A DNA stretch of 64,000 bases from a virus. The notes beneath the pieces were generated by a model. The model made no database searches. It had not been told where the DNA came from and saw nothing but the letters and a program-made list of their open reading frames with translations. The position numbers and the translations under genes are program-made. Location of the stretch: IMG/VR virus record IMGVR_UViG_3300021591_000018, positions 12,754 through 76,753 of that record. One strand, written 5' to 3'. Positions within the stretch are counted from its first letter, which is position 1; each line of letters starts with the position of its first letter. Positions 1-64,000 of this stretch are shown here, piece by piece.

Positions 1-159
1 CTCGGAGATATGTTCACTCCACATCCGAATGTCTGTTTACTTGAGCATATCAAGATTAATGCAATTCTTTCAGAACTTAATGAGATAGGAGTTCTCTCGT
101 ACCTAACTAAGTTTATTCGAACCGAGAAGCAAAAAGCGATCGAGGGGTGGATAAAGTGA
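1..159 (+). CDS. Hypothetical protein, 5'-truncated by the window edge
   Basis: Frame 1 is open from base 1 to TGA at 157-159 and overlaps the start of the next ORF. Confidence 0.5.
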   Translation, partial: LGDMFTPHPNVCLLEHIKINAILSELNEIGVLSYLTKFIRTEKQKAIEGWIK

Positions 160-650
160 GTTTTGAAGAGACGAAAGCAGTTCTCGAACGCGAACTTCGT
201 TCTGAGCGATTGAAAGTCTATTTTGGCAAGAGAGTGCTGGACGACATCCATCGACTTGTCTCTCTGATGCTGCGCGACGTTACAAACCTGATGGCTGACA
301 AGCAGGTCTCAGTAGATGATAAAACGATCGAAGACCTTAACAGAGTTTTGGACGCGATGATCGACGTCGTTTCAATCATACCTCTGGATGAGAGGGTCAC
401 AGACTTTTGTCAGAATTTCGCTCGTCTAGCATATAACTGGAACCAAAATCTACGACGAGATCGCTCAATCGAGAGAAAAACAAGGGTTCTCGATAGACTG
501 CTACGTCAGCACTTGACGATCGTCGAAGCAACGAATGTCTTAAGGAGGCTTACTCGGCGGCTTGAGAGGTTCCTCGACTACTCTCCACCTGCCTTTCGTC
601 TTGCACGACACTTTCTTGAGAGCGTCTTTGAAGAGCAGCAACCTCCCTGA
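147..650 (+). CDS. Hypothetical alpha-helical protein
   Basis: 167-aa ORF coupled to the upstream ORF; no recognisable motif. Confidence 0.6.
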   Translation: MDKVSFEETKAVLERELRSERLKVYFGKRVLDDIHRLVSLMLRDVTNLMADKQVSVDDKTIEDLNRVLDAMIDVVSIIPLDERVTDFCQNFARLAYNWNQNLRRDRSIERKTRVLDRLLRQHLTIVEATNVLRRLTRRLERFLDYSPPAFRLARHFLESVFEEQQPP

Positions 651-912
651 TCAATTCGTCTAGTGCCTCACCGACATCTACTGCCATCGCCATGAGCATC
701 TGCCATCGACGCTGAAGTCGAGCTGCCTTCTGAATCAGACTCTGAAGCTCACTCATTGCTCTTCCTCCTTAGAAGGTACCCTACAGCTGCTCCGAGAGAG
801 AAATTTATCAAATTTGTATTCCTAGTGTAAAAAGCGTACGCTACACTTGCTAAGATAACGACAGCAGCAACGACATTCGCTATCGTTGTCTTCGAGATAA
901 GTTCACGGAAGC

Positions 913-1209
913 TCATGGTCTCACCTTCCGTTTGCGTAACAGTTCGTCGAGTGTCTTCAGCTTCTGCTTCCTAGCTTCACGCTCTTGTTTGCGTTGCTGA
1001 TCGGCCGCTAGCAACTTTATTCTCTCCTTGACTCTTGCCTTCGCCCAATCGTCAAATGTTCCGTCGTCCAGCATGGACCTGAGGTCGTCTTCTTTTACGC
1101 TGACAGCAAAGCCGTCCCGTCCACCTTTCTCTTCGAAGAGTAGTGTCACAGTGCCCTCTCCGACTTCATGTATTCGAATCTTGTACTCGTAGTCGTTGAA
1201 CTCACTCAT
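913..1209 (-). CDS. Hypothetical protein
   Basis: 98-aa ORF overlapping the HD gene stop, with a GGAGGTGA-type RBS upstream. Confidence 0.6.
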   Translation of the reverse strand: MSEFNDYEYKIRIHEVGEGTVTLLFEEKGGRDGFAVSVKEDDLRSMLDDGTFDDWAKARVKERIKLLAADQQRKQEREARKQKLKTLDELLRKRKVRP

Positions 1210-1735
1210 CTATTCTCACCTCCAACACCTCTAACCGAGAAGAAAGAAGGTCAGCAAAGTGGATGATAGCCGAGAGTAAGTCATTCGGATAGACGGATGA
1301 CCTTGACCATCCTCCCATGTGACTTAAGATTGCTCGTGCAATGTAAGTTGGCAGAACGTAGCCGGTTTCCTCTTGGAACATCTGAAGTCCACTTACCTCG
1401 TGACTCGCCCAACGGAATGGGTTGTCCTCGAACTTACCGTCAACTTCGACGTAGTCCTGAAGTTTACCAACGTCATGGAGTAGAGCTGCCACAATGACGT
1501 TCTCCAAATCTATGTAACCTACGATATGTGCGATCTTGACTGCCAGTTCAACGACGTTCAACGTATGGTCAAGTAATCCTCCACGATAGTTACAGTGGTG
1601 ATACAGACTCGCTGGATAGTTCTCGAATTCCCTACGATGTCGATCGAAGAACTTTTCTAGGGCTTCTCGGAGACGTCTGTTCCGTACCTTTTGAATCCAT
1701 CGCCGCAACTCGTTCCAACGGTTCAACTGTCGCAC
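1202..1735 (-). CDS. HD-domain phosphohydrolase (YhaM-like HD domain)
   Basis: Motifs HH..Y.GGLLDHTLNV, ALLHDVGK, ILSHMG and HFADLLS. Confidence 0.85.
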   Translation of the reverse strand: MRQLNRWNELRRWIQKVRNRRLREALEKFFDRHRREFENYPASLYHHCNYRGGLLDHTLNVVELAVKIAHIVGYIDLENVIVAALLHDVGKLQDYVEVDGKFEDNPFRWASHEVSGLQMFQEETGYVLPTYIARAILSHMGGWSRSSVYPNDLLSAIIHFADLLSSRLEVLEVRIDE

Positions 1736-2025
1736 CCCTGTCGTACGTCTGTCGTACGATTGTCATATGATTTTCTTAAGATAATCTCCAAATGAGCACG
1801 TAATGTTCGAAAATCTGACAACGTAAGTAACACATATCCAACGTAACAGATGATAAATCCATAGTAGCCATGATGAAGAAATGGAGTACCTAAAGTTCCA
1901 CTCCAGATAGGACTACTGATGATACTGTGACTTGCAAGCTTCCATGCAAACTCGAAGTACTGCCAGAAAGCTGCCCAGAAACCAACGTTGAAGAGGACGT
2001 GCTTCCAGAGCCTCATAGTGATCAC
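1723..2025 (-). CDS. Small membrane protein
   Basis: Two hydrophobic/aromatic segments. Confidence 0.5.
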   Translation of the reverse strand: MITMRLWKHVLFNVGFWAAFWQYFEFAWKLASHSIISSPIWSGTLGTPFLHHGYYGFIICYVGYVLLTLSDFRTLRAHLEIILRKSYDNRTTDVRQGCDS

Positions 2026-2322
2026 TCACAGAACTGGACTGTACTTCTCGACTTTTGCCAAGTAGACCTTGTACTCTTCAGGTAACAACTTGACCAACTT
2101 GTTATAGTAGTCCTCTGCTTCCTCTCTACTTGTGAAGACTCTGAACCAGTTGATCGTCGAGACCTCGTCCTTGATCTCAACTGCCACGATCCAGAGTCCA
2201 GGTACATCAACGTTTATAGTTATCTCGTATGGTGCTGTCGCATCATTGTTCACGACGATGTCAGTGTCGACTGCTGTCGAGTCACTTTGCTTCAGGTACG
2301 GTATGTTAGCCAACTCTCTCAC
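2026..2322 (-). CDS. Hypothetical protein
   Basis: 98-aa ORF abutting its neighbours, with a GAGGTGA RBS. Confidence 0.5.
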   Translation of the reverse strand: MRELANIPYLKQSDSTAVDTDIVVNNDATAPYEITINVDVPGLWIVAVEIKDEVSTINWFRVFTSREEAEDYYNKLVKLLPEEYKVYLAKVEKYSPVL

Positions 2323-2521
2323 CTCGCTTCCTTCGTATCAGCTCCTCGAGATCACGTCGACACTCGTTACAGCACTGTAGCAATAAACTAACAGCGAAAT
2401 CGTTTGATACGTAGTCTCGCCATGACCAAATTACTCGTCCACAGATTGGGCAGACTCTCCACGGCATACTTTCACCTCCCACCACTTCGGTTTCGCAACG
2501 AACAAGACGAACGACGGTCTC

Positions 2522-3178
2522 TCAACACATCGTAACATCAACAGATTCCCGATTTCTGTTACGACTTGAAACTTCCGATCGGGAAGGTCCCTTAGCTTTA
2601 CAATAACTAATTTCGAGTTTGATCCATCCGATGTCCGTCTTGACGAGGAAGGCTGGCACTCCATCTTGAGCACGCTCAAGCATACGCTTTAATCGTTTAC
2701 GACTAACTCTGAAGACTTTTGCTCCTTTAACATCGATGAAGAAACGTTGTCCGTCTTTTACTGCAACCAAATCGAACACATCAGACGGATTCGGTACAAG
2801 CGATACTTCAAACCCCAACCTGTGAAGAAATGCAAGTGCCTCAAGTTCGGTTTTCGTCCACGGTGTCTGTAGATTCCTCATATGCTTAAGTTTGTATCGA
2901 CGTCTAAGAGAGGTAATCGACTCAACCGTAACACCGAAGAGATCCGCTATCTTTGCATAAGGGACACCATGTTTCATTAGGTGTTCAACTAGTTGAATCT
3001 CCGTCCTTGTCCATCGCTTACGGAACCGTATTCCGAGTGCACGGTAATACTTTCGAACTGCAGACGGAGTGATTCTCAGTTCGTTTGCAATCTTACAGAC
3101 GGTTGCACCTTCACGTAGACGTTGAACAACGTACTCAGCTCGTTTCCTACCGTACTCAGTCGTTGCTGTGATGGGCAA
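2522..3178 (-). CDS. HTH-repeat protein with a C-terminal PD-(D/E)XK (Hjc-like) endonuclease domain
   Basis: Two HTH-like segments (KIANELRIT..AVR; KIADLFGVT..SI), then FDLVAVKDGQRFFIDVK. Confidence 0.6.
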   Translation of the reverse strand: MPITATTEYGRKRAEYVVQRLREGATVCKIANELRITPSAVRKYYRALGIRFRKRWTRTEIQLVEHLMKHGVPYAKIADLFGVTVESITSLRRRYKLKHMRNLQTPWTKTELEALAFLHRLGFEVSLVPNPSDVFDLVAVKDGQRFFIDVKGAKVFRVSRKRLKRMLERAQDGVPAFLVKTDIGWIKLEISYCKAKGPSRSEVSSRNRNRESVDVTMC

Positions 3179-3180
3179 AG

Positions 3181-4158
3181 CTAGTCCTCCGTTAGGACAA
3201 CTACCTTACCTACACTTTCTATATTACTTGTCTTGCAGAAGATCGTGTGTGTTTCAGACCCAGCGAAGAGCAGTCCAAGGAAGATTGGCTTCGACGTGTC
3301 AGTAACAATCGCACTGCTGCTGTCACCTCCAGCTGAGAAGCCCCTCTTCTCGATAATAGCACAGTCCTCGAAGTGAACTACTCCTCGGCTGTATTGAATA
3401 TCTCCAGACCACGTCGTCCCTATGACTGATCCTTCTCTCGTGTGGTTAGTAGTTCGTCCAAATTTTTGACAGACGTCCCCAATCATTGGGTCGCGCTTAC
3501 CGTAAACCTTACCGATCTTATAGATTTCAGTCTTTACCTCAACGGTTGGCTGGATGATCGCTAAGTCGACTACGTTGTGTGGGTAACCAATCCACTCCCG
3601 AATCTTGTTCCTTAGACCGAAGAAGCTCCTGAATGGGCAGTTGTAGGCTCCGAAGTTGATCGGGACGTAACGCTTCAGATAGCCTATCGCATCACGAGGG
3701 TTCTTTCCTCCATCGTACGGGCTAGGTTGAAGGTACGGATCTCCTATCTTCGCTTTGTTCTCCTGTGCTCCACAGTGGTTGTTGCAGAGGATCACGAGCC
3801 TCTCATCCTCCTTGTCGATTGCAAACCATCCAAGCGTACACGCAGTACCCTTGTAGTGTATAGCTGAGATTCCAGCTACGACTGGTCTGACTCTGCTTCG
3901 CCATCCCTCGGCTTGAAAGGAAAGAGGTCGGATCGGGCCTGTCTCGACGACGTCGACAGGAATTCCCTCGAACTCCTCTGGGATGAGGTCGCGTTTACTG
4001 AGTGCCTCGACTGGCTCCTTCTTCGTTACGTAGACTCTCAGGACCTGCTCCTTTGGGTAGTACTTACCTCCTCTCTTTCTTGGGACGAGGCTCTTTTCGA
4101 TGCTGTGGACGTTTTTCTTCTTCCTTACACATTTCCACAGACGGTCGTACACGCTCAT
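3181..4158 (-). CDS. Trypsin-like (chymotrypsin-fold) serine protease
   Basis: Candidate triad motifs LCNNHC, VDLAII and SAGGDSSS; also CTLGWF and LGLLFAGS. Confidence 0.75.
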   Translation of the reverse strand: MSVYDRLWKCVRKKKNVHSIEKSLVPRKRGGKYYPKEQVLRVYVTKKEPVEALSKRDLIPEEFEGIPVDVVETGPIRPLSFQAEGWRSRVRPVVAGISAIHYKGTACTLGWFAIDKEDERLVILCNNHCGAQENKAKIGDPYLQPSPYDGGKNPRDAIGYLKRYVPINFGAYNCPFRSFFGLRNKIREWIGYPHNVVDLAIIQPTVEVKTEIYKIGKVYGKRDPMIGDVCQKFGRTTNHTREGSVIGTTWSGDIQYSRGVVHFEDCAIIEKRGFSAGGDSSSAIVTDTSKPIFLGLLFAGSETHTIFCKTSNIESVGKVVVLTED

Positions 4159-4605
4159 CTCTCATCACTCCGAGTGCTTCAAGTAAACACTCATACCGGT
4201 TAATGCCCTTTCGAATGTACGACAATGCAAGTTCGTAGTCAGCTGGGAAGACAAGTGCGTCTGTCAACTTATTCAAAGCTGTATTGTAGAGATAGATCGC
4301 ACAGTTCTCAACTTCGGCTAGATAGGCGTAGATCTGTGTCTGGATCGTTGCGTAGTCGATACAGTAAGTTCGTTCCTCCTCTGTACGGTACGTCTTGAGG
4401 TCACCAACAACGTCCTCCTTCAGTAAGTCAGGAATGCCGATGATCTTCCAGTTGTCAACTATCTTCGAAACCGACACACGATTCGTAAAACCGAGTTCCT
4501 CGTGGATACGCTTTCCAAGTCCTGATCCACGCATCTGACGTGGGAACAGCACCTTGAGCGGGTCAAGTAACAGCACGACGATTTTCGTTACGCCAAGTGT
4601 ACCTT
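4064..4605 (-). CDS. PD-(D/E)XK nuclease (Cas4/RecB-like, no Fe-S cysteines); start uncertain
   Basis: GKRIHE, GIPDLL, DLKT and QTQIYAY motifs; the N-terminal ORF extension overlaps queC. Confidence 0.65.
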
Positions 4606-5288
4606 TAATCGAGGTACTCCGTTGGATCGATGACTCCAGCTTCTCGGAAGGCTCGTTTCCGTTCTCGACATGAACTACAGACACCACAGTGCTTCTCACC
4701 TCCTTTGTAACAGCTCCATGTCAACTCGTATGGGACATCTAAATATGCACCTAGTCGCACAATGTCAGACTTGTACTTCGAGACGAATGGTACCAATACC
4801 TTGAAGTCCGGATCGTCGAGTGCCAACTTTAACGTCTGTTCTAATGCGTTTACGAATTCTGCACGACAGTCAGGATAAACGCCTCTGTCGCTGTAGTGTG
4901 CAGCATACGCTACTGCTTTGGCACCAATCGACTGTGCGATACCAGCAGCGATCGATAGTAAGATCATGTTGCGATTCGGTACGACTGTCACTGCCAACGT
5001 ATCGTAGTGCTCAGCAGTCTCAGGAACTTCAGGTACGTTGATACTCGGTGTTGTTAGTGCAGAACGCAACCACTTTCCAAGCTCAGGTAACTCAACGTAC
5101 AGCCAGTCGACACCTAACGAATGTGCGATCTTCCTTGCTGCATGAACTTCCTTACTGTGTCTCTGGCCGTAGTTGATGGTCAGTGCGGTTACGTCGAAGT
5201 CCAATTCCTTCTTGAGGTAGTATAGCAACGTGCTGCTGTCAATCCCGCCAGACAGCAGCGAAATGACTTTCAACTTATTCGCCTCCAT
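4605..5288 (-). CDS. queC: 7-cyano-7-deazaguanine (preQ0) synthase
   Basis: LSGGIDS, YGQRH, VPNRNMILLS, YPDCR and SCY..G..HCGVCSSC. Start is ATG 5288 or TTG 5273. Confidence 0.95.
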   Translation of the reverse strand: MEANKLKVISLLSGGIDSSTLLYYLKKELDFDVTALTINYGQRHSKEVHAARKIAHSLGVDWLYVELPELGKWLRSALTTPSINVPEVPETAEHYDTLAVTVVPNRNMILLSIAAGIAQSIGAKAVAYAAHYSDRGVYPDCRAEFVNALEQTLKLALDDPDFKVLVPFVSKYKSDIVRLGAYLDVPYELTWSCYKGGEKHCGVCSSCRERKRAFREAGVIDPTEYLD

Positions 5289-5859
5289 AGTGCTTCTTCC
5301 GTAAGTTGAAGAACTCCTCACGTGCAGCTGGATTCCAGAGGAACACACCCCGACAAGCTGAACAAACGTACGGTCTTGGTTGGAAGCCTTCGACCATCTT
5401 GCAGGTGTGGACTGCTGACGAGACGACTATCACACCGTACGGCTTTGCGGCTTCCCAGAGTTCATCTGCAATCTGTGCAGTCATTCGCTCCTGTATCTGG
5501 AAGCGTAGTGCGTACTTCTCGACCAGTTGGTCGAGCTTCGACAAACCGACGACTCTCTCCTTTGGTATGTAGCCGATGTCAACGGTACCGTAGAAAGGCA
5601 TGAAGTGATGTTCGCACAACGTTGTAAATGGGATCCCAAATTCAGCTACAAGGTCAGCCTTACCCTCGTATTGTCTCCAGAGTTTCACCTCACGATTGTA
5701 GCCCTCCGTGAAACGCAGCCACGTTGTCGCAATTCGTATCGGTGTTCTACGTAAGTCCTCAGACTCTGGATCCAGTCCTAGTATCTCGATTATCTCCTTG
5801 ATGTGTTCTGCGATCTTCTTGGCTCTCTCATCCTCTTCATACGGTTCCAACAGACTCAT
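5275..5859 (-). CDS. folE: GTP cyclohydrolase I
   Basis: TPIRIA, LCEHHFMPF.G, VGLSKL, QIQERMT.QIA and HTC. Confidence 0.95.
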   Translation of the reverse strand: MSLLEPYEEDERAKKIAEHIKEIIEILGLDPESEDLRRTPIRIATTWLRFTEGYNREVKLWRQYEGKADLVAEFGIPFTTLCEHHFMPFYGTVDIGYIPKERVVGLSKLDQLVEKYALRFQIQERMTAQIADELWEAAKPYGVIVVSSAVHTCKMVEGFQPRPYVCSACRGVFLWNPAAREEFFNLRKKHYGGE

Positions 5860-6548
5860 TTTCCAGGTTCACCTCCCCAGATTAGATAGTGCAATTGAGG
5901 CAATATTCGCACATCATACTCAGGAAGATAGGAAGTTGACCATTCGAACAACTTCTCGAGGAACTTCATATAGCCGAATTCTGAGGCAGTCTTCGATTCA
6001 GGTTGTAATACAACCGTTACAGCACTTTCAAGTTCATATAGGATGTCTCTAACTTCCCAAAGATCTGCTGGACGAGTTATGACGAACTTCAAGTAGGACT
6101 CATTTCCATAGAGTTCAGATTGCTCAACAATATAGTTCAATACGTCCATCTTAACTGCATCGGGAATGCCTGAGTTTTTGAGTTTTGGCGACACACTCCA
6201 AACGTCAACCACCTCTAACAACCCATCGGATGGCTTAATCGTACCATTCGTCTCTACCATCAATGGAAAGAAGTCTGTCTTGTTTAGGAACTCTGTGAGT
6301 TCCTCGTGATCCTGGAGGAGTGGTTCACCTCCAGTCAGAACGAGTGCATCCTCCTCGAGCCCTTGTACTGATACCACCCGGTAAAGTTTATCGACCGTGA
6401 TGTCATGTCCTCCAGCCCATGCGTACTTCGAGTCGCACCACTTACAGCGCAAATTACATCCAGCAAACCGTACGAAGACTGACGGTTTGCCAATGTACAA
6501 GCCCTCGCCCTGGATGCTACGGAAGATCTCAACTACCTTCAAAGCCAT
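5856..6548 (-). CDS. queE: 7-carboxy-7-deazaguanine synthase (radical SAM)
   Basis: SIQGEG, CNLRCKWCD (CxxxCxxC), TGGEPLLQ, ETNGT, SPKL and PQLH. Confidence 0.95.
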   Translation of the reverse strand: MALKVVEIFRSIQGEGLYIGKPSVFVRFAGCNLRCKWCDSKYAWAGGHDITVDKLYRVVSVQGLEEDALVLTGGEPLLQDHEELTEFLNKTDFFPLMVETNGTIKPSDGLLEVVDVWSVSPKLKNSGIPDAVKMDVLNYIVEQSELYGNESYLKFVITRPADLWEVRDILYELESAVTVVLQPESKTASEFGYMKFLEKLFEWSTSYLPEYDVRILPQLHYLIWGGEPGK

Positions 6549-6967
6549 CGCACAGTCACCCCTTGAGTTGGACCTTCTGATATCGAGATCGCGGACACGA
6601 CTTCATATCCAACTGCTCCATCGATTGCAAGTTTGATCTCCTGTGCAAGCCCCTCGACGGTTGTGTAACGGACCGGTTTGAGATTGTCGACAAGCGGTTT
6701 CGCTTGCGTACGACTTTCATATATTAATCTCTGAAAGAGCTCCATATAGTCTTCAGGTATCAGTAACTTATGATCGAAGTTCTCCTTTATTGCTTTCTTC
6801 ACGATTCCAAAGTCAACTGACATACCGATTTCGTCCAACCTATCGACAACCAACTCAACAGTAACGAAGTACGTATGTCCATGTATACCTCCACATTTCG
6901 GATGCCCTGGAATAAAGTGAGCTGCTTCGAATGTCGTCTCAACAGTCAATCTCATACGAGGTTCCAT
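6539..6967 (-). CDS. queD: 6-carboxy-5,6,7,8-tetrahydropterin synthase
   Basis: FEAAH, C..IHGHTY, DFG.VK, FDH and TTVE.LA. Confidence 0.9.
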   Translation of the reverse strand: MEPRMRLTVETTFEAAHFIPGHPKCGGIHGHTYFVTVELVVDRLDEIGMSVDFGIVKKAIKENFDHKLLIPEDYMELFQRLIYESRTQAKPLVDNLKPVRYTTVEGLAQEIKLAIDGAVGYEVVSAISISEGPTQGVTVRWL

Positions 6968-7293
6968 TCCTCAACTACCTCTCGGAAGATCTTACTCAAC
7001 ACCCACTGTTGTAATCCTTTCTTTCGACACAGTACCAGTAAGTTTTTGTCACCTAACGTATGTAGCTGTATCCTCAATGGCTGTACACCTCGATTCGTAA
7101 GTTCACTCATGATAAACGGATTTATTGGTAACCCAAGTCGATCGAGAGCAATACAATACCGTAGGACTTCAATCGTCCGTTTCTTCAAATGACGAAAGCC
7201 CTTCTTTCGTAATGCAAGGAATAGAAGCTGAGGATCAATTCGCTCAGCTAAGTCACGCACCATTTGAAGTACTTCCTCGACGTTCATACTCAT
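6952..7293 (-). CDS. Putative winged-helix protein
   Basis: Weak wHTH-like pattern; coupled to the MCM-like gene. Confidence 0.4.
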   Translation of the reverse strand: MSMNVEEVLQMVRDLAERIDPQLLFLALRKKGFRHLKKRTIEVLRYCIALDRLGLPINPFIMSELTNRGVQPLRIQLHTLGDKNLLVLCRKKGLQQWVLSKIFREVVEEWNLV

Positions 7294-8431
7294 GCTTCAC
7301 ACTCTCCAGGACAGTTGGATGAAGTTTTACAGTTGCACCATCGGTATGGATGAGATGTAACCGATGCATATCGTAGATTAGTTGAGTGGCCTGATCCCAA
7401 TCCATTCCGAAAAGCAATAACCTCTCCTTAAGTTCGACAACACTCATTGGTCCATCTACTAGTAGTGCGATTACCTCAGCAAACTCAGCACCTCTACGGA
7501 TCTGACGTCTGAAATTGTATCCGTCAATAACCAATCGTTCGGATTCCTTATCGAGGGTAATCTTCAACGTCTTTCCAACTCGACCTTTCATTACGGTGTA
7601 GCCGATCAACAATCGCTCGAATAACGGCTCCTCGTAGTGCACCATACCGAGATCGTCAAACAACCTGAAGACAACCTCATCGAATGTAATATCGTCAATC
7701 TGTTCGAGTTTCTGTATGAGTTGACGTACACCACGACGTATGCGATCCGTACGAATTGGATTGTATCGTTTACCTTTAGCTTTGCGTCTTGCTATCTTTA
7801 ATCTCTGAAAGTCCTTCATTGTCGGTATGAATTGTAGGAAGAAGAATCGTCGACCTAAACCAGATGTTAAGTCGTATCGTGCTGGCTGAACTCCAGTCTG
7901 CAATGTGACATTCGTTTGGTATTTCAACTCACCAGCCGCAAGTCGCTTATAGCAGTAACCAGAATCTAAAGCACCAAGCAAGGCAACATCGAGTGTCCTT
8001 GCGTACTGTTGTTTCATGATCTCCGTCAAACCAGAAAACTCCTCGATTCCAAGAATAGCTTTACTGTAGATAAGTGCCGCTCCAGGGACTGTAATCGGTT
8101 CATGATCAACAAATCTTACAGTTCCAACGAACCCAGCTTCGGTTAACGTCCCCTCGAACCCGATGTCAATACCGCTATTGTAGAAGATTGCCTGTTCTCC
8201 TCTGAGAAATTGCTCAAGCCAGTAAGTCTTTGAGAACCCAGGCGGTGCAACCATGAGCAAGTGAATCCGTGTGTCCACGACTCTTCCAGCCTCCACGTAG
8301 ACGTATCGGCGTTTGTTCATCAGGTTAAAGATGTGTGCACCAGCAGAACAGATGTAAAATGGTGCGAAATCTCGAACATACGCACAACCGCGAGCCTCCA
8401 GTTCCTGGATGATCAACTCGTAGAGGTCCAA
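7253..8431 (-). CDS. MCM-like AAA+ ATPase/helicase lacking the N-terminal OB/Zn region
   Basis: IHLLMVAPPGFSKT (Walker A variant), TEAGFVGTV, PGAA and ILGIEEF (Walker B) match the MCM box; RRF is a candidate arginine finger. Confidence 0.65.
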   Translation of the reverse strand: MDLYELIIQELEARGCAYVRDFAPFYICSAGAHIFNLMNKRRYVYVEAGRVVDTRIHLLMVAPPGFSKTYWLEQFLRGEQAIFYNSGIDIGFEGTLTEAGFVGTVRFVDHEPITVPGAALIYSKAILGIEEFSGLTEIMKQQYARTLDVALLGALDSGYCYKRLAAGELKYQTNVTLQTGVQPARYDLTSGLGRRFFFLQFIPTMKDFQRLKIARRKAKGKRYNPIRTDRIRRGVRQLIQKLEQIDDITFDEVVFRLFDDLGMVHYEEPLFERLLIGYTVMKGRVGKTLKITLDKESERLVIDGYNFRRQIRRGAEFAEVIALLVDGPMSVVELKERLLLFGMDWDQATQLIYDMHRLHLIHTDGATVKLHPTVLESVKHEYERRGSTSNGA

Positions 8432-8452
8432 GCTGCTTCCGACTCCACTGAC

Positions 8453-9148
8453 TCATTGATCCTTACCTAGTAACATCTTTATTCGTGCAAGCGTGATCGG
8501 TCCAATTCCATCGACTGACAACAATTCACGATCGTTTGCCGTAAGAATGTTGTACAGACCACCAAACTTCTCGAATAGTCGTTCAGCAACCTTCGGACTG
8601 ACCCTCAAGACATTTGCAATATGTGCAATTCGACGATCCTTATGGACACGTCTAAACGACGGACGGTGAGGGACACCCAACTTTCCCTCGGAGATTTTCT
8701 CTTCAATTTTGGTTATTGACCGTAACATCAAGACATTCGATTCAAACTGAAGGACGGTTACACCGTATCGTACGACTGATGATGCAATTGCACCACAGAT
8801 TGCATTGAGATTCACCTCAAATCCGTACGACTCGACTTGACGGATAAGGTTTGAAAACAACCCAACAATACAGAGGAATGGAATCTTGTCGACTGTTTCA
8901 GCATAGTCTGAAAGCTCTCTCAACTGGTCAAATAGACGTCCTCCGAGACGGACTGAATCACCACGGATTGACTGAAGAAAATCGTTAACGGTCTTCCTTT
9001 CAAAGATGCAGTGATCAGTTTCATAATCCCCAACATCAAGCTTACGGACAACGTAATCAATCTTAAGAGTACGTAAAAGTTGTCTTATCTCTCGGGGTTC
9101 TCTACTGTCAACAATTAAGGTCATCATTTTTAAGACACCTGTTAGCAA
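8453..9148 (-). CDS. XPF/ERCC4 structure-specific nuclease with HhH
   Basis: IVDSRE, VGDY, ERKT..DF and a C-terminal VDGIGP HhH motif. Confidence 0.9.
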   Translation of the reverse strand: MLTGVLKMMTLIVDSREPREIRQLLRTLKIDYVVRKLDVGDYETDHCIFERKTVNDFLQSIRGDSVRLGGRLFDQLRELSDYAETVDKIPFLCIVGLFSNLIRQVESYGFEVNLNAICGAIASSVVRYGVTVLQFESNVLMLRSITKIEEKISEGKLGVPHRPSFRRVHKDRRIAHIANVLRVSPKVAERLFEKFGGLYNILTANDRELLSVDGIGPITLARIKMLLGKDQ

Positions 9149-9848
9149 TATTTAAAGTTTTCGTACAATATGACTTTACAGGACAATAGAAACATTGCAG
9201 TGACTCCCTTGGCTCAAACTTCCCTTCCCGTATACCGTTCTGGACTTTCTCAATTAGCCTACGTGTATGGTTGACCGATCGTTCGTTAATCGGTTCGATA
9301 TAGTACTCGCCAGTTTGTGGGTTGATACAGCCTATCTGTTTAATGTTGAATCGACTATTGACCACTAGCACATAGAAGTTAAGTTCACGACGAAGACGAA
9401 CACGATTAAGACTCCCTTGTGAAACTTTATACTCGATCAGGACGTTACCGTCAACTCCTCTGTCAATCCTATCAATGATTCCACAAATACCAAGCTCAGG
9501 ATTCTCCAAACGGATCTCAGTTGCCACTGGATAGTAGTAGTACCATGGATACTGTAGGTTGTCACGGCACTTGAGGTAACGTTTTCTCTCCAGATGGAGG
9601 AAGTTGTAGACAGCTTTCCTCACAAGCTTCGGTTGCTTCAACGCAACTTCTCTTGCCCAGTCGTCGAAGTCTTCCCTTTCGAAGAGACTCGGTCGTACAT
9701 TTTCGAAGAAACGCTGTGCAAATTTGTGAAAGAGTCCACCAACTCTCATTCGAACTGAGACCTCCCACTCAATACAGTCGATAAACATGAGTTTGTAACG
9801 GTAAGGACACTGTAAGTATGTCATAAATCCAGTCTTCGAGATCAACAT
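9108..9848 (-). CDS. Cas4/AddB-like PD-(D/E)XK exonuclease with Fe-S cysteines
   Basis: N-terminal CPY, G.LFH, GIIDRID, IEYK and C-terminal C..CP....C. Confidence 0.85.
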   Translation of the reverse strand: MLISKTGFMTYLQCPYRYKLMFIDCIEWEVSVRMRVGGLFHKFAQRFFENVRPSLFEREDFDDWAREVALKQPKLVRKAVYNFLHLERKRYLKCRDNLQYPWYYYYPVATEIRLENPELGICGIIDRIDRGVDGNVLIEYKVSQGSLNRVRLRRELNFYVLVVNSRFNIKQIGCINPQTGEYYIEPINERSVNHTRRLIEKVQNGIREGKFEPRESLQCFYCPVKSYCTKTLNIANRCLKNDDLNC

Positions 9849-9930
9849 AACACAGCCCCTACAACCGCGATAGCGTAAAGTATCGACAATGCTAGAAACA
9901 CCAGGAATTTCCGAAGTTCATCACTCAACC

Positions 9931-12276
9931 TCAAGTTAGCCACCGATCCATCGATGACTGTCGCATTCCCTTCGTTACAACCGACCAGTCCAACCCAATG
10001 GCAGCGAGAATTCCAGTAAATGGCTTCTTAAGTACTACCTCTCTCATCCGGTTCCAGTCGACGATAACCTCAGGAGGTAACTCCTCAACATCTTCCGTTA
10101 TACAGATGGCATGTGTCGGTGGCTTTCCACGTACGCCTCTAACGTAGACTAGACGTGGCTTTTTGTCTTCTCGAAATGTTATCCCAAGGTACTTCGTTGA
10201 GTACTCGACTCCCGTGACCCATGGATTCTTGACTTTATATTCAACTTGACGGATTCCACGTGGTATTGCAACTGACTGAATTGGCAGTTCCGGTAGTCGT
10301 TTCCATGTCTCTTGCAGTAGACGAATCGCTCCGTTTACATCGTCGTCGACAAGGACCTTCTTAAAGAACTCCTTCATGACAGTGCGTGTGACCTCAGCAG
10401 TCGAACTTCGTCTTGGTTCGAAACCCATGATGTAGAGGTCGCCCTCCGTTGTGACTCCTGCGTAACGTTTCTTAACCGAACCCTTCTCACTCGCCTTGAA
10501 GAGAATACGTCTGAAGAGACGCTCGAACTTGATCTCAGGTGGGTAACGTCCACCAATACGTTCAGTGAATCGCTTTAGTACGTCATTGAGATATGACTCA
10601 ATCCTTTCGACTTCACTAATCGATGTCGAACGTAGCTTGACAAATAGTGAGTCAGTATCACAATAGAGTGCCTTGTAACCAATCGCTTGTAGTGCGCGTT
10701 CACATTCTCGAATACATGACCGACCAAGGAACGTGATCGCATTCGCGACATCTGGATCGAAGAGTCTAAATCGTCGGTACCCACAGACACCGTACATTGA
10801 TGCTGCAAGGAACTTGTAGAGAACTTCACGTTGACGTATACGTTTCTTCTCTTCCTCGTCCTCAACTTGACGTCGCAATTGTCGTAGACGTTCACGCTCT
10901 TCAACGAACTTACGAGTTACCTTCGGAAGCAGTCCTTCAGGTTCACGTCTGAATCGCCACTGACCGACGACGATCTCACCATTCGGATCCTTAGTCTCGG
11001 GTGAGAGGTTAAATCCGATGATAGTTTTCGGGTAGATGGATTTTAGATCAAAACATGCTACGTTCTCGAAAACACCAGGTGGAGGTGAGAAAACTAACGC
11101 ACCCTTCACCTCCGCATCTTCGGGTGCTGGTTCAGTTGTTGGTAGCGGTCGATCTGTCTCACGTAACAACTCCGTGTCGATGAGCTTCTTATGTGAGAGT
11201 GCCCAACTTAACGGTACACCTATTAGTCGTCGAAGTCGATCGAAGTGTGCTATGATGTCTGCTTTCTGATCGAGTAACTTCAATGCATATGCGTCGTTGT
11301 AACAGTAGTCAAGGAACGTTTCCGGTTCGTTATGACGGATTTCGATGATTCGATCACCGTAGTCTTCGTAAGTGAAGCTTGTTTCACGAGCTACGACTCT
11401 TTTGAAGTCAAACGTGACCCCGAATGGTTGATCAGATTGTACTCCTTGACGTCCAGTGCTCCACTTCTGATAAGCACGGAACATATCGAGGAACTCACGA
11501 CCTTTAATCATGACTTCAGTTTTCGCTTGGAACTTCTGAACCGTTACAAGTCGGAATGGTGACATCATTTCGATAGTTGATTTGAGATACCGTGCACGTC
11601 TCAACAAATACGGCACATCGAAGAGTTCACCATTGTAAGCAGTCAGGACATCTGGGTCAACTCCCCGGACCCAGTTAGCAAACGAGAGTAACATCTTACG
11701 CTCATCGTTAAAGATGTGAAATCTGACAGCTGGACGGTACATCTGTTTAAGTTGCCGTTCAAGTGACGAACCTGATTCGACTAACAGAAAGATATCAATC
11801 CAATCGTCGTAGTTGTTTGCACATTGTATCGAGACAATCGGATAGATTGGATTCGATGGACGTGGAAGGATCCCAATCGGTGATTCAACCTCAATGTCGA
11901 AGTAGAGGATTTTCGGTGGAACTTCAGGATCAATGGACGGAACTACTTTCCCGTCCTCAATCGTAAAGCCACATCGAATATTTGCATCAATTAAGTATCG
12001 TAATACGAATGGGATATCTGCCTCATCAGTCCAAGGATAAAATTCACGTTCCGTTCGGACATCTGTCGGCTTTCTTGTGTAGACCTTCCTTACTCTCCGT
12101 CCGAAGATATCGACGATAGGTCCGTTCTCGTCTGGTACGTAGAAGTACGGTCGGAATGTCGTTATTCGAAAGACCTGACGTTTACGATTCTCGTCTCTGG
12201 CAAAGAGATAAATCACTGGCCGCCCTTGTTCGACCTGATACGTTGCGTTCATTAATGAATACCGCAACCTACTCAC
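9931..12276 (-). CDS. polB: Family B DNA polymerase with 3'-5' exonuclease domain
   Basis: FDIE, YN...FD.PY, YCYNDA, DLKSIYP, K....SMYG, YCDTDS and KKRY. Confidence 0.95.
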   Translation of the reverse strand: MSRLRYSLMNATYQVEQGRPVIYLFARDENRKRQVFRITTFRPYFYVPDENGPIVDIFGRRVRKVYTRKPTDVRTEREFYPWTDEADIPFVLRYLIDANIRCGFTIEDGKVVPSIDPEVPPKILYFDIEVESPIGILPRPSNPIYPIVSIQCANNYDDWIDIFLLVESGSSLERQLKQMYRPAVRFHIFNDERKMLLSFANWVRGVDPDVLTAYNGELFDVPYLLRRARYLKSTIEMMSPFRLVTVQKFQAKTEVMIKGREFLDMFRAYQKWSTGRQGVQSDQPFGVTFDFKRVVARETSFTYEDYGDRIIEIRHNEPETFLDYCYNDAYALKLLDQKADIIAHFDRLRRLIGVPLSWALSHKKLIDTELLRETDRPLPTTEPAPEDAEVKGALVFSPPPGVFENVACFDLKSIYPKTIIGFNLSPETKDPNGEIVVGQWRFRREPEGLLPKVTRKFVEERERLRQLRRQVEDEEEKKRIRQREVLYKFLAASMYGVCGYRRFRLFDPDVANAITFLGRSCIRECERALQAIGYKALYCDTDSLFVKLRSTSISEVERIESYLNDVLKRFTERIGGRYPPEIKFERLFRRILFKASEKGSVKKRYAGVTTEGDLYIMGFEPRRSSTAEVTRTVMKEFFKKVLVDDDVNGAIRLLQETWKRLPELPIQSVAIPRGIRQVEYKVKNPWVTGVEYSTKYLGITFREDKKPRLVYVRGVRGKPPTHAICITEDVEELPPEVIVDWNRMREVVLKKPFTGILAAIGLDWSVVTKGMRQSSMDRWLT

Positions 12277-12985
12277 CGTGACATAGTGAAACTAAACTCT
12301 CTATAAGTCTCCTTGCAAGATGGTACTGTAGTGGTGTCAGCTCCTCTTCGAATCGTATTCTGCTCAACCTCAGTACGTTATAGTCCATCGGATAGAGCTC
12401 TTGGTGGAGATTCTTCGCCAACGTTAGGGGTAGTGACGAGTCAACCGACGTTACTTTCTCGTACAGTACAACCTCGTACGGATTGTCAAGTCCCAGTAGG
12501 TGGAGTTTCTTGTCACTTAAGTCGAAGTGCTTCAGACAGTACTTCACGACTTCTGGACGACAATGGAACCGTTTGTTCAACCAGATCGGAAAGCCGATGT
12601 AGCTGTAGCCTTCAAGTGGGAGCAACTGTCTTAGACAGAGTATGAACTCAGCAGGATTCGCACCTTGTGGTACTACCATTATTTCTGCTGGCACATCGTA
12701 GTCAAGGAACTCCGTTATGCGTTTGATGGTTTCCGTTCGTCTGTTCAGTACATCTGGTGCTATCACGACATCGACACCTATCTTCGACGTCAGTTCGATG
12801 AGCTCTTCGTTACTGATAGTTTTCGACTCGTACGCTCCGTTGTCGAGCATCTTGAAGACGTTGAGTGCCGAGATGAACTCGACAGTACGTTCGTCTTTCA
12901 GTTGCTCTGGAACGAGGAAGAGTCCATCGACCAACTCCAAGAAGTATGGTAACGAGCTAGTAGGTGCTATCAGCAAGTACTTCAC
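12269..12985 (-). CDS. dpdA: DpdA-like DNA-guanine transglycosylase (TGT fold)
   Basis: MLDNGAY, IAPDVL, VVPQG, LHLLG and SVDSS are TGT-family motifs; que genes are in the same genome. Confidence 0.75.
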   Translation of the reverse strand: MKYLLIAPTSSLPYFLELVDGLFLVPEQLKDERTVEFISALNVFKMLDNGAYESKTISNEELIELTSKIGVDVVIAPDVLNRRTETIKRITEFLDYDVPAEIMVVPQGANPAEFILCLRQLLPLEGYSYIGFPIWLNKRFHCRPEVVKYCLKHFDLSDKKLHLLGLDNPYEVVLYEKVTSVDSSLPLTLAKNLHQELYPMDYNVLRLSRIRFEEELTPLQYHLARRLIESLVSLCHGE

Positions 12986-13229
12986 AACCGTTCACCTCCT
13001 TCCACTTGAGGTAGAGTGTTGCACAATACCCAACTATGTCGGCAAGCTCATCGAGGAATTTGCGGCTTTCAATATCGATGTAGCGTAGTCGTATGGCTTT
13101 CATCTCAAGGACTCGTTGAAGAGTTTCGACCTCCAGATGTCGCCATAGGTCACCGTACTGTCGTTCCTTGACGTTTCCAACTTCGAACTCACAAAGGTCT
13201 CGAATTGCGTCTATGACTTCTTGTACCAT
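12957..13229 (-). CDS. Small all-helical nucleotide-modification-associated protein (DUF1599/MazG-like)
   Basis: K..QYGD.W, K..RL and DELADIVGY pattern; adjacent to the dpdA-like gene. Confidence 0.55.
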   Translation of the reverse strand: MVQEVIDAIRDLCEFEVGNVKERQYGDLWRHLEVETLQRVLEMKAIRLRYIDIESRKFLDELADIVGYCATLYLKWKEVNGCEVLADSTY

Positions 13230-14271
13230 GGCATAATCACCCCAAGGTCAGTCTGCAAGACTTCGACTAACTTATCGAATGTAAGATCTTCGATCTGTTT
13301 GTTGTAACCTCTCTGGAATCGACACTTCGTTATTGTTGCGAAGTACTTCGTCTCATGAGGTAGGATTTGCTTCTGTAAGTGGAGGACGACATCTACCATG
13401 TGCTCAGTTTGACGCTGAACTCTCGGTTCATCCATTGGGAGTCGTCTACCTTGTTCGTCGTAAAGTGGTCTCGGTTGGCCTGTCAAAATTACGTGGACGT
13501 TTGGCTTTGCCATCAACCGGAGAATTAGTCGTCGGTATCGTAGATTTGCCTTACCCCATTCGAACTGGTAAGGTCGCCCCGATTGTGTTCGGGCTGTTGC
13601 AACTCCCTCAAGCCATGCACCAATCCACTGCCAGATATCGGTTACGCTATCGATGACTATCGTTCCTTCATTGATTTCCTTTAGAAGTCCGACAGCCTCT
13701 TCGACTGCCTCGAGTGACTTCACTGGATCAACTTCAGCTGTATTCAAGTCAAGCTGTGCTGCTTCGAATACCCGTATGTCCTTACTCTTGAACGGCTCCT
13801 TCAGCAACAATGGCGCCACTCCAAACTCCGTATCTATGACATGGATCGGTTCCGGGGCCGTAAGTGCGAAATGTGTCTTGCCCACATCCGGGGTGATGAG
13901 GATACGCCGGGGTGGCAGAGAGGACCTGGGCCGGTCGAAAGAAAACCGTCCTCATCACCTTAACGTGACGGTGAGGATGCCCGGGTCGCATAGCGAGGTC
14001 AGTCCTCGGTTGGGAAGTGGTTTTCCCACCTCACCGTCTTTCCGTGGTGGTCCGACCACGTGGGTTCTTGGTCCTGAGTTACCCCGTGGCGCAATGGATC
14101 CGCCCTGTCCCACTCAGGACCACCCACCCGGGCGTCCACTATTCCTCACCACCATTCCGGTGGGCCCCAGACGAGCACTTTCAGCCCCGTTTTCTTTACG
14201 ATCTTGTCAGGGGTCTTCCAGACGTCGTCGTATGACTTCTCTTCCTCCGCACCCATCAAATTCCACGACAT
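13211..14271 (-). CDS. Intron-split P-loop ATPase (AAA_24/Sak4-like, RecA fold); exon 1 14271-14155, exon 2 13885-13211, 263 aa after splicing
   Basis: Exon 1 (MSWNL...KVLVWGPPE) plus exon 2 (VGKTHFALT...IDTE...VIDSVT) gives Walker A GPPEVGKT. GAGGTG RBS precedes ATG 14271. Confidence 0.85.
13886..14154 (-). ncRNA. 269-nt archaeal bulge-helix-bulge (BHB) intron in an mRNA
   Basis: GCCCA-CCGG-AAU-GGUGGUGAGGA pairs with UCCUCAUCACC-CCGG-AUG-UGGGC. Canonical cuts restore the frame and Walker A. GC-rich, with many stems. Confidence 0.88.
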
Positions 14272-14348
14272 ACGAACACCTCTCGAGGATCACCTCGATA
14301 TATGGTCGAGGAAGAAATCAGGGTAATCGGACAAACTGAGTGGTCGCA

Positions 14349-15413
14349 TTACTGAACTTCAACTGAGAGGATGGTCTCTTCTTCTGGGGGAACTCTGAAC
14401 TCAGGCTCTGCATACACACCGAAGACGTTGATGCCAATTCTCTGCTTCGTCGTATCGACGGTCCTGTTGACGGGATCCCATCCAGGCATCGAAACGGTCC
14501 GACCGAGGACGAAGATGTGGCTTCCTGCACCGAAGTTAATGAGGCTGAAGATCTCAGGGTGAACCCAGCACATGATGCCCTCAGCAGTCAAGTCCATTAG
14601 TGTTTCGTCCTCTAGTACGAAGAAGGCATTGCCGGTTCTTGTTGGCTCACGTCTGATGAAGACGACGTCACCCTCGACGATGACAATTCGATAGTTGTCC
14701 TGTGCGTGCTGCTGATGCCACTGTGGTAGAGTTGAGCAAGTTGCTTTGAGTGAGTCTGGAGCCTTCCTTAGTATATCACAGATCGTCTCATCAGTGACAT
14801 CTGGGAACTCAGACAGTTCGATCGGAGTGAACTTCGTCGCTGACGTCATACTGCAGACGTATTTGTCCGGGAACTCGGATGTCTTTCTGGCTGCAAATCT
14901 AACAGGCGTCGTAAGTGGCGGTAGTGTGTCTGCAAGGTCGCCTCTGTGGACCATTATGCCAAGCTTCCAGTCACCACCAGAAGCTGGGCGGAACAGTCCG
15001 ACAGACTGACGTAGGTAGACTGGCTGTGAGATATCGATAGTCTGTCCAGATGGCATCCTGAAGATCGGCTTCCCTGTTGCATCGACAAGTCCCTGCTGGA
15101 TAGCCAACGTCGGGTTGACTTTGAAGAGCTCCAGTGCTTGCTGTCTCCTCCTTGCGAATACATCCATCTTTGCATTGTACCCAAGGAAGATGCCGTCCCA
15201 CTGAACCATCCCTGGGAATCTCAACATCGTCTTCAGTTCACGGTACAGCATGAATCTGGCACGTCTCTCAACCTGGTCGGGATCCAACTTCGGATGTACC
15301 TGTGCAATCTCCTGGTAGTACTGCTGTAGTTTCTGCTGGAGCTCCGTCACCGGTATCTGCAGTTTCTGCGACCACTCAGCAATCAGTCTATTCGTCTTCT
15401 CCCTTTCACTCAT
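14349..15413 (-). CDS. Putative ssDNA-binding (RPA/OB-fold-like) protein
   Basis: Beta-rich C-terminal half (IVEGDVVFIR..., FFVLEDET, FVLGRT), acidic tail, position beside the Sak4-like ATPase. Confidence 0.5.
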   Translation of the reverse strand: MSEREKTNRLIAEWSQKLQIPVTELQQKLQQYYQEIAQVHPKLDPDQVERRARFMLYRELKTMLRFPGMVQWDGIFLGYNAKMDVFARRRQQALELFKVNPTLAIQQGLVDATGKPIFRMPSGQTIDISQPVYLRQSVGLFRPASGGDWKLGIMVHRGDLADTLPPLTTPVRFAARKTSEFPDKYVCSMTSATKFTPIELSEFPDVTDETICDILRKAPDSLKATCSTLPQWHQQHAQDNYRIVIVEGDVVFIRREPTRTGNAFFVLEDETLMDLTAEGIMCWVHPEIFSLINFGAGSHIFVLGRTVSMPGWDPVNRTVDTTKQRIGINVFGVYAEPEFRVPPEEETILSVEVQ

Positions 15414-15608
15414 GTTCTCTCACCTTCAGGAATTGCGTAATATTTTACCTTGCCTCGTTTACGGACTTCTAGGTGCCCGTAAACTTCAGCAAGGCGTAAA
15501 TATCGACGTAACGTAGGGAGCTTGATGTTAAGTTTCTCTGCAAGCTCCTTTGCTGTCCAAGCTTGATTTCCCAAAATAGCTTTCCAGTCAAAGTCTGTGT
15601 ACTTCATG
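15410..15608 (-). CDS. Small winged-HTH DNA-binding protein
   Basis: WTAKELAEKLNIKLPTLRRYL...GKVKYY; start taken at MKYTDF. Confidence 0.7.
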
Positions 15609-15669
15609 ACGGATCGGAAACATATGACAAGGAAAACAAACGGGGAGCTGGTGGAAGGTGCTAACCGGC

Positions 15670-15909
15670 TTACTGAATCGCCATCCAGTAAGCCTTGTTG
15701 CCCTTCCACCTCACCTCAACGAGGCCCTTCTCAGCGAGCCTCTTGAGCCTGCCGTAAGCGGTGCCTTGCTTAACACCGAGGAAGGCGGCAACCTCAGCAG
15801 TCGTCCTCGCCTCCTCGCTGAGGAACTGCAGGAGTTCCTCGTTACCGACACCAGCTCCGGCAGGCTTCTCCTTTGGGAGCTGTAGAAACTCCTCCCGAGG
15901 GATTGGCAT
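15670..15909 (-). CDS. Small winged-HTH DNA-binding protein
   Basis: TTAEVAAFLGV...TAYGRLKRLAEKGLVE; TATA-like element upstream. Confidence 0.8.
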   Translation of the reverse strand: MPIPREEFLQLPKEKPAGAGVGNEELLQFLSEEARTTAEVAAFLGVKQGTAYGRLKRLAEKGLVEVRWKGNKAYWMAIQ

Positions 15910-15955
15910 CGTTGCATCACCTATTCGCGTTGTTCAAGGATAAAACGTTGGTTAC

Positions 15956-15966
15956 CAATATTTAAA
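15956..15966 (-). promoter_or_regulatory. TATA-like element TTTAAATATTG
   Basis: The same 11-mer recurs at 9146-9156 (-), 26266-26276 (-) and 41466-41476 (+), each upstream of a gene start. Confidence 0.55.
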
Positions 15967-15971
15967 GTTTG

Positions 15972-16223
15972 TCAGGCATAGATTCCCGATGGTGCCTCAG
16001 ACTCGTCGTAGCCATAGCCTTGTTGTGTTAGTCGCTTGGCGATCTCGAGACATCCAATCCGTGATGGCAGACTGAGTGTCTCGAGGAGATTTAGGATTGC
16101 AGTTAGTACGGCTACAGAGCGATTCTCCTCTCGCTCAATAGGCCGTATGAGTTTGACGAGCTGTTCGACTTGCCTGTTGATGACCTCGGCTATCTGTTCT
16201 CCATTAAGTTCTTCTCGATCCAA
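15972..16223 (-). CDS. Hypothetical protein
   Basis: 83-aa ORF within the operon. Confidence 0.5.
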   Translation of the reverse strand: MDREELNGEQIAEVINRQVEQLVKLIRPIEREENRSVAVLTAILNLLETLSLPSRIGCLEIAKRLTQQGYGYDESEAPSGIYA

Positions 16224-16711
16224 CGTCCGACCTCCTCAAGTTGCTCGAGGCTTTTTGCACGATAGCAACATATCTTACCGGTGCTGAAAATGTTCAATGT
16301 CACACCGAGCTCTGGCAAACGCAAAGTTGCAGCTGGAAACGTCTCCGGTTCGTAGACGACGTTGTCGAATTTCTGCCAGAGGTCCTCGAGAATGACTGTT
16401 CGGTGAAGGTCGAAGTAAGCTACGACTTGAGCGATACGCACGTCGACAACCTCAACGTTGTTGTAATATCTTTTAATGAGCTCCATAAGTTCATCGACGT
16501 ATTTTTGATAGTTTGCAGACTTAATTCCGTTAAGTGTCACTTTTCCTGACTCTGCTAAGATAGCACGTACACCTGATGGTAACTTGAAGAAGACAGCAGT
16601 GAATCTCCACGGATCATACTTTGCCTTCGGTATGACTTGTGCAACTTCGTCGAGGTCGAATCTCCTGTTCAACTGCACTACGACTACACAGTTCTTGATG
16701 GTGTAGTCCAT
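16190..16711 (-). CDS. tbp: TATA-box binding protein homologue
   Basis: Two TBP repeats: YDPWRFTAVFFKL...ESGKVTLNG and YEPETFPAATLRL...IFSTGKICCYRAKS. Confidence 0.9.
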   Translation of the reverse strand: MDYTIKNCVVVVQLNRRFDLDEVAQVIPKAKYDPWRFTAVFFKLPSGVRAILAESGKVTLNGIKSANYQKYVDELMELIKRYYNNVEVVDVRIAQVVAYFDLHRTVILEDLWQKFDNVVYEPETFPAATLRLPELGVTLNIFSTGKICCYRAKSLEQLEEVGRWIEKNLMENR

Positions 16712-17268
16712 CAGACATCACCAGCTATGAGTGCTTTGAACTCACGCTTCATCAACTCACGTAACGGTGGTGAAGGATGTGTGTCTGTTGGAACATAGTA
16801 CTCGCGTACAACGTAAATCACCCAGAGATTAAGGTTGTCGATGCTAGCTTCGTCAGGAAAGTTCGACTCAAGCACTTTGACGAGCTTTATTGCCTGACAT
16901 CGCTTCAGCCCAATCCGTAGTGTGAAGTAACCATTTCTTGCAGAGAGCAACAGAAAGTCAGGGTCGACTCTTGGTGTCCTTGCTACGATCGTGAATACTG
17001 TTCGGAAGTCTCGTTTCGTCAAGCTCAATGCTGTTAAGTGGACAGAACCTTCAGTTTCTGACGACTTAAAGACGTAGATCGTCGGTAGTCCGTACTCTAC
17101 TTGTATCTCCTGTAGCTTATTGAGGACGAACTGTACCTCGTCTTTCGGTATAGCGTCGAAGTCCCAGATTGTTACGTGTTTGTTTCCTTCGACTACGCTG
17201 CACACACCGTATGTGATCTCCATACGTTCACCTCTGCTGATTATTCGGATATGAAATCTCGATTCCAA
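16711..17268 (-). CDS. Minimal archaeo-eukaryotic primase (AEP)-like protein
   Basis: hhhDxD motif (TIWDFD), S....G.H-like motif (KSSETEGSVHL) and TLR. Confidence 0.45.
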   Translation of the reverse strand: MESRFHIRIISRGERMEITYGVCSVVEGNKHVTIWDFDAIPKDEVQFVLNKLQEIQVEYGLPTIYVFKSSETEGSVHLTALSLTKRDFRTVFTIVARTPRVDPDFLLLSARNGYFTLRIGLKRCQAIKLVKVLESNFPDEASIDNLNLWVIYVVREYYVPTDTHPSPPLRELMKREFKALIAGDV

Positions 17269-17458
17269 ATATCGGGCTACTCGTTCTTGACTTTTCGACG
17301 TACCTTAGTGCAATTTCGCCAAGAAACTTGGTACACGCTGAGATTATTCGAGCGTTGAGCATCTTACGTAACTGTTCCTCGGTTAACCCAACTTTACGTG
17401 CTTGTTCGACGACTGTGTCTGGGAGTATAACTTTAATATTGATCTCCATTGCGGACCC

Positions 17459-17734
17459 TCAGCAATCGTTATACATGTAACGATAATATGCATGCATACA
17501 TAGTAAGAAACCAATAACCAGCTGAAGTAACACAAGTAGCACCACGATGGTTGTGTTGCGAAAAAGCGGATTGCTTAAGACTATGAGTAACGTCACAAGA
17601 GTGCCTGGAATTATCGTCACTACACCGATGAAAGTCTCAAATTCTGGATTGTGTAGCAACTTCAAGAGTTTCTGTGGAAGCATCGTCACGAATTCAAGGA
17701 TCGTCGACAGCAACCACTTCCAGAAACCCATCAC
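17459..17734 (-). CDS. Membrane protein
   Basis: Two clear hydrophobic helices. Confidence 0.6.
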   Translation of the reverse strand: MMGFWKWLLSTILEFVTMLPQKLLKLLHNPEFETFIGVVTIIPGTLVTLLIVLSNPLFRNTTIVVLLVLLQLVIGFLLCMHAYYRYMYNDC

Positions 17735-18002
17735 CTCACCTCCAGGTATGATCGCCTAACTCCATCCGACTCAACATACGATGGATACGGTACCCATACT
17801 CGCTTGCACTTGTAGCATCGAATCGGTCTCCTCATGTCTGTGACATTTCGAGCTCCACAGATACACTGGAATACACCAAGACGGACTTGTGTCGCTCGAA
17901 CTGCTCGTTTACCTGTCACCGGTAATGCTCCGCATATGTTGACCCATTCGGGGTGGTTAGTTAAACAAAACTCGTATCTCTTACAAGTTCCATCTTTACG
18001 CT

Positions 18003-18512
18003 TCATCCAGTTGGGAAGGAAGGGACACCGGTAACTTGATGCCATGCTCTCTCACACATCCTTCGGATTTCTGATTCAGGGAGGAAATAACCTCGTCTCT
18101 CAGCTTCACGCATTGCTAATTGGACCATCTCCTCAAAGTTGGTTATGGATCGTGCTAACTCAACGAGGTAGTCTTCGAATGGAAGCTCCTCTTCGACTGT
18201 CTCTGGTTTTGTAACTGACTCACCGGATATCTTTCTCTCGATCATCTGTATTAGGTGCTCACGACACAAATTATGACCAAACATATGAACGATAGCACGG
18301 TTGTTGCAGAAGTCACACTCGAGGTACGATGTAGTCGGTAGGACTTTCATTTCTTCTTCACGTATCTTTGGAACGGTTAGTCGTTGTGATTCGACGTCAG
18401 CATCAACCCTCTCTGGCGGTTTGTAGAAGTATCGTTTACATCTCGGACAACTTCTCGGATTTGCTACTCGTGGTTTCCAAACGAACCCACAGTATGGACA
18501 CTTTAGTGGCAT
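18003..18512 (-). CDS. Zn-ribbon protein
   Basis: CPYC...CPRC and CDFC...C.EH; start taken at MPLKC. Confidence 0.6.
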   Translation of the reverse strand: MPLKCPYCGFVWKPRVANPRSCPRCKRYFYKPPERVDADVESQRLTVPKIREEEMKVLPTTSYLECDFCNNRAIVHMFGHNLCREHLIQMIERKISGESVTKPETVEEELPFEDYLVELARSITNFEEMVQLAMREAERRGYFLPESEIRRMCERAWHQVTGVPSFPTG

Positions 18513-18696
18513 GTGGAATCCCTCGTAACCTTGACGACTTTCCATTCGTTGGACGATTTGATATAGTTACATTCGACATAGATCACGGGACAGTTTGGAT
18601 TCGAACAGTGAAACTTAGTCGAGTGTGATCCTCTCGCTTTCTTTAATGGACGGTTACAGTCAGGGCAACGTATGATGCCATACGGGAACTTCATGT

Positions 18697-19131
18697 CTAG
18701 TCCCGTGTAAGATATTTGAACTTCTCGACTGTCTCAGGATCAACAATCCCGATCTTTTCACTCGTTGGACGTTTACGGTAGAGCATCCGACGTCCTTGCT
18801 TCATGATCTGTACGTAACCAATATCCATCAGATACGTAAGTGCGGAATATGCGGTTCTCGTTGATATGCCTGCTTCCTTTGCAATTTCCTCGACTGACTG
18901 GAACTGTGTTTCTGTAAGTGCTGACTTCACTTTCTGTATGCTTTTATTGCTTACACGTAGGGTACCTTTCTGAAAGCCTCTCCGAGTCTCGATCCAGAGC
19001 GACTGTCTATGGCTAACGGTTCCGAAGATTTCGCTCAGTTGACGGTAGAGTTCCTTCGCTTCTTCCATAGAAAGTACGAGTTCAGTCTCACCTACACAAA
19101 GTCGTATACACCTCGTGATCTCGATATTCAT
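18697..19131 (-). CDS. HTH DNA-binding protein
   Basis: SVEEIAKEAGISTRTAYSAL..L...GYV. Confidence 0.7.
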   Translation of the reverse strand: MNIEITRCIRLCVGETELVLSMEEAKELYRQLSEIFGTVSHRQSLWIETRRGFQKGTLRVSNKSIQKVKSALTETQFQSVEEIAKEAGISTRTAYSALTYLMDIGYVQIMKQGRRMLYRKRPTSEKIGIVDPETVEKFKYLTRD

Positions 19132-19135
19132 CCTA

Positions 19136-19558
19136 TCACCTCAGTGCACACTTCACACAGAGCACTTCTCCGGTTCTGAGATCAACAGCTTTCGGTTCCC
19201 ATTTACCGATTTCTCTTCCACACTTAGAACAGTATGGTGGTTTCGTCACGAACTTGACGCCTTCCTCGATGAGCTTCTCATGTATCTGTCTCGCTAAGTC
19301 GCTGTTCTTGTATTGGAAAGCACAATAGTACGTTCCATAATCACCTTCACCGACAGCCTCGGCTATGAGTCCACCCCAAAACCTCCAAGTCGCTCTGTAA
19401 GGCTTGTCAAGTCCAGGAAATAGGATTTCCTCACCGGCTACGACAGTCCAGAGAGCTTTCCCAACCTCTTTAGTCCGTTCGAAGTGCTTATCGAGGAAAG
19501 AACGGAGGAAGTCAATTACATATCGACTTGGTTCACTCATTTCTCCTCGCCCTCTCAA
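19136..19558 (-). CDS. Hypothetical protein with C-terminal Zn finger
   Basis: CSKC...CVKC. Confidence 0.55.
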   Translation of the reverse strand: MRGRGEMSEPSRYVIDFLRSFLDKHFERTKEVGKALWTVVAGEEILFPGLDKPYRATWRFWGGLIAEAVGEGDYGTYYCAFQYKNSDLARQIHEKLIEEGVKFVTKPPYCSKCGREIGKWEPKAVDLRTGEVLCVKCALR

Positions 19559-19984
19559 ACAACGCAGCGATGAACGCCTCCGTCGGTCTGTAAAATTGCT
19601 TTCTGATCATCTGTCTCGCCTTCTCTAAGTCGCCTTCTAAGATTTCATCCAGGATATCAACAAGTCGTCGCTCTTCGAGTGAGATCATGCCATAAGGCCT
19701 ATAAGGCCAATCGCGAGTAATGGCGTCTCTCAGTTCGCGAACTACTTCAAGCCGTGCCTTATGATTCGACACTCCGATCACCTACGAGGATCTCTTTTAG
19801 AGTTTGAATCGTCTCCTCTAACCGTCTTTCTAGCGATTGAAAATACTCGAGTTCTCGTTCGGCTTCTTCTCGCTTGGACCGTAGAAACTCCAAGAGGTCG
19901 TAGAGCACATCCAACATCTAGCTCACCTTTGAAGTTCTCACGTTCTAACTTGGTAATGCTTCGACTATCGATAACTTCCAACTT

Positions 19985-20389
19985 CTAGATATGACAGTCG
20001 ACGATTACGACTAGTGCATCGGGATTTACATCCTTAATTACTTCGTGGAAGTCGAAGCTCTTCGTACCTTCGATTGACTCCCACCATCGTCCGTACCAAA
20101 CTCCATTCTTAAGTACACAGGGTGGTTCGTCCATAGCGTCCCAGTTAACGTACTTCGCATAAGTTGCATTACACCGTGGTTCATAGGCCGGTACATCAAG
20201 TTCTCTCAGTGGAATCCAGCCTGAATACCGACCTCCTATCACGTACCAGTCCCAGTGCCCTTGTGGGTTGTGAGGATAACTATCCACAACTTCAAGCTCT
20301 TCCCAGAACGGCATCATGGCTTCGTGTACGTCCTCAACAAGTGACTCAAGTTTACCGTGATCTATGATAACGAGTAACGGGTAATGCAT
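19985..20389 (-). CDS. Virus hypothetical protein
   Basis: WDWYVIGGRYSG motif resembles a recurrent phage protein family (from memory). Confidence 0.55.
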   Translation of the reverse strand: MHYPLLVIIDHGKLESLVEDVHEAMMPFWEELEVVDSYPHNPQGHWDWYVIGGRYSGWIPLRELDVPAYEPRCNATYAKYVNWDAMDEPPCVLKNGVWYGRWWESIEGTKSFDFHEVIKDVNPDALVVIVDCHI

Positions 20390-20393
20390 GACC

Positions 20394-20576
20394 TCACCTC
20401 CTCAACAACCTACGTAAGTCGAGTTTAGTCTCCTCCTCTCCATGCAAGATTCTCCGTATGTAGTTCCTACGATTACGTTTCCTCGGGAAGGGACTCTTGC
20501 TAAGATTAGTCTTAGGAATCTTTGGTGTTTCCCGTCTTACCTTACCTGCTTTAGTTAAGCTTCCATGAGTTGGCAT
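20394..20576 (-). CDS. rps30e: Ribosomal protein eS30 homologue
   Basis: MPTHGSLTKAGKVRRETPKI...PRKRNRRNY matches the eS30 signature HGSL.KAGKVR.QTPK; GGTGA RBS. Confidence 0.9.
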   Translation of the reverse strand: MPTHGSLTKAGKVRRETPKIPKTNLSKSPFPRKRNRRNYIRRILHGEEETKLDLRRLLRR

Positions 20577-21191
20577 CTATTCACCTTCTTTGAGTTTCTT
20601 TGTGAGCCACTCAAGGAATTCAAAGAATCCAACTCCAATTAGTACACCGAACATCATAACTAACGGAAATGCTAGTAAGAAGAGATTTCCTAACTTACTC
20701 ATCTGTCACCCTCCTCGGACAAATCCTCGACAGAAAATACGGGCACTTAGGAGGACACTCACGCCAGTCCGTCGAGATGTATTTCTCTAGGACTGGGCAG
20801 TAGACCGTTCGCATTGACGTGTGGTCTTTCATACACGTGATTTCCAACGTTTCTCACCTCTTAGGATGTGTTCGAGGATATTCTTGACATACCATTTCCA
20901 AGCTTCGTTTGTAAACGTCACACCTACACCTCCAAAGTGTAAGATCGCGGATCACCTGCCTTACAGAGAGCACCGATCCAGATTAATCCAAGAGTTCCGC
21001 GCATATCAGGATTGTAATATTGAGGTTCATCATAATCCGAATAGAACTTATACCACTCACGGAGATAACGAAGTTCTGAGAGAAAGATTAGAGTTGCTTT
21101 GACGTAAACCTTTAACATTTCCAAGGCTCGTTTTACGAAGGGTTGACTCAAGAACCTACGATATCGTTCAGTAGGAACAAAGACAAGTCTC

Positions 21192-21791
21192 TCAGTCATG
21201 TCTGAAGAGCTCATTTCGATACCTCAAGATTACTCTGGACAGCAAATACTCGGCAATTACACGGAACGCACACTTTCCAATTGCTGGTACGTATAGTCCA
21301 CACCGTTCGTTACATGGTTCTAAGGTTTCAGTAGCGGCAGATAGGAACGGACAGATCATCTCGACTTCCTCTGTCTTCTCTTCTTTCCCGTACTCTCTGT
21401 AGCCAGGTGGTACCTTTCCATCTAGGATGAGTCCAGCGACATTCTGCTCTCTCGGAACCCACTGGAAGCTTGCCATCTGTACCGACTTCAGAAGTTCTTT
21501 AGCTACATCATGGTAAAGGTAAAGTGGAGCCTTATGTACACTGTAATGTCCAGTCATCTGTTCGATAACGAGCTGTGAGTCCCCGACGAATTCAACATTC
21601 CTTTGTTTGTTACGGAAGATTGCGTAGATGAGTGCCAAGTACTCTGCTTGGTTGTGAGTCCTCGGTATCGGTAGCCCTAGCATATCTGAAACTTCTCTGA
21701 AGGACTTTATGATGTATTGCTTTGTTGTCTCATTGGCTATACAAATCTGTTCGGTCTTCATGCTCGCATCGAAGTAGACCCTTTGCATCAC
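21192..21791 (-). CDS. RNase HI-like protein with C-terminal Cys-rich extension
   Basis: VYFDAS, THNQAEYLALI, GDSQLVIEQMTG and WVPREQN. Confidence 0.85.
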   Translation of the reverse strand: MMQRVYFDASMKTEQICIANETTKQYIIKSFREVSDMLGLPIPRTHNQAEYLALIYAIFRNKQRNVEFVGDSQLVIEQMTGHYSVHKAPLYLYHDVAKELLKSVQMASFQWVPREQNVAGLILDGKVPPGYREYGKEEKTEEVEMICPFLSAATETLEPCNERCGLYVPAIGKCAFRVIAEYLLSRVILRYRNELFRHD

Positions 21792-22474
21792 ACCACCACC
21801 CTACAACCAACCCATCCTCTACGTCGACACATGTAATTGCAAATTTCGGAAGATAGTCGACATCTGGTGGAATTAACTCGAGTCGAATATGGAGGAGTTC
21901 TTTCAAGTTGAACATTCTCGGTAACTGGAAGACAGCCGGTTCTTCTACTGTAAAACTGAATGTAAACGGTTGATCACCAATCCACAATCGCATACCGAGA
22001 GGTCGTTCGACGTGTCTACGAAACAACTTCTTAAGTCGGACTTTCCAGTTTCGTGGTGTGAAGCCATCTAACAGTACGAACACTTGGTACATTTAACTCA
22101 CGACATCCTTATCGATGTAGAGTTCGAAACTCGTTATGTGGTCACTAATCTCCTCTTCGACTCCTATCACGCTATCAAGGACACGTCGTACGATTAGATG
22201 TACCTTATAGAACGGAATCTTCACGTCGTTCTGTAGAAGTTCAGTCATAATTTTATCGTTTATGTAGAGGTAGTCTCGCGATTTACACCTCATCAGTAAG
22301 ATTGAGTTCTGCTTTACCGACGGACGAATTTCTGCAAGTGGATAGCCACACATGGAACAAACGACGATCTTCCGGTCTTTGAAGTTACCAGGCTCGTACT
22401 TAACATCGACGAACTGGTAACACTTCGGACACCAGAACTGAACCTCCTCCATCAACTTCACCTTTAAATTTCTC

Positions 22475-24553
22475 TCAATTAAATTTTGAGACGGTTCCAT
22501 CAAACAGATGGCGTTGACGATATTCCTCCTGTTTGCCTTGATTCCAGTTCTGTACAGGACGGTAGTATCCCGTGATTCGACTGTAAACCTCACAAGTGCT
22601 CTTACATGACGGACAGACGTCATGATGTCCTGGCCAATATCCACAGTTCGGACAGATACTGAACGTAGGTGTGATGGTTACGTACGGTAGACGGAAACTG
22701 TAGAAGATTCGTCGTATGAGCTTGCTACATCCTTCCCAGGATGGCAAAGCTTCTCCTAGCCAGGTGTGGAAGACAGTCCCTCCAGTGTAAAGCTCCTGTA
22801 GAAGTTCCTGATGTTCGAGTGCCTCAGCAAGGCTGAACTCTACCCACACCGGCAGTTGTGTTGAGTTCGTATAGTATGGCGTCTCCTTACCTGACGTGTA
22901 GATATCATCGAACATCTGTCGATCAATCAACGCCAATCTATAACTGCAACTCTCAGCAGGAGTTGCCTCCAGATTGTAGAGGTGACCAGTCTCTTCCTGG
23001 AAGTCAACTAAACGTTCACGCATGAACATGAGGACGTCAATCATGAACTCACGTCCCTCGTCAGTCTCAATTCCCTTACCGAGGTAGTTCATACAGCACT
23101 CATGCCCACCAACGATTCCAATCGTTGAGAAGTGATTTGTCCAGTAGCTACCTGTTGCATCTTTAATCGGTTGAAGGTACTTTTGTGAGTATGGATAGAG
23201 TCCAACTTCAGTTAACTTCTCGACTGTTTTACGTTTCAACTCAAGGCTTTCCTTTGCAAGTTGCATCAATTCGTCCAACATCTCGAAGAATTCATCATCG
23301 TCGTTTGCTATGTAACCAATTCGTGGGAGGTTAATCGTCACGACTCCAATTGAGCCTGTCATTGGGTTTGCTCCGAAATACCCTCCACCTTTCCTGTAGA
23401 GTTGACGTGTGTCCAGACGGAGACGACAACACATACTACGCACTTGGTCTGGACTCATGTCGCTGTTGATAAAGTTCGCAAAGTAAGGCGATCCATACTT
23501 CGCAACCAACTTCCAGAGGGACTCGTCGTCCCAAGTGAAGTCAGGTGTCACGTTATACGTTACTATCGGAAATGTAAAGATCCGTCCATTTGCGTCTCCC
23601 TCGTACATGGCTTCACAATAGACTTCGTTGAACAAGTCGACCTCGTCCTGAAAGTCACCGTAGACGTCGCCTTTCAACTCACCTCCACAGATTACGGCTT
23701 CATTCTCCATAAACTTCGGAACGATTCGGTCGAACGTCACATTGGTGAATGGCGTTTGGAACCCGACTCTCGTCGGAACGTTCATGTTGAAGAGGAACTC
23801 CTGTAGCTCTTGTTTCACTTCATCTCGAGTAAGTCCATCGTATCGTATGAATGGTGCGAGATACGTATCGACGTTGCTGAATGCTTGTGCACCAGCAGCC
23901 TCTCCTTGTAACGTATAGAGGAAGTTCCAAATCTGTCCAAGTGCACTACTGAAGTGCTTAGGTGGTTTACTCTTGATCTTTCCGAAGACACCACCAAAAC
24001 CTTCGATTAACAGTTGTCGTAAGTCCCATCCGACACAGTACGGACCAAGTACACCAAGGTCATGTATGTGGAAGTCACCGTCCTGGTGAGCTTTACGAAT
24101 CCCAGGTGGATAAACTCTCATCAACCAATACTCTGAGATGCTACGCTGTACGAGGTAGCAATTCAAACCTTGCATCGAGTAACCGATGTTCGCATTCTCC
24201 CGAACCATCCAGCTGCTACGATTGAGATACTCGTCAATAACGTCACCTGACTCGATGAGATGTGCCAATCTCCGCATTGTCATACGTTGTTCTCTGTAAA
24301 GTATGTATGCTCTTGCAACCTCATAGTATCCATGCTTCATGAGGACTTTCTCTACGATGTCCTGAATCTCCTCGACAGTCGGGACTCCATCGTCTCCAAA
24401 TCGTCGTCCTATGTACCAGAGAACAGAGTTGACGAGTTTTTCGACGTCTCCTCTCGTACCTACTGCTCGGAAAGCTTTCTCTATAGCTGTCCTGATCCTC
24501 TCACGGTCAAACTCAACAAGACGACCGTTTCTCTTTCGAACGTACTTTACCAT
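22475..24553 (-). CDS. nrdD: Anaerobic (class III) ribonucleoside-triphosphate reductase with ATP cone
   Basis: VRKRNG ATP cone, HIHDL, SMCCRL, TPAES and the glycyl-radical motif YSRITGYYRPV. Confidence 0.95.
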   Translation of the reverse strand: MVKYVRKRNGRLVEFDRERIRTAIEKAFRAVGTRGDVEKLVNSVLWYIGRRFGDDGVPTVEEIQDIVEKVLMKHGYYEVARAYILYREQRMTMRRLAHLIESGDVIDEYLNRSSWMVRENANIGYSMQGLNCYLVQRSISEYWLMRVYPPGIRKAHQDGDFHIHDLGVLGPYCVGWDLRQLLIEGFGGVFGKIKSKPPKHFSSALGQIWNFLYTLQGEAAGAQAFSNVDTYLAPFIRYDGLTRDEVKQELQEFLFNMNVPTRVGFQTPFTNVTFDRIVPKFMENEAVICGGELKGDVYGDFQDEVDLFNEVYCEAMYEGDANGRIFTFPIVTYNVTPDFTWDDESLWKLVAKYGSPYFANFINSDMSPDQVRSMCCRLRLDTRQLYRKGGGYFGANPMTGSIGVVTINLPRIGYIANDDDEFFEMLDELMQLAKESLELKRKTVEKLTEVGLYPYSQKYLQPIKDATGSYWTNHFSTIGIVGGHECCMNYLGKGIETDEGREFMIDVLMFMRERLVDFQEETGHLYNLEATPAESCSYRLALIDRQMFDDIYTSGKETPYYTNSTQLPVWVEFSLAEALEHQELLQELYTGGTVFHTWLGEALPSWEGCSKLIRRIFYSFRLPYVTITPTFSICPNCGYWPGHHDVCPSCKSTCEVYSRITGYYRPVQNWNQGKQEEYRQRHLFDGTVSKFN

Positions 24554-24557
24554 CTGA

Positions 24558-24962
24558 TCACCTCGTGAAGGGGATCTCCTTACCAAAGGGAGTATTCTTT
24601 ACCTCTGGTAAGTTGGTAACATAGGCAACTAATTCAAAACTACAGTTGAACTTAAGAAGGATTTCTCTTAAGTCTTCGATAATATCAGTTGGTAATTCAA
24701 CTTTGAAGGTGACGTTCTCTAAGCTGTAAGTGTAATCTTCACCTGTTGAGGGCAACTTTTCAAGTTCTTCGAGCAAGATGCCGTTGAATGGCCCATATGT
24801 GTAGTTGTAATAGCTAAGTGATGTTAGTCTTCGACCAGTCTTCTGATAGTAGATTCTCTCGAGAAGATATGCTGTTTTGAGAAAGGTCATGACATCTACA
24901 GTTGAGTAACCTAGATTCTTAAGGATCTGACACACTGTTAACGCGTACTCATCTGGATTCAT
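24558..24962 (-). CDS. DUF4065/Panacea (SocA-like) domain protein
   Basis: LKTAYLLE..YY.KTGR.L....Y..Y.YGPF pattern. Confidence 0.55.
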   Translation of the reverse strand: MNPDEYALTVCQILKNLGYSTVDVMTFLKTAYLLERIYYQKTGRRLTSLSYYNYTYGPFNGILLEELEKLPSTGEDYTYSLENVTFKVELPTDIIEDLREILLKFNCSFELVAYVTNLPEVKNTPFGKEIPFTR

Positions 24963-26292
24963 AGACGTTACCTCACGTGACAGGAGCTGTAAATACGCGT
25001 GGTACGTAAACCACTTCTCCAGTCGTCGTATAGTAGTACTTCACATCGTACTTCTCATCGCACTCACGACAGAGGTATATCGTTGTCTCACCGATTACAG
25101 CTGCATGTGTTACTGCACACGCCTTGACTGGCACTCGACGTATGACTGGATCAGAAGTCTCGGTTCCACAAATTGCGCACCGCATCAACACCACCTACTT
25201 CCGTCCTCAGGAACGAGTCGAAGAGGCTTCTCGTAAAGTGGTCCAGCGTATACGTCAACATGTGTGCATGGATACGAAGCTAACCGTAAAGTTGCACGTG
25301 TCTTACCATAGATGATGCCCTCATTGGGAACCTTTAGAATGATTGATGAGAAGTCGTTGTGATCGTGGTCTGGTCGACTCACAAGGAGATCGACTCGGAC
25401 GAGGTTCTCAGAGATAACAACAATAAAGTTCTTCGTTATGATGGCGAGGTGTGAACCGTTGTCTCTAATCGTACACCAAGGGGTCTCAGCATTAAAGATT
25501 TCAACCTCGCGTTCAACTTTACCTCTCATTTCGACCACAACCCTCAGGACAAACTTTACATCGACGATCACAAGTCAGAAACCACAAGAAGTTCGACAAC
25601 CAAAAGGCACATAGGAAGAAAAGGAGGTACTCAATCACTTCTCCACCACCGTCTTGAACCAGTGGTTGTAATAGTCAGGTTCGAGTTCAATCTCTACGAT
25701 GACTTTGTCGTCCTCAGCATACACCGTGACATCAATACCACGTTCTCGCATATCATAGAACATCGATACTATCCTTTCTGGATCTACTGGGTCACGGAAC
25801 CGTACGTAGTATTCGTAAGCAACGACTTGGTTTATTTTACTAGGATGATAGATTGGCAGTTTCTCGATCTCTATATCGTCAGTACCACAGATATGCTCTA
25901 ACAGACGTCGTAGTACTCTCACCTCTTCATCTTGAGTTAGTCCTACCATTCGTCTTCCTCCTCGTCGTCTTCTAATTCGAAAATCCAGACTGGTTGTCGT
26001 CTTCTCCACTCTTGAAGTAGATCATCAGGTGATTCCTCGTCAATAAGGTCACCGTAGTCCCAAGCGATAATGTCAATGTCTGTCTCACCAACCACGTCTC
26101 TCGATGGTATTTCGACGAACTCATTGTATTGTTTATCTTTCACTACGACTTTATTGTCTTTTTGCTCTACGATGTAACCGTAACTTAGTCGTCCATCAGA
26201 ACGGTAGAACTCAACGAGTGTACCGACTGAGTACATTTGATATGCACTTAAATTGTTTGTTGAAACAATATTTAAATGTTGTTACACAACTG

Positions 26293-26658
26293 TTAACTTT
26301 CTTGTCGGATGTTAGATAACAACTGTATAATCAACAGTAAACCTCTTGCAATTACTGCATGCTGGAAGTGACCAGAATCAGCGACCTTATTCAGTACCTT
26401 TAGGATACCGTTCGGATCGTCACGTTGGTAGATCTCTTCTGGCTCCATTAATATGCAGTTCTTCTTGGCTGCAACAACAGTACCGAAAACGATATCACCA
26501 GGTTCAATCTGGTCGTGCCATCTTGTAAAGAGAATGTATCGTCCATCGGAGAACTTGCCGACAATGGTGTCATCCTTACCCCGTCGTGCAATTGTTGCAT
26601 ATTTCTCGCCGACTGTAATTGGAAGTTGAATTCGATCGAGCTCAGACATGACTCTCAC
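26293..26658 (-). CDS. Hypothetical protein, possible TRAM/OB-like domain
   Basis: GK...VGK..DGRYILF....PGD.V...V pattern. Confidence 0.35.
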   Translation of the reverse strand: MRVMSELDRIQLPITVGEKYATIARRGKDDTIVGKFSDGRYILFTRWHDQIEPGDIVFGTVVAAKKNCILMEPEEIYQRDDPNGILKVLNKVADSGHFQHAVIARGLLLIIQLLSNIRQES

Positions 26659-29123
26659 CTCGAGACGTCAAAGAATAGTCGCAGGCTATCGACGAGCTCA
26701 ACGAAGGATTTGTAGACGTAGGTGTGTTTGATTGGCAGCACTTTTTCCTCTTCTACTGTCACAATAAATCCGTTATCGACTGACTCAATCGTAACCTTTA
26801 CGCCCTTCCTCATATACCTCACCTCAATCCAGTAGTTCGAGTAATAAAGTTACCTTACGTGTAATAAACTCTCCATTCCGTAGCTTATTGACAATTTCCT
26901 CATGATGGTTAATTGCCTCTTCCCATGTCTTGTAACGCCAGACTTGCTCGAATCGTAGTTCGAAATTTGGGTACGGATCTGCGAAAATCATTGTCTCGTA
27001 GAGCATGCCATTTATTGGTGATTCGAGGTAGATCGTCGAAACACACACTGTCGTCTTGAACGGTCCAATCTCAACTATAACCTCGGTTTGTTTCCGTCGT
27101 GCATCTTTCAGGAACACGTATCCACAGACTTTACAGACTGCGAATGTGCCCTCCTCTGGACGTTTTGGATTGACTGGTATCGAGGGTAATTGTATGAACT
27201 CGTCGAAGGTGTATTTACGTCCACATCTTTCACAAATCCACACGGACATAATGGTCACCTTACCGGTCTTACCTCCCGTGCAAACATATCTTCGATCCCT
27301 TCATAGGGCACTCCCTTCCCGTCGTCGGGTCTATAGCCTTCGGACAGACGAACTTTCCGTTCTCGTCTATCTCGAAGACTATCACCTCATCCAAGAACGG
27401 GCAACGGAAATAAGCCCATCTCCATCTCCGGCCTAAGTTCTCGTCCAGGGTCTCTACGTCTTTATTCCTCGGCACAAGACTCATCCTATCGCCTCATTTC
27501 TCTATTCGTAGAGAAAAGAATCGAGGTGTCATCCAGAATTTACGGTACTTACCTTGATTAGTAATTCGATGGCATACCAGGACGATGTCAGGTTTGAAGA
27601 CGATGAAGCCCTCCCTCCAGTGAGTCTTGTGCCCACGTTTGCTACTCCAGATGCGTTTCAACCAACCCCGATTGATAGCTTCTTCGAGATCGACCTCCTC
27701 GTCGGCTCCTGGATATTCCTTAACCGTCCACCAAGTTCGTGCTCGTGTCTTTTGTGCTTCATGGAACCATAGCGAAATACTAATCCCGGATTTCATCTTC
27801 TCTCACCAGCGATTCAGAAAGTTTCTTTACAATGAAATCACACCGTTCGTCAACCCAGACATCGGCCTTCTCCGTGTAGATAACTGCTACTAGACGATTT
27901 GCACAGTAAATCCGAATTTCAGTCGGGCTTTCGATAACATGCACACTCTCTCTCATACGATCACCTTTGAACACGAGCTTCAAGGAAAATCGGTAAGGAG
28001 AGTAACCCAAAGCAGATGAGTTGTATGTACCAAGCTCCACGAAAGATCACGAGTGTTGAGCCAGTTACAACACCAACACTAAGTGCATATTTTGTTACCA
28101 GTCGCTTACAGCCCATAATAGTCTCAACACATGCAACGAGAAGCAGGAAGACAGCGAGACCTAACTGGTTGAATTCAAGTGTCACTGTAACTACAATTCC
28201 TGTTAGGACTCCAAATAGCTCGGCGAGTATGACTTCAGCATAGTTAGGCATTACAGCCAGCTCCTTCGAGTTTCTTCTCAACATATTCACGTATCAGTTC
28301 CCGGACTTCAATGACAACGTCGTCAAGATTGACTCCATGAAGGGCGACTTCCTCAAGGTATTTCCTTGCGAAGTAAATCTTCCATCGACGACTGACTGAA
28401 ATTGCCATCGTGACGAACATCCCACCGATAGCAAATCCGCCAAGGAAGTATACGACTTTCCACATGTTTACTCACCTCTCTCGATGATGAGTTCGCCGAA
28501 CTGATTGTACCGGAAGATCCATGTACAGTCACAGTCGTCGCAGTAATAGATGTCAGTATTTTCGTCGACGTTTGCAACGTGGTCAAGTTCCGTCCTACAG
28601 ATTGGGCAGTACATCACCACTCCACCTCGATCGTCTCTTCTCTCACTTCAATGGGGCATGAATCCAACTGCTCGTCGATGATTGAGTCGAGGTAGTCCCC
28701 CTCTAAGCAACTGTAGATATGAAGGAATTTCTGTCGTCGGAACTCCTCGTCTTCCTTGAGACGACTTATGAACTCATCGAACTCATGTGGATCAAAGTCG
28801 TCCTCGTAGTATCCAACCTCGATCTTGACGTTTGCTATGAGCTTAACAGCTCTTGTCGTACGCATCCGTCTCACCGTGGATCGGTAATCAAGTGCCAAAG
28901 ATAGTAGAAGGCAACACTATCGATCTTGAAAGTCTCACCGACTTCCTCTGCGTTGAACTCAAAGTCTACTGGAACTCTCGAAGCAACCGTAGCAGCACCA
29001 ATGGCCTCGATGAACGTGTTGATGATGTCACAGACAAAGTCTTCGAAGATCTCCTCTATAGCCTCCTTGTCACGACACTTCAGTATCTCCTCAACATACG
29101 TATCGTAAAGGGACTGCTTCTCT

Positions 29124-29579
29124 TCAGACATTCAACACCACCTTCCTAAGTTGTGCAAGGATGAAATCCTTCAGGTCCTCACGACGGAGCTGCTCGAGGT
29201 TTAAGTCGCAGACTGGAACGAATTCACCGATTCGCTTAACGAGGCAGACCCTCGCAACCTTATCGGTATACCAGTAGTGTACGAGAGTCCGTCCGGTCTC
29301 CTCGTCGATCTTGCTGAGGGCTGCAGCTAGACGCCGACCTAGCTTCACCTTCTCAGATATTGGAACTTTCACACCGTATCTCTTCAGGAACTTCTGTGCG
29401 ATCTCGACGTTCTCATGCATCCAACGGCACATGAGTGCTGAGAAACCAGTACGTACGTAAGGCATGTTGTGTTTCTCGAGAGTCTCCTGTACAAGATCAG
29501 CTAATCGATCAGATCCTGTATAGACAGCTCTCGGTATTCCATCTTCGTTATAGAGGAATACCCAAACCCATCTAAACAC
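29124..29579 (-). CDS. Hypothetical protein
   Basis: 151-aa ORF with a GGAGGTGA RBS. Confidence 0.6.
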   Translation of the reverse strand: MFRWVWVFLYNEDGIPRAVYTGSDRLADLVQETLEKHNMPYVRTGFSALMCRWMHENVEIAQKFLKRYGVKVPISEKVKLGRRLAAALSKIDEETGRTLVHYWYTDKVARVCLVKRIGEFVPVCDLNLEQLRREDLKDFILAQLRKVVLNV

Positions 29580-29588
29580 ACTCTCACC

Positions 29589-29699
29589 TCCTACAAGTTG
29601 GCACTTTGACGCCGAGAGCGTTGGGCTCGGCCAGGCGTGCTACAAGCCTCCAGAGGGCCCATCGTTCCCTCTGGCTTCAGAAAGACAGGGGACTTAGGA
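29589..29699. other. Structured intergenic element (two hairpins with complementary loops)
   Basis: GCCGAG/CTCGGC and CCAGAGGG/CCCTCTGG stems; loops AGCGTTGGG and CCCATCGTT are complementary at 8 of 9 positions, counting G-U. Confidence 0.5.
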
Positions 29700-31405
29700 A
29701 CTCTCTTCGTTGTCTTCGTCGTCTTTGTCGGAGCCTACCGAGATACTTACAATGTCCCGAGAGCCCTCTTCAGATGGGAATGCAACGAAGATCATTAAAG
29801 CTAGAGGCCAAAGGCTTCGAGTAGTGTAGACAGCGAAGGCAACTAGAGCCATAAGGCATATATCATAGATTAGACAGAAGGTTTCGCGATCCATGCCTCA
29901 TTCCTCCACAATTTCGTAGATGCCAACGAAGTCGCTTATGCCTTCTTGGCAGCCAGGGAAGGGAATGATGACCACCTTTCCCTTCGCCTTTATCCTGCCA
30001 TTCACTCTGTGGATGTCAGCAGGACCGTAGTAGACACATCGAATCGTCTTAGTCGTCGTTCCGAGCAGTCTCCTCAGAAGAGTTAGAAGACTTACCACTC
30101 ACCTCACCCCTAAGTATAAACTCCGGGAAGTTGATCTCGCTAATCTCCTTTTCAATTTTCTCGAATGCAAACGTGAACTGGTTTGCATACTCTGCAAGAT
30201 CCGTGTACCAAGACTGTGGATAGCCATGAGGCGTTAACATAAACTTCAGGATACGTTTCAGTCCCCTTGCATTTAGTGGATGACTGAACCACCCGCAGTT
30301 CGTACAGACGTCAATATCGAAGTAGATCTTGTCATTACCGAGTGGGTAGAACTCCGGGACCGCAACGAAGGCCTTCTTGAAGGTTTCACATCCACATTGC
30401 GGGCACTTCAACCGTGCTATCACGTGTACAACCATGCTCAGTCACCTTTCTTCGACGATTCTCATCACTTCACTCTGGATATGGAAAGCTTCCTCAGTGC
30501 CAATGTAGTCTGCTAGTGCGTTGATATATGCCCAGTAGAGTGGACAAAGATCGGTTCGTGAGACGTCCTCGATGACTTGCATCTCTCGAATCGTCTCGTA
30601 GAAACGTTTGCAGACTTCCTCTAACGGACACCGACTACAGATCGGTTCGAGTGGATCTATAACTTTACCTCCCTTACGCCCCATCCTTATTCCCGAGTCT
30701 TCCTCATCACGGTCGTTCGGAGGCCTACGTTCAGTCATCTGAGGCATTCGTAATCTCATATGCATCATCTCTTTTAAATTTCTCTCTCATTTTAATTTAG
30801 GACGTTTCCATCGTGGAGTAGACGGAGTGCCTCAACAGCTGAATAGACTTTACGATTACCAACATGATAGACCGACACGTACTGGTTGTTATACAAGCCA
30901 ACCCTAACTTCGATTCCCCCATAGCTGAGACCTCGTATTTCTGCCTCTTGTCTGAGTGAGTAACATGCGATTTTGTAGATTGCCTTGATATCACTGAGGA
31001 CGTCATGTGTAAGCACTAGACTGATCCGGCGTTCGATTCGTTTCAGAGACTGTCTGTACGACGATGGAGTCAACGTTACTTTCTTTAAGTCTATGAAATG
31101 GTAATCGTTCACTACTGGTACACTGATACTGATCATCCAAGTACCAGGACTAGTTACCTTCGTACTTAGGAAGTAAATCTCATCGTAGTGAAATCGACTT
31201 CGAAATTCTTGTGTCAACGCCTTCCGTATGACATAGTGATGAGCACCTTCCAACACCCGTGGCTCCTGTTTGAAGTATTCGAAAGCCGTAAGTAACGGCG
31301 TTCCAGGTTGGTCAACAACTCCCTTCGATCGTGGATGGTGCTTAAGTATGATCTCTTCAAATTTCAGTTCTGGTTTGACATAGTAAACTGTCGGATAGGA
31401 GGTCA

Positions 31406-32896
31406 TCATGATGTACATTTCGACCCTCCGAAGAGCTTTACACCTTTGCATTCGGCTGTAAAGACCAATTCTCGTAACGCTTTAAGGACATCACGATAGC
31501 CAAACGATACGGCTACTGCACCGACGACAGGCACTTTCTCCTCACTACCAAGCACGGGTACATCGAATCTGTAGACGTGAGTCACCTCGTAGACTCCGTT
31601 TTCCTCCCGAATTGTGTAGGCATTCTTCTTATCGACGACAACCGGTAAGTCAAACCCTAAAGTCCGTGCGACTTCACGTGCCTTCTTTGAGGTAGCCTTC
31701 AGCGCGACTTGGTAGACTTCGGTTTCGCCTAGCTCCTCAAATTTCAGTCGCTTCCACGTTGTCATTCAAATCACCGACATGAACCATCCAGTTACCTTAA
31801 TGTTGAGTTCGTCAGCATCCTCATCGAATAGTACACGTAATGCACCCTCAGGTTCCGAATAGATGTCAACATTATGGAACCAGAGGTGATACTCAACAAT
31901 CAAACCGTCGAGGTCATCGTATGCAAGGATCTCGTAGTGGACCTTATCCTCTATCCGAACCTCTCTGACTGTCGTCCAGCCGTAGCGGGTGAAGATCGGA
32001 AGTTTAAGTCCTCTCAGTTTAGCTTCTCTTTTTGCTACTGGACTTGTATTCTCAACTGCAAGGTCATAGGCTGTCTTCATCAACACTCACCTTAACAAGT
32101 TCCTCGAGAATCTCTGAATGACCTAAAGTTAGTGACTCAATCTTACGTAAAGCTTCATTGACTGTTATGTTAGCAACCGAACCTTCAACCCAGAGGAGCT
32201 GACGATAGATTTTGTTCTCGATTGTGTAGTACCTCGTTATTACGTACACTTTAGTTCCATCTAGATCAACCTCTTCAACTGTAAGTATACCTAACCATGA
32301 GTCAACTGGTAACTCTAACTTTAGTAATTTCGCAAGGTTAAGTGCCTCCTTTGAGGTGTGTTTCAGAGCCAATTCCTTAAGAACAGCCATTTTCCTTCGC
32401 ATTAAACCTTTAACTTCTTTCGAATCCATGCCAGAAACCTCCTCAGTCGACTCTTCTTAGGTACGTGTCCTATTGAATCAATCTCAATGTAACCGTATGT
32501 TTGCGGTCGATGGTATCGTGCATCGACAATAGCACGTAACGCATCTCTAGCTGAACTAAAGCTCATTGAAGTCCACGTCGAGTTGTAAGCAAACTCAAGT
32601 ACTGCACGTACAACTCGACCGTTGAACTCACTGTAATGAACAACGAAGTAACGCTTCCCATGTGGGGTTATTGTAGATTCGACTGTCAGCAATCCGAGCT
32701 TCGTATACATCGGTAACTCGTAGCCTAGAACCTTTGCAAGTTCAAGTGCTTCCTTATCTGTTCCACGTCGAGCTGCTTCCCAGACTTTCTTCGGGAGTAA
32801 CTTCATCTTGAGGCGATATGGGCGTCCGTAATCATCACTCAACGGCGAACACCCCAAGTTCGTCGAGTTTACGGAGAAGCTCCTCGGGAGTTGCAA
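31406..32896 (-). repeat. Tandem array of four paralogous genes (31406-31765, 31766-32086, 32064-32429, 32402-32896)
   Basis: Shared N-terminal motif A...T(S/D)..A...A(K/R).L...LP. Confidence 0.75.
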
Positions 32897-33826
32897 AGTG
32901 GCGACTGCTGCCGTCGACTACGATTCGATACGCTGCAATGATTCGATTGGTTTCATGCAGGACCCAAGTTTGAAAGGTAATGGCGTTCAACTTTATGAGT
33001 GCCTTAACAATCTGGTGTAAACCACGAAGTAACGAACATCTAATAAGCTCCTGCTTCATGGCAACTCTTATGACAGCAGCTACTAAGTCATCTGATGTCG
33101 ATGGATAAACACGGTACGTACTACTTGCAAACTCTGCTAATTCGTATTCGTCTAAATTCAAGTCAATCACCAAACACTCCTAAGTCGTCAAGCTTACGTA
33201 ACAATTCTTGAGGCCCTGCAAACATAAGTTTCTCTTCATCAACCATGATGCTATACCATGCCGCAGTGGAAACTCCGTAGTTGTTGACTATGAATGTGAT
33301 TGCACCGAGACGTACAAGTGCCTCGACGACCTTTTCGACCCCGATAATCTTTGCCATTCGCATAAGGTCGTTGACGAGTGAGTTGTGTACTGCCTGTTCT
33401 TCGTTTCCATCCAACGATCTCCAGTAAACTCGCATAGAGCCTGACTTAGTCTTTACATATTTATAGTTCTTCGACATAGCGTCGTCTTCACCCTCCTACG
33501 TCAAAGAGACCGAGTTCATCAAGTTTACGGAGCAACTCCTTCGGACTTGCGAAGTAAAGTTGATCGTTGTCAACGATGATCCGGTACGCTGCGATGACAA
33601 CTTTGGTCTGTTCTAAAACCCATGTCTGGAAGCAGATTACCTTCATCCTTATGAGTACGTTGATGACGTTATGTAATCCTCGTAACCTCGCATAGCGTTC
33701 CAGTTCAAGCTTCAGTGCAATCTTTATGGACTCGATGTCAAGTGTTTTCGACATCTCGTACACTCGGAATGTACCTCGGTCAGATTCCGAAACTCTGTAA
33801 CCAGTATACGGATCGAAGACTATCAA
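32835..33826 (-). repeat. Tandem array of three paralogous genes (32835-33173, 33163-33477, 33488-33826)
   Basis: Shared C-terminus Y.I.VD.....FA.P.ELLRKLD(E/D)LG(V/L)F. Confidence 0.85.
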
Positions 33827-33838
33827 CTGCTACCACCA

Positions 33839-34903
33839 CTATCTCAGTCGCACGACCTCACCCCATGGTGGTTCTTGATCAACTGTTGCCCAGACAACGG
33901 GATACGAAGGTGGCTCGTTTGGATATACACCATTACCATCAGTGAGGTAGACGAGGAGCTTACAATCAGGCTTGTTCTCCTCGATCCACTTGAAGACTGG
34001 ACGGAAGTCAGTTCCGCCTCTGTTGAAGACGATACTTTCGAGGTCGAATGCCGAGTCAACTTCGTAGACAGAGTGTACTCTTGTATCACAGCACAGTAAC
34101 GTTATATGTAAGCTTGGGAACTGATGGTAGAGGTTGCGTAACACACCGAGGAATTCACGACCTTCATCGTCGGTTATACTCCCAGAAGTATCAACAGCTG
34201 CAACGATTTCGACATGCTTTCGCTCAACGTCAGGTAGGTAGACAGAAGTGAATCGTCGATCTCTACACAGCCACGTGTAGTCGACGATGTACCTCTGAGC
34301 TATGACATTGAACAGGAGTTCGAAAGGTAGATATTTGTCTGTTAGTGCTGCATCTAACAGTTGACCGAACTCTCCGGGTTCTGATCCAATCATACGTTTG
34401 TGGATTTCGATGGCCTCACGTATGACTCGTGCTAACTTACGTTTGAACTCCTTCGGTACGTCACCGTATCGATGTGCGTCAAGAACGTGTACATACTTGA
34501 CTTTAACTTTCTCGTAAATCTCCTCTGCAGTCATGTCCTGACACTGTGGATCGATGAGTAATGGTATTGATGGCTCTGGTACGTGCATCTTATAGACCAG
34601 TTGTGAGTTGATCGCAAGGTCACATGCAATATTCCAACGCTTCATTTCACGGTCTCCTTTACGACCGAAGTGATCAAGGATGATATGACCGAGCTCATGT
34701 AGATAGACGAAGATGATGTCGTTGACACTATGCTGTGTGACTAACTTCTCGGTTAAGTGAACTTCTGTTGGTGTTGCCTCACCGTACTCCGAGCCATCGA
34801 TCTCATCAAGCACCTTGACAGGAATGTGCATCATTATGTAACCGAAGAACGGATAGTCCGAGAGAATTCGAGTCCTCGCTAACTTAAGCTTCTCGTACTC
34901 CAT
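33839..34903 (-). CDS. Metallopeptidase-like + VWA domain protein (DUF2201-like)
   Basis: HELGH, WNIACDLAIN, MIDAS DTSGS, GGTDF and YLTDG. Confidence 0.85.
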   Translation of the reverse strand: MEYEKLKLARTRILSDYPFFGYIMMHIPVKVLDEIDGSEYGEATPTEVHLTEKLVTQHSVNDIIFVYLHELGHIILDHFGRKGDREMKRWNIACDLAINSQLVYKMHVPEPSIPLLIDPQCQDMTAEEIYEKVKVKYVHVLDAHRYGDVPKEFKRKLARVIREAIEIHKRMIGSEPGEFGQLLDAALTDKYLPFELLFNVIAQRYIVDYTWLCRDRRFTSVYLPDVERKHVEIVAAVDTSGSITDDEGREFLGVLRNLYHQFPSLHITLLCCDTRVHSVYEVDSAFDLESIVFNRGGTDFRPVFKWIEENKPDCKLLVYLTDGNGVYPNEPPSYPVVWATVDQEPPWGEVVRLR

Positions 34904-35998
34904 AGACTACCACCTTATAGTGCTCTTCGAATCGCCTTCCGCATCTTGGGCAGAAGTTGTTGTCGGTGTCTTTAAATGCCCCCTCCTTACCACAAAAGGC
35001 GCATCTTGAAAAGCGATATCGTACAACACATCGAACATAATCCTCAAGGTTGTTGTGAAGTCCATGTAGAGCCTTCTTTAAGTCGAGTTCCTTGAAGATG
35101 TGTAACTCGTTACGTACCAAGACGATCAAACGATACTCGACGGTCTTCGTCGGTACAACAATACATGCAAAACAGTAATCTGAGAGTCGACGATAGGGAG
35201 TGAGACCTTTCAATTTGCACTCCTTTATCAACTCATCGTACCTTCGTTTCGCACCATCCGTCTTGATGAGCTCACTAATGTCTTTATAGACTGTTGAAAA
35301 CCTCGGTAAGAATCTTGTATCGATGAATTCTGGATTTCGTTCCAATTGTAAAATCGAATCAACGGTTTGGAAGACGTATTGGAAGATACCATGGAGTTCC
35401 TCATCAGTTTCGACACGGTAACCGTAGAAGATGATCATACCTTCTCACCGTAAACAATTGCTTTAAAATGCTCCTTGAACGTCAAACCACAACGGTAGCA
35501 ATACTTCGCATCGTTCTTTCTGAATGCATCAGTTGCGTTACATCGAGCACAGTCTGGAAATGCATACCGAACAAATCGCATGAGAAACGACGAAAGTTCA
35601 TGATGGAGTGCTTTGACGCCGTCATCAGCTCTTGCAAAGAAGCGTGTGTCGTACGTATCCCTTAGCAAGATGACAAGTAGGAATCCAGCATTTAATGTGG
35701 TGACTAACGCTGCGAAACAGTGAGGTGAGACTCGTCGATACGGTTCTAATCCAGTAACGTCCAGTAGCCTCTGTAACTCTTCGTATGCCCGTTTTTGCGG
35801 TTCCGCTAACTGATCTGGAAAGTCCCTGATTGATGGTATCGACCCAACTTCAATAACAGCTGGATTCTCAGGTGGCTCGTTTTCATCAGTAAGAAGTAAC
35901 TGTAGAGCCTGGTATAGTTCCTCGTCGGTTTCTGCTTTGTAACCACCGATTATGTAGATCATAGTAGGAACCGTCCCCACTTTTGGATAGGTTTCCAC
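34884..35998 (-). CDS. Two paralogous Zn-finger proteins (34884-35438, 35435-35998)
   Basis: Shared GY..ETDEEL, GL.PYRR.S..CFA, KALH and C..C...C.RCG..F.EH.K..VYG. Confidence 0.75.
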
Positions 35999-37053
35999 TC
36001 TGGGTGGTCAAGCAGTTTCATACCGTACTGATTGATGAGGAACTTACCGACTAAAGCTGAGAACTCTGGCATGATGTTGAAGAGTCGCTTCAGAACGATG
36101 AGGACAGCTCGTAGATTCTTCTCGTTCCGTGCTTTCTCCATGAGTGCACCTGATAATGCGTAGATCTGGTCGACTTGCTTCGGTAACGGTGTTGTTTCAG
36201 GATTCTTGAGTATCTCATCGATGTCAAATGACAGCATCAAGTCGATGAATGCCATGAATTCGACTGCAGCACCTACTCCAACTGCTGAGCTAACAAGCAA
36301 CTGGAGTCGTTCCTTCTCTTCAGTTGGAACGTCTCGGATGAGTTTACTTGCAAACTCCCATGTCCTCGGCAACGGGAAGGTGTCCTGCTTCGATTTCGGG
36401 TCGAACTTGCAGAGCATGTCAGGACGTTTCGCTATGAATGCGATAATTCGACCGTCAATGTCGTGCTGTGTCGCCCAGTTGAGCCAGTCGTCACTATCAG
36501 TAATCAATTCGACGTTAATCCATCGTGTACGAAGAGGTGTTAGCACCATGAATGCACCGGCGCCATGTTCCATTCGATTACCAGCAGCTGCAACCCAGTA
36601 GCCATCAGGAAGGATGTAGTTGTCGAGTGACCTCTGTAAGAACAGTCGGAATGCAGCTTTCTGGCACGCTGGCTCTGCAGTTGGCATGTCATCGAAGAAG
36701 ATGATACCGTAACCGCAACGTGGAAGCTCCTCAGTGGGCAACCATCGGGTTGTGTTATTCGCATAGTCAGGCCATGGTGTACCTCTGATGTCAACTGGGT
36801 TACGCAAAGTCATCCGAATATCATGTACAATAAAATAGTCGTCCGATGGTTGAGTCCATGGGTAGATACCGAACTTCTTACCTAACTCGTTGGCAATCTG
36901 TTCTCCTGCAGTATAGAAGCAAGCACTCTTACCTATTCCTGGAATGCCCCAGACCATTAGTGGAATACGTCGACGATAGCAGTGAATGATTAGGTCGATT
37001 AGCTCACTTGGTGTTACAACTGGCGACCCGTGTGACTGAATTCGTTCACTCAT
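35959..37053 (-). CDS. MoxR-like AAA+ ATPase
   Basis: WGIPGIGKS, DIRG.P, IIFFDD, AAGNR and PRTWE; partner of the VWA protein. Confidence 0.85.
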   Translation of the reverse strand: MSERIQSHGSPVVTPSELIDLIIHCYRRRIPLMVWGIPGIGKSACFYTAGEQIANELGKKFGIYPWTQPSDDYFIVHDIRMTLRNPVDIRGTPWPDYANNTTRWLPTEELPRCGYGIIFFDDMPTAEPACQKAAFRLFLQRSLDNYILPDGYWVAAAGNRMEHGAGAFMVLTPLRTRWINVELITDSDDWLNWATQHDIDGRIIAFIAKRPDMLCKFDPKSKQDTFPLPRTWEFASKLIRDVPTEEKERLQLLVSSAVGVGAAVEFMAFIDLMLSFDIDEILKNPETTPLPKQVDQIYALSGALMEKARNEKNLRAVLIVLKRLFNIMPEFSALVGKFLINQYGMKLLDHPEWKPIQKWGRFLL

Positions 37054-37905
37054 GGAGCTTCACCCGAAAATCGCTTCCACATACGGATTTCCTCTCGGGT
37101 GAAGTTAATCTCGTCCCGTAATCCTCCACAAGGGTGATTCTTGTACATCTCGAGGAGCTTCTGGTAGTAGTCCCAGATCTGCTTACGAATCTCGTCGTAC
37201 ATCTTCATCACCTTGTGAAGCAAGAAGTGCTAGTAAAAGCGATATGTATCTCGCAACCTCGAGCCATCCTTCCTTCCGAATGGTGTCAGCTATTATCGAA
37301 GTTAAGGTCTTCACCATCCCATCGATATTCTTCTCCTGTCGGAATGTTATGATTAGTAGATAGCCAAGTATACGTCGACGACTTTCGAAGTCGAAGTCCC
37401 GAAGCTTTTTGTAGATTTCCTTCGCCGCCTCGAATTCCTTCTGTATGGTTTCATCCAACTTCCCTCACCTCCTGGAGAATCCTTCCAACTAAAGTATCGA
37501 CAACTCTCTTGGTTGCTTGATCGACTTTCTCGAATGTTGCCTCATCAACTCCTAGGATACGCATGGTGAATTCCTTCTCTGTGTTACGGAACCCACCAGC
37601 TAATTCAAAGAAGAGGCAGATGCGTACAAGTCGCTCCATCTTACCTCACCTCATAGAATCGGATTGCGATGTCGATCAGCGTGTCCAGTACACTGTCAAC
37701 GATCTTCGTCAAATCCTCGGCGATCTCAACTGCCAGGTCAAACTCCTCATCATCTGCGTTAAACTCTTCCTTCAAATCGTTCTCTAGGTCGTACGGGTCA
37801 AGTCCCATAAGCTGAAGGACGACGCACTTCTTTATCAAATCGCTCATCATCTAACTTTCACCTCCTAACAGTTCTAGGGGTGACGCCTTTACGACGCCAC
37901 CCTGT

Positions 37906-38688
37906 CTAGACCACGGAGGCTAATTCCAAAAATAACTCACGGAGGTTTACTTCCTGAGCAACCTTATCTAAATTTAATGCACAGTACGGACAGTAACGGT
38001 AGTCTTCGAGAAGTATCTTGTTACACGACGGACAGTAACACATTAATGAACGGACGAGACGGGTTCGGAATTCCTTAGCTTCAGAAGCTAAACGAAGGAT
38101 AGATTCGTTAGTTGGACGCAATCCGAGTCTCGATAGCTTAATGACATACGATAGCAATAGCTCAGTTAGCGTCTTTGGTTTGTCCAAAATAAGGAAGACT
38201 TTTTCACTTGTTACGATACACCGTACATCGTCGAAAACTGGTTCGAGGTTGACACCAATAATTCGTGCTCGTTTAATTAGCGTCTCAGTGTCCTTAAGTT
38301 TGTCAACGGCTGTGATATTTAGTCGTTTTAGTTCACGTTCACCAACGAAGCACCGTGCATTGAAAACCCGTGGAGTTGCTTGAATTCCACGTTTCTCGAG
38401 CTCTCCTTGTATGTACCATTCGAGCTGCTTATCCGTCATGTAGTTTTCACGCATCCAGAGGTAACCCTGTACTGTTAGGTGGATCTCGTTCTGTTGTCGT
38501 ATTGCGAAACCTCTGTCGATGAGTTTCTGAACGATCCGGTCAACATCGTATCGGTACGGTTTGATTTTGGCACGAAGGTGCTCGTAGAGAAACCGTAAAC
38601 AGGTATACGTTTGCTGCGGAGGTCGTATGTAGTGATATTTTGTACTCCGTCCTTCTGGGAGGGAACGAAGCTTATTCACATCCAACAC
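37906..38688 (-). CDS. Hypothetical protein, wHTH-like N-terminus and C-terminal double Zn ribbon
   Basis: CPSC...YCPYC. Confidence 0.55.
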   Translation of the reverse strand: MLDVNKLRSLPEGRSTKYHYIRPPQQTYTCLRFLYEHLRAKIKPYRYDVDRIVQKLIDRGFAIRQQNEIHLTVQGYLWMRENYMTDKQLEWYIQGELEKRGIQATPRVFNARCFVGERELKRLNITAVDKLKDTETLIKRARIIGVNLEPVFDDVRCIVTSEKVFLILDKPKTLTELLLSYVIKLSRLGLRPTNESILRLASEAKEFRTRLVRSLMCYCPSCNKILLEDYRYCPYCALNLDKVAQEVNLRELFLELASVV

Positions 38689-39565
38689 TCTGTCTCACCA
38701 TCTTAAGATGATCGGTAAACGACAACCCACAGAATTCACAGTAGTTACCGATGATGTAAGATTGATTACAGTTCCTACACTTCTGGCGACGTGAATAGTA
38801 GTAGATAATGCGATCGTCATCCATGTAAACTCGCAAGACTTCATCAAGGTTTGAGCTATTGTAGATCCAACAGTCCTCAGATTTGATGACGTACGATGAG
38901 CCTTCGACAACTAACTTCACCTTCAGTCGACCAAGTTGTTTCTCCTTCGGAATGCCGAGTAGACGTGACTTCTTGTTAAGGTAGTCGACTTTGTACTGCA
39001 CAGTTGGGAAGACACCTGATAGAAGTTTGAAGTAGTTTAAGGCTATTTCTTTCTCGTTCATGTCGACGTAGTACTTCTTCGTCTTTCGATAGATACGGTA
39101 CTTACCGGTTGGTAGACGTTCGATTTCCCATGGCCACTTTTCGAGAAACTGTTTGACCCGACGTTTGATGATGCAGTCTTCCTGTGACTTCACTCGCTCG
39201 TATTCACGTACACCATCTGGAAGAATCCGTAGCTCCTTCTTTATGATAGGATAATGATATCCACGTACAGACTTGATGTAAACCTGTTGATAGCGTGAGG
39301 TTATGAGCCCACCTTTCTCAAGTTGAATTATCTGGAGGTTGTGATTACCCCAAGGATCACCTCTACCCTGATTCTTCAACCACTCGAGAACTTCCTTCAT
39401 TGGAACCCATCGATAGGCATTTTCGTATAGATACTCGAGGACGAGGTAAGGCATTGAACCATAACGGACCGACTTCTGACAACGGAGCTTACCAGGCTGA
39501 TTGTAGAAGCGACCTTTTGGAAGTTTTGCTAACTCCTCCATCAGTTGCTTGTTTTCGCTAAGCAT
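38672..39565 (-). CDS. Hypothetical protein with C-terminal Zn ribbon
   Basis: C-terminal domain (LG.LKVKL...DDD.I..YY...C..C...C..C) is shared with 39811-40251 and 40185-40535. Confidence 0.6.
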   Translation of the reverse strand: MLSENKQLMEELAKLPKGRFYNQPGKLRCQKSVRYGSMPYLVLEYLYENAYRWVPMKEVLEWLKNQGRGDPWGNHNLQIIQLEKGGLITSRYQQVYIKSVRGYHYPIIKKELRILPDGVREYERVKSQEDCIIKRRVKQFLEKWPWEIERLPTGKYRIYRKTKKYYVDMNEKEIALNYFKLLSGVFPTVQYKVDYLNKKSRLLGIPKEKQLGRLKVKLVVEGSSYVIKSEDCWIYNSSNLDEVLRVYMDDDRIIYYYSRRQKCRNCNQSYIIGNYCEFCGLSFTDHLKMVRQSVGCE

Positions 39566-39810
39566 AGACTTTCACCTGAACGACTCTCAAACCCTTGAGT
39601 ATCTGAGGGATGATAATTTCCTGGTTGTTCTCAATGAGCTCTATGACTCTCTTACGGCAGAACTCCTGGTCAGTTAGCATCTTTCGCTTGAATTCCTCCC
39701 AGTTCTCGGTATCACTCTCAGTCCAATGAACGTAGAGGTTTACATTTACCTTCGCTTCGAGTACTTCCTCAGGCATACGATAACACCTCAAATTTAATTT
39801 CTCTCTCATT

Positions 39811-40535
39811 TTATTTTGAGACAGCTCCTACGAGTCGCTTGCGGTTGTATTCGATCATCTCCTGAAGCGTATGATGGCAGTTCGCACACCGAATCTCACC
39901 CCAATCGAAGTACTTACGAGTACCACAGAATGGACACCCTGTTATGAAGGTGTAGAACCGTAAGATGGACTCATCGTCTAAGAAGTCGCGGATTACTTCC
40001 TTTGCTGTAGCATCTGGAAGGTAGATGACGGGTTCGAGTGGAGACTCTCTAGTCTTGTCATCGTCATCAAGTACGATCCAACAGTTGTTGTCGCTGGCTT
40101 CTAGTCGAATCTTTAGCTTTCCAATTTGCCGTTCGGGTTTGATGTTTAGGGTTTCGAGTAACATCCTCAATCGATTCAAGTCGGTCATATTCCTAACCTC
40201 CTCTTCCACTCCTCGACCATCTCTTGGAGTGTATGACCACAAACTCGACAACGTTTAGTGTTCCAATCGTAACTCCATTCACAGAATGGACAGCCTTTCT
40301 TATAGGCATAGAACCTGAGAATGAAATCATCGTCGAGAAAGACACGGAGAATCTCCTCAGGATCCGTACGATAAGAGAACGTCAGAATGAAGGTTTGATC
40401 TCCATCACATACTGTTAAATATACGAAGATGTCTTTAGGTTGCCACTCCAGTTTAACTGTTAGCTTACCGAGTCGACGTGTTGGGCTGACGTTTAAGATG
40501 TTCGTTAAATGGATGAGCTTCTGAATGTCCGTCAC
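39811..40535 (-). CDS. Two paralogous Zn-ribbon proteins (39811-~40188, 40185-40535)
   Basis: Both contain MTD..., GKL...LE, FLDD..ILRFY, GCPFC and HTLQEM. Confidence 0.75.
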
Positions 40536-40981
40536 TCGTTTACCTCCTTTATCTTCCTAACCTGCGACTTATGCATCTTTACGGGTAGTAGGGATTTAGC
40601 CTCATCGAACTGGACGATGATGTTGTTTCCTTCAACAGCAATTACTGTGCCTCTCATACCTCGCATAAGTCCTGTGACGACCTCCACTCTGTCGTTGACG
40701 TTGTAAGTCACTTCAGGTGGTCTTACGAGTCGTTCAACTTCTTCGACTGTGACCATTCCTGGGAGAATCCCTCGAATCCATCGACACCCATCCTTGTATG
40801 TTTCGGAGACTAACTGTCGAACGTACTCGTAGTACTGTGTCTCGATGTAAATGTAACCAGGCGTTCTGTCAGAGAATATCATCGAGGTTATTGGGATGTT
40901 TGTCCGTTCAGCTACATCTGCTAACCAGTGTGCTGTTGCCTCTTCCTGATCCCTTAACACACGGATTACGAAGAAAGGCAA
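40532..40981 (-). CDS. spt5: Transcription elongation factor Spt5/NusG homologue
   Basis: NGN domain (FVIRV...QE, PGYIYIE) and KOW motif (DRVEVVTGLMRGMRGTVIAV); GGAGGTG RBS. Confidence 0.85.
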   Translation of the reverse strand: MPFFVIRVLRDQEEATAHWLADVAERTNIPITSMIFSDRTPGYIYIETQYYEYVRQLVSETYKDGCRWIRGILPGMVTVEEVERLVRPPEVTYNVNDRVEVVTGLMRGMRGTVIAVEGNNIIVQFDEAKSLLPVKMHKSQVRKIKEVNE

Positions 40982-41019
40982 TCTAACACCTCCAATTGTG
41001 AGTTATACATCTTAGTGTC

Positions 41020-41070
41020 ACCTCATATTTAAATTTTTTCTCTCTCAAAAAATTTTTTGTGACGGTTCCA
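41020..41070 (-). promoter_or_regulatory. Conserved ~38-bp motif with purine run and TATA-like TTTAAATA upstream of spt5
   Basis: TGGAACCGTC-A/T tract-TGAGAGAGAAA..TTTAAA; related copies at 22463-22499, 30773-30810 and 39793-39829. Confidence 0.55.
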
Positions 41071-41550
41071 GGTTTTCGTTAACTGTTAGACCTGTGACTC
41101 ATTTAACGGTAGACTAATGGATTGATAGACTGAAAGTTTGATGACTGAAGTTCTGACAAAATGATTAACTTACACTGTGGGTCGCTCGGCGACTGTCGGA
41201 CGGTTTGCGTTGACTGTGCCTTCAAGCTTCACTGACAGCTGTTGATGAAGATGATCATCATCGTGAGGGCAGTAAGTGTGAAGGGTGGGCTCCAGTTTCA
41301 GCATTTCACTCAACTTTAGTCGTCCAGTCGAGCAGTTTGCTGAGTTGACAGTTGAAATTTCATCGGGTTGTTGATTTAACTGTTACTGACGGTTGTTGAT
41401 GATGATGATGAAGAATATGACAGGATTTTAGTCCACAATTGTTCGACGATTAATCGTCGCAAAATTTTAAATATTGGTTCACCGATATACTCCTTGGATG
41501 ACGTTTGAACGGCTGTTAACTGTGCGTCTTGCATCTGGGAGGTCGATGAC

Positions 41551-41847
41551 TTGGCGAGAGGCCGACCTGGTGCCCCGTTGAGACGAGCAAGGGTGGGGCG
41601 CATCTACCGAGTCGTACTGCGTCTTCCAGGACTGGAGGTTGTGCTGCGAGCCGCCCTCTGCCTCCACTGCAACCAGGTGACTGTGCCTCGCACCACTGTG
41701 CCTCGTTGTTGCCCGATCTGTAAGACATGGTGGGATACAGTTGACGAAGAGACCATTGTACTTGAGAAAGACGTTGCAACTGACAGATGGCATCTCGTCG
41801 AGTCAGACCTCAAGGCTGTTCGCGTTTACACCGGACTGCCGTTCTAG
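41551..41847 (+). CDS. Zn-finger protein; lone plus-strand gene in the left arm
   Basis: CLHC...CPIC; GGAGGT RBS; TTTAAATATTG at 41466. Confidence 0.55.
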   Translation: MARGRPGAPLRRARVGRIYRVVLRLPGLEVVLRAALCLHCNQVTVPRTTVPRCCPICKTWWDTVDEETIVLEKDVATDRWHLVESDLKAVRVYTGLPF

Positions 41848-42075
41848 CCACCTCGAGGACGCCCTAACACATACAGTGACTGCTGCCGGAGGCGACTCGC
41901 ACTAACTTACACGATGACGTATGAGTGGCCGGGTGGCGGCTCACTACATCCAATCGATGACTGACAGGTGCCGGGTGGTGGGCTCGTTCTCACGTTTACG
42001 GTTTACGTTTCGTTCGTTTCGACAACAGAGCGTGCGTTAAGTCACCTTGATCGAAAAAAGGGGGAAGTAAGTCGC

Positions 42076-42432
42076 TCACTCGGTGTTTGCTGGTCTGAAG
42101 ACGTAGATGCGAGGTCCGAGTCCCTCGATTATGCCAACCTGGACGTCGGGATCCTTGTCTAGCCGCTCGATTAAGGCGTAGACCTGGGGGTTGTGGATAA
42201 CGCCTTGCTTCGCGTCGTATTGTGACATGACCTGCTTGATCTGCCGGAATGTCAGTCCTATGTTTCTCTTGCCAGCCTCGACGAGGGCCTTCTTGATACC
42301 CTCGTAGTCAAACCTCCGTCGGGTCAGTCGACTGCGCTCCTTTAGTGACTTTAGGGATGTCGGGTCAATCTTCACGCCCAGCTTGCTTAGGTCGATCTTT
42401 GCGTCCTTGTGTTCACTCATTATTCTCACCAT
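42076..42432 (-). CDS. Hypothetical protein (possible wHTH)
   Basis: 118-aa ORF followed by a pyrimidine/T-rich terminator-like tract. Confidence 0.6.
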   Translation of the reverse strand: MVRIMSEHKDAKIDLSKLGVKIDPTSLKSLKERSRLTRRRFDYEGIKKALVEAGKRNIGLTFRQIKQVMSQYDAKQGVIHNPQVYALIERLDKDPDVQVGIIEGLGPRIYVFRPANTE

Positions 42433-43072
42433 TTTCCTCTCTTACTAAAACTTCTTTAATCGACTTTATGTGTCCCTCGTAGTAGAGTTTCTTCAGTAGC
42501 TTGACAGTTCCGTACGTTGTCAGTACTGTCGTTCCATCTTCGAGGTACAGTCGTACTCTATACTTGATGTTTGGCCAGTTCCACCACTCTCCCTCGATGA
42601 TCGGTTCGATGGCAGTCACTCCGAGTGATCTGAGTATCATTGCGTTGATCGGCAATCCTGTCTTCGTTCTGTACCGTATCCAATGTGTGACCTTCTGCTT
42701 GAATCGTCTGACGTCCTTTCTGTAGCCTTCTTTGAGTTTCCGTTCCCTCCATCGTCTGAAGACGCTGTCCTGGTACTCACCCCATCGTTCACGTAGAATC
42801 TTACGTCGTTCCTCTGCCTTTCGTAGTGCTTCCTTGTGTCGTTCGATACGTCGCTTCATGATCTCCTCGACAGTCAATAATTCGAGTTTCTGTGCCTCTC
42901 TGTAGCTTGTCAGTACATAGCCTTTGATGTTGATTCCCTCGATTGTATGACTTAGTGGCTTTGCCTGTTGGATGTCGTGTCCTGTCAACTGTATGCCGAA
43001 TGTCGAGTGCTGGATACGTCGATAGCGTTTCTCTGTCTTTGGTTCTTCGAAGTCTATCTCTTCACTCATCAC
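42413..43072 (-). CDS. Basic coiled-coil hypothetical protein
   Basis: 219-aa ORF, R/K/E-rich. Confidence 0.6.
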   Translation of the reverse strand: MMSEEIDFEEPKTEKRYRRIQHSTFGIQLTGHDIQQAKPLSHTIEGINIKGYVLTSYREAQKLELLTVEEIMKRRIERHKEALRKAEERRKILRERWGEYQDSVFRRWRERKLKEGYRKDVRRFKQKVTHWIRYRTKTGLPINAMILRSLGVTAIEPIIEGEWWNWPNIKYRVRLYLEDGTTVLTTYGTVKLLKKLYYEGHIKSIKEVLVREENGENNE

Positions 43073-43250
43073 TTTCCACCCTTCTTTAACTCTTTGACGA
43101 TCTTCTCACAGACAGTACGTGCACATCGAATGTCCTCAGCTACCTGTTGTGCATAGTTCGTAAGAAACGCTAGTAAGAACTCCGTCTCCTCAGACGTTAA
43201 CTTGATGGTAATTTCATCTTTCATCTCACTATCCACCCTTAACTAAAAAT

Positions 43251-43529
43251 TTAAGGTGAGTTTGGCTGTGGTATTGGTCTCAGTCTACCGTTCATCAACG
43301 CATACGCGTACCTCGTTATGACTTTGATTCCAGTGACAGGGCACTCCATGTACCAGATGTCGACGCCATCCTTCGTCTCAACTTTGACCTTCCATGCTAG
43401 ATCGTTTGGTTGACATTTCCGACATCGCAGACATCGTATCCTCATGGCTGCCATGGTCCTATTCGTTACGACTGTCTGATTATTCGGACTTAAGTCGTTC
43501 CAATTCATCTTAATCACCATCATCTTCAC
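43251..43529 (-). CDS. Small Cys-rich protein; normal-composition paralogue of the C-less genes
   Basis: CLRCRKC...WKVKVE..DGVDIWYMEC...GRLR aligns with 43976-44245. Confidence 0.7.
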   Translation of the reverse strand: MKMMVIKMNWNDLSPNNQTVVTNRTMAAMRIRCLRCRKCQPNDLAWKVKVETKDGVDIWYMECPVTGIKVITRYAYALMNGRLRPIPQPNSP

Positions 43530-43537
43530 TTAAAAAT

Positions 43538-43945
43538 TTAGGAGGTAACGTATCCAAACTGTTCCACTGAGTTACTGTAAACAACGTATACATTAACCCA
43601 TGTTAGCTTGTGATAATCGAATGCATCTGCAACCTTCTTTACTGCATATATTTCAGCTCTACTCTCTACAGCCATCTTTCGGCAATAGCCTGGTAGGTCG
43701 TCAACGCACTCGGTTTCAATTCTTTGAAAGGTAGCTACCGCAAATCCTGCGTCTTCAAGCACCTTTCGTTGAGCTTCGAAACACTGATAATGTCTGTCGA
43801 GCTCTTTTACTCTCGCTTCAAGGTCTTTCTTCGTTATTACAACTCTCAGATAGTGCGGGTTGATGCATCTCCAGATTAAGGACTTAATTTTGTCCAAAGC
43901 ACGAATTAGTTCGTAATTGATTTCAAACTTCATCTTAATCACCAT
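43538..43945 (-). CDS. Hypothetical protein
   Basis: ORF preceded by the repeated leader motif. Confidence 0.65.
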   Translation of the reverse strand: MVIKMKFEINYELIRALDKIKSLIWRCINPHYLRVVITKKDLEARVKELDRHYQCFEAQRKVLEDAGFAVATFQRIETECVDDLPGYCRKMAVESRAEIYAVKKVADAFDYHKLTWVNVYVVYSNSVEQFGYVTS

Positions 43946-43975
43946 TATCCACCCTTACTCAAAATAAAAAACAAA

Positions 43976-44245
43976 TCAAATCCAACCTCTTCCTCTATTC
44001 CTCATCAAACCTCTCAATCTTCCACTAATCAAATTATACACTCTCACCTTCCTATCTTCACACTCCATACACCACACATCCACTCCTTCTACCACCTCTA
44101 CTTTCATTCTCCATTTCAACACATTACTTCCCTTACATCTCCCACAACTCAAACATATCCCTCTACATACTCTCAAAACATCTCTTCCTACAACTAAATC
44201 AAACCCATCCTCACTCTTCCTAACCTCATTACCAAACCAACTCAT
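43976..44245 (-). CDS. C-less Cys-rich small protein
   Basis: Intact ORF with no Ala/Pro/Thr/His/Gln; paralogue of 43251-43529; GGTGA RBS. Confidence 0.75.
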   Translation of the reverse strand: MSWFGNEVRKSEDGFDLVVGRDVLRVCRGICLSCGRCKGSNVLKWRMKVEVVEGVDVWCMECEDRKVRVYNLISGRLRGLMRNRGRGWI

Positions 44246-44282
44246 ATAATCACCATTATCCTCCCTTCACTAAAAAATTTTT

Positions 44283-44558
44283 TCAAAACATACCTAACTC
44301 ACACATTCTATAAAACCACTCCCAACTCCTAAACCAACTCCAACACCCATTTCTCAACCTTACTTTCAAAATCCTACCACTATACAAATCTACAATAACC
44401 TTCTCACAATATCCTTTCCAACCTACCACTCTTAATCCATCACATACCTTCTTCCCAAACCTATTAAACTCACACTTCCTACAAATCTCCTCTAATCTCT
44501 CCAAACCTAATCTACTTTCAACCCTAACCTTCATCATCCAACTCTCCATCTTTAACAC
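44283..44558 (-). CDS. C-less small protein
   Basis: Intact ORF with no A/P/T/H/Q; ICRKC motif. Confidence 0.6.
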   Translation of the reverse strand: MLKMESWMMKVRVESRLGLERLEEICRKCEFNRFGKKVCDGLRVVGWKGYCEKVIVDLYSGRILKVRLRNGCWSWFRSWEWFYRMCELGMF

Positions 44559-44782
44559 CTCACTCTTAACCCTTTAACCCAATTTATCAACTCACCTACC
44601 TCCTCACTATTCAAACCTTCAATCTCAACCATATTTCTACTCCAATCATAACTAAACCCACACCTATACTTCCTCTCACCTTCCTCTACCCACAAACCAA
44701 CCTCCTCTAACATTTCCCTCCTCAAATCCCAAATTCTCACAATATACAATCCATTCAACCTCATAACATTAACAACTACCAC
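44552..44782 (-). CDS. C-less small protein
   Basis: Intact ORF with no A/P/T/H/Q; repeated leader upstream. Confidence 0.6.
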   Translation of the reverse strand: MVVVNVMRLNGLYIVRIWDLRREMLEEVGLWVEEGERKYRCGFSYDWSRNMVEIEGLNSEEVGELINWVKGLRVRC

Positions 44783-44826
44783 CTTTAATCACCACTATTC
44801 ACCCTTTCTTAAAAAAACAAACAAAC

Positions 44827-45018
44827 CTAAATAACCCTTACACCCCTATACTCACACTCAATACCCCACAACTCACCACCTTTCTTACCTTTCCTAACCA
44901 CCACCTTCCACATCCCACCTTTACAATCTTCATACCTACTACAATTCTTACAAATACCCCTTAAACAACCCAAAAAATTCTTTTCAACTCTTATAACCTT
45001 AACAAACCTATCATACAT
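44827..45018 (-). CDS. C-less Cys-rich small protein (same family as 43976-44245)
   Basis: RGICKNC...WKVVV......LWGIECE.R.VRV. Confidence 0.7.
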   Translation of the reverse strand: MYDRFVKVIRVEKNFLGCLRGICKNCSRYEDCKGGMWKVVVRKGKKGGELWGIECEYRGVRVI

Positions 45019-45232
45019 CTATATCACCATTCTCTTCCCTTTACAAAAATCACCTTTACAATATCTATCAATTCTTTCTTTCGGTCTCTTCCCCACGTGT
45101 CCCCGTGAAATTGGTTAGACGAACTGAAAACGGAAACTCAAACCGCACGTACGACCTAAGAACCCGACAGTTAGCGGACATTGACAGTCGGTCAACACAC
45201 ATAAATATCAGTAAACAGTCAATATCTACAGC

Positions 45233-45694
45233 TTGGACTGTAAAGTCTGTCAGTTGCCGGATGCCCCGGAGATCGTAAGACGTATCAAAGCCAACGAAAT
45301 CTCAATAGCCGAAGGAGCGAAGCTACTCGGTGTTAGTTACCGAGAACTCTGGTTGCACCTTAAGAATTGTGTGGTCGACAAGCCACGCGAAACTTCAGTT
45401 GATACACTCCAACTACTCGAGGAATTGCTGCGCATCCTACGACAGAAGCTGCTTGAGCTCGACAGAATGGAAGTCTCAACAGCCAACATTTCCGCTCTTG
45501 CTAAAGTCGCCGACAGTCTACGGAAGACTTGCATGGACATCGAGCGTCTAACAGGTAAATTAAGAGCGGCACCGCTTATACAGCTGCAGAAGATCACCAT
45601 CCACTACGAGAACCTTCTACAGATCATCTCAACGGAACTTTGTCCTGAATGTCGGCGTAAAGTCCTGAAGAAGCTCGAGGCGATGACAGTATGA
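45233..45694 (+). CDS. Putative terminase small subunit
   Basis: N-terminal HTH and coiled coil; overlaps the large terminase start. Confidence 0.6.
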   Translation: MDCKVCQLPDAPEIVRRIKANEISIAEGAKLLGVSYRELWLHLKNCVVDKPRETSVDTLQLLEELLRILRQKLLELDRMEVSTANISALAKVADSLRKTCMDIERLTGKLRAAPLIQLQKITIHYENLLQIISTELCPECRRKVLKKLEAMTV

Positions 45695-48231
45695 TCGATC
45701 CGAGAGAGAAAACCATCAAGATACTAAAAGCATTAGAAGACCCTGTCTACTTCTGTGAAGACGAGTACTTTCTCGGTGCGAAGCTCTACCCGAAGCAAGC
45801 TGAGGTGCTACGGAAGTTCTATAACGGTGGATACAATGAACTTGTACTCATCGCCGGGATGAGATGTCTTTCACCAGAAACCATCATCTACACAAACCCG
45901 TATCCAAAGCCGCTGAAGGAGTTGAACGAGGACGACCTTGTTCTTACGTTCCGTAACGGTAAATTCGAGTGGTGCAGATGCCAACTCATACGTCAACGCG
46001 CACGTATGGTCTACCGTCTTGTAACGTACTCAGGACGTGAAATCTACGCAACTGAGAATCACCCGATTCTAACGTCGAGAGGCTGGATGACGGTTTCATC
46101 AATGCTCGAATCGACCTCGTTACCTTACGTTGCAATGTGCCACAAAGTTCCTCCACCACTTCACCCAATACACGATCCAGATTATGCGACTGCTGTTGCC
46201 CTATTCCTCTCAGAGGGTTGCTGGATAACTTCGACTCCACTCTTCTCGAATCGTGACCCTGAGCTGATCGACACTTTGCGAACTGTACTAAAACGTCGAT
46301 TTAATGGAGAGTTACGTGGAGGACCGAAGGACTTTCGCATCATAAGTAAACAATTCCGTGAGGAGCTACATGAACTAAAAGGCAAGAAGTCCGCTGAGAA
46401 GTTCATCCCAAAGAGAGTCTTCGAACTTGACGATGAAAGTCTTAAGAAATTCATCTACTACTTCTGGAGAGGTGACGGTGGAATCGAAGGTGGTAAAGTT
46501 CACTTCTACAGCACAAGCAAGCGCTTACTGCAACAGCTACAATTTCTCCTCCTCCGATTCGGGATACGTAGCTACTTACGTAGACGTCCACAGTACAAAT
46601 ACTACAAACGTGCGCACCCAGAAATGAAGAGTACGAATGAGAGTTACGATCTCGTCGTACATGACGACATTTCAACGATCATTCCTGAGGCACCAAGGTG
46701 TCAACATAATGGCACATCACCAATGGATAAAATCGGACTCAAGTTAAGAGACCTTCGAGAAATTTGTGAAACCTCACTCTGGAAGCTACGTCAGCTTATG
46801 TGTACGAACACAAAGAACACCATAAGCTTAAAGAATGCACGTAAGATTGCTCATCTCATACCAATGTTCGGATGGGAAGACGTTTACTTCGAACCAATCG
46901 TTAGGATCGAGCCTATCGGAGTTCGTGAGACGTACGACTTATCTGTACCTCATGAAGGTCATGCATTCGTCGCGAATGGTATCATCGTTCATAACAGTGG
47001 CAAGACATTTCTCGCTTCTTGTTTCGCAGCTTACGAGGCGTTCAAGCTCTTGATTAAGCCTGACCCAGCTGCCTACTACAACCTGGCTCCAGGTAGTCCG
47101 ATCTTCATTGTCGTAGTTGCGACTTCTGAGAAGCAGGCTTACGATACGATATTCAACGAAATTAAACAAAAGTTAATGAGAAGTCCGTTCTTCCGTGAGT
47201 ATCATCCACGATTCCTCATGAACGAAATCATCTTCCAGTCAAAGAATGTACGCATACTCTGTGGTACGTCTTCATCTGCCTCATTAGTAGGTCGAAACGT
47301 TAAGTTAGCGATTTTTGACGAGCTGGCTCGATTCGAAGAGTCAACCAGTAAGAGAGGAGCTTGGGAAGTTTACACGTCATTGAAACGTTCAACTGCAACC
47401 TTTGGAAAGGAGGGCTACTGCATTTCGATTTCCTCGATCCGTCATCCAAATGACATTATGATGACTCTCTATCGTCAAGCTCAGACTAACCCAAGGATGT
47501 TCGCACTTAAGTTTGCCACGTGGGAGTTCAACCCAAACTTCAAACTCGAGGACTTTAAGTTCGAACTTCAACGAGACCCACTTGCATTCTGGAGAGACTT
47601 CGGTTCGAAGCCGTTTGCTGGTCAAGCACCCTTCTTCGCTAACATTGACGTCGTACCCTTCGATAGCAGTATACCAAACAACCTTGAGCTGCTCGCACGT
47701 GGAGAGAAGACCTACTTCAATGAGGAGGCAACCTATGTCTTGGCTGGTGACCCTGCTATTCGCCATGATGCATTCGGACTCGCTATCGTCCATGAAGTTG
47801 AACCTGGTCAGTACGTTTGCGACGGACTTTACCGTTTCAAACCAATGGGGACCGACCTTTCTCCAGTCGAGATAAAGAACTTCATCCTTCGCGTACTTGA
47901 CCACTGTAACGTCATAACTGCAGTTTTCGACACCTGGAACTTCCCAGAACTACAGGAGGAAATTCGCTCACATGGTGTCGAAGTGCTCAACCACATCGTC
48001 CGTAAGGAAGATTACGATCGCTTCAAAGAATTCTGTTTCAAACGGTGCATCCGAATATGTGACTATCCAATTCTTCGTCAGGAACTCGAACAACTTCAAA
48101 TTGTCAATGTCAAGAGGGTTGATCACCCACCTGGTGGAAGCAAAGACGTTGCCGATGCATTAGTCAATGCTCTATGGGCGATTTCCGAATTTCAACCTGA
48201 GCTACCGTTGAACGTGGCGGTGATCGTATGA
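45691..48231 (+). CDS. terL: Terminase large subunit containing an intein
   Basis: LYPKQ, Walker A AGMR|SGKT, ATSEKQA, IFDE (Walker B), and nuclease motifs AGDPA..HD and DHPPGGSKDVADA. Confidence 0.92.
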   Translation: MIDPREKTIKILKALEDPVYFCEDEYFLGAKLYPKQAEVLRKFYNGGYNELVLIAGMRCLSPETIIYTNPYPKPLKELNEDDLVLTFRNGKFEWCRCQLIRQRARMVYRLVTYSGREIYATENHPILTSRGWMTVSSMLESTSLPYVAMCHKVPPPLHPIHDPDYATAVALFLSEGCWITSTPLFSNRDPELIDTLRTVLKRRFNGELRGGPKDFRIISKQFREELHELKGKKSAEKFIPKRVFELDDESLKKFIYYFWRGDGGIEGGKVHFYSTSKRLLQQLQFLLLRFGIRSYLRRRPQYKYYKRAHPEMKSTNESYDLVVHDDISTIIPEAPRCQHNGTSPMDKIGLKLRDLREICETSLWKLRQLMCTNTKNTISLKNARKIAHLIPMFGWEDVYFEPIVRIEPIGVRETYDLSVPHEGHAFVANGIIVHNSGKTFLASCFAAYEAFKLLIKPDPAAYYNLAPGSPIFIVVVATSEKQAYDTIFNEIKQKLMRSPFFREYHPRFLMNEIIFQSKNVRILCGTSSSASLVGRNVKLAIFDELARFEESTSKRGAWEVYTSLKRSTATFGKEGYCISISSIRHPNDIMMTLYRQAQTNPRMFALKFATWEFNPNFKLEDFKFELQRDPLAFWRDFGSKPFAGQAPFFANIDVVPFDSSIPNNLELLARGEKTYFNEEATYVLAGDPAIRHDAFGLAIVHEVEPGQYVCDGLYRFKPMGTDLSPVEIKNFILRVLDHCNVITAVFDTWNFPELQEEIRSHGVEVLNHIVRKEDYDRFKEFCFKRCIRICDYPILRQELEQLQIVNVKRVDHPPGGSKDVADALVNALWAISEFQPELPLNVAVIV
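45865..46995 (+). mobile_element. Intein (377 aa) with LAGLIDADG homing endonuclease
   Basis: Starts CLSPET, block B ATENHPIL, endonuclease motifs LFLSEG and FWRGDG, ends FVANGIIVHN followed by Ser. Confidence 0.93.
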
Positions 48232-49694
48232 GTGCGATAAGACGTTTCCTGGCCCGTTTGACTGGTTCTAGTTCCAGTATGCCTGTTATAACTCAGTCGA
48301 TGATACGGTTTCCATCCTTAAGACCGCTAAAGGAGATTCTTGACAAACTCAATCGGATCTCAAACAAGTTCGAACTGTACCGGACTCTAAAGGAACTGGA
48401 CCCTGAGCTTTACGGTGCTATCGACCGAATTGCAAAGATGGTTCGCTACTCCTATCAGGGAGTCTTCGTACACGTTGGACGTGAACTCAGCGAGACTGAA
48501 CAGGAGCTTCAGCGAATTGCTCGTGAGTTTGCTGAGGAGCACGACCTTAAGTCAAAATTCTACACAGTTGCCGACTACCTCTTAACCTACGGGAACTACG
48601 TAGCGGTAACTAAGTTCCAGAAAGGTGCTGGTCTGGTCGCCTATCAGACGCTACCGATCGAACATCTTACAATTGTTGAGAAGAAGGAGCAAATCGGTGA
48701 TCCAACTGCACAAGTATTCGAATCGAACATCTACGTTCTCAATGAGACGTCGATGGACAAACAGAAGACATGGCCAGCTGACCAGATTCTCCACATCGCT
48801 TTGAATCGAGAAGGTTCCGTATTCCACGACATAACTGGCCGTTACACCTTCGGTGTGTGGGGCACCAGTCCAATCGAGCCACTGAAAGTCAAACTCCTCT
48901 GGAAGCTCTCTACCATCTACAACGACATACTGATACGTCAGCGACTTATCCCACGTGAACACCACAAACTTGACCTACGTGCATTTGACCCACGGTACTT
49001 CCCAGGTACAACCATGCAGGAGAAGTACAACAATGCACGAAAAGCAGCCCTTGACTTCATTAACGAGTACAAGACTAACATCGCGAAGATAACCGAACCT
49101 GACAGAAGCTACATCACCTCGAAGGACGTCGAAATCGAATTCGTCGAGCCGAAGAAAGTCACGTACGTTTCACCGAACGAACTCATCGAGCAGATCGACC
49201 TGTCTATCTTCTCAGTCATTGGTCCAGTCGAAACCGCGGTCACTGGACGCAGTCGACGGACGTATGCAACAGAACTGATCGTTGCCTCGTATGCAGTGTT
49301 AGTTGCCGAAACTCTCGCTGACATTATCAAGGCCGAGTTCTTGAAGCTTATCAAACGTCACATACGACTCAAGTACGGCTCACGATTCAGTGAGGAAGAT
49401 TTAAACAAGATCGACATTAAGGTGCGACTGACATTGGACGTACTACGTGGTGAAATTATCCGTCAGGTAGCCGTGCTAGCACAACTCGGTCTCTGTACGA
49501 CTGACGAACTACGTGCCATGATTGGTCTCGAGCCACTTACCGAGGATCAGATCCCACATGTCGTTACGAAGACTGGTCGTGCTGGACAGTACGTTCAGAC
49601 ACCTGCCGACGTCACGAGAGATGTAACAAAGCGAGTCAAACCGATTCCTCAGCCTTTAACACCTGAAAGTCGACGTGAGCGACAGGTGACGTAA
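48228..49694 (+). CDS. Portal protein
   Basis: Position after terL, 488 aa, YGNY, ILHI, WGTSPI and TTDELRAMIGLEPL. Confidence 0.8.
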   Translation: MSAIRRFLARLTGSSSSMPVITQSMIRFPSLRPLKEILDKLNRISNKFELYRTLKELDPELYGAIDRIAKMVRYSYQGVFVHVGRELSETEQELQRIAREFAEEHDLKSKFYTVADYLLTYGNYVAVTKFQKGAGLVAYQTLPIEHLTIVEKKEQIGDPTAQVFESNIYVLNETSMDKQKTWPADQILHIALNREGSVFHDITGRYTFGVWGTSPIEPLKVKLLWKLSTIYNDILIRQRLIPREHHKLDLRAFDPRYFPGTTMQEKYNNARKAALDFINEYKTNIAKITEPDRSYITSKDVEIEFVEPKKVTYVSPNELIEQIDLSIFSVIGPVETAVTGRSRRTYATELIVASYAVLVAETLADIIKAEFLKLIKRHIRLKYGSRFSEEDLNKIDIKVRLTLDVLRGEIIRQVAVLAQLGLCTTDELRAMIGLEPLTEDQIPHVVTKTGRAGQYVQTPADVTRDVTKRVKPIPQPLTPESRRERQVT

Positions 49695-49695
49695 G

Positions 49696-52600
49696 ATGAA
49701 AATCACCTTCCTTGGTACGAAGGGCTTCATCGAGGAAAGTAGTTCAGACCATAAGTATCACTCGTCTATTCTGATTGAGCGTGGCAACACACGTCTGCTC
49801 ATCGACTACGGTCGACTTCACCCGAAGTCACTTGACGAGATTAAGCCGACACATATCCTTTTGACTCACGGTCATCCTGACCATTGCTTCGGTTTCCGTG
49901 ACGAGACAGAAGATGGCATTGATGTCTATATGCTTGACCGTGTCTGGAATAGTTTACCGGAGAAAGTCCGTGAGAAGCTCGACCACAAGCCCTTCCATAT
50001 GCACCACTGGGAGAAGATCGGTGACCTCGAAGTCTACGCATTTCCTGTCAGTCACTCGATCGACTTTCCGACAAACGGGTTCCTCATTCGTAACGACAAG
50101 ACTGTTTGTTACTGCCCGGACGTTTTGTCGATAACTAATCGAAAGTTAATTCTCAGGAATGCCGACATTTACATTGGTGACGGCTCTTACATCACTGATA
50201 AGCCTGGTCGTGTACGCTACCATAAGGAAACTGGACGACCATACGGTCATGCACTCATACGTGATCAGGTCAAGTGGTGTGCTCAATCCGACGTACCGAT
50301 AGTCATCTTTACTCATTTTGGAAAAGAGGCAGTTGAACATCCCGATAAGCTTAAGGAACATCTCAAAAACCTCTCGAAGGAGTTTGATGTTAAGGTTATG
50401 GAGGCGAAAGATGGTATGACAATCGATACGACTAAGCTCGGACAGCCCGGAATCTACCTCGTCCCACCTCATGCAAGACTTATCACTGAGGGAAAGAAGA
50501 CAGCCATTGTGAGTACACGTCCATGCCCAAAGCAGTACCTCGACGTTCCGATACATTTGATCGAGGACAAGAAATCCTACGGGTTGATCCGAATAACAGA
50601 ATGCCACGGTCCACTTGACGCAGAGTTTGTACGGACACAACTTCGTCACCGACACCAAATCACGGATCGTGAATGGAGAGACTGGTGGCCTGATGCTAAG
50701 CAAGTCTACGTTTACGACTTCAAAATCGATAGGCTCTGGGACGAGCCAGTTCCAGTTGAGGTACCGCAAGGTATTCAAAAGTGGATACGCGACGTCAGGG
50801 TCAACCTTGCTGAACTTACAGCATACGCACTTGACGAGGAGGGCAACCTGACAAAGTTCGGTCAGGCGAAACAGTACAGAGTAAACGGTAAGACTATCGA
50901 AATCATAGGTTCAGGAGTCGAACGTGCGAAGAAGCTTGTCGAGATGGGTGTTAAGAAGGTCATCTGTGCAGCTATTGGTGAGGCCTCACGGACCGTTCTC
51001 GAACAGAACGGAGTTAAGGTTGAGGTTCGTGCCTCGCTTATCAAACCTGAACGTGTGAAGGAAGTTCTGAAGCATCCTGAACTACTCAAGGAGTGGACCG
51101 ATGAACAACTATTGGACGACCACCGTATCTGCCATCTATGGGCAGGAAAGAACTGGAAGACGTTGCCTCACGACTTGACCAAAGAAGAGGTCAAACGCTT
51201 CCACGATCTGTTAGTCGAGGAAATGAACCGTCGCGGTATGGAGCATACCACACCGTTGGAGCTTGAACGATCTGTGACGACAACCGAACGACAGTCATAC
51301 GATAATCTTAAAGATAATCTTCTTGAGAGTTCCAACATTTCTGAAGTCAACAAGCAAATTGTCGAGGAAGTTAAAGAACCATCTCCATATGCACCTGTTC
51401 ACCATATTGAGACCGGTGAGGACACAATAGAACTCGAGACAGTCCTTGAAGCTTGGAGTAAGCCTATCATACTCAAGAAGGGCTACGTAACGTTAGTCGG
51501 TGGACTAAGCAATCATGGTCGGACAGATGGTGACATCGACGTTTTGATCGGTGATCGTGAATGGGTGACTCATATCCATCAACCACTTCTATTCCGACTT
51601 GGACGTGCACTTCCAGATGACCTCGGTGAACGAATACAAATGATGTTCGTCGGTGAATACGGTGGTCCGTTCACTAACCACATACCAATCTACGACTTGG
51701 TTCTCATCCCATCAGCAGACCGTCGACTTATCCGTATGGAGAAAGTACCAACTCGAATCAAGCAACTTCGTGACCGTCAGGCCTTCAAAGAAGCGCTTGA
51801 ATCCTATCGTGAAGATGAAGTGAAACCACTCCGTTTCGTCATACCACTGAAAGGCTATCGAGCACATTACCGATTCGCTGACCTTGTTCCAGAAGTCGTC
51901 GAGGAGTGGTTCGAACGTGACGTTTATCCAATCTACGCTCAGAAGAAATACGATGGCTTCCGTGTACTGTTGATGAAGCAAGGTGACAAGATCATCATTC
52001 GTTCAGAAGACGGTGAAGACGTTACAAAACGCTTTCCGAAGATCATCGAACAAGCTAAGAAGATCCTTCCACATACCTGTACGCTTGACATCGAAGCTGA
52101 ACTTTGGAAAGATGGTAAACATCAACCACGTGAGGAAGCAGCTGGATATGCACATGCAAGAACTCCACCTGACGACAGTGGTTTTGTCTTCAATGTCTTC
52201 GACGTACTGTACTTCTACGATGAATCAGTTGAGCATCACGAGTTGAGTGGTACAATTGGTGACCTCCACAAACATCCATATGAGCTACGTTTACGCTACC
52301 TATCACTAATCGACTTCCCACAGTCAACTGACGACACACCAAAAACTCCAGCATTTAACCTGACTCCAACGTACGTTGCTCATAATCCTGAGGAATTAGC
52401 AAAGCTCGTACGTAAGTGTTCAGACTTCATTGCCTCAGAAGGTGCAGTCGTAAAGTCAAGCAAGAGCGACTATCCACTCGACGGACTAACCGATCAGTGG
52501 CTCAAATTCAAGAAAATGGCTGAAATTCACGCAATCGTACTTGATAACATCGAAACCAAGACGAAAGGTGTCTACAACCTCGTTGTAGGTGTCCGAGTTC

Positions 52601-53772
52601 CTCCAGGGTGGAAAGTCCCAGAGAAGCATCTCAGAGAGCTTAACGGTAAGAAGTACATCGTTATCGGTAAGACGTTTAATGTCAAAGGATATAAGAAGCC
52701 TGGTACGATCGTTACTGTGAGTTTCCATACGCTCAACCACTACATCGACAGTCAAACTGGTGAACAGTGGATTCACATCTACGAGCCAAAGTTCATCGAA
52801 GTTCGTGAAGGACAGAAGACACCTGACTCAGCTGAAGACGCAATTAAGATTGCTCACGACCTCGAATTGCTGACCGTCAAGAGACTTGCCCTCACTCGGT
52901 TCCCAATGGATGACAAGCCACACCAGGCAGTCCTTCAACACCACTACCGATGTGAGCTCGAACAACTTCTACCTGATGTCGGTGAACCAGGAAGTCCCTG
53001 GTTTGAGTTAGCATTAGACGAACTGATACAGAGACTTGGTGACCACATTGACAAGATCCGAGTCTTCCTCGGTCGATCTGTTCACACTGACTTCCGAATC
53101 AAAGTCAATGACCACCTTGAGGGCTTCACCATTATGGATGCAAAGCCAGGTGCAATCAAGGAACCCGTAACTTCAGTCGAACAAGCAAAAGAGTTGGAGA
53201 AAGACTGGGACAAGTACTTCAAGCTCTCCAACGATCCACAGACATACATTGCTTCACCACGACGTAAGCTATGGGTCGAACAGAAGAAGAGTGAACCGAA
53301 GGAATGGCTCAACGTCGAACGAGTCGTCAAACCAGGTGAAGTCGGTGCAACTAAACATGAGTACGGTGTCTTCTCAATCTTCGACCGACCAATCGTCTAC
53401 TTTGGCGCTGTTAAACCAGACTTCCTGGAGATGTTCCTCTACGGTAAGAAGTTTAACGGTCGTTGGGTTGTACGTCTACTCCCAAATCCATGGAAGCGAG
53501 AGATGCCACGACGTGAATTCGTCTTACTGATGTGGAAGCCTGAGGACCAAACACCTTACGTCCTTTCAAGTCGTGCTGTCCGGAGGAAATGGATTCCACC
53601 GAAGGGTATCAGTTGCCTACCACCAGAAATACGTCAACAGATACCCGAAGAATACCGCTACTGGAAGTTCGACGACAAACAGAAGCGACTTGAAGTCCGT
53701 GATAAGCTAGTCGAAGCCATTCGTAAAGGGGAGGTGAGAATACGTCCAGTGACGGTCAAACGGAGAAAGTAA
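49696..53772 (+). CDS. Multidomain protein: MBL-fold hydrolase + ASCH/PUA-like + NifX-like + NTase-like + ATP-dependent ligase + LigD-phosphoesterase-like
   Basis: THGHPDH; LITEGKKTA; VICAAIGE; G.TDGDIDVLI; KKYDGFR, FDVLY, EGAVVK, WLKFKK; LQHH...HTDFRI. Confidence 0.75.
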   Translation: MKITFLGTKGFIEESSSDHKYHSSILIERGNTRLLIDYGRLHPKSLDEIKPTHILLTHGHPDHCFGFRDETEDGIDVYMLDRVWNSLPEKVREKLDHKPFHMHHWEKIGDLEVYAFPVSHSIDFPTNGFLIRNDKTVCYCPDVLSITNRKLILRNADIYIGDGSYITDKPGRVRYHKETGRPYGHALIRDQVKWCAQSDVPIVIFTHFGKEAVEHPDKLKEHLKNLSKEFDVKVMEAKDGMTIDTTKLGQPGIYLVPPHARLITEGKKTAIVSTRPCPKQYLDVPIHLIEDKKSYGLIRITECHGPLDAEFVRTQLRHRHQITDREWRDWWPDAKQVYVYDFKIDRLWDEPVPVEVPQGIQKWIRDVRVNLAELTAYALDEEGNLTKFGQAKQYRVNGKTIEIIGSGVERAKKLVEMGVKKVICAAIGEASRTVLEQNGVKVEVRASLIKPERVKEVLKHPELLKEWTDEQLLDDHRICHLWAGKNWKTLPHDLTKEEVKRFHDLLVEEMNRRGMEHTTPLELERSVTTTERQSYDNLKDNLLESSNISEVNKQIVEEVKEPSPYAPVHHIETGEDTIELETVLEAWSKPIILKKGYVTLVGGLSNHGRTDGDIDVLIGDREWVTHIHQPLLFRLGRALPDDLGERIQMMFVGEYGGPFTNHIPIYDLVLIPSADRRLIRMEKVPTRIKQLRDRQAFKEALESYREDEVKPLRFVIPLKGYRAHYRFADLVPEVVEEWFERDVYPIYAQKKYDGFRVLLMKQGDKIIIRSEDGEDVTKRFPKIIEQAKKILPHTCTLDIEAELWKDGKHQPREEAAGYAHARTPPDDSGFVFNVFDVLYFYDESVEHHELSGTIGDLHKHPYELRLRYLSLIDFPQSTDDTPKTPAFNLTPTYVAHNPEELAKLVRKCSDFIASEGAVVKSSKSDYPLDGLTDQWLKFKKMAEIHAIVLDNIETKTKGVYNLVVGVRVPPGWKVPEKHLRELNGKKYIVIGKTFNVKGYKKPGTIVTVSFHTLNHYIDSQTGEQWIHIYEPKFIEVREGQKTPDSAEDAIKIAHDLELLTVKRLALTRFPMDDKPHQAVLQHHYRCELEQLLPDVGEPGSPWFELALDELIQRLGDHIDKIRVFLGRSVHTDFRIKVNDHLEGFTIMDAKPGAIKEPVTSVEQAKELEKDWDKYFKLSNDPQTYIASPRRKLWVEQKKSEPKEWLNVERVVKPGEVGATKHEYGVFSIFDRPIVYFGAVKPDFLEMFLYGKKFNGRWVVRLLPNPWKREMPRREFVLLMWKPEDQTPYVLSSRAVRRKWIPPKGISCLPPEIRQQIPEEYRYWKFDDKQKRLEVRDKLVEAIRKGEVRIRPVTVKRRK

Positions 53773-53773
53773 A

Positions 53774-54149
53774 CGGTACACTCACGATACAAATTCGTCG
53801 ACGACTAGGACTCTACCTCTACTTTTACCCACAGGTCGTCATCTTCGGTGACAAACCTTACCTCAAGCAATTGCGTCACAGATTCGGTGGACGAATCTAT
53901 AGTGGAGCTGACAATCGCCTTGTCATCACAGGGTGGAGGAGTGTCAAGCACGTACTTTCCTCTTTGACTTTCGCTAACGAAAGGAAACAAACTATATTGC
54001 TTTCCCTTTGTGATCTTTACCGTCAGCATGGTCCTCGATTCTACCTTGAGGATGAGGCACTCGACTTACTTTACGAATTTGCTCAACTTTCTCCCGGTGC
54101 GAGACGTTTACGTTCAGTTGTTAGCCAACTGAAAAACCTCCAAACGTAA
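53774..54149 (+). CDS. Degenerate LAGLIDADG-like ORF (start uncertain)
   Basis: Frame stays open upstream of TTG 53871: G.LTIQI....YFYPQVVIF...YLKQLRHRFGGRI. Confidence 0.4.
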
Positions 54150-54175
54150 ATATAAACTCACAAAGACTTTTATCA

Positions 54176-54787
54176 GTGACAGGTGGTTCAATGGAAGAGC
54201 TCGAGGCAACCTTCATCGTTCAACTCGGCGATACTGAGACCGAAATGCAACTTCCAATCACCATTTCAGCTGGTCAAATGTTACCTGTTGATGTCCGTCT
54301 ACGTGAAGTGCCCGAACCACCTGACATTGAGCGACCAATCACTGCTCCAGCTGTACTTCAACATCATTGGTGGATGGCTGAAGTGAAACCTGTTCGGGTT
54401 GGTCCCTCAACTGAACACTGGGACTTGCGAATCGAATGGGACAAGCAGAAACCTCTCATTCACTGGATCCTCCAGGACAACCCCCTAGCAGTTGACGAGA
54501 CAGTTGCAATCTTCGACTGGTGCGACGATCACGGTTGGATGAAGAAGGGTGAAAAGCTCGAGTACATTCCACCTGGTAAACCCGGAAATCCAACTCGTGA
54601 TACACCGGCATACATCGAAATCATCGACAAAGGTCAAGTTCGCATCTACGAGTCATCGGACATGTTCATGAAGCTCGACATCATGTTCGACGAATTGAAG
54701 GGGCATTTCGTATTCATTCGTCGTGAACCTTCAATGAATCTTTGGACGTTTCGTCGTGAGGAAGCAAGTCCAAAGGAGGTGAGGTGA
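54176..54787 (+). CDS. LigD 3'-phosphoesterase-like domain protein
   Basis: AVLQHHW...HWDLRIE, IIDKGQV and LKGHFVFIR. Confidence 0.6.
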   Translation: MTGGSMEELEATFIVQLGDTETEMQLPITISAGQMLPVDVRLREVPEPPDIERPITAPAVLQHHWWMAEVKPVRVGPSTEHWDLRIEWDKQKPLIHWILQDNPLAVDETVAIFDWCDDHGWMKKGEKLEYIPPGKPGNPTRDTPAYIEIIDKGQVRIYESSDMFMKLDIMFDELKGHFVFIRREPSMNLWTFRREEASPKEVR

Positions 54788-55971
54788 TGCAGACCGTACA
54801 TCTGACCCATCCCTTCACATTCTATCGACTTGACAACGCTCTACGAATCCGTGGAACTTTGTTAGCCGAGGGGAAGTGGTGTGGACTTGACCGACATCCT
54901 GTGTACTATCCACGAGATGTAATTCAGAAAGCAGCTCCGACAATCATTGGCAAACCTATCAAGTACGGTCACAGTGATCGTGCAGAGGCAGTTGTTGGTT
55001 TTGTAACTGCAGCTGAGGTTGCCGATAGTCGTATTGACTTCGAGGGCTACATCTTCGACAAGGAGACGATCGAGGAAATCGAATCCGGTCGCATCAATGG
55101 TATCTCAATGGAGGCACTTGTCTCCACTGAAGATGGTCCTGACGGTCCAGTTGCAAAAGAAATCACATTCCAGGCTGCTGCATTGGTCCTAAATCCGGCA
55201 TGTGAAGTATGTCGAGTTGAGACTATAGTTCCTGTTTTCCTAGAAGAGAAGGAGGGAGAAAATATGGCCGAGGATTTCTGGAAGAAGGTCAGGGACGCCT
55301 TGGTGAAGGCTGACATCGACGAGGCTACTGCTGACAAGGTCATCGAGGTGCTGAAGGGCATCATACAGATCCCGTATCCTTACCCACAGCCCAAGAAGCA
55401 GGAGGACGTTCAGGAGCAGTCTGCCACTCCACCTGAGCCAGAGGACATTGAACTGCCCGAGGACTTTGTTGAATTGGCTGAGAAGCCGTCTCGAAGGCAG
55501 TTCCTCAACTGGCTCAGGAGACAGTTCAAGCAGGCTGGACTTGATGCTGACACCATAAAGAAGGTAATGGCAGTCATAACGAAGGCTATCAAGACTCCGT
55601 ATCCGTATCCGTATCCAAGCCCGAAGAAGATGGAGAGTCCCGAAGACGACGAGCGAGTCAAGGAGCTCGAGTCGGAGCTTGAGACTCTGAAGACGCAACT
55701 CGAGGACTACCGCAAGAAGGAGATCGAGCGACTCGTCGCCGACATTCGAGAGTTTGACGAGTCGTTTGATGCCGAGTCCTTCCTTGAGGGTGTTGAGGAC
55801 CACGATCTCCGGGTAAGGATGCTGGAGAAGCACCTCGAGACAGTTAAGAAATTTGCTAAGCAGAAGGTCGCTCTACAGGTCGATGCCACTAGTGAACTCG
55901 AGCAGAGAGTCCGCAAGGTACTGCAGAACATGGGTATTAGCGATGTAAAGGCATTCCTTGAGGAGAGGTGA
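54784..55971 (+). CDS. Prohead protease/scaffold protein
   Basis: N-terminal protease-like domain (KPIKYGH, GISME, ALVLNPAC) and acidic coiled-coil C-terminus; upstream of the capsid gene. Confidence 0.75.
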   Translation: MMQTVHLTHPFTFYRLDNALRIRGTLLAEGKWCGLDRHPVYYPRDVIQKAAPTIIGKPIKYGHSDRAEAVVGFVTAAEVADSRIDFEGYIFDKETIEEIESGRINGISMEALVSTEDGPDGPVAKEITFQAAALVLNPACEVCRVETIVPVFLEEKEGENMAEDFWKKVRDALVKADIDEATADKVIEVLKGIIQIPYPYPQPKKQEDVQEQSATPPEPEDIELPEDFVELAEKPSRRQFLNWLRRQFKQAGLDADTIKKVMAVITKAIKTPYPYPYPSPKKMESPEDDERVKELESELETLKTQLEDYRKKEIERLVADIREFDESFDAESFLEGVEDHDLRVRMLEKHLETVKKFAKQKVALQVDATSELEQRVRKVLQNMGISDVKAFLEER

Positions 55972-55977
55972 TAGAAG

Positions 55978-56406
55978 ATGGCGTTTGTAAAGGACGAGAA
56001 CCTGCTCTACGGGACACTTGATAGCAACGTCTCGGTTCAGCAGGCTGGCCTTTGTCTCAAGCTTGCCTCCGATGGTGAGCTTGAGCTTTGCTCGGCTGGC
56101 GACAGATGCATAGGCGTGGCTGCTATGACGACTGAGGACCCACTCAATCCAGGAACCTACAAGACCGGTGTCAGAATCGCTTACATCAGGAGAGGTGTCG
56201 TTGAACTTGTCCTACCTGACGACAATGCTGCGATTAGCCCTGGTGACCTGTTGGCTACTGACGATAACGGTAAGGTCGACAAGGCCACTATCGATACGAC
56301 CGATGCTGACTCACTTTACGCTAGCCTCAAGGCAATCGTTGGCATTGCTCTTGAGTCCGTTGACGCCAACTCTGGTGGAACCATAAAGGCTGTCCTAATG
56401 CTGTGA
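55978..56406 (+). CDS. Head decoration/cement protein
   Basis: IGVA, ISPGDLLATDDNGKV and VGIALE pattern; between scaffold and MCP. Confidence 0.7.
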   Translation: MAFVKDENLLYGTLDSNVSVQQAGLCLKLASDGELELCSAGDRCIGVAAMTTEDPLNPGTYKTGVRIAYIRRGVVELVLPDDNAAISPGDLLATDDNGKVDKATIDTTDADSLYASLKAIVGIALESVDANSGGTIKAVLML

Positions 56407-56407
56407 G

Positions 56408-57322
56408 GTGGTTAAGATGGAGGACCTGAAGGTTCTGCTTTCGGATGAAGAGTGGAAGAAGCTGCAGGCTACCGCCTCTGACACCGCCATACGAAGAGAG
56501 ATCATACGCCAGCTCGTCTACAGGAAGGCCGACTTCATCAGCACTGGCGTTAAGATCGTCGGAGTACAGGAGTTCGACAACCTCGACGTGAAGTTCAGCT
56601 TCCCGTCTGAGGCTGAGGTCGATTATCCTGTACCTGAGTTTGCTGGTGCTGACCTCACGAGGATCACCTGGACCGACTTCTCCTTCAGCCTGCAGAAGGC
56701 TGAGGGTCGGTTCTTGGTGAGCGACGAGGCCATGATAAGAGGTGTCGACAAGGTACAGTGGCAGACTGGCATAAAGAGACTTGCCGAGGCATTCGCCAAG
56801 AAGAAGGACGAGAATATCTTGGATACACTTGCTACTGGTGCCGGCAATACTTTCGCTGCTTCTGCCACCTGGGATTCAGCTACTGCTGCCCAGATAACAA
56901 CTGACGTCTCCAAGGCTGTTGGTTACATCCTCGACGCACCCGGTGTAACTGATGCTGACATGAAGAATATCGTCTTCGTTGTACCACTAGACGCTTGGAC
57001 CGGACTACTGAGAATCCTTGAGGTCGAGGGCGTCAGAGTTAGCATGTTCAACTGGCTACAACAGAGCTACGGTATCAGCATAATGCCAACGAAGCACTTC
57101 GACACCTACGGGATCGCCTTGCTCAAAGGTAGCGACACTGCCATTCACGGTGTGCTCAGACCACCTGCTGGTATACCTCTAGTCGAGGAGAAGAGACATG
57201 AGGGTATCGGTACCGAGTACATCGTGAGGCAGTTCTTCGCTACCAAGGTCGTCCCTGACTCATCGAGTACCAGCACGTCGAGCAGGATCGTAAAGATAAC
57301 TGGCCTGGCCTCATCCTCATAA
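56408..57322 (+). CDS. Major capsid protein (HK97 fold)
   Basis: Position, 304 aa, VPE.A motif, K......S.EA pattern, downstream terminator. Confidence 0.75.
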   Translation: MVKMEDLKVLLSDEEWKKLQATASDTAIRREIIRQLVYRKADFISTGVKIVGVQEFDNLDVKFSFPSEAEVDYPVPEFAGADLTRITWTDFSFSLQKAEGRFLVSDEAMIRGVDKVQWQTGIKRLAEAFAKKKDENILDTLATGAGNTFAASATWDSATAAQITTDVSKAVGYILDAPGVTDADMKNIVFVVPLDAWTGLLRILEVEGVRVSMFNWLQQSYGISIMPTKHFDTYGIALLKGSDTAIHGVLRPPAGIPLVEEKRHEGIGTEYIVRQFFATKVVPDSSSTSTSSRIVKITGLASSS

Positions 57323-57366
57323 GGCTGAAGGCCAGCCTGCAGCTAGTTCCTACATTTTTTCCTTCT
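57322..57366 (+). terminator. Putative terminator after the MCP gene
   Basis: AGGCTG/CAGCCT hairpin followed by a TTTTTTCCTT tract. Confidence 0.5.
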
Positions 57367-57380
57367 GGCTAGTTTAAGGT

Positions 57381-57797
57381 GTGTTTATGAGTGACGTTCC
57401 TGAAGAGCCTCTCTGGGCAGAAGCCACTAAGAAGGTTTTAGTCGAAGTCCTACGTATCGCAACCGTCTTTGTGGTTAATTCACTTGATCAAGATATTACA
57501 GTCCAGATTAAGGGCATGCGGACTGAGGAGTATTCAAGCGTCGTTGATGTTGGCCCAAGTTTTACCGTAGCATCCGAGTCTGTAGATGCACGAACCTTGA
57601 CACCCGAGACATCCGGTTGGCTTCCATATATAACCGTAGAACTCCAGTGTTCGTCTGCCCCGTCAAGTGGCTCTGTCACGGTTTATCTCATCAAGTCCCA
57701 GGGCTACGAGGAAGTGCTCGTCGATGCACTAGAGATCCGAGACTCAAATGTACATAATCCATCAACTGATTCCGAAATCTCTATTCTTGAGTGGTGA
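57381..57797 (+). CDS. Putative virion protein
   Basis: Beta-rich, S/T/V-rich ORF in the head module. Confidence 0.5.
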   Translation: MFMSDVPEEPLWAEATKKVLVEVLRIATVFVVNSLDQDITVQIKGMRTEEYSSVVDVGPSFTVASESVDARTLTPETSGWLPYITVELQCSSAPSSGSVTVYLIKSQGYEEVLVDALEIRDSNVHNPSTDSEISILEW

Positions 57798-58162
57798 TCA
57801 CCATGTTGCGTCCGCTTGCTGTTCCTTTGGACGTTGATACACTTTCGACCGAAAGCAGTGCAAGTGGAGTAATTGATACCGGTTCATCAACACCACCGGT
57901 TACGATTCTGACTCCGAGCTCCGGTCGACGTATTAGCACTCGAGGAGCTTACCTTTTCTCCAACAGCGATACTGGAACAATTACAATGAAGTACCAGAAT
58001 TCAAACAATGTAATTCTCAAGGTCTACTGTGACAAGTTTAAAGTTGCCACAACCCCGAAGATCAGGTTTGACGGTCCGATAGACGCGTCCATTGTTATCG
58101 AGTGGGAAGGACTTTCATCCGGCTCTGAAATCCTCTGGATCCTCTCGTACAAAGAGGTGTGA
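57791..58162 (+). CDS. Putative virion protein
   Basis: Beta-rich ORF in the head module. Confidence 0.5.
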   Translation: MVITMLRPLAVPLDVDTLSTESSASGVIDTGSSTPPVTILTPSSGRRISTRGAYLFSNSDTGTITMKYQNSNNVILKVYCDKFKVATTPKIRFDGPIDASIVIEWEGLSSGSEILWILSYKEV

Positions 58163-58166
58163 CCAT

Positions 58167-58436
58167 ATGGATAGCGTTACCGAACGTCTAGCTGTGGTCG
58201 AGACGGAGGTGCGACACCTACGTGAAGAAATCGGAGAGTTAAAGCTAAAACTCTCCAACTTCAAGAAAGAAGTCTACCGTCGTCTCAACAACATCAACCG
58301 TCAGCTTAACGACCTTCACTTGGCAGTTAACAACCACTCATCGTTGTCGGGCAAAGAGAAAGCTGCCATAATCGTTGCACTCATCACCTCGATCTCCTCC
58401 ATTGTGGTCGCACTCATTCAGACGCTCGTCCACTGA
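58167..58436 (+). CDS. Coiled-coil protein with C-terminal TM helix (holin/XhlA-like architecture)
   Basis: MDSVTERLAVVE coiled coil followed by AAIIVALITSISSIVVALI. Confidence 0.55.
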   Translation: MDSVTERLAVVETEVRHLREEIGELKLKLSNFKKEVYRRLNNINRQLNDLHLAVNNHSSLSGKEKAAIIVALITSISSIVVALIQTLVH

Positions 58437-58485
58437 CAAACAACTACCTTTAAGTATCGTTTATGCTACAATATGAAGTGAGACA

Positions 58486-58893
58486 ATGGAGTGTGTCAAC
58501 GCCTACCTTGCAGGGGTCTTCGAAGCAAAAGGAAGCGTCGGGATACGTCAGGACAAGGGTTACCTCTATCCATTCGTCGCTATCAGAAGTAACAATCTCG
58601 CCTTACTTGAAACCGTTAAGCTCCTCTTCCCGAAGTTTAAAGGTCCAGCTTCTGTCGGAAACCGTTCATTCGGAATCTTCCTCTACCGTATGTCTGATAT
58701 CCGTGAATTTGTCGAGTCAATTCGACCGCACTGCATTACAACTGTTAAGCTCCTCGATAGACTATTAGAATTTATATCTTGTAAACAGTATGGTAAGCAA
58801 TCATTCCGTGAATTGCAGTTACTTGAAGAGATTAGAAACTTCAAACCAGAGGTGAGTGTATGGTTACCGTCAGTGATGTGCGTCAGTTCCTGA
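58486..58893 (+). CDS. Free-standing LAGLIDADG-like endonuclease
   Basis: AYLAGVFEAKGSV, YPFVAI.SNN..LLE and I.PH..T.K. Confidence 0.65.
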   Translation: MECVNAYLAGVFEAKGSVGIRQDKGYLYPFVAIRSNNLALLETVKLLFPKFKGPASVGNRSFGIFLYRMSDIREFVESIRPHCITTVKLLDRLLEFISCKQYGKQSFRELQLLEEIRNFKPEVSVWLPSVMCVSS

Positions 58894-59246
58894 AGGACCT
58901 ACCGATAGACTTTGTTAGTGACGAAGCGATTCAGAAGCAGATCGAGCTAGCTCAGTTTATCGTCTCACATGAAAACGGTGGGTATGCAACAAGTGACGAA
59001 ATCGAGAAAGCAACTCTAGTGGCAGCTGCATACTATACTGCTCTTGCATACGCATCAGAGGTTGAACGGTCACTTAACGTACTTCCACCATCACTCATCA
59101 ACTGGCTCGATCTACTGAAGCAAGCCTACGAGAGAGTTCTCGAATACATACGGTCAGGTGTTCCTCCATTCCCAGTGAACCTTATAACTCTAGTTGCTGA
59201 TTGTTCAGAATCGCTAATCGACTACCTCTCAGGTGGTGATCCATGA
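58860..59246 (+). CDS. Putative head-tail adaptor
   Basis: MVTVSDVR...SDEAI...IE.A pattern; position. Confidence 0.6.
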   Translation: MVTVSDVRQFLKDLPIDFVSDEAIQKQIELAQFIVSHENGGYATSDEIEKATLVAAAYYTALAYASEVERSLNVLPPSLINWLDLLKQAYERVLEYIRSGVPPFPVNLITLVADCSESLIDYLSGGDP

Positions 59247-59680
59247 CAACATGGCGTGAGGTCTACGTAGATATTATCGATGCAATCAAATCAAAGATCT
59301 CACAGCTTACAGACGACCAAGGCAGTGCACTTTTCGATGCTGTCTACGTTGGATTCTCAGCTGCACCAAAACAATACCCGTGTTGCTTTATTCTTCCTGA
59401 TCGTGTACGTCCGTCTCCAGCTGCACCCGAATCAACTGTCTACGATATCGGTATTGAAATTCGGGTGATCTCACGGAGCCCCTCTTCTGAAGCAGGTATG
59501 AAAGACGTTGTCTATCGACTTGGTAAAGTTGAGGACACACTGATTGACGATCGCACGCTCAATGGTTTGGTTGACAACCTCGAAATTACCGAAATCCGTC
59601 CAACTGTGACTGTTCGTATAACACGTGAACGGCATGAGGGTTCACTCCTCGTGTCGTTACGAAAACTGATAAGGAGGTGA
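59243..59680 (+). CDS. Putative tail terminator/completion protein
   Basis: YPCCFI and DRTLNGLV; lies just before the tail tube gene. Confidence 0.6.
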   Translation: MTTWREVYVDIIDAIKSKISQLTDDQGSALFDAVYVGFSAAPKQYPCCFILPDRVRPSPAAPESTVYDIGIEIRVISRSPSSEAGMKDVVYRLGKVEDTLIDDRTLNGLVDNLEITEIRPTVTVRITRERHEGSLLVSLRKLIRR

Positions 59681-59684
59681 GAAA

Positions 59685-60656
59685 ATGGTAAGGTTTATCG
59701 GAATAGGCATTGAGACAACGTACGGAGAGGCTGCAACCATAACTGACTACATCGATGCTGTCAGTGAGAGCATAACTGGTGGTCAGTCCTTCATCGATGT
59801 CGAGACGGCTGGTACACGGTGGATACGTGAACGGGTTCCTGGACCATGGTCAGAGAGTGGCTCCTTCGACATAATCGTCAACGCTGACAACATCACGAAG
59901 ATACTGAAGTGTGCACTCGGTGACGTTACAACTTCGGATGACGGAGGCTCACCAGCGGTTGCCTACAAGCACGAGTTCAAACCGTCTAGCACTCTACCGT
60001 CGTTCACACTCGAAGTCTGCCCGGATGTCGGTAGCTACTCACGACAGATCGTTGGATGTGGCATCACCTCACTACGATTCGAGGCACCTGCAAGAGAGCT
60101 GTTGACTGCATCCGTTGACATACTAGCGGCTAAGGAGAAGCTCATATCGCCATCGACGCCAACCTTCACGACTCGACGTCCGTTCGTCTTCTACGATGGT
60201 CAGATCAGCGGGCTCGTTACTGCCAACGTTGAGGCTTTCCGACTTACGATCGAGAACGACATCCCTGACGATGCTTTCGTCCTCGGTAGCCGTTTCCTAC
60301 CAGGTCTCCGAGTACAGGGATTCACGGTGTCTGGTGAACTCGACCTGACGTTCCTTGACTGGGATGCCTACCAGAAGTTCCTTGGTTCGGCTTCAGCTAC
60401 TGAACCCGGGACTACTGCAGAGTCCTACTCGCTAACAGCAACCTTTACGAGTCCAGAGGAAACTGGTTCCTCAGTAGCTGGTTTTGAGAACTACGAGCTA
60501 GAGTTCCACCTTCCGAAGATCTACCTTGACACTGCTGAGGCACACTTCGACAGACGTGACCGAATCGTTGAGACCGTGAGGTTCACTGCTGTCTACGACA
60601 GTACGGCTGACTACGTTGTTAAGGTTACGGTAGTTAACACGAAGTCAGAACCGTAG
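59685..60656 (+). CDS. Tail tube protein
   Basis: IGIETTYG, LPSFTLE, GC.ITSL, F.LTIEN and VSGEL. Confidence 0.8.
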   Translation: MVRFIGIGIETTYGEAATITDYIDAVSESITGGQSFIDVETAGTRWIRERVPGPWSESGSFDIIVNADNITKILKCALGDVTTSDDGGSPAVAYKHEFKPSSTLPSFTLEVCPDVGSYSRQIVGCGITSLRFEAPARELLTASVDILAAKEKLISPSTPTFTTRRPFVFYDGQISGLVTANVEAFRLTIENDIPDDAFVLGSRFLPGLRVQGFTVSGELDLTFLDWDAYQKFLGSASATEPGTTAESYSLTATFTSPEETGSSVAGFENYELEFHLPKIYLDTAEAHFDRRDRIVETVRFTAVYDSTADYVVKVTVVNTKSEP

Positions 60657-60660
60657 GCGA

Positions 60661-61044
60661 GTGGAAATGAGTACTCGTGACCTCGATGTACTGTTAAACG
60701 AAATCCGTCGAATTGACGAGCTAGTGCAGTCAATAACTCGTGATATCGTTCGTACAGTTGCTGAGGGCCTACGCCAACAAGCTCCTGTTCGAACTGGTAT
60801 GATGCGTGAACTCATCGACTGGTCATGGTACGAGGACTTCGGATACATACAAGTCTCCCGACCTTTTATTCTTTGGTTGGAGTCAGGAAGCCTCCCACCG
60901 ACTGGTATGTTTAGGGTGGGAAGGCGTGTACGCTACAGGCGAACTGGATTTCAACCCTATTGGTTTCTTCGCCGAACATTGTTCTCGATTGGAATACCGA
61001 TCGATCGTGTGTTAGATGAACATCTAAGGAGGTGGCCAAGGTGA
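60661..61044 (+). CDS. HK97 gp10-like tail component
   Basis: APVRTGMMR, LE.G and QPYWFLR. Confidence 0.65.
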   Translation: MEMSTRDLDVLLNEIRRIDELVQSITRDIVRTVAEGLRQQAPVRTGMMRELIDWSWYEDFGYIQVSRPFILWLESGSLPPTGMFRVGRRVRYRRTGFQPYWFLRRTLFSIGIPIDRVLDEHLRRWPR

Positions 61045-61569
61045 ATATCGAAGAGTATAAGAAGAATGTTCGGAAGAAGGTCAAGTTGCCGTCTGGTCTA
61101 GAGCTGACCATCCGACGTATGAGCCTCCGAACATTTGTACAGCTCTACGACGTCTGGCCAGTCAAAGAACCCGACCCGAGAGACCCGACGTTCATCAAGT
61201 TGCTACCACAGATTCTCGAAATCGTCCTACCAGCTTGTGTCGAAGAGATCCCTGAACAGCTTGACGTCGACGACCTGGCTCCAGGTGACGCGATGGAACT
61301 ACTCACCGAGATCTTCGAGTTTAGTAGCTTAACTGCTGTTGAAATGAGTAAACAACGAAAGTTTCGCTGAGTCACAACTCGGTCTAGCTGTCGGTATCGT
61401 TGCCCAAACATTCGGTGTGCGTCCTAGTGAGATTCTCCATATCGAGGATGAACTCCAAGCTTTCTTCTTTGATATGCTAATTGCAGTGACATTAATGAGA
61501 GAGATGTCCGAACCAACTTCGGTTAAGGAAAAGATCATGCGACGAAGAAGACAGCTGGGTCTAGCGTGA
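61032..61569 (+). CDS. Tail assembly chaperone with predicted +1 frameshift extension (61032-61370; extended product ends 61569)
   Basis: ORF ends TTT CGC TGA; the +1 frame is open to TGA 61567-61569, just before the tape measure gene. Confidence 0.7.
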
Positions 61570-61575
61570 TGAGCC

Positions 61576-64000
61576 ATGCCGTTCGACTACGAGAAGTACG
61601 TTAGGATTTGGTTCGACTGGGTCATCAAGCACCCTGATGTACCGAAGCGGATCGTAGCTGACATGGAAATGCTACTGGGTTCGCTAAAAGACGTCGACCG
61701 CATCATGCGTGCACGTGGTATTGAGTTTAAGGTTCCTCCAGAAGTTCTGAAAACATTCAAACTTTTGAAGGAGAGTACTGACGACTATCGTCAAATCGCA
61801 GAGTCTGTAACTGAGTCACTTGACGTGGTCCGGGACGTACTCGCTTCCGTCGATCAAAATGCTGTACGTCTCGGGACCGATATCACTGCGATGGGCGCAA
61901 CATTTGAACGGTTAACTGATGTGTCTGAGGACTTCATGTTCCTCTACAAGAAAGGTCAGGCACTTTATCGATTCTTTGCACGTGTCGACGGTATGCTGGA
62001 TAGCATAAAACGTCGAGCCGAAGATGCCGGTGTGGCGATGACGACTTGGATGCGACAAATGCGACGACGATTCCGTCTGCCGGTTCCAGGTCCAGCCGCG
62101 ACTTACTACGGCATCCTTCGAATGCGTCGAATCGCCCGTGAGAACATTCGAATGCTTCAGAACCAGCTACGATGGGCGAGGGCAAACATAAAGCAGGACT
62201 ATAAACGTGGAATTGTGATGCGTGAGCTTGCAAGGAAGATCGCGTTCGCTGAAGCAGCTGCGAAAGACCTCTACGAAACTGGACAGAAGATTTTACCGTG
62301 GACCCAACGTCTGACTGAAGCATCGAAGATAATGATTGAGCTCCCACGGAAGAAACTCGAATACGACATTATCGCTCGTAAGATAACAGCTTCTGGTGAG
62401 GAAGTCCGTAAGAAGTTCCGTGACATCGCAAGTGATGTTGCCGAGCTCGAGGAGCGTATCGACCAAGCCTTCAAACCAGCAGAGGAGGAAGTGGAACTAT
62501 TTCGTCGATCAACCGAGAGTCTTGCTGAGTCTGCAGATGCCGTCTTTGGTGGAATGGATACGACAGGCATGGACGAATTCGCAAAGTCGGTTGCAACGGT
62601 CCGGACACTTTGTGAGGAACTTGGTCGTGATGCTGAGGAATACCTACAGCCACTATTCCGTTATGGTGAGACTCCGGAGGCACTTGAATACCTCGATTGG
62701 GTCATTCAAAAACTGCGTGATGACCTAGATGTACTCCGACGAACTGGCGGACGTGCATTCGAAGACCTAAGGACAAGAGCTCGAGAAGTTCGTGCACTTC
62801 CCGCTGCGTTACCAGGGTTACCTGAATTACCTCCTGCTTCAATCTTCGATCGATTACAGGCACTCTACTACCGTCTTCGTCACAATGTCACACGTGCAAT
62901 CTCGCCGTTGCGTGGTTTATTCTCCTCATGGAAGTTCGAGGCAAGACGTACAGCCGACGTTAACTACTTTGCGGTGCGAAGTTTCTACGATCTCTGTGAC
63001 TCACAGCGACAGCTTGCACGTGACATGATCTATCAGTACTTCCAGTGGCTGAACGTATACAAGGTTGTGCGTGACTACATTGTCCAGCTTTACGATGCTG
63101 CTGGAATGCAGGAGATTCTTGGCGCTTCCTCACAACAGCTTTCCCGGCGTATCAGTAACCTTGCTGCACGCATAACGAACGCAATTCTTGCTGGTAAGGA
63201 GCAGGAAGAGCAGCAACGTAGTGCTGGGGCAGTCTTACGTAGGTTCATGCGTGAGATCGGACGGACATCTTGGCGTCTGAGCTGGTTCGGATACCGTATG
63301 GTAATGGTCGGTAGGATACTCTCACGTGCATGGATTCCGCGAGTACAAGACGCAGTTGCAGCCCTAGTCAACTGGCAGAAGACATTGCCAACTGTAATGC
63401 TTGCTATTGGTATGCTCGCGGGAACGATGAACCTTACACAGGAACGGTTTGAAGGCCTCTGGGACACTGCAACGAGGATCATCGAACAAGGTCCGGAGAT
63501 GGAAGCCGCATGGTTCCACTTCTCTGCTGCACTACTCGGAATTTCGGCTATCATCGGTGAACAGGTGAAGCCGTTACTGTTCGCACTTGGTGATATGCTT
63601 CTGAGACTCGCTCCAGTTATTGAGACTACACTTGCACCTGCCCTTCAGAGCCTTGTCGATATGATCATCCAAAACTTGCCACTCATAGAGCAAATTATTG
63701 CGCAAGCACTACCTGCATTCGCTGAAGGCTTCAAACTTGGTGCCCAAGCAATGATAACTTTCATGAAGTTCTTTGCACCAGTTCTACCCGGACTTGCTAA
63801 GTTGCTGGGAGTTATGCTCGCATTTGCACCGATACTCGAACCAATTGGACACTTACTGTACTTCGTGGGCACTGCATTTGCTGGACTTGCAATGACTGTT
63901 GCATTCGTCTCAAGTGTCTTATCTATTGCACAGACAGCGCTGAGCACACTTGCGATGACACTCGGCTTGACAAACCCCGCCACTGCTGCACTCATAGCAG
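61576..64000 (+). CDS. Tape measure protein, 3'-truncated by the window
   Basis: Long helical ORF from ATG 61576 with no stop seen before the window end; Ala/Leu/Gly-rich amphipathic stretches; follows the chaperone. Confidence 0.8.
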   Translation, partial: MPFDYEKYVRIWFDWVIKHPDVPKRIVADMEMLLGSLKDVDRIMRARGIEFKVPPEVLKTFKLLKESTDDYRQIAESVTESLDVVRDVLASVDQNAVRLGTDITAMGATFERLTDVSEDFMFLYKKGQALYRFFARVDGMLDSIKRRAEDAGVAMTTWMRQMRRRFRLPVPGPAATYYGILRMRRIARENIRMLQNQLRWARANIKQDYKRGIVMRELARKIAFAEAAAKDLYETGQKILPWTQRLTEASKIMIELPRKKLEYDIIARKITASGEEVRKKFRDIASDVAELEERIDQAFKPAEEEVELFRRSTESLAESADAVFGGMDTTGMDEFAKSVATVRTLCEELGRDAEEYLQPLFRYGETPEALEYLDWVIQKLRDDLDVLRRTGGRAFEDLRTRAREVRALPAALPGLPELPPASIFDRLQALYYRLRHNVTRAISPLRGLFSSWKFEARRTADVNYFAVRSFYDLCDSQRQLARDMIYQYFQWLNVYKVVRDYIVQLYDAAGMQEILGASSQQLSRRISNLAARITNAILAGKEQEEQQRSAGAVLRRFMREIGRTSWRLSWFGYRMVMVGRILSRAWIPRVQDAVAALVNWQKTLPTVMLAIGMLAGTMNLTQERFEGLWDTATRIIEQGPEMEAAWFHFSAALLGISAIIGEQVKPLLFALGDMLLRLAPVIETTLAPALQSLVDMIIQNLPLIEQIIAQALPAFAEGFKLGAQAMITFMKFFAPVLPGLAKLLGVMLAFAPILEPIGHLLYFVGTAFAGLAMTVAFVSSVLSIAQTALSTLAMTLGLTNPATAALIA

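What the first reader, a model, noticed from the sequence alone, without database searches (positions are those of the whole stretch)
13886..14154. Canonical BHB intron splitting the Walker A motif of a viral ATPase mRNA
Seen on the minus strand: an unannotated 39-codon exon ends ...VWGPPE and then runs into TGG TGG TGA, while the downstream ORF begins VGKT. The junctions fold into a textbook BHB: exon helix GCCCA/UGGGC, 3-nt bulge AUG, 4-bp helix CCGG/CCGG, 3-nt bulge AAU, then an 11-bp helix GGUGGUGAGGA/UCCUCAUCACC. Known: archaeal tRNA-splicing endonuclease cuts after the second nucleotide of each bulge. Here that gives CCG GAA|GUG GGC AAG ACA = GPPEVGKT, an in-frame Walker A. Archaeal mRNA introns are rare (cbf5 is the classic case), and I know of no well-described BHB-spliced mRNA in an archaeal virus. 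Inference: expression of this recombination ATPase depends on host EndA and RNA ligase.
Basis: partly seen in the sequence, partly recalled or inferred. Interest (0 to 1): 0.92.

Follow-up and report, generated by a model that had tools for sequence, protein, structure and literature searches.

The report
tRNA-type intron splitting viral ATPase gene
A 269-base insert that breaks the ATP-binding motif of a replication/recombination ATPase gene in an archaeal tailed virus has the RNA shape that the archaeal tRNA-splicing enzyme cuts, so the virus very probably needs its host's tRNA-splicing machinery to make this protein, something I could not find described in print for viral protein genes.

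Summary
On the minus strand, a 39-codon exon (14271..14155, ending VWGPPE) and a 224-codon exon (13885..13211, starting VGKTHFAL) flank a 269-nt GC-rich insert (14154..13886). The junctions fold into a strict hBHBh' motif: 5-bp helix, 4-bp helix between two 3-nt bulges, 11-bp helix.

- **Strength of the motif:** it is the best Watson-Crick BHB in the 76.7-kb virus record (about 0.02 expected by chance).
- **Splice product:** cutting after the second bulge base gives GPPE|VGKT. The product is a 263-aa Sak4-like (AAA_24) ATPase that aligns end to end with intron-less homologues, with no gap at the junction.
- **Relatives:** a contig whose ATPase is about 77% identical lacks this insert. Relatives carry other BHB introns in the same gene, some with LAGLIDADG endonuclease ORFs. 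One relative's RFC-like gene has three.
- **Virus:** archaeal and tailed (TBP, Spt5, eS30, tail tube). The record holds no EndA or RtcB gene.

The papers I could search report only cbf5 and one Haloferax 5' UTR as BHB-spliced mRNAs. This scan has noted the same kind of intron before on other viral DNA, including a Sak4-like Walker A case (e1-3380807).

Verdict: very probably a real BHB intron; a new variant of a known kind.

The parts
14277..14296 (-). Two Shine-Dalgarno-like motifs (GAGGTGAT at 14296..14289, GAGAGGTG at 14284..14277) upstream of the exon-1 ATG
   Evidence: Read. Relatives L002 and L042 have GGAGGTGA / GAGGTGAT at the same place before their ATG.
14155..14271 (-). Exon 1: 39 codons, MSWNL...LKVLVWGPPE. 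It encodes the N-terminus, the first beta strand and the first half of Walker A.
   Evidence: It aligns with the N-termini of intron-less homologues and ends exactly before [VSTE]GK[TS]. Against L040: 13 identical codons, 13 with synonymous differences, 12 with amino-acid changes.
13886..14154 (-). BHB intron, 269 nt, GC 0.62, no ORF. Left unspliced, the exon-1 frame ends at TGA 14148..14146.
   Evidence: No Rfam family matches it and it holds no homing-endonuclease remnant.
14143..14165 (-). 5' strand of the BHB: h GCCCA (14165..14161), H CCGG (14160..14157), bulge AA|U (14156..14154; cut between 14155 and 14154), h' GGUGGUGAGGA (14153..14143)
   Evidence: Minimum-free-energy fold, pair probabilities 0.73-1.0, strict scan.
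13880..13902 (-). 3' strand of the BHB: h' UCCUCAUCACC (13902..13892), H CCGG (13891..13888), bulge AU|G (13887..13885; cut between 13886 and 13885), h UGGGC (13884..13880)
13949..13959 (-). Internal copy GGUGAUGAGGA that could pair perfectly with the 3' strand of h' and so compete with the BHB
   Evidence: Read. With this hairpin enforced the fold is 5.4 kcal/mol worse than the BHB fold, and its equilibrium pair probability is about 0.
13211..13885 (-). Exon 2: 224 codons plus stop, VGKTHFAL... It is the rest of the AAA_24 / Sak4-like RecA-fold ATPase.
   Evidence: Pfam PF13479, E 4.2e-13, starting at profile position 13 of 195, so the N-terminal part of the domain is missing from this ORF. 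PHROG 124, Sak4-like ssDNA annealing protein, E 1.9e-16.

Best explanation
Window 13886..14154 (minus strand) is an archaeal tRNA-type (bulge-helix-bulge) intron inside the Walker A codons of a Sak4-like AAA_24 ATPase gene of an archaeal tailed virus.

**Shown here**
- The strict hBHBh' fold.
- The in-frame junction, which matches intron-less homologues without a gap.
- Intron-less alleles in close relatives.
- Other BHB introns in the same gene of relatives, some carrying homing-endonuclease ORFs.

**Inferred mechanism**
1. The gene is transcribed as one pre-mRNA.
2. The host splicing endonuclease (EndA) recognises the two 3-nt bulges around the 4-bp helix and cuts after the second nucleotide of each. 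This leaves a 2',3'-cyclic phosphate and a 5'-OH.
3. The host RtcB-type ligase joins the exons, giving ...CCG GAA|GUG GGC AAG..., and probably circularises the 269-nt intron.
4. Only the spliced mRNA encodes the 263-aa ATPase with an intact P-loop, GPPEVGKT. The unspliced mRNA gives a 41-aa peptide.

**Origin (inferred)**
The intron is most likely an ORF-less member or remnant of a population of mobile BHB introns. These spread by LAGLIDADG homing endonucleases into conserved motifs of replication genes in this group of viruses.
For: **The motif**
- The minimum-free-energy fold gives exactly 5 bp / 4 bp with two 3-nt bulges / 11 bp. Pair probabilities are 0.73-1.0.
- It is the top Watson-Crick BHB in the 76.7-kb record. 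About 0.018 are expected genome-wide and about 1e-11 at a fixed junction.

**The junction**
- The spliced 263-aa product aligns 1-255 with 1-260 of intron-less P0003 (61% identity), with no gap at VWGPPE|VGKTHFAL. Exon 1 aligns to the homologues' N-termini.
- Exon 2 alone starts at position 13 of the AAA_24 profile.

**Presence and absence among relatives**
- L040 (about 77% identity over the first 148 residues) reads ...GGA CCC CCT GAA GTT GGG AAG ACG... uninterrupted.
- L002, from a related 76.9-kb virus, is also uninterrupted at this site.

**The same cutting rule restores conserved motifs in other introns**
- L042: 458 nt with a LAGLIDADG ORF and a perfect hBHBh' (outer 10, inner 14 bp); gives RFE|YGKAN.
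- L041: 71 nt, inside the Lys codon of GKT, 8 nt from our site.
- L040: 72 nt at FE|WG. Removing it gives an open 260-aa frame.
- L002: two introns (read by eye).
- RFC-like gene of the same relative: three introns, restoring GKPGTGK|T and ELNASDE|RGID.

**Exon 1 is coding**
- SD-like motifs lie upstream, and against L040 there are 13 codons with synonymous differences and 12 with amino-acid changes.

**Other intron classes and the virus**
- No group I or II intron or any other Rfam family matches.
- The virus is archaeal and carries no EndA or RtcB gene: TBP, Spt5, eS30 and a tail tube protein are present.
Against: - There is no RNA evidence. Spliced reads, circular intron junctions and EndA cleavage could not be examined.
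- No homologue of this particular 269-nt intron was found, so there is no covariation test of its helices.
- The host is unknown, so its EndA type cannot be checked.
- The virus record is only 69% complete, so a virus-encoded splicing enzyme cannot be excluded.
- An internal sequence can compete for the 3' strand of the inner helix. It is disfavoured at equilibrium but could matter during transcription.
- Boundaries shifted by one base, typical of a group I intron (exon ending in U, intron ending in G), would also be in frame (PELGKT).
Confidence: 0.88

Rival explanations
1. The insert is a dead, unspliced insertion (a decayed mobile element) that has inactivated the ATPase gene. The BHB-like fold is a relic, and the virus lives without this protein or with a truncated one.
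For: Splicing was not observed. The intron has no homing-endonuclease ORF. IMG's gene caller annotated only a 202-aa truncated product, P0001.
Against: Both exons are intact, with no frameshift or stop. Exon 1 keeps its SD-like motifs and shows as many synonymous as replacement differences against L040. The BHB is perfect apart from one G.U pair. The junction is exact to the nucleotide. A protein starting at VGKT would lack the first strand and half of the P-loop.
Confidence: 0.07
2. The insert is a small self-splicing group I intron, as is common in Sak4-like ATPase genes of bacteriophages, rather than a protein-spliced BHB intron.
For: Boundaries shifted by one base would give an exon ending in U and an intron ending in G, and would stay in frame (read). 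Earlier notes of this scan report group I introns in the Walker A codons of phage Sak4-like genes.
Against: No match to group I or group II models, even at E <= 1 with permissive filters, and none at gathering thresholds in the whole window. The virus is archaeal. The fold is dominated by a strict BHB. Relatives' introns of 28-72 nt are far too short for ribozymes, yet they obey the same BHB cutting rule.
Confidence: 0.02
3. The BHB is cut mainly to release a functional, stable (circular) non-coding RNA or to act as a splicing switch. Restoring the ATPase frame is then secondary, and the intron has been co-opted for regulation.
For: The intron is unusually GC-rich and strongly structured. It holds a second copy of each arm of the inner helix, which allows mutually exclusive pairings. 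It is kept although it carries no endonuclease ORF.
Against: The alternative fold is 5.4 kcal/mol worse and has negligible equilibrium probability. No known RNA family matches. The C-box-like and D-box-like motifs are not arranged as in a C/D sRNA. No conserved homologue of the intron was found. This reading adds to the main explanation rather than excluding it.
Confidence: 0.15

Closest known systems
BHB intron in the cbf5 (pseudouridine synthase) pre-mRNA of Crenarchaeota (Watanabe et al. 2002; Yokobori et al. 2009, PMC2738675)
   Same: A tRNA-type BHB intron inside the coding sequence of a protein gene. It interrupts a functionally essential codon region, shows presence/absence polymorphism among relatives, and is removed by the tRNA splicing endonuclease and a ligase.
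   Different: cbf5 is a cellular gene and its introns are short (some of 33-39 nt are listed in PMC2738675). Here the gene is viral (a Sak4-like ATPase), the intron is 269 nt, and related viral genes carry several such introns, some with LAGLIDADG ORFs. Splicing is shown for cbf5 but not here.
BHB intron in the 5' UTR of the Haloferax volcanii HVO_1309 mRNA (PMC7714728)
   Same: An mRNA substrate of archaeal EndA outside tRNA and rRNA.
   Different: That intron lies in an untranslated leader of a cellular mRNA. The present one splits a coding motif of a viral gene.
LAGLIDADG-endonuclease-bearing BHB introns of archaeal rRNA genes (my own knowledge: I-DmoI and I-PorI type; BHB in rRNA is cited in PMC7714728)
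   Same: BHB-bounded introns that spread at the DNA level through an intron-encoded LAGLIDADG homing endonuclease. The relatives' introns in L042, L002 and L104 have this design.
   Different: Those sit in cellular rRNA genes. Here they sit in viral protein-coding genes, and the intron in this window has no ORF.
Group I introns in bacteriophage genes, including Sak4-like ATPase Walker A sites
   Same: The same gene family and the same P-loop target are colonised by mobile introns in viruses.
   Different: Those are self-splicing ribozymes in bacterial viruses. This one has no ribozyme signature and has the protein-dependent archaeal BHB design.
12-bp 'putative introns' in the rudivirus SIRV1 (Peng et al. 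2004, as cited in PMC2738675)
   Same: The only earlier suggestion I found of intron-like insertions in protein genes of an archaeal virus.
   Different: Those are 12-bp in-frame indels. [quoted passage not shown]

Membership tests
Archaeal bulge-helix-bulge (tRNA-type) intron | Two 3-nt bulges on opposite strands, separated by a 4-bp helix | tested here: met
   AAU and AUG bulges around CCGG/CCGG. The unconstrained minimum-free-energy fold shows this; pair probabilities are 0.73-0.99.
Archaeal bulge-helix-bulge (tRNA-type) intron | Flanking helices h and h' (the strict hBHBh' form) | tested here: met
   h is 5 bp (GCCCA/UGGGC). h' is 11 bp (GGUGGUGAGGA/UCCUCAUCACC, with one G.U)..
Archaeal bulge-helix-bulge (tRNA-type) intron | Cutting at the symmetric bulge positions and joining the exons gives a functional product | tested here: met
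   In-frame GPPE|VGKT. The 263-aa product aligns with intron-less homologues without a gap at the junction.
Archaeal bulge-helix-bulge (tRNA-type) intron | Intron-less alleles exist in relatives | tested here: met
   L040, L002, P0003, P0016 and P0018 are uninterrupted at this site.
Archaeal bulge-helix-bulge (tRNA-type) intron | Cleavage by EndA and ligation by RtcB, with spliced mRNA and circular intron present in cells | not testable with these tools
No EndA or RtcB gene in the virus record. Host unknown.
Mobile intron with homing endonuclease gene | An intron-encoded LAGLIDADG (or other) endonuclease ORF | tested here: not met
   No ORF and no endonuclease remnant in the 269-nt intron. Relatives' introns in L042, L002 and L104 do carry LAGLIDADG-like ORFs (PF14528, E 2e-4 to 4e-4, just under the cut-off).
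Group I / group II self-splicing intron | A match to the ribozyme covariance models | tested here: not met
   No match at E <= 1 in 13000-15000. No family at gathering score in the window.
AAA_24 / Sak4-like RecA-fold ATPase (PF13479, phrog_124) | Profile match and a Walker A motif GxxxxGK[ST] | tested here: met
   PF13479 E 4.2e-13. phrog_124 E 1.9e-16. The Walker A motif GPPEVGKT is complete only after splicing. ATPase or annealing activity was not tested.

The most novel reading that the evidence does not exclude
A clade of about 77-kb tailed viruses of anaerobic sediment archaea harbours a whole population of protein-spliced BHB introns. They range from 28 to about 550 nt, with or without LAGLIDADG homing endonucleases, and they colonise conserved motifs, above all P-loops, of viral replication genes. 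Viral replication is thereby wired to the host's tRNA-splicing capacity. In this reading the ORF-less, GC-rich 269-nt intron in this window survives because its excised, probably circular, RNA or its competing-helix switch has a function of its own for the virus, such as timing of ATPase expression or acting as a decoy.
Probability: 0.2. Interest if true: 0.88.

Novelty: new variant of a known kind. Interest (0 to 1): 0.78.

Why it matters
According to the papers I could search, BHB introns in messenger RNAs are known from cbf5 and one Haloferax 5' UTR only (PMC7714728, PMC2738675). I found none described in a viral protein gene.

Here a viral replication/recombination ATPase cannot be made without RNA splicing by host enzymes. 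Relatives show the same design at several sites of this gene and three times in an RFC-like gene. This has four consequences:

1. Archaeal viruses carry mobile, protein-dependent introns in coding genes. This parallels the group I introns of bacteriophages, down to the same target motif.
2. Automatic annotation of such viruses truncates or splits essential genes. IMG called only a 202-aa fragment here.
3. Viral gene expression becomes dependent on host EndA and RtcB. That is a testable point of virus-host coupling and a possible target for host defence.
4. These loci are natural substrates for studying how BHB introns move and decay.

Tried and rejected
P0002 is 80% identical and starts at VGKSH, so it probably carries the same intron.
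- P0002 was also not found in viral contigs.

**Searches that found nothing useful**
- Close-relative search in viral contigs with exon 2: nothing. Alignment A1 was too diverse to search with; A2 worked.
- Genome contigs gave only one short, probably mis-binned hit, so there is no host lead.
- Homologues of the 269-nt intron: none among 106 loci by blastn, and none in IMG/VR with a helix-anchored pattern.
- Rfam: nothing.
- tRNA genes: none in the window.

**Ideas tested and dropped**
- C/D-box sRNA inside the intron. There is one RUGAUGA and two CUGA, but not in sRNA order or spacing.
- Endonuclease remnant in the intron: none.
- Competing-helix 'switch': thermodynamically disfavoured by 5.4 kcal/mol. 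Kept only as a minor add-on.
- L013/L014 and L015/L087 have split tblastn matches, but these are in-frame protein insertions, not introns.
- L048 has a LAGLIDADG-containing insert after VFEAA, but I could not define a convincing BHB.
- The highest-scoring strict BHB when G.U pairs count equally (window 45131..44975, minus strand) is G.U-rich and lies in the unusual G-free intergenic zone. I regard it as chance.
- The GC-rich stretch 41499-41988 is non-coding intergenic DNA upstream of the Spt5 gene. I did not treat it as an intron, because the genes on either side are complete.

Full report
**What is in the sequence.**
The window is bases 12754-76753 of a 76,753-base IMG/VR virus record, estimated 69% complete. 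The finding lies on the minus strand.

- A 39-codon ORF starts at ATG 14271, preceded by SD-like GAGGTG motifs. It reads MSWNL...LKVLVWGPPE, then runs into TGG TGG TGA.
- 269 nt downstream, the ORF 13885..13211 begins GTG GGC AAG ACA (VGKTHFAL...).
- That ORF matches AAA_24 (PF13479, E 4.2e-13), but only from profile position 13 of 195, so the start of the domain is missing. It also matches PHROG 124, 'Sak4-like ssDNA annealing protein' (E 1.9e-16).
- IMG's own gene call for this locus is a 202-aa fragment, P0001.

**The fold.**

| Element | 5' strand | 3' strand |
|---|---|---|
| Outer helix h | GCCCA | UGGGC |
| Central helix H | CCGG | CCGG |
| Bulge | AAU | AUG |
| Inner helix h' | GGUGGUGAGGA | UCCUCAUCACC (one G.U pair) |

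- On each strand the bulge lies 3' of the central four bases. This is the arrangement of the canonical pre-tRNA BHB (my own knowledge of the 37/38 intron geometry).
- The energy is -145.3 kcal/mol, against -124.7 +/- 6.3 for shuffles (z = -3.3).
- Pair probabilities for the three helices are 0.73-1.0.

**Is it more than chance?**
I scanned the whole record, both strands, for strict hBHBh' motifs with introns up to 1200 nt.

- If G.U pairs count like Watson-Crick pairs, motifs of this size are not rare. The count falls off as expected for random sequence, and one G.U-rich hit in the odd G-free intergenic zone scores higher.
- Ranked by Watson-Crick pairs, this motif is first (19 plus one G.U; the next has 16).
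- About 0.018 such motifs are expected per genome, and about 1e-11 at one fixed pair of positions.
- The second figure is the relevant one, because the motif sits at exactly the pair of positions that repairs the gene.
- The insert also lies in one of only three stretches of the record where 150-nt windows reach GC 0.60 (GC 0.62 against 0.47 overall).

**The junction.**
Cutting after the second nucleotide of each bulge removes 14154..13886. It joins CCG GAA|GUG GGC AAG ACA, giving GPPEVGKT, a complete GxxxxGKT.

- Most homologues found in the protein database are 250-290 aa long and uninterrupted.
- Their N-termini match exon 1 and continue without a gap into exon 2. Examples are GLKVLVWGEPEVGKTHFAL in P0003, GPPEVGKT in P0016 and GPPETGKTHFALTAPEPIHVIDTEF in P0018.
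- The spliced 263-aa product, built in a script from the window, aligns 1-255 with 1-260 of P0003 at 61% identity and has no gap at the junction.
- Against the uninterrupted gene in L040, exon 1 has 13 identical codons, 13 with synonymous differences and 12 with amino-acid changes. Exon 2 has 61, 104 and 55. Exon 1 therefore evolves as coding sequence.

**Relatives: presence/absence and more introns.**
Scans of IMG/VR and JGI metagenomes with an alignment of homologues returned 101 loci in all.

| Locus | What it carries |
|---|---|
| L040 (about 77% identity over the first 148 residues) | Reads straight through Walker A (GGA CCC CCT GAA GTT GGG AAG ACG). Has a 72-nt BHB intron at FE\|WG (UUCG aa\|a ... 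CGAA aa\|u). Removing it gives an open 260-aa frame. |
| L042 | At almost the same place, a 458-nt intron with a perfect hBHBh' (outer 10 bp, UUCG/CGAA, inner 14 bp) and a 147-aa LAGLIDADG-like ORF (PF14528, E 4e-4, just below the cut-off; motif IAGVIDCDG). Splicing gives RFE\|YGKAN. |
| L041 | A 71-nt canonical BHB intron inside the Lys codon of GKT, 8 nt from our site. |
| L002 (a related 76,879-base virus, G001) | Uninterrupted at Walker A. Has a LAGLIDADG-bearing insert after VIDTE and a 68-nt insert at WG\|K. Both have relaxed BHBs, which I read by eye from the sequence; my strict scanner did not report them. |
| L104 (RFC-small-subunit-like gene of G001) | Three BHB introns of 545 nt (with a LAGLIDADG ORF), 67 nt and 28 nt. 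Removing them restores LLFCGK\|PGTGK\|TACAYAL... and ELNASDE\|RGIDTIRQKV. |

The single cutting rule therefore restores conserved protein motifs in nine independent introns. I take this as an internal validation of the rule and as evidence that these viruses hold a population of mobile BHB introns. The intron in this window is ORF-less and has no detectable homologue.

**What the virus is.**
- It encodes TBP (E 7.8e-27), an Spt5/NusG homologue, ribosomal protein eS30 (E 2.8e-12), family B DNA polymerase, anaerobic ribonucleotide reductase and a tail tube protein.
- Its large terminase carries a LAGLIDADG intein inserted in its own Walker A (AGMR|C...HN|SGKT).
- The nearest GenBank viruses by this ATPase are haloarchaeal tailed viruses, at only 26% identity.
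- It is therefore a tailed virus of an anaerobic archaeon.
- Among the tool's four archaeal control genomes, eS30 is found only in Sulfolobus. Together with the relaxed BHBs in relatives, this is a weak hint of a host from the Thermoproteota/Asgard side with a broad-specificity endonuclease. [quoted passage not shown]
- Earlier notes of this scan point to Bathyarchaeia for similar proviruses. I could not test that.
- The record has no EndA (PF01974) and no RtcB (PF01139) gene. Its 1358-aa ORF has an ATP-dependent DNA-ligase domain, not an RtcB.

**Mechanism.**
- *Shown:* the structure, the junction, the intron-less alleles and the sibling introns.
- *Inferred from established knowledge of archaeal tRNA splicing:*
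  1. Host EndA cuts both bulges.
  2. RtcB ligates the exons and circularises the intron.
  3. Only spliced mRNA yields the ATPase. Unspliced mRNA yields a 41-aa peptide.
- *Competing pairing:* an internal copy of the 5' arm (GGUGAUGAGGA, 13959..13949) could compete for the 3' arm. At equilibrium this is 5.4 kcal/mol worse and has negligible probability, so a 'switch' remains speculative.

**Alternatives.**
- *Dead insertion:* unlikely, given intact exons, coding-type evolution of exon 1 and an intact BHB.
- *Group I intron:* the usual kind in phage Sak4-like genes according to earlier scan notes. It is not supported. No ribozyme model matches even at E <= 1, and the sibling introns of 28-72 nt are too short for ribozymes.
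- *Assembly artefact:* this would not produce a precise BHB.

**Novelty.**
- In the searchable library, PMC7714728 (2020) states that, besides its own Haloferax 5' UTR case, only the cbf5 mRNA intron had been reported.
- PMC2738675 mentions only the unproven 12-bp 'putative introns' of SIRV1 for archaeal viruses.
- Eight full-text searches found no description of BHB introns in viral protein genes.
- Subscription-journal papers are mostly outside that library, so this is absence of evidence only.
- Within this scan, the same kind of thing has been noted repeatedly on other DNA. This includes a 69-base BHB intron in the Walker A of a viral Sak4-like gene (e1-3380807) and capsid, tape-measure and methylase genes of Bathyarchaeia-associated viruses.
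- I class it as a new variant of a known kind. The splicing chemistry is known. The setting is not in the literature I could read: viral coding genes, several sites per gene, some with homing endonucleases.

**Limits.**

Noticed in passing
window 45691-48231 (+): The large terminase gene carries an intein with a LAGLIDADG domain (Pfam Intein_splicing and LAGLIDADG_3) inserted inside its own Walker A: ...LIAGMR|CLSPET...IVHN|SGKTF. Two P-loop genes of one virus are thus interrupted in the P-loop, one at the protein level and one at the RNA level.
   Followed up: partly
L104 (G001:C1:37131-40538), minus strand, about 1240-2163: The RFC-small-subunit-like gene of the related 76.9-kb virus is split by three BHB introns: 545 nt with a LAGLIDADG ORF, 67 nt inside the Lys codon of GKT, and 28 nt at ASDE|RGID. 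All three have an AA|A 5' bulge and almost no outer helix (relaxed HBh' type).
   Followed up: partly
L042 2047-2504; L041 1272-1342; L040 about 584-655; L002 about 3530-4013 and about 4288-4355; L048 about 105-730: The same Sak4-like ATPase gene carries BHB introns at five further sites in related viral contigs, one of them (L002) with a LAGLIDADG ORF. L048 has a LAGLIDADG-bearing insert at a sixth site, but its boundaries could not be resolved.
   Followed up: partly
window 20394-20576 (-): A 60-aa ORF matches ribosomal protein eS30 (PF04758, E 2.8e-12). Among the tool's archaeal control genomes the family is found only in Sulfolobus, a weak hint about the host lineage.
   Followed up: partly
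window 16190-16711 (-) and 40532-40981 (-): The virus encodes a TATA-binding protein (PF00352, E 7.8e-27) and an Spt5/NusG-like elongation factor (protein-atlas score 0.93).
   Followed up: partly
window 40981-42076: About 1.1 kb without a convincing gene lies upstream of the Spt5-like ORF. It includes the second GC-rich island of the genome (41499-41988, GC up to 0.66). Function unknown; no Rfam match.
   Followed up: no
window 44975-45131 (-): This is the highest-scoring strict BHB-like motif when G.U pairs count fully (outer 9, inner 10). It lies at the edge of the G-free intergenic zone noted by other readers and is probably a chance product of the skewed composition.
   Followed up: no
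window 49696-53772 (+) and 22475-24586 (-): A 1358-aa ORF in the head module combines metallo-beta-lactamase-fold and ATP-dependent DNA-ligase domains (PF01068, E 9e-19). A 703-aa ORF is an anaerobic ribonucleotide reductase NrdD (E 1e-191), which implies an anaerobic host.
   Followed up: no

Follow-up and report, generated by a model that had tools for sequence, protein, structure and literature searches.

An eS30 ribosomal protein gene in the genome of a tailed virus with archaeal-type host markers

Ribosomal protein eS30 is limited to TACK and Asgard archaea and to eukaryotes, and is one of three small-subunit proteins with this distribution (PMC11698992). In the 30S subunit of Saccharolobus solfataricus the mRNA entry channel contains eS30, which touches helix h16; the N-terminal end of the protein, including Pro2, is packed against h44 close to the A site (PMC11698992). 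An earlier reading of a metagenomic virus sequence (hereafter the original prediction) proposed that eS30 is encoded by an archaeal virus, and its placement of the protein near the mRNA entry and decoding region agrees with this structure. The locus raises the questions of whether the gene is intact, whether it belongs to the virus, to which host it points and what its product might do during infection. The window analysed here is a stretch of 64,000 nt, comprising bases 12754-76753 of a 76,753-bp IMG/VR record; coordinates refer to the window unless the record is named (Table 1).

The eS30 gene and its operon

The eS30 ORF matched the Pfam family Ribosomal_S30 (PF04758) with an E value of 2.8e-12 and a score of 47.1 bits, passing the gathering threshold of 27, with residues 3-45 aligned to profile positions 2-44 of 58. 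Against the NCBIfam equivalog for archaeal S30e (NF006817) the score was 73.4 bits (E 9.2e-21), which misses the cut-off of 75 by 1.6 bits because of a divergent tail. Archaeal eS30 chains were the best matches in PDB (9e71_Ba, E 1.9e-13; 9fhl_e, E 2.4e-10), followed by eukaryotic eS30 at about 1e-6. The protein starts with the archaeal signature Met-Pro-Thr-His-Gly-Ser-Leu-Thr-Lys-Ala-Gly-Lys-Val-Arg, including Pro2 and His4, which is identical to the cellular consensus, and has a basic helix at approximately residues 33-44. Its length of 60 aa can be set against a cellular range of 46-69 (n=79) and its net charge of +14 against a cellular median of +13, while position 16 is Glu in the viral protein and Gln in ~90% of cellular proteins. 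The intact eS30 signature described in the original prediction was borne out by the PF04758 score, the PDB matches and the absence of internal stops, and the ORF is best read as a real, intact eS30 gene.

The gene is located in a replication and accessory module, apart from the virion genes, and is surrounded by small, tightly packed, co-directional ORFs of the virus, as had been described. A ribosome-binding site of its own, also part of the original prediction, was identified as a Shine-Dalgarno-like GAAGGTGA. This site is embedded in the last codons of the upstream ORF of 41 codons, whose TAG stop (20577-20579) abuts the eS30 start. At the other end of the gene, AGGAGGTGA also serves as the Shine-Dalgarno sequence for the gene that follows, which has its ATG at 20389. 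As the Shine-Dalgarno site of eS30 lies inside the preceding ORF and the end of eS30 provides that of the following one, the gene is wired into a tightly coupled, co-directional operon.

Table 1. Position and strand of the features discussed, in window coordinates; percentages are amino acid identities to the related virus G001
Feature	Position	Strand	Remarks
TATA-binding protein (TBP), two-repeat	16190-16711	-	PF00352, 60 and 36 bits; from Pfam sweep of remaining ORFs
Zinc-ribbon protein, 140 aa	19136..19558	-	Conserved flank; 39% identical in G001
Variable accessory island, 1.6 kb	19559..21191	-	eS30 and six small ORFs, between two G001-conserved genes
Downstream ORF, 134 aa	19985..20389	-	Weak match to phrog_10079
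eS30 CDS	20394..20576	-	ATG start, 60 aa, no internal stops
AGGAGGTGA	20394..20402	-	Last two Arg codons and TGA stop of eS30; read from sequence
Upstream ORF, 41 codons, hydrophobic	20577..20702	-	Own GGAGGGTGA site; no family match
Shine-Dalgarno-like GAAGGTGA	20581..20588	-	4 nt upstream of eS30 ATG; read from sequence
RNase H-like protein	21192..21791	-	PF13456, phrog_531; conserved flank; 37% identical in G001
Anaerobic ribonucleotide reductase NrdD with ATP-cone	22475..24586	-	1.9 kb from eS30; host-like
Spt5/NusG-like NGN-KOW protein	40532-40981	-	PF03439, 39 bits; G001 homologue 35% identical
Virion module	45691..60656	+	Marks contig as tailed virus
TerL with LAGLIDADG intein	45691-48231	+	Intein at ~residues 98-435
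Portal candidate	48228-49694	+	By position only
MBL/ligase protein, 1358 aa	within 45691..60656	+	
Scaffold	54784-55971	+	
Major capsid protein, HK97-type	56408-57322	+	PF25209
Tail tube	59685-60656	+	PF18906

Placement within a viral genome

In addition to the virion module, the genome encodes a fused exonuclease-PolB, NrdD, QueC, a PD-(D/E)XK nuclease and the RNase H-like protein. On gene content, with an HK97-type capsid, terminase and tail genes present alongside archaeal-type host markers, the virus is assigned to the tailed viruses (Caudoviricetes). The two ends of the record were found to belong together. An ORF at 61576-63999 (+) continues in frame at record bases 1-327, giving 916 aa in total, and in a related virus, G001 (IMGVR_UViG_3300021591_000021, Ga0190338_1000003; 76,879 bp), a single uninterrupted gene aligns with the joined ORF through the joint. 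Since the record end joins the start in frame, this is a closed or circularly permuted complete genome with no host flanks. IMG/VR classes the record as linear and CheckV estimates it to be 69% complete; despite this estimate, the 76,753-bp record is a complete genome.

G001 is syntenic with the eS30 virus across most of the genome, with protein identities of 35-75%, and this synteny is present on both sides of eS30. The nearest genes conserved in G001 lie 0.6-0.8 kb from eS30 on either side and enclose the variable island (Table 1). The eS30 gene was not found in G001, in which the same slot is occupied by ~5.4 kb of unrelated small ORFs with no ribosomal protein. This marks eS30 as a lineage-specific accessory gene that this virus group can do without. 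The 134-aa ORF downstream of eS30 had no counterpart in G001 or in the cellular eS30 neighbourhoods examined, and no relative in IMG/VR. NrdD was likewise missing from G001, together with most of an ~18-kb stretch of small ORFs (about 22000-40000), and the eS30 virus genome is read from this comparison as containing a large lineage-specific accessory region. The terminase match in G001 covered 457 of the 846 residues of TerL, which is consistent with an intein-less terminase in G001. Two other ribosomal proteins, eS26 and eS25, were sought across the whole virus record and neither was found.

An eS30 gene in such a record could in principle be an artefact, either because host DNA was wrongly assembled with a viral contig or because a provirus was recovered together with bordering host DNA. 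The record derives from a metagenome assembly, and its CheckV and IMG/VR ratings are in keeping with an artefact of this kind. However, eS30 lies close to G001-conserved genes on either side, the record closes on itself in frame without a host flank, and its composition is uniform, with a GC content of 0.45 for the eS30 gene vs 0.47 for the virus and with GC and GC3 values that match those of neighbouring genes. When the regions up to 1.5 kb around 80 cellular eS30 genes were compared, none of the six other island ORFs had a counterpart there. At the nucleotide level the viral eS30 resembled cellular genes over its first ~100 nt only, and outside eS30 neither nucleotide nor protein comparison revealed similarity to the surroundings of cellular eS30. 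The exact eS30 protein is also listed in a protein collection, where its contig has a length of 24,219 nt instead of 76,753 nt, a difference that suggests a second assembly. The neighbouring region was recovered from another sample as well: a 2,243-nt contig of a different metagenome (L100; Ga0190337_1006304), which ends 1.2 kb short of eS30, was 96.7% identical to window positions 16933-19175, and a strain variant of the virus therefore exists. The original prediction had named a host chimera as one outcome that would overturn it, and closure, two-sided synteny and the lack of host neighbours all argue against this. Given the absence of host flanks and the synteny with G001 on both sides, an assembly chimera is very unlikely, and next to no weight is placed on an artefactual origin in either form. 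The viral eS30 sits inside a bona fide viral genome.

No match to the viral eS30 or to the capsid protein of its virus was found in INPHARED (GenBank phage and archaeal-virus records), and PHROGs contained no family matching the viral eS30. G001 was the only match in IMG/VR searches with the capsid protein and the conserved flank protein. A second copy of this eS30 from this virus group was found neither in IMG/VR nor in one metagenome scan; the same scan also gave distant zinc-ribbon matches, all without eS30.

Archaeal host and divergence of the viral protein

The original prediction attributed the gene to an archaeal virus, and this attribution is supported by the presence of viral TBP and Spt5 homologues, by the taxonomic limits of the eS30 family and by the nearest named homologues of eS30 and NrdD, which are from Bathyarchaeia. 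The two-repeat TBP marks the host as archaeal. This protein is ~30% identical to the TBPs of five archaeal lineages alike, and therefore gives no host resolution; identity to the G001 homologue is 36%. A literature search for TBP in archaeal Caudoviricetes gave nothing relevant. ERCC4/XPF and TrmB-type regulators were also found in the virus by the Pfam sweep. For NrdD, all but one of the best named matches were from Bathyarchaeia, at 60-63% identity. The best cellular match to the viral eS30 was from a Bathyarchaeota MAG (71% identity), and Bathyarchaeia made up most of the best 80 genome matches. A phylogenetic tree of eS30, reconstructed from 55 columns, placed the viral sequence weakly (89/4) beside non-Bathyarchaeia Thermoproteota, next to a Bathyarchaeia clade and away from Asgard. 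Judged from these genes the host is archaeal, and it is likely to belong to Bathyarchaeia or a close Thermoproteota lineage.

Conserved positions were defined from 79 cellular eS30 sequences alone, with the viral row excluded from the definition. All 18 columns with at least 90% conservation were retained by the viral protein, while its other 42 columns were 32% identical on average and 45% at most. Among the retained residues are Pro2 and His4 of the N-terminal tail, whose location is given as h44 and the A site in PMC11698992. The nearest protein among ~15 billion was 69% identical. Comparisons of viral and cellular genes, which span the whole virus-to-cell path, gave pS values of 0.70-0.93 and pN values of ~0.28-0.34, with synonymous sites saturated for all pairs but one. 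Retention of the core with pN well below pS argues for selection on the ribosome-facing core, and a cellular identity of no more than 71%, near-saturated pS and the kept core argue against recent capture from a sampled genome. The divergence could have arisen in a donor that has not been sampled and not during a long stay in the virus. The end branch of the viral eS30 was ~4 times the median length in the tree (0.37 vs 0.085), and this also fits relaxed selection or a new function.

One element of the original prediction, a C-terminal extension, did not hold. The viral protein has 21 residues beyond the conserved Tyr39, a tail length that falls between the cellular extremes of 8 and 26 (median 17; n=79), and tails at least as long were present in 13 of the 79 cellular proteins. 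An extension beyond cellular length was rejected since the tail length is ordinary; the unusual property is an acidic composition, with four acidic residues in the viral tail and a maximum of three among the 79 cellular tails. Residues 47-60 are divergent, acidic and Leu-rich, and an AlphaFold model (mean pLDDT 73) predicts a tail helix at residues 48-59 with a pLDDT of ~64-68. In the S. solfataricus 30S subunit the last eight residues of eS30 are disordered (PMC11698992), so that changes in the tail need not alter binding. The altered tail is probably a peripheral part of the protein, with the functionally implicated head kept. Cellular archaeal eS30 proteins (e.g. that of Saccharolobus solfataricus, PDB 9fhl, PMC11698992; and 9e71_Ba) thus share with the viral copy the family, size class, N-terminal signature and basic helix. 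The viral copy differs in not being beside cellular genes, in Glu16 and in an acidic, Leu-rich, predicted-helix tail in place of the usual Arg-rich end.

Viral ribosomal proteins and possible roles of the viral eS30

Viral ribosomal proteins had been described in the original prediction as mainly reported from phages, which agrees with the survey of Mizuno et al. 2019, in which 14 ribosomal proteins were found in viruses and all predicted hosts were bacterial (PMC6375957). The sole eS30 in that survey is the fau sequence of FBR murine sarcoma virus (PMC6375957). This sequence is a eukaryotic FUBI-eS30 fusion that is antisense in the retrovirus and is not translated as eS30 (PMC11499249). Our pattern scan recovered it as L012; no other eS30-related sequence is listed for a cultivated virus, and its origin and mechanism are unrelated to those of the archaeal-virus eS30. 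Other ribosomal proteins have been described in archaeal viruses, namely eL21 in four Hafunaviridae, termed the first examples for archaeal viruses (Liu et al. 2021, PMC8651126), bL19 in the Bathyarchaeia virus Kunpengvirus (PMC10541130), and S6e, L15, L15e and L30 in archaeal proviruses (PMC13573593). These are different proteins from eS30, which belongs to the small subunit and is positioned where mRNA enters and at the A site. None of PMC8651126, PMC10541130 and PMC13573593 lists eS30, and no report of eS30/S30e in archaeal viruses was found in the searchable literature. Kunpengvirus has a Bathyarchaeia host, as the eS30 virus probably does, but its published description differs from the eS30 virus, in which PolB is fused to an exonuclease (PMC10541130). 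The closest parallels are phage bS21 and bL12, in each of which a single small peripheral ribosomal protein is encoded by an accessory gene of a tailed virus, in a variable context, and presumably replaces the host protein (PMC6375957). In contrast to the viral eS30, which is an archaeal/eukaryotic-type protein of an archaeal virus and is known from sequence, the phage proteins are of bacterial type and both their incorporation and purifying selection on them have been demonstrated (PMC6375957). The archaeal-virus eS30 is a further case in this established class of virus-encoded ribosomal proteins.

A survey of virus contigs, which the original prediction had suggested, found eS30 in at least ten other IMG/VR contigs of prokaryote viruses by pattern scan. 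In ten of these (L002-L011) eS30 was located beside virus-like genes, including DNA methylases, glycosyltransferases, RNR, UDG, ligase, RNase H, a homing endonuclease and TFIIB, with no ribosomal operon nearby, and one of the ten contigs has terminal repeats and is rated 100% complete. Five contigs of 38-82 kb (L002-L006) encode an identical eS30 of 79 aa, at ~9929-10168 in each locus, in which a basic N-terminal head of ~22 residues is found in place of the usual Met-Pro start. These five formed a supported viral eS30 clade (98/94) with L008 and L009. For L002-L011, no genes within 10 kb on either side were shared with the eS30 virus and no match to its TerL was found. An AU test of a single clade uniting this eS30 with the other viral eS30 group gave a p value of 0.11, by which such a clade is neither supported nor rejected. 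The eS30 proteins of L002-L011 have a changed N-terminal head or are much more divergent, whereas in the virus described here the head is unchanged and the tail alone differs. Within 10 kb of eS30, L007, L010 and L011 carry genes for RNR, UDG, DNA ligase, PAPS reductase, a DNA methylase and a TFIIB-repeat protein, the last being another archaeal-type transcription factor in a viral context.

The best explanation of these data, to which a probability of roughly 0.6 is assigned, is that the gene encodes a functional eS30 that was captured from a Thermoproteota host, most likely one of the Bathyarchaeia, and that occupies the eS30 site of host 30S subunits, sustaining or tuning translation. It builds on family identity, core conservation, the viral and archaeal context and the operon signals, from which we infer expression, incorporation and an effect on translation. 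The gene would be transcribed with its co-directional neighbours of the replication/accessory operon during infection, and its own Shine-Dalgarno site would direct translation. On the shoulder of the host 30S subunit, at helix h16 and the channel through which mRNA enters, the protein would then fill the eS30 site, with its unchanged N-terminal tail lying against h44 at the A site and its more acidic, Leu-rich C-terminal tail displayed on the outside of the subunit. The pay-off may be that the supply of ribosomes is kept up during infection, or that ribosomes are tuned toward viral mRNAs led by Shine-Dalgarno sites. Entry into host ribosomes is likely, and the proposal of the original prediction that the viral protein may replace that of the host and bias translation is a reasonable one. 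A functional eS30 is favoured because the gene recurs in at least ten other viral contigs and because phage bS21 and bL12, which enter ribosomes (PMC6375957), provide a precedent. It is weakened by the finding of no other virus with this eS30 in IMG/VR and one metagenome scan, by the lack of the gene in G001, by the long end branch, by the NF006817 score under the cut-off and by the possibility of an unsampled donor.

Two other explanations accept the gene as viral. The gene may be a passenger, a host eS30 picked up by illegitimate recombination into a hypervariable island, of no benefit to the virus and conserved for lack of time, the capture perhaps being recent and from an unsampled host lineage. 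This would suit an island that is entirely different in G001, which is without eS30, and also the incomplete sampling of donors and the lack of a second viral copy for a selection test in IMG/VR and one metagenome scan. It is nevertheless rather unlikely, as the eS30 stop region supplies the Shine-Dalgarno site for the viral gene that follows and the site used by eS30 lies inside an upstream viral ORF, no flanking host DNA was carried along and the GC content matches the virus, substitutions spare all 18 conserved columns, and eS30 is present in the other viral contigs. The protein may alternatively have a role outside the working ribosome, as a decoy or inhibitor that shuts off translation in the host, for example by obstructing the eS30 site or a step of assembly, or as a general binder of viral RNA or DNA. 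A small and very basic (+14) protein with an altered tail might act in this way, and the accelerated branch, the acidic Leu-rich tail (predicted to be helical at modest confidence), Glu16 at a position that is Gln in ~90% of cellular proteins and the location in a replication/accessory module are compatible with such a role. However, every conserved residue that faces rRNA or the decoding site is retained, as a working ribosomal protein needs, and the viral ribosomal proteins so far tested do enter ribosomes (PMC6375957), and a non-structural role is thus considered unlikely.

A functional eS30 would have implications beyond this virus. It would add to the evidence for translation interference by viruses of uncultured sediment archaea. 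A viral variant in which the decoding-site head is kept and the tail changed may also serve as a ready-made probe of the role of eS30 in archaea. The TBP and Spt5 homologues in the same genome suggest that the virus takes over host gene expression more broadly; diverged forms of both are common to the eS30 virus and G001, while eS30 is present in the former only. A more speculative and improbable extension is that this lineage assembles its own gene-expression layer from TBP, Spt5 and, here, eS30, that 30S subunits specified by the virus would prefer its strongly Shine-Dalgarno-led, tightly coupled operons, and that eS30, in view of the other eS30 contigs, is a recurrent target through which archaeal viruses alter mRNA entry and decoding in eukaryote-like ribosomes.

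Other features of the genome lie away from the eS30 island. A gene set for 7-deazaguanine synthesis (preQ0/archaeosine-type), encoded on the minus strand at about 2500-6600 and including 4605-5348, comprises QueC, GTP cyclohydrolase I, PTPS/QueD, a radical-SAM QueE-like protein and a QueF-like protein, and is mostly conserved in G001. This gene set suggests that the viral DNA may be modified. In the composition table, a GC skew of -0.50 was recorded for positions 44001-46000.

Follow-up and report, generated by a model that had tools for sequence, protein, structure and literature searches.

Here we describe a stretch of viral DNA in which four genes are written without cytosine, and we are almost certain that it represents a selection-maintained block of immediate-early mini-genes in an archaeal tailed virus, where it heads the leftward arm of 44 kb beside the packaging genes. 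It lies in a window of 64,000 nt, the whole stretch of DNA analysed, taken from a viral genome of 76,753 nt (IMG/VR record IMGVR_UViG_3300021591_000018, here G000). The tract occupies positions 43920..45082 with its coding strand being the minus strand, and the base count of the plus strand (429 C, 389 A, 345 T, 0 G) agrees with a sequence-only reading that had reported a G-free plus-strand segment of 1,163 nt with sharp borders. These borders are indeed step-like, as the plus strand goes from 22 G per 100 nt to 0 and back to about 20 within 100 nt at either border, with no gradient. G makes up 22% of the whole genome, and the next-longest G-free run, in the window as well as in the genome, measures 50 nt. 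Beyond the ORFs, the tract takes in ~64 nt upstream of its first gene g4, all spacers, and the leader and first 4–5 codons of the following gene g5. Start codons (ATG, GTG, TTG) and stop codons (TAA, TAG, TGA) hold no C. C is therefore the only base that a coding strand can lose, and for this reason RNA-level and DNA-level explanations cannot be told apart by which strand lacks it.

The four minus-strand ORFs and their ribosome-binding sites, as well as the lack of Ala, Pro, Thr, His and Gln in the encoded proteins, had been noted from the sequence and stand as described: all four frames are open, the ribosome-binding motif is the archaeal-type GGTGAT 4–5 nt ahead of the start, and their proteins use 15 amino acids only. 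The five missing amino acids account for 21% of residues in the rest of the genome, and their absence from 319 tract residues has P ~1e-33; given the amino acids, the complete avoidance of C-containing synonymous codons has P ~1e-83. In A/G/T-only sequence of the composition of the tract a stop is expected about every 10 codons, and the probability of 89 open codons is ~6e-5. The first gene of the leftward arm, g4 (44827..45018, minus strand, 63 aa), encodes a member of a Cys-rich small-protein family, is identical to P0003 and has GGTGAT 5 nt before its ATG. It is followed by g3 (44552..44782, minus strand, 76 aa), which has no detectable family and overlaps the start of g2 (44283..44558, minus strand, 91 aa, or 88 aa from the ATG at 44549; P0004), a distant member of the Cys-rich family, to which g1 (43976..44245, minus strand, 89 aa) belongs as well. 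The orthologue of g1 from another data set (P0002, 85% identical) likewise lacks these five residues. Among themselves the tract genes are either paralogues of 26–39% identity or unrelated. No match was found for the four proteins in Pfam and PHROGs, nor for g1 and Cys-rich family queries in viral, metagenome and genome collections. The structure predicted for the Cys-rich family is a confident model (pLDDT 83), for which Foldseek gave no match at E <= 0.001; its best VIA Z, obtained with nucleotidyltransferase-like beta-alpha-beta pieces, was 5.8, a value not distinguishable from noise. At the nucleotide level, the region had no match in Rfam or in a blastn search against phages. A G-quadruplex role was rejected, as the tract contains no canonical G4 motif and fewer GGG runs than shuffled sequences.

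The tract is built from small units, each consisting of an A/T-rich box, GGTGA, a small ORF and a U-tract. A leader of ~40 nt is repeated in front of g4, g3 and g1, the genes being otherwise non-repetitive, and it recurs in front of three neighbours on the minus strand with normal composition: g5 (43538..43945), the paralogue of g1 and g4 at 43251..43529, and the small gene g7 (43069..43236). In g5 the first C is at 43919, and the true start of this gene is probably the ATG at 43933. Upstream of g4, the C-free purine-rich region 45019..45082 (minus strand) contains the conserved box GATTTT(T/A)G(T/G)AAA, a probable TATA/BRE region that would act as promoter. Directly outside the tract follows a conserved element (45083..45120) reading CGGGGA...GAGACC on the coding strand, so that GGTCTC stands at the border on the plus strand; the same element is present in the two related contigs G001 and L012 introduced below. 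A repeat search revealed a cluster of direct and inverted GACAGT/ACTGTC repeats at the start of terS (45175..45260), which is a candidate pac/cos packaging site; repeats between 44900 and 45400 are short throughout, with a length of up to 15 nt. The units finish in T runs rather than in hairpins, and T runs of at least 6 nt on the coding strand are clustered over the initial 2 kb of the arm, which holds 4 of 6 in G000 and 6 of 12 in G001. As C-free RNA folds weakly (~-5 versus -22 kcal/mol per 100 nt), stable G-C stem-loops are impossible in the tract RNA.

With regard to the genome, the tract forms the first 1.2–1.8 kb of the leftward, early or replication arm and adjoins terS and terL, in line with the claim that it abuts the terminase genes. 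The rightward structural arm starts with a terS-like gene (45233..45694, plus strand; weak match to phrog_7067, with a homologous ORF beside terL in G001), followed by the gene for a large terminase interrupted by a LAGLIDADG intein (45691..48231, plus strand). Gene order and leaders would be compatible with putative inward-reading early promoters and small, variable first genes. Encoded in the leftward arm, on the minus strand, are a viral Spt5 homologue with NGN and KOW domains (40532..40981), ~3 kb downstream of the tract, and a TATA-binding protein with two repeats (TBP, 16190..16711), both also encoded by G001, and the virus has a family B polymerase. Both viruses also possess a cluster for preQ0 synthesis (4605..6967, minus strand, in G000), comprising QueD (6539–6967; PTPS, Pfam E-value 1.9e-20), QueE (5856–6548; identified by radical SAM and Fer4_12 domains), FolE (5275–5859; 7.9e-50) and QueC (4605–5348; 9.6e-65).

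That the C-free state is old and kept by selection, as proposed before, is supported by the relatives of the virus. G001 is colinear with G000 at ~65–70% nucleotide identity and has a tract of 1,778 nt with a single C at the same place; its tract genes are unrelated to those of G000 and include a 177-aa SLOG/YspA-like protein. A third contig from another sample, L012, carries at least 907 nt of the tract and differs from G001 by 22 substitutions therein, none of which creates a G, and by an additional C-free gene of 49 aa. Since relatives fill the same slot with other C-free genes, which they gain and lose there, the rule belongs to the genomic position and not to particular genes. In public data, the five residues are also missing from at least 10 diverged proteins that belong to two families (P0002, P0012, P0013, P0016, P0018-20, P0023, P0024 and P0152), other members of the same family showing normal residue use. 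A distant relative (L001/G002, portal 45% identical) showed neither tract nor QueC within its 23.7-kb fragment, a length at which this is uninformative, and a TerL search of the genome contig collection gave no match. An artefact of assembly or conversion, or a recent burst of C-to-T hypermutation, is practically out of the question: the tract is present in three contigs from three samples and two lineages, the exact g1 protein occurs on 3 contigs in JGI/IMG and ENA, the ORFs are intact in spite of the expected stop frequency, and diverged homologues retain the 15-letter alphabet. Furthermore, the normal-composition paralogue outside the tract, which the sequence-only reading had pointed out, is 39% identical to the 89-aa g1 protein, and opposite its C positions the g1 gene has A 11 times, G 13 times and T 16 times. 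Thus, the differences are not simple C-to-T changes, as had been stated. It had also been named as a refutation that close relatives restore C at T positions; no such restoration was found, the relatives keeping the C-free state with other genes. We therefore rejected hypermutation or conversion as the origin of the tract.

Among the mechanisms that might enforce this rule, we rank first, tentatively and as possible rather than probable, that C-free transcripts, by a route that the sequence-only reading had not considered, escape cutting by the archaeal termination and decay nuclease FttA/aCPSF1. This enzyme, described as a general archaeal termination factor (PMC7515710, PMC11616081), cleaves nascent RNA at CA or CC (PMC8501993); the KOW domain of Spt5, which is essential for FttA-dependent termination, bridges it to the elongation complex (PMC11616081), and aCPSF1 is reported to work together with U-tracts in termination (PMC8716108). 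C-free messages would offer no site to such C-dependent host machinery. Docked on the RNA polymerase by Spt5, FttA/aCPSF1 would cut exposed nascent RNA at CA or CC, thereby ending transcription and starting decay, and as a single cut would end the transcript, each C would be costly and immunity would be gained only by complete removal of C. The first viral proteins could then be made in full before the virus alters the host, and the downstream C-containing genes could later rely on the viral Spt5 and TBP homologues. The same logic might apply in bacteria, where Rho requires C-rich, G-poor RNA (PMC8501993). It is conceivable, albeit rather unlikely, that C-free early genes are a general strategy of bacterial and archaeal viruses, by which nascent early RNA stays hidden from Rho or FttA/aCPSF1 until viral antiterminators, in this case the viral Spt5, take over.

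CA and CC dinucleotides are absent over 1,164 nt in G000 and over 1,859 nt in G001, and the six C within the CA/CC-free zone of G001 are all followed by G or T (P ~0.03, from six sites in one genome). The only C of the G001 tract itself is located in a 77-nt spacer, after a run of seven T and 7 nt before TTATATAT, a position at which it is probably not transcribed. Together with the clustering of T runs and the virally encoded Spt5 and TBP, these observations are pointing to transcription. Several findings speak against FttA/aCPSF1 as the enforcing factor. The remaining 43 kb of the arm contain C, without CA/CC depletion outside the tract, and host genes contain C too, which leaves full immunity for these few genes unexplained. 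In both lineages the tract begins ~40–55 nt upstream of the probable TATA box, and this part is probably not transcribed. Removal of CA and CC alone would suffice, yet CG and CT are absent too. Finally, g5, the paralogue and g7 share the leader just outside the tract yet have normal C content, which suggests a position-defined cause acting at the level of DNA.

A cause of this kind would be a modified template: if the virion DNA carries 7-deazaguanine in place of G, a G-free template would let the unmodified host RNA polymerase read the first genes of the entering DNA while the block has yet to be lifted by viral factors or by replication. We consider this unlikely, although the most probable of the alternatives. 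The idea of a G-free template without 7-deazaguanine, already part of the sequence-only reading, gains circumstantial support from the complete preQ0 pathway in both viruses, and the constraint spans promoter and spacers, as a DNA-level rule would; moreover, the cultured phage immuto_2-6A, in which all G is replaced, contains a single gene poor in C (381 nt, of which 3 are C). What the idea lacks is DpdA, the signature protein that all viruses known to carry 7-deazaguanine bases have (PMC10516641), as neither PF01702 (searched in G000) nor PF20314 (DpdA4/DUF6610; searched in G000 and G001) gave a match, although these viruses may have a DpdA of a new subfamily. A 325-aa ORF next to the que genes was rejected as DpdA, belonging instead to a trypsin-like (protease-like) family, and a 392-aa ORF gave no informative match. 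Four modified viruses, CP220 and immuto_2-6A (all G replaced), the archaeal HVTV-1 (30%) and phiSM, have no tract on the kb scale, and the template strands of their other genes contain G as usual. A modification at position 7 of guanine lies in the major groove and leaves Watson–Crick pairing unaltered. As G accounts for 37% of the non-template strand in the tract, the duplex as a whole would remain heavily modified; the modified position is position 7 (PMC10516641). Next in our ranking, and likewise improbable, is the idea that the virus evades a host defence directed against C, either in RNA or during its synthesis, with the C-free genes encoding counter-measures. Possible candidates are chain termination by viperin-made ddhCTP or depletion of CTP, both already raised in the sequence-only reading, a C-specific RNase (a CC-cutting Csx1-type enzyme or a toxin) or a cytidine deaminase acting on RNA or ssDNA. 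The total absence of C would suit a single-hit mechanism, the tract genes are the first of the early arm, one G001 tract gene encodes the SLOG/YspA-like, putatively nucleotide-binding protein, and the probably untranscribed C in the G001 spacer would be harmless to such an evasion. On the other hand, C is present in the genes further down, all replication genes among them, which would remain exposed, and the proteins are mostly tiny and Cys-rich with no enzyme-like fold match.

Two further explanations, both with precursors in the sequence-only reading, start from the position of the tract at the end of the arm. It is quite improbable that the tract reflects site avoidance at a leading end, in which case it would leave the capsid first and, as a strand without G has no recognition site with both G and C, and so no G/C-containing palindrome, the early genes would outlast restriction until their products act. 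The tract adjoins terS and the pac-like repeat cluster, the genes are transcribed from that end inward, like those of the T7 early region, palindromic 6-mers containing G/C number 0 in the tracts versus 11 in an equal-length flank, the rule covers non-coding DNA, and loss of C is the only route to such a state. Nonetheless, with few enzymes per host the selection on each C would be weak, which makes zero C over 1.2–1.8 kb through deep divergence hard to explain; asymmetric sites of A, T and G only stay available, and palindromes of A and T only are mildly depleted, an effect confounded by the avoidance of stop codons. The least probable of the selective explanations, and in our view very doubtful, is a displaced strand proofed against deamination: the coding strand would be single-stranded for long during initiation by R-loop or strand displacement, and without C it would suffer no C-to-U damage. 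Archaeal family B polymerases, a type that this virus encodes, stall at template uracil. R-loops, which could serve as primers of replication, form more readily where G-rich RNA pairs with a C-rich template, and the tract RNA is 37% G and 67% purine; the rule is position-defined, sharp-bordered and extends to non-coding DNA, with a conserved element at the proximal border. The GC-skew profile, however, shows no origin signal, R-loops do not require the total absence of C, and the intact, diverging ORFs argue that coding is the main constraint.

Whichever force is responsible, it is strong enough to purge every C and is absent from current models of virus-host conflict, the candidate enforcers being a C-dependent termination/decay factor, base modification of the template or a defence directed at C. 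The tracts reveal that the genes which a virus expresses first are constrained in a position-specific manner, and they demonstrate that a reduced alphabet is no bar to the evolution and diversification of working proteins, the recognisable SLOG-family protein being an example. As far as our literature searches for base-free genes show, and in agreement with the earlier statement that no equivalent is known, there is no description of natural, selection-kept protein-coding genes that make do with three nucleotides and 15 amino acids. As such tracts are easily found computationally, they are a direct pointer to immediate-early, probably anti-host, genes of uncultured viruses, and existing archaeal in vitro transcription systems can be used to test the proposed explanations.

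Several known systems share individual features with the tract. Like the early region of T7 and the first-step-transfer region of T5, it is a short block of small early genes at a map end, beside the packaging site and transcribed inward, in which restriction sites are avoided and whose products should come into play ahead of expression of the remaining genome; judging from its position beside terS and the pac-like repeats, this end may also enter the cell first. The T7 and T5 regions use all four bases and avoid particular sites, whereas here one base is fully excluded. The PeSL (promoter-early, stem-loop) cassettes in the variable regions of T4-type phages are similar as swappable mini-units, in each of which a small ORF stands between an upstream control sequence of its own and a terminator, and in having a gene content that varies between close relatives, as seen for the extra gene of L012, but the units described here are archaeal, with A/T-rich boxes, GGTGA and U-tracts instead of a stem-loop terminator. 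To our knowledge, base exclusion is not part of the description of PeSL. Laboratory C-less or G-less cassettes are also fully transcribable without one NTP, with a stop at the first occurrence of the missing base; they are short, non-coding and artificial, whereas the tract is natural, 1.2–1.8 kb long, protein-coding and conserved. GRINS, the genetic repeats of intense nucleotide skew, likewise show an extreme strand-specific base skew inside coding DNA, but they are repeats shaped by gene conversion and depleted of two bases. An assignment of the tract to GRINS was rejected, as it has no repeat structure apart from the leaders and lacks only C. The clustering of FolE, QueD, QueE and QueC in the replication arm resembles viral 7-deazaguanine systems (phage 9g, CAjan, CP220, HVTV-1; PMC6884629, PMC10516641), from which our viruses differ by the missing DpdA and by the kb-scale G-free tract. 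In their overall layout they resemble, by description, the head-tailed viruses of ANME-1 in the proposed Nakonvirales (Ekchuahviridae, Ahpuchviridae), with 70–80 kb, a structural and an enzymatic arm, family B polymerase, NrdD and Que genes; the paper on these viruses makes no mention of deazaguanine or TATA (PMC9894754). The 325-aa protease-like ORF of G000 (3181–4158) has a homologue in a Methanophagales MAG.

Over the 1,163 nt from window position 43920 to 45082 the base count of the plus strand gave no G at all (C 429, A 389, T 345), and the next-longest stretch without G measures 50 nt, in the window as well as in the entire 76,753-nt record with its G content of 22%. The borders of this tract, whose minus strand is the C-free coding strand, are step-like and show no gradient: in bins of 100 nt the G count drops from 22 to 0, is 0 in eleven consecutive bins and recovers to about 20 within a single bin, confirming the G-free segment with sharp borders claimed by the sequence-only reading. 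Its distal border is codon 5 of the neighbouring gene g5 (43538–43945, minus strand) and its proximal border is reached 64 nt upstream of g4, right after a conserved element (CGGGGA...GAGACC on the coding strand, GGTCTC on the plus strand). The tract is filled by four ORFs on the minus strand, namely g4 (44827–45018, 63 aa), g3 (44552–44782, 76 aa), g2 (44283–44558, 91 aa) and g1 (43976–44245, 89 aa). In an A/G/T-only sequence of this composition 10% of the codons are expected to be stops, and an 89-codon frame would stay open with P ~6e-5. Ala, Pro, Thr, His and Gln are absent from all 319 encoded residues compared with 21% elsewhere in the genome (P ~1e-33), and no synonymous codon with C is used (57% of the codons elsewhere carry C; P ~1e-83), so that ORF calls and residue count agree with the intact ORFs lacking these five residues that had been described before. 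None of the start codons (ATG, GTG, TTG) or stop codons (TAA, TAG, TGA) has a C, but together they require A, T and G; therefore C is the only base that a coding strand can lose. Where a coding region is under pressure to lose either G or C from one of its strands, the outcome must be a C-free coding strand, and the choice of strand alone does not separate RNA-level from DNA-level causes.

Three tract genes (g1, g2 and g4) and a paralogue of normal composition (43251–43529, minus strand) belong to one Cys-rich family with four conserved Cys. Its confident model (pLDDT 83) has two strands followed by a helix, three more strands and a short helix; structural comparison of the model gave no clear match. 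Using the profile of this family against 1.84 billion representative proteins we found 18 proteins. Eight of them (P0012, P0013, P0016, P0018, P0019, P0020, P0023 and P0024; 59–102 aa, in separate 50%-identity clusters) possess no Ala, Pro, Thr, His or Gln and P0017 has a single Thr; P0011, P0014, P0015 and P0022 show a normal residue composition. The g1 orthologue P0002 from another data set is 85% identical, and all 13 differences stay within the remaining 15-letter alphabet. P0013 could be traced to a second virus, G001 (IMGVR_UViG_3300021591_000021, 76,879 nt), which is colinear with the source virus at about 65–70% nucleotide identity and carries, next to terS and likewise behind the GAGACC border, a tract of 1,778 nt that is C-free with one exception. 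It encodes a 177-aa SLOG/YspA-like protein (phrog_289 2.5e-13, PF10686 1.3e-5), five small ORFs and one Cys-rich family member, and this gene set is different and gives no blastn match. A homologue of the SLOG protein in ENA (64% identical) also lacks the five residues. In L012, a contig from a different sample with a TerL 97% identical to that of G001, 907 nt up to the contig edge are G-free; none of 22 substitutions relative to the G001 tract creates a G, and an insertion of about 170 nt (L012:141–313, coding strand reverse) adds a 49-aa C-free ORF directly behind the SLOG gene. Genes gained or lost within the tract keep to the C-free rule. Since the relatives hold other C-free genes in the same slot, the rule is tied to the slot and not to the gene; it has been kept through deep divergence and holds despite ongoing gene turnover, in line with the long-term selection claimed earlier. 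An assembly artefact or a recent burst of hypermutation, for which the relatives were to be checked, is ruled out by this conservation and has practically no probability left; likewise, C positions of the paralogue align to A 11, G 13 and T 16 times in the tract gene, bearing out that the differences are not simple C-to-T changes. New for this virus group are the proven conservation of the slot while its genes turn over, two protein families in which many members use only 15 letters, and the conserved border element, and a literature search found no description of natural genes lacking one nucleotide.

The source record belongs to a tailed virus that encodes NrdD and a family B DNA polymerase. 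Its large terminase (45691–48231) is interrupted immediately ahead of the SGKT Walker A residues by a LAGLIDADG intein some 370 aa long; no intein is present in the 73% identical TerL of G001. Between the portal and the scaffold/capsid genes, a 1,358-aa fusion protein (49696–53772) joins an MBL-fold hydrolase to an ATP-dependent DNA ligase. Both viruses encode a full two-repeat TATA-binding protein (TBP, 16190–16711 in the source virus) and an Spt5 homologue with NGN and KOW domains (40532–40981), which suggests that both initiation and elongation of transcription in the host are taken over. Because, among the control genomes, TBP and Spt5 matched only the four archaeal ones and the ribosome-binding motif is GGTGAT, the host is an archaeon. 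As a tape-measure-like ORF (61576–63999 plus genome start) stays open for 108 further codons when the contig end is joined to the contig start, the record described as 'linear, 69% complete' probably represents a complete, circular map, divided into two divergent arms. The rightward arm is structural and starts from terS (45233); the leftward arm of 44 kb holds early, replication and nucleotide-metabolism genes. The leftward arm opens with the 1.16-kb tract, which lies 150 nt away from terS and so adjoins the terminase genes as had been noticed. A cluster of direct and inverted GACAGT/ACTGTC repeats (45175–45260) in the intergenic region and the first terS codons is a candidate packaging site, and the tract may lie, by analogy to other tailed phages, at the last-packaged, first-ejected end.

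A common leader, consisting of a T run or A/T palindrome, AAGGG..GGATAATGGTGAT and the start codon, precedes every tract gene except g2, which overlaps g3. Beyond the tract the same leader recurs at the three genes that follow, namely g5, the paralogue and g7 (43069–43236, minus strand), all normal in C content. Coding-strand T runs of at least 6 nt are concentrated in the first 2 kb of the leftward arm (4/6 in the source virus, 6/12 in the relative); therefore the early region is an array of mini-units.

That one base is missing altogether suggests a single-hit process. FttA/aCPSF1, the termination factor of archaea, cleaves exposed nascent RNA at CA or CC and then removes the polymerase (PMC8501993); it requires Spt5, whose KOW domain bridges it to the elongation complex (PMC11616081), and cooperates with U-tracts (PMC8716108). 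Bacterial Rho also requires C-rich, G-poor RNA (PMC8501993), and a C-free message offers a site to neither. An escape of C-free early messages from FttA/aCPSF1 cleavage is our best mechanistic guess, albeit a tentative one, and this FttA/Rho hypothesis is new for the virus group. The virus-encoded Spt5 and TBP fit, as do the U-tracts of the early array. The sole C of the G001 tract sits in a long spacer after a T7 run, just before TTATATAT, and the G001 zone without CA and CC extends over 1,859 nt with all six C inside being CG or CT (P ~0.03). Against FttA/aCPSF1 escape, however, the tract begins 40–55 nt upstream of the likely TATA box, the genes with the same leader just beyond it are normal in C, the remaining leftward arm shows no CA/CC depletion, and CG and CT are excluded as well. 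Evasion of a C-directed defence (ddhCTP, RNase or deaminase) seems distinctly unlikely. DNA-level readings stay in play because the borders are sharp and defined by position and the promoter region is C-free; of these readings, avoidance at the leading end of all sites holding both G and C is quite improbable, and a deamination-proof displaced strand or R-loop origin very improbable.

A template without G, hence without 7-deazaguanine, had been proposed to ease early transcription. This idea is supported insofar as both viruses carry the preQ0 pathway (complete in the source virus: QueD, 6539–6967; QueE, 5856–6548; FolE, 5275–5859; QueC, 4605–5348), but DpdA, regarded as the signature of 7-deazaguanine DNA modification (PMC10516641), was not found with PF01702 or the archaeal-virus DpdA4 model PF20314. 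The 325-aa ORF adjoining QueC (3181–4158) is a member of a large family, part of which is annotated as trypsin-like (PF13365, PF25819), and has hundreds of relatives in metagenomes, including ones from MAGs of Methanophagales and Thorarchaeota; this also speaks against the idea. Either a new transglycosylase subfamily or another use of preQ0 would account for the pathway. As controls we analyzed four viruses with measured 7-deazaguanine DNA, with levels for phiSM (~1–2% of G), HVTV-1 (archaeal, 30%) and immuto_2-6A (all G) from PMC10516641, which cites CP220 as 100% modified. Their longest G-free/C-free runs are 69/67, 31/47, 59/158 and 111/78 nt, respectively, and none of the four shows a kb-scale tract; therefore a G-free template is not a general need of G-modified viruses, and we consider it unlikely that the tract serves to avoid modified G of the virus itself. 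Also new for this virus group are the preQ0 genes without a DpdA, together with these negative controls. The cultured phage immuto_2-6A does carry one C-poor 118-aa gene (68330–68686 of its genome), which lies in a 381-nt stretch holding only 3 C instead of the expected 58 or so.

The C-free RNA is predicted to be almost without structure (about -5 vs -22 kcal/mol per 100 nt), and an Rfam search of the tract found no family match. Despite 37% G, no canonical G-quadruplex motif is present in the tract of the source virus or of G001. GGG runs are rarer in both tracts than in shuffled sequences (24 vs 37 and 27 vs 53, respectively).
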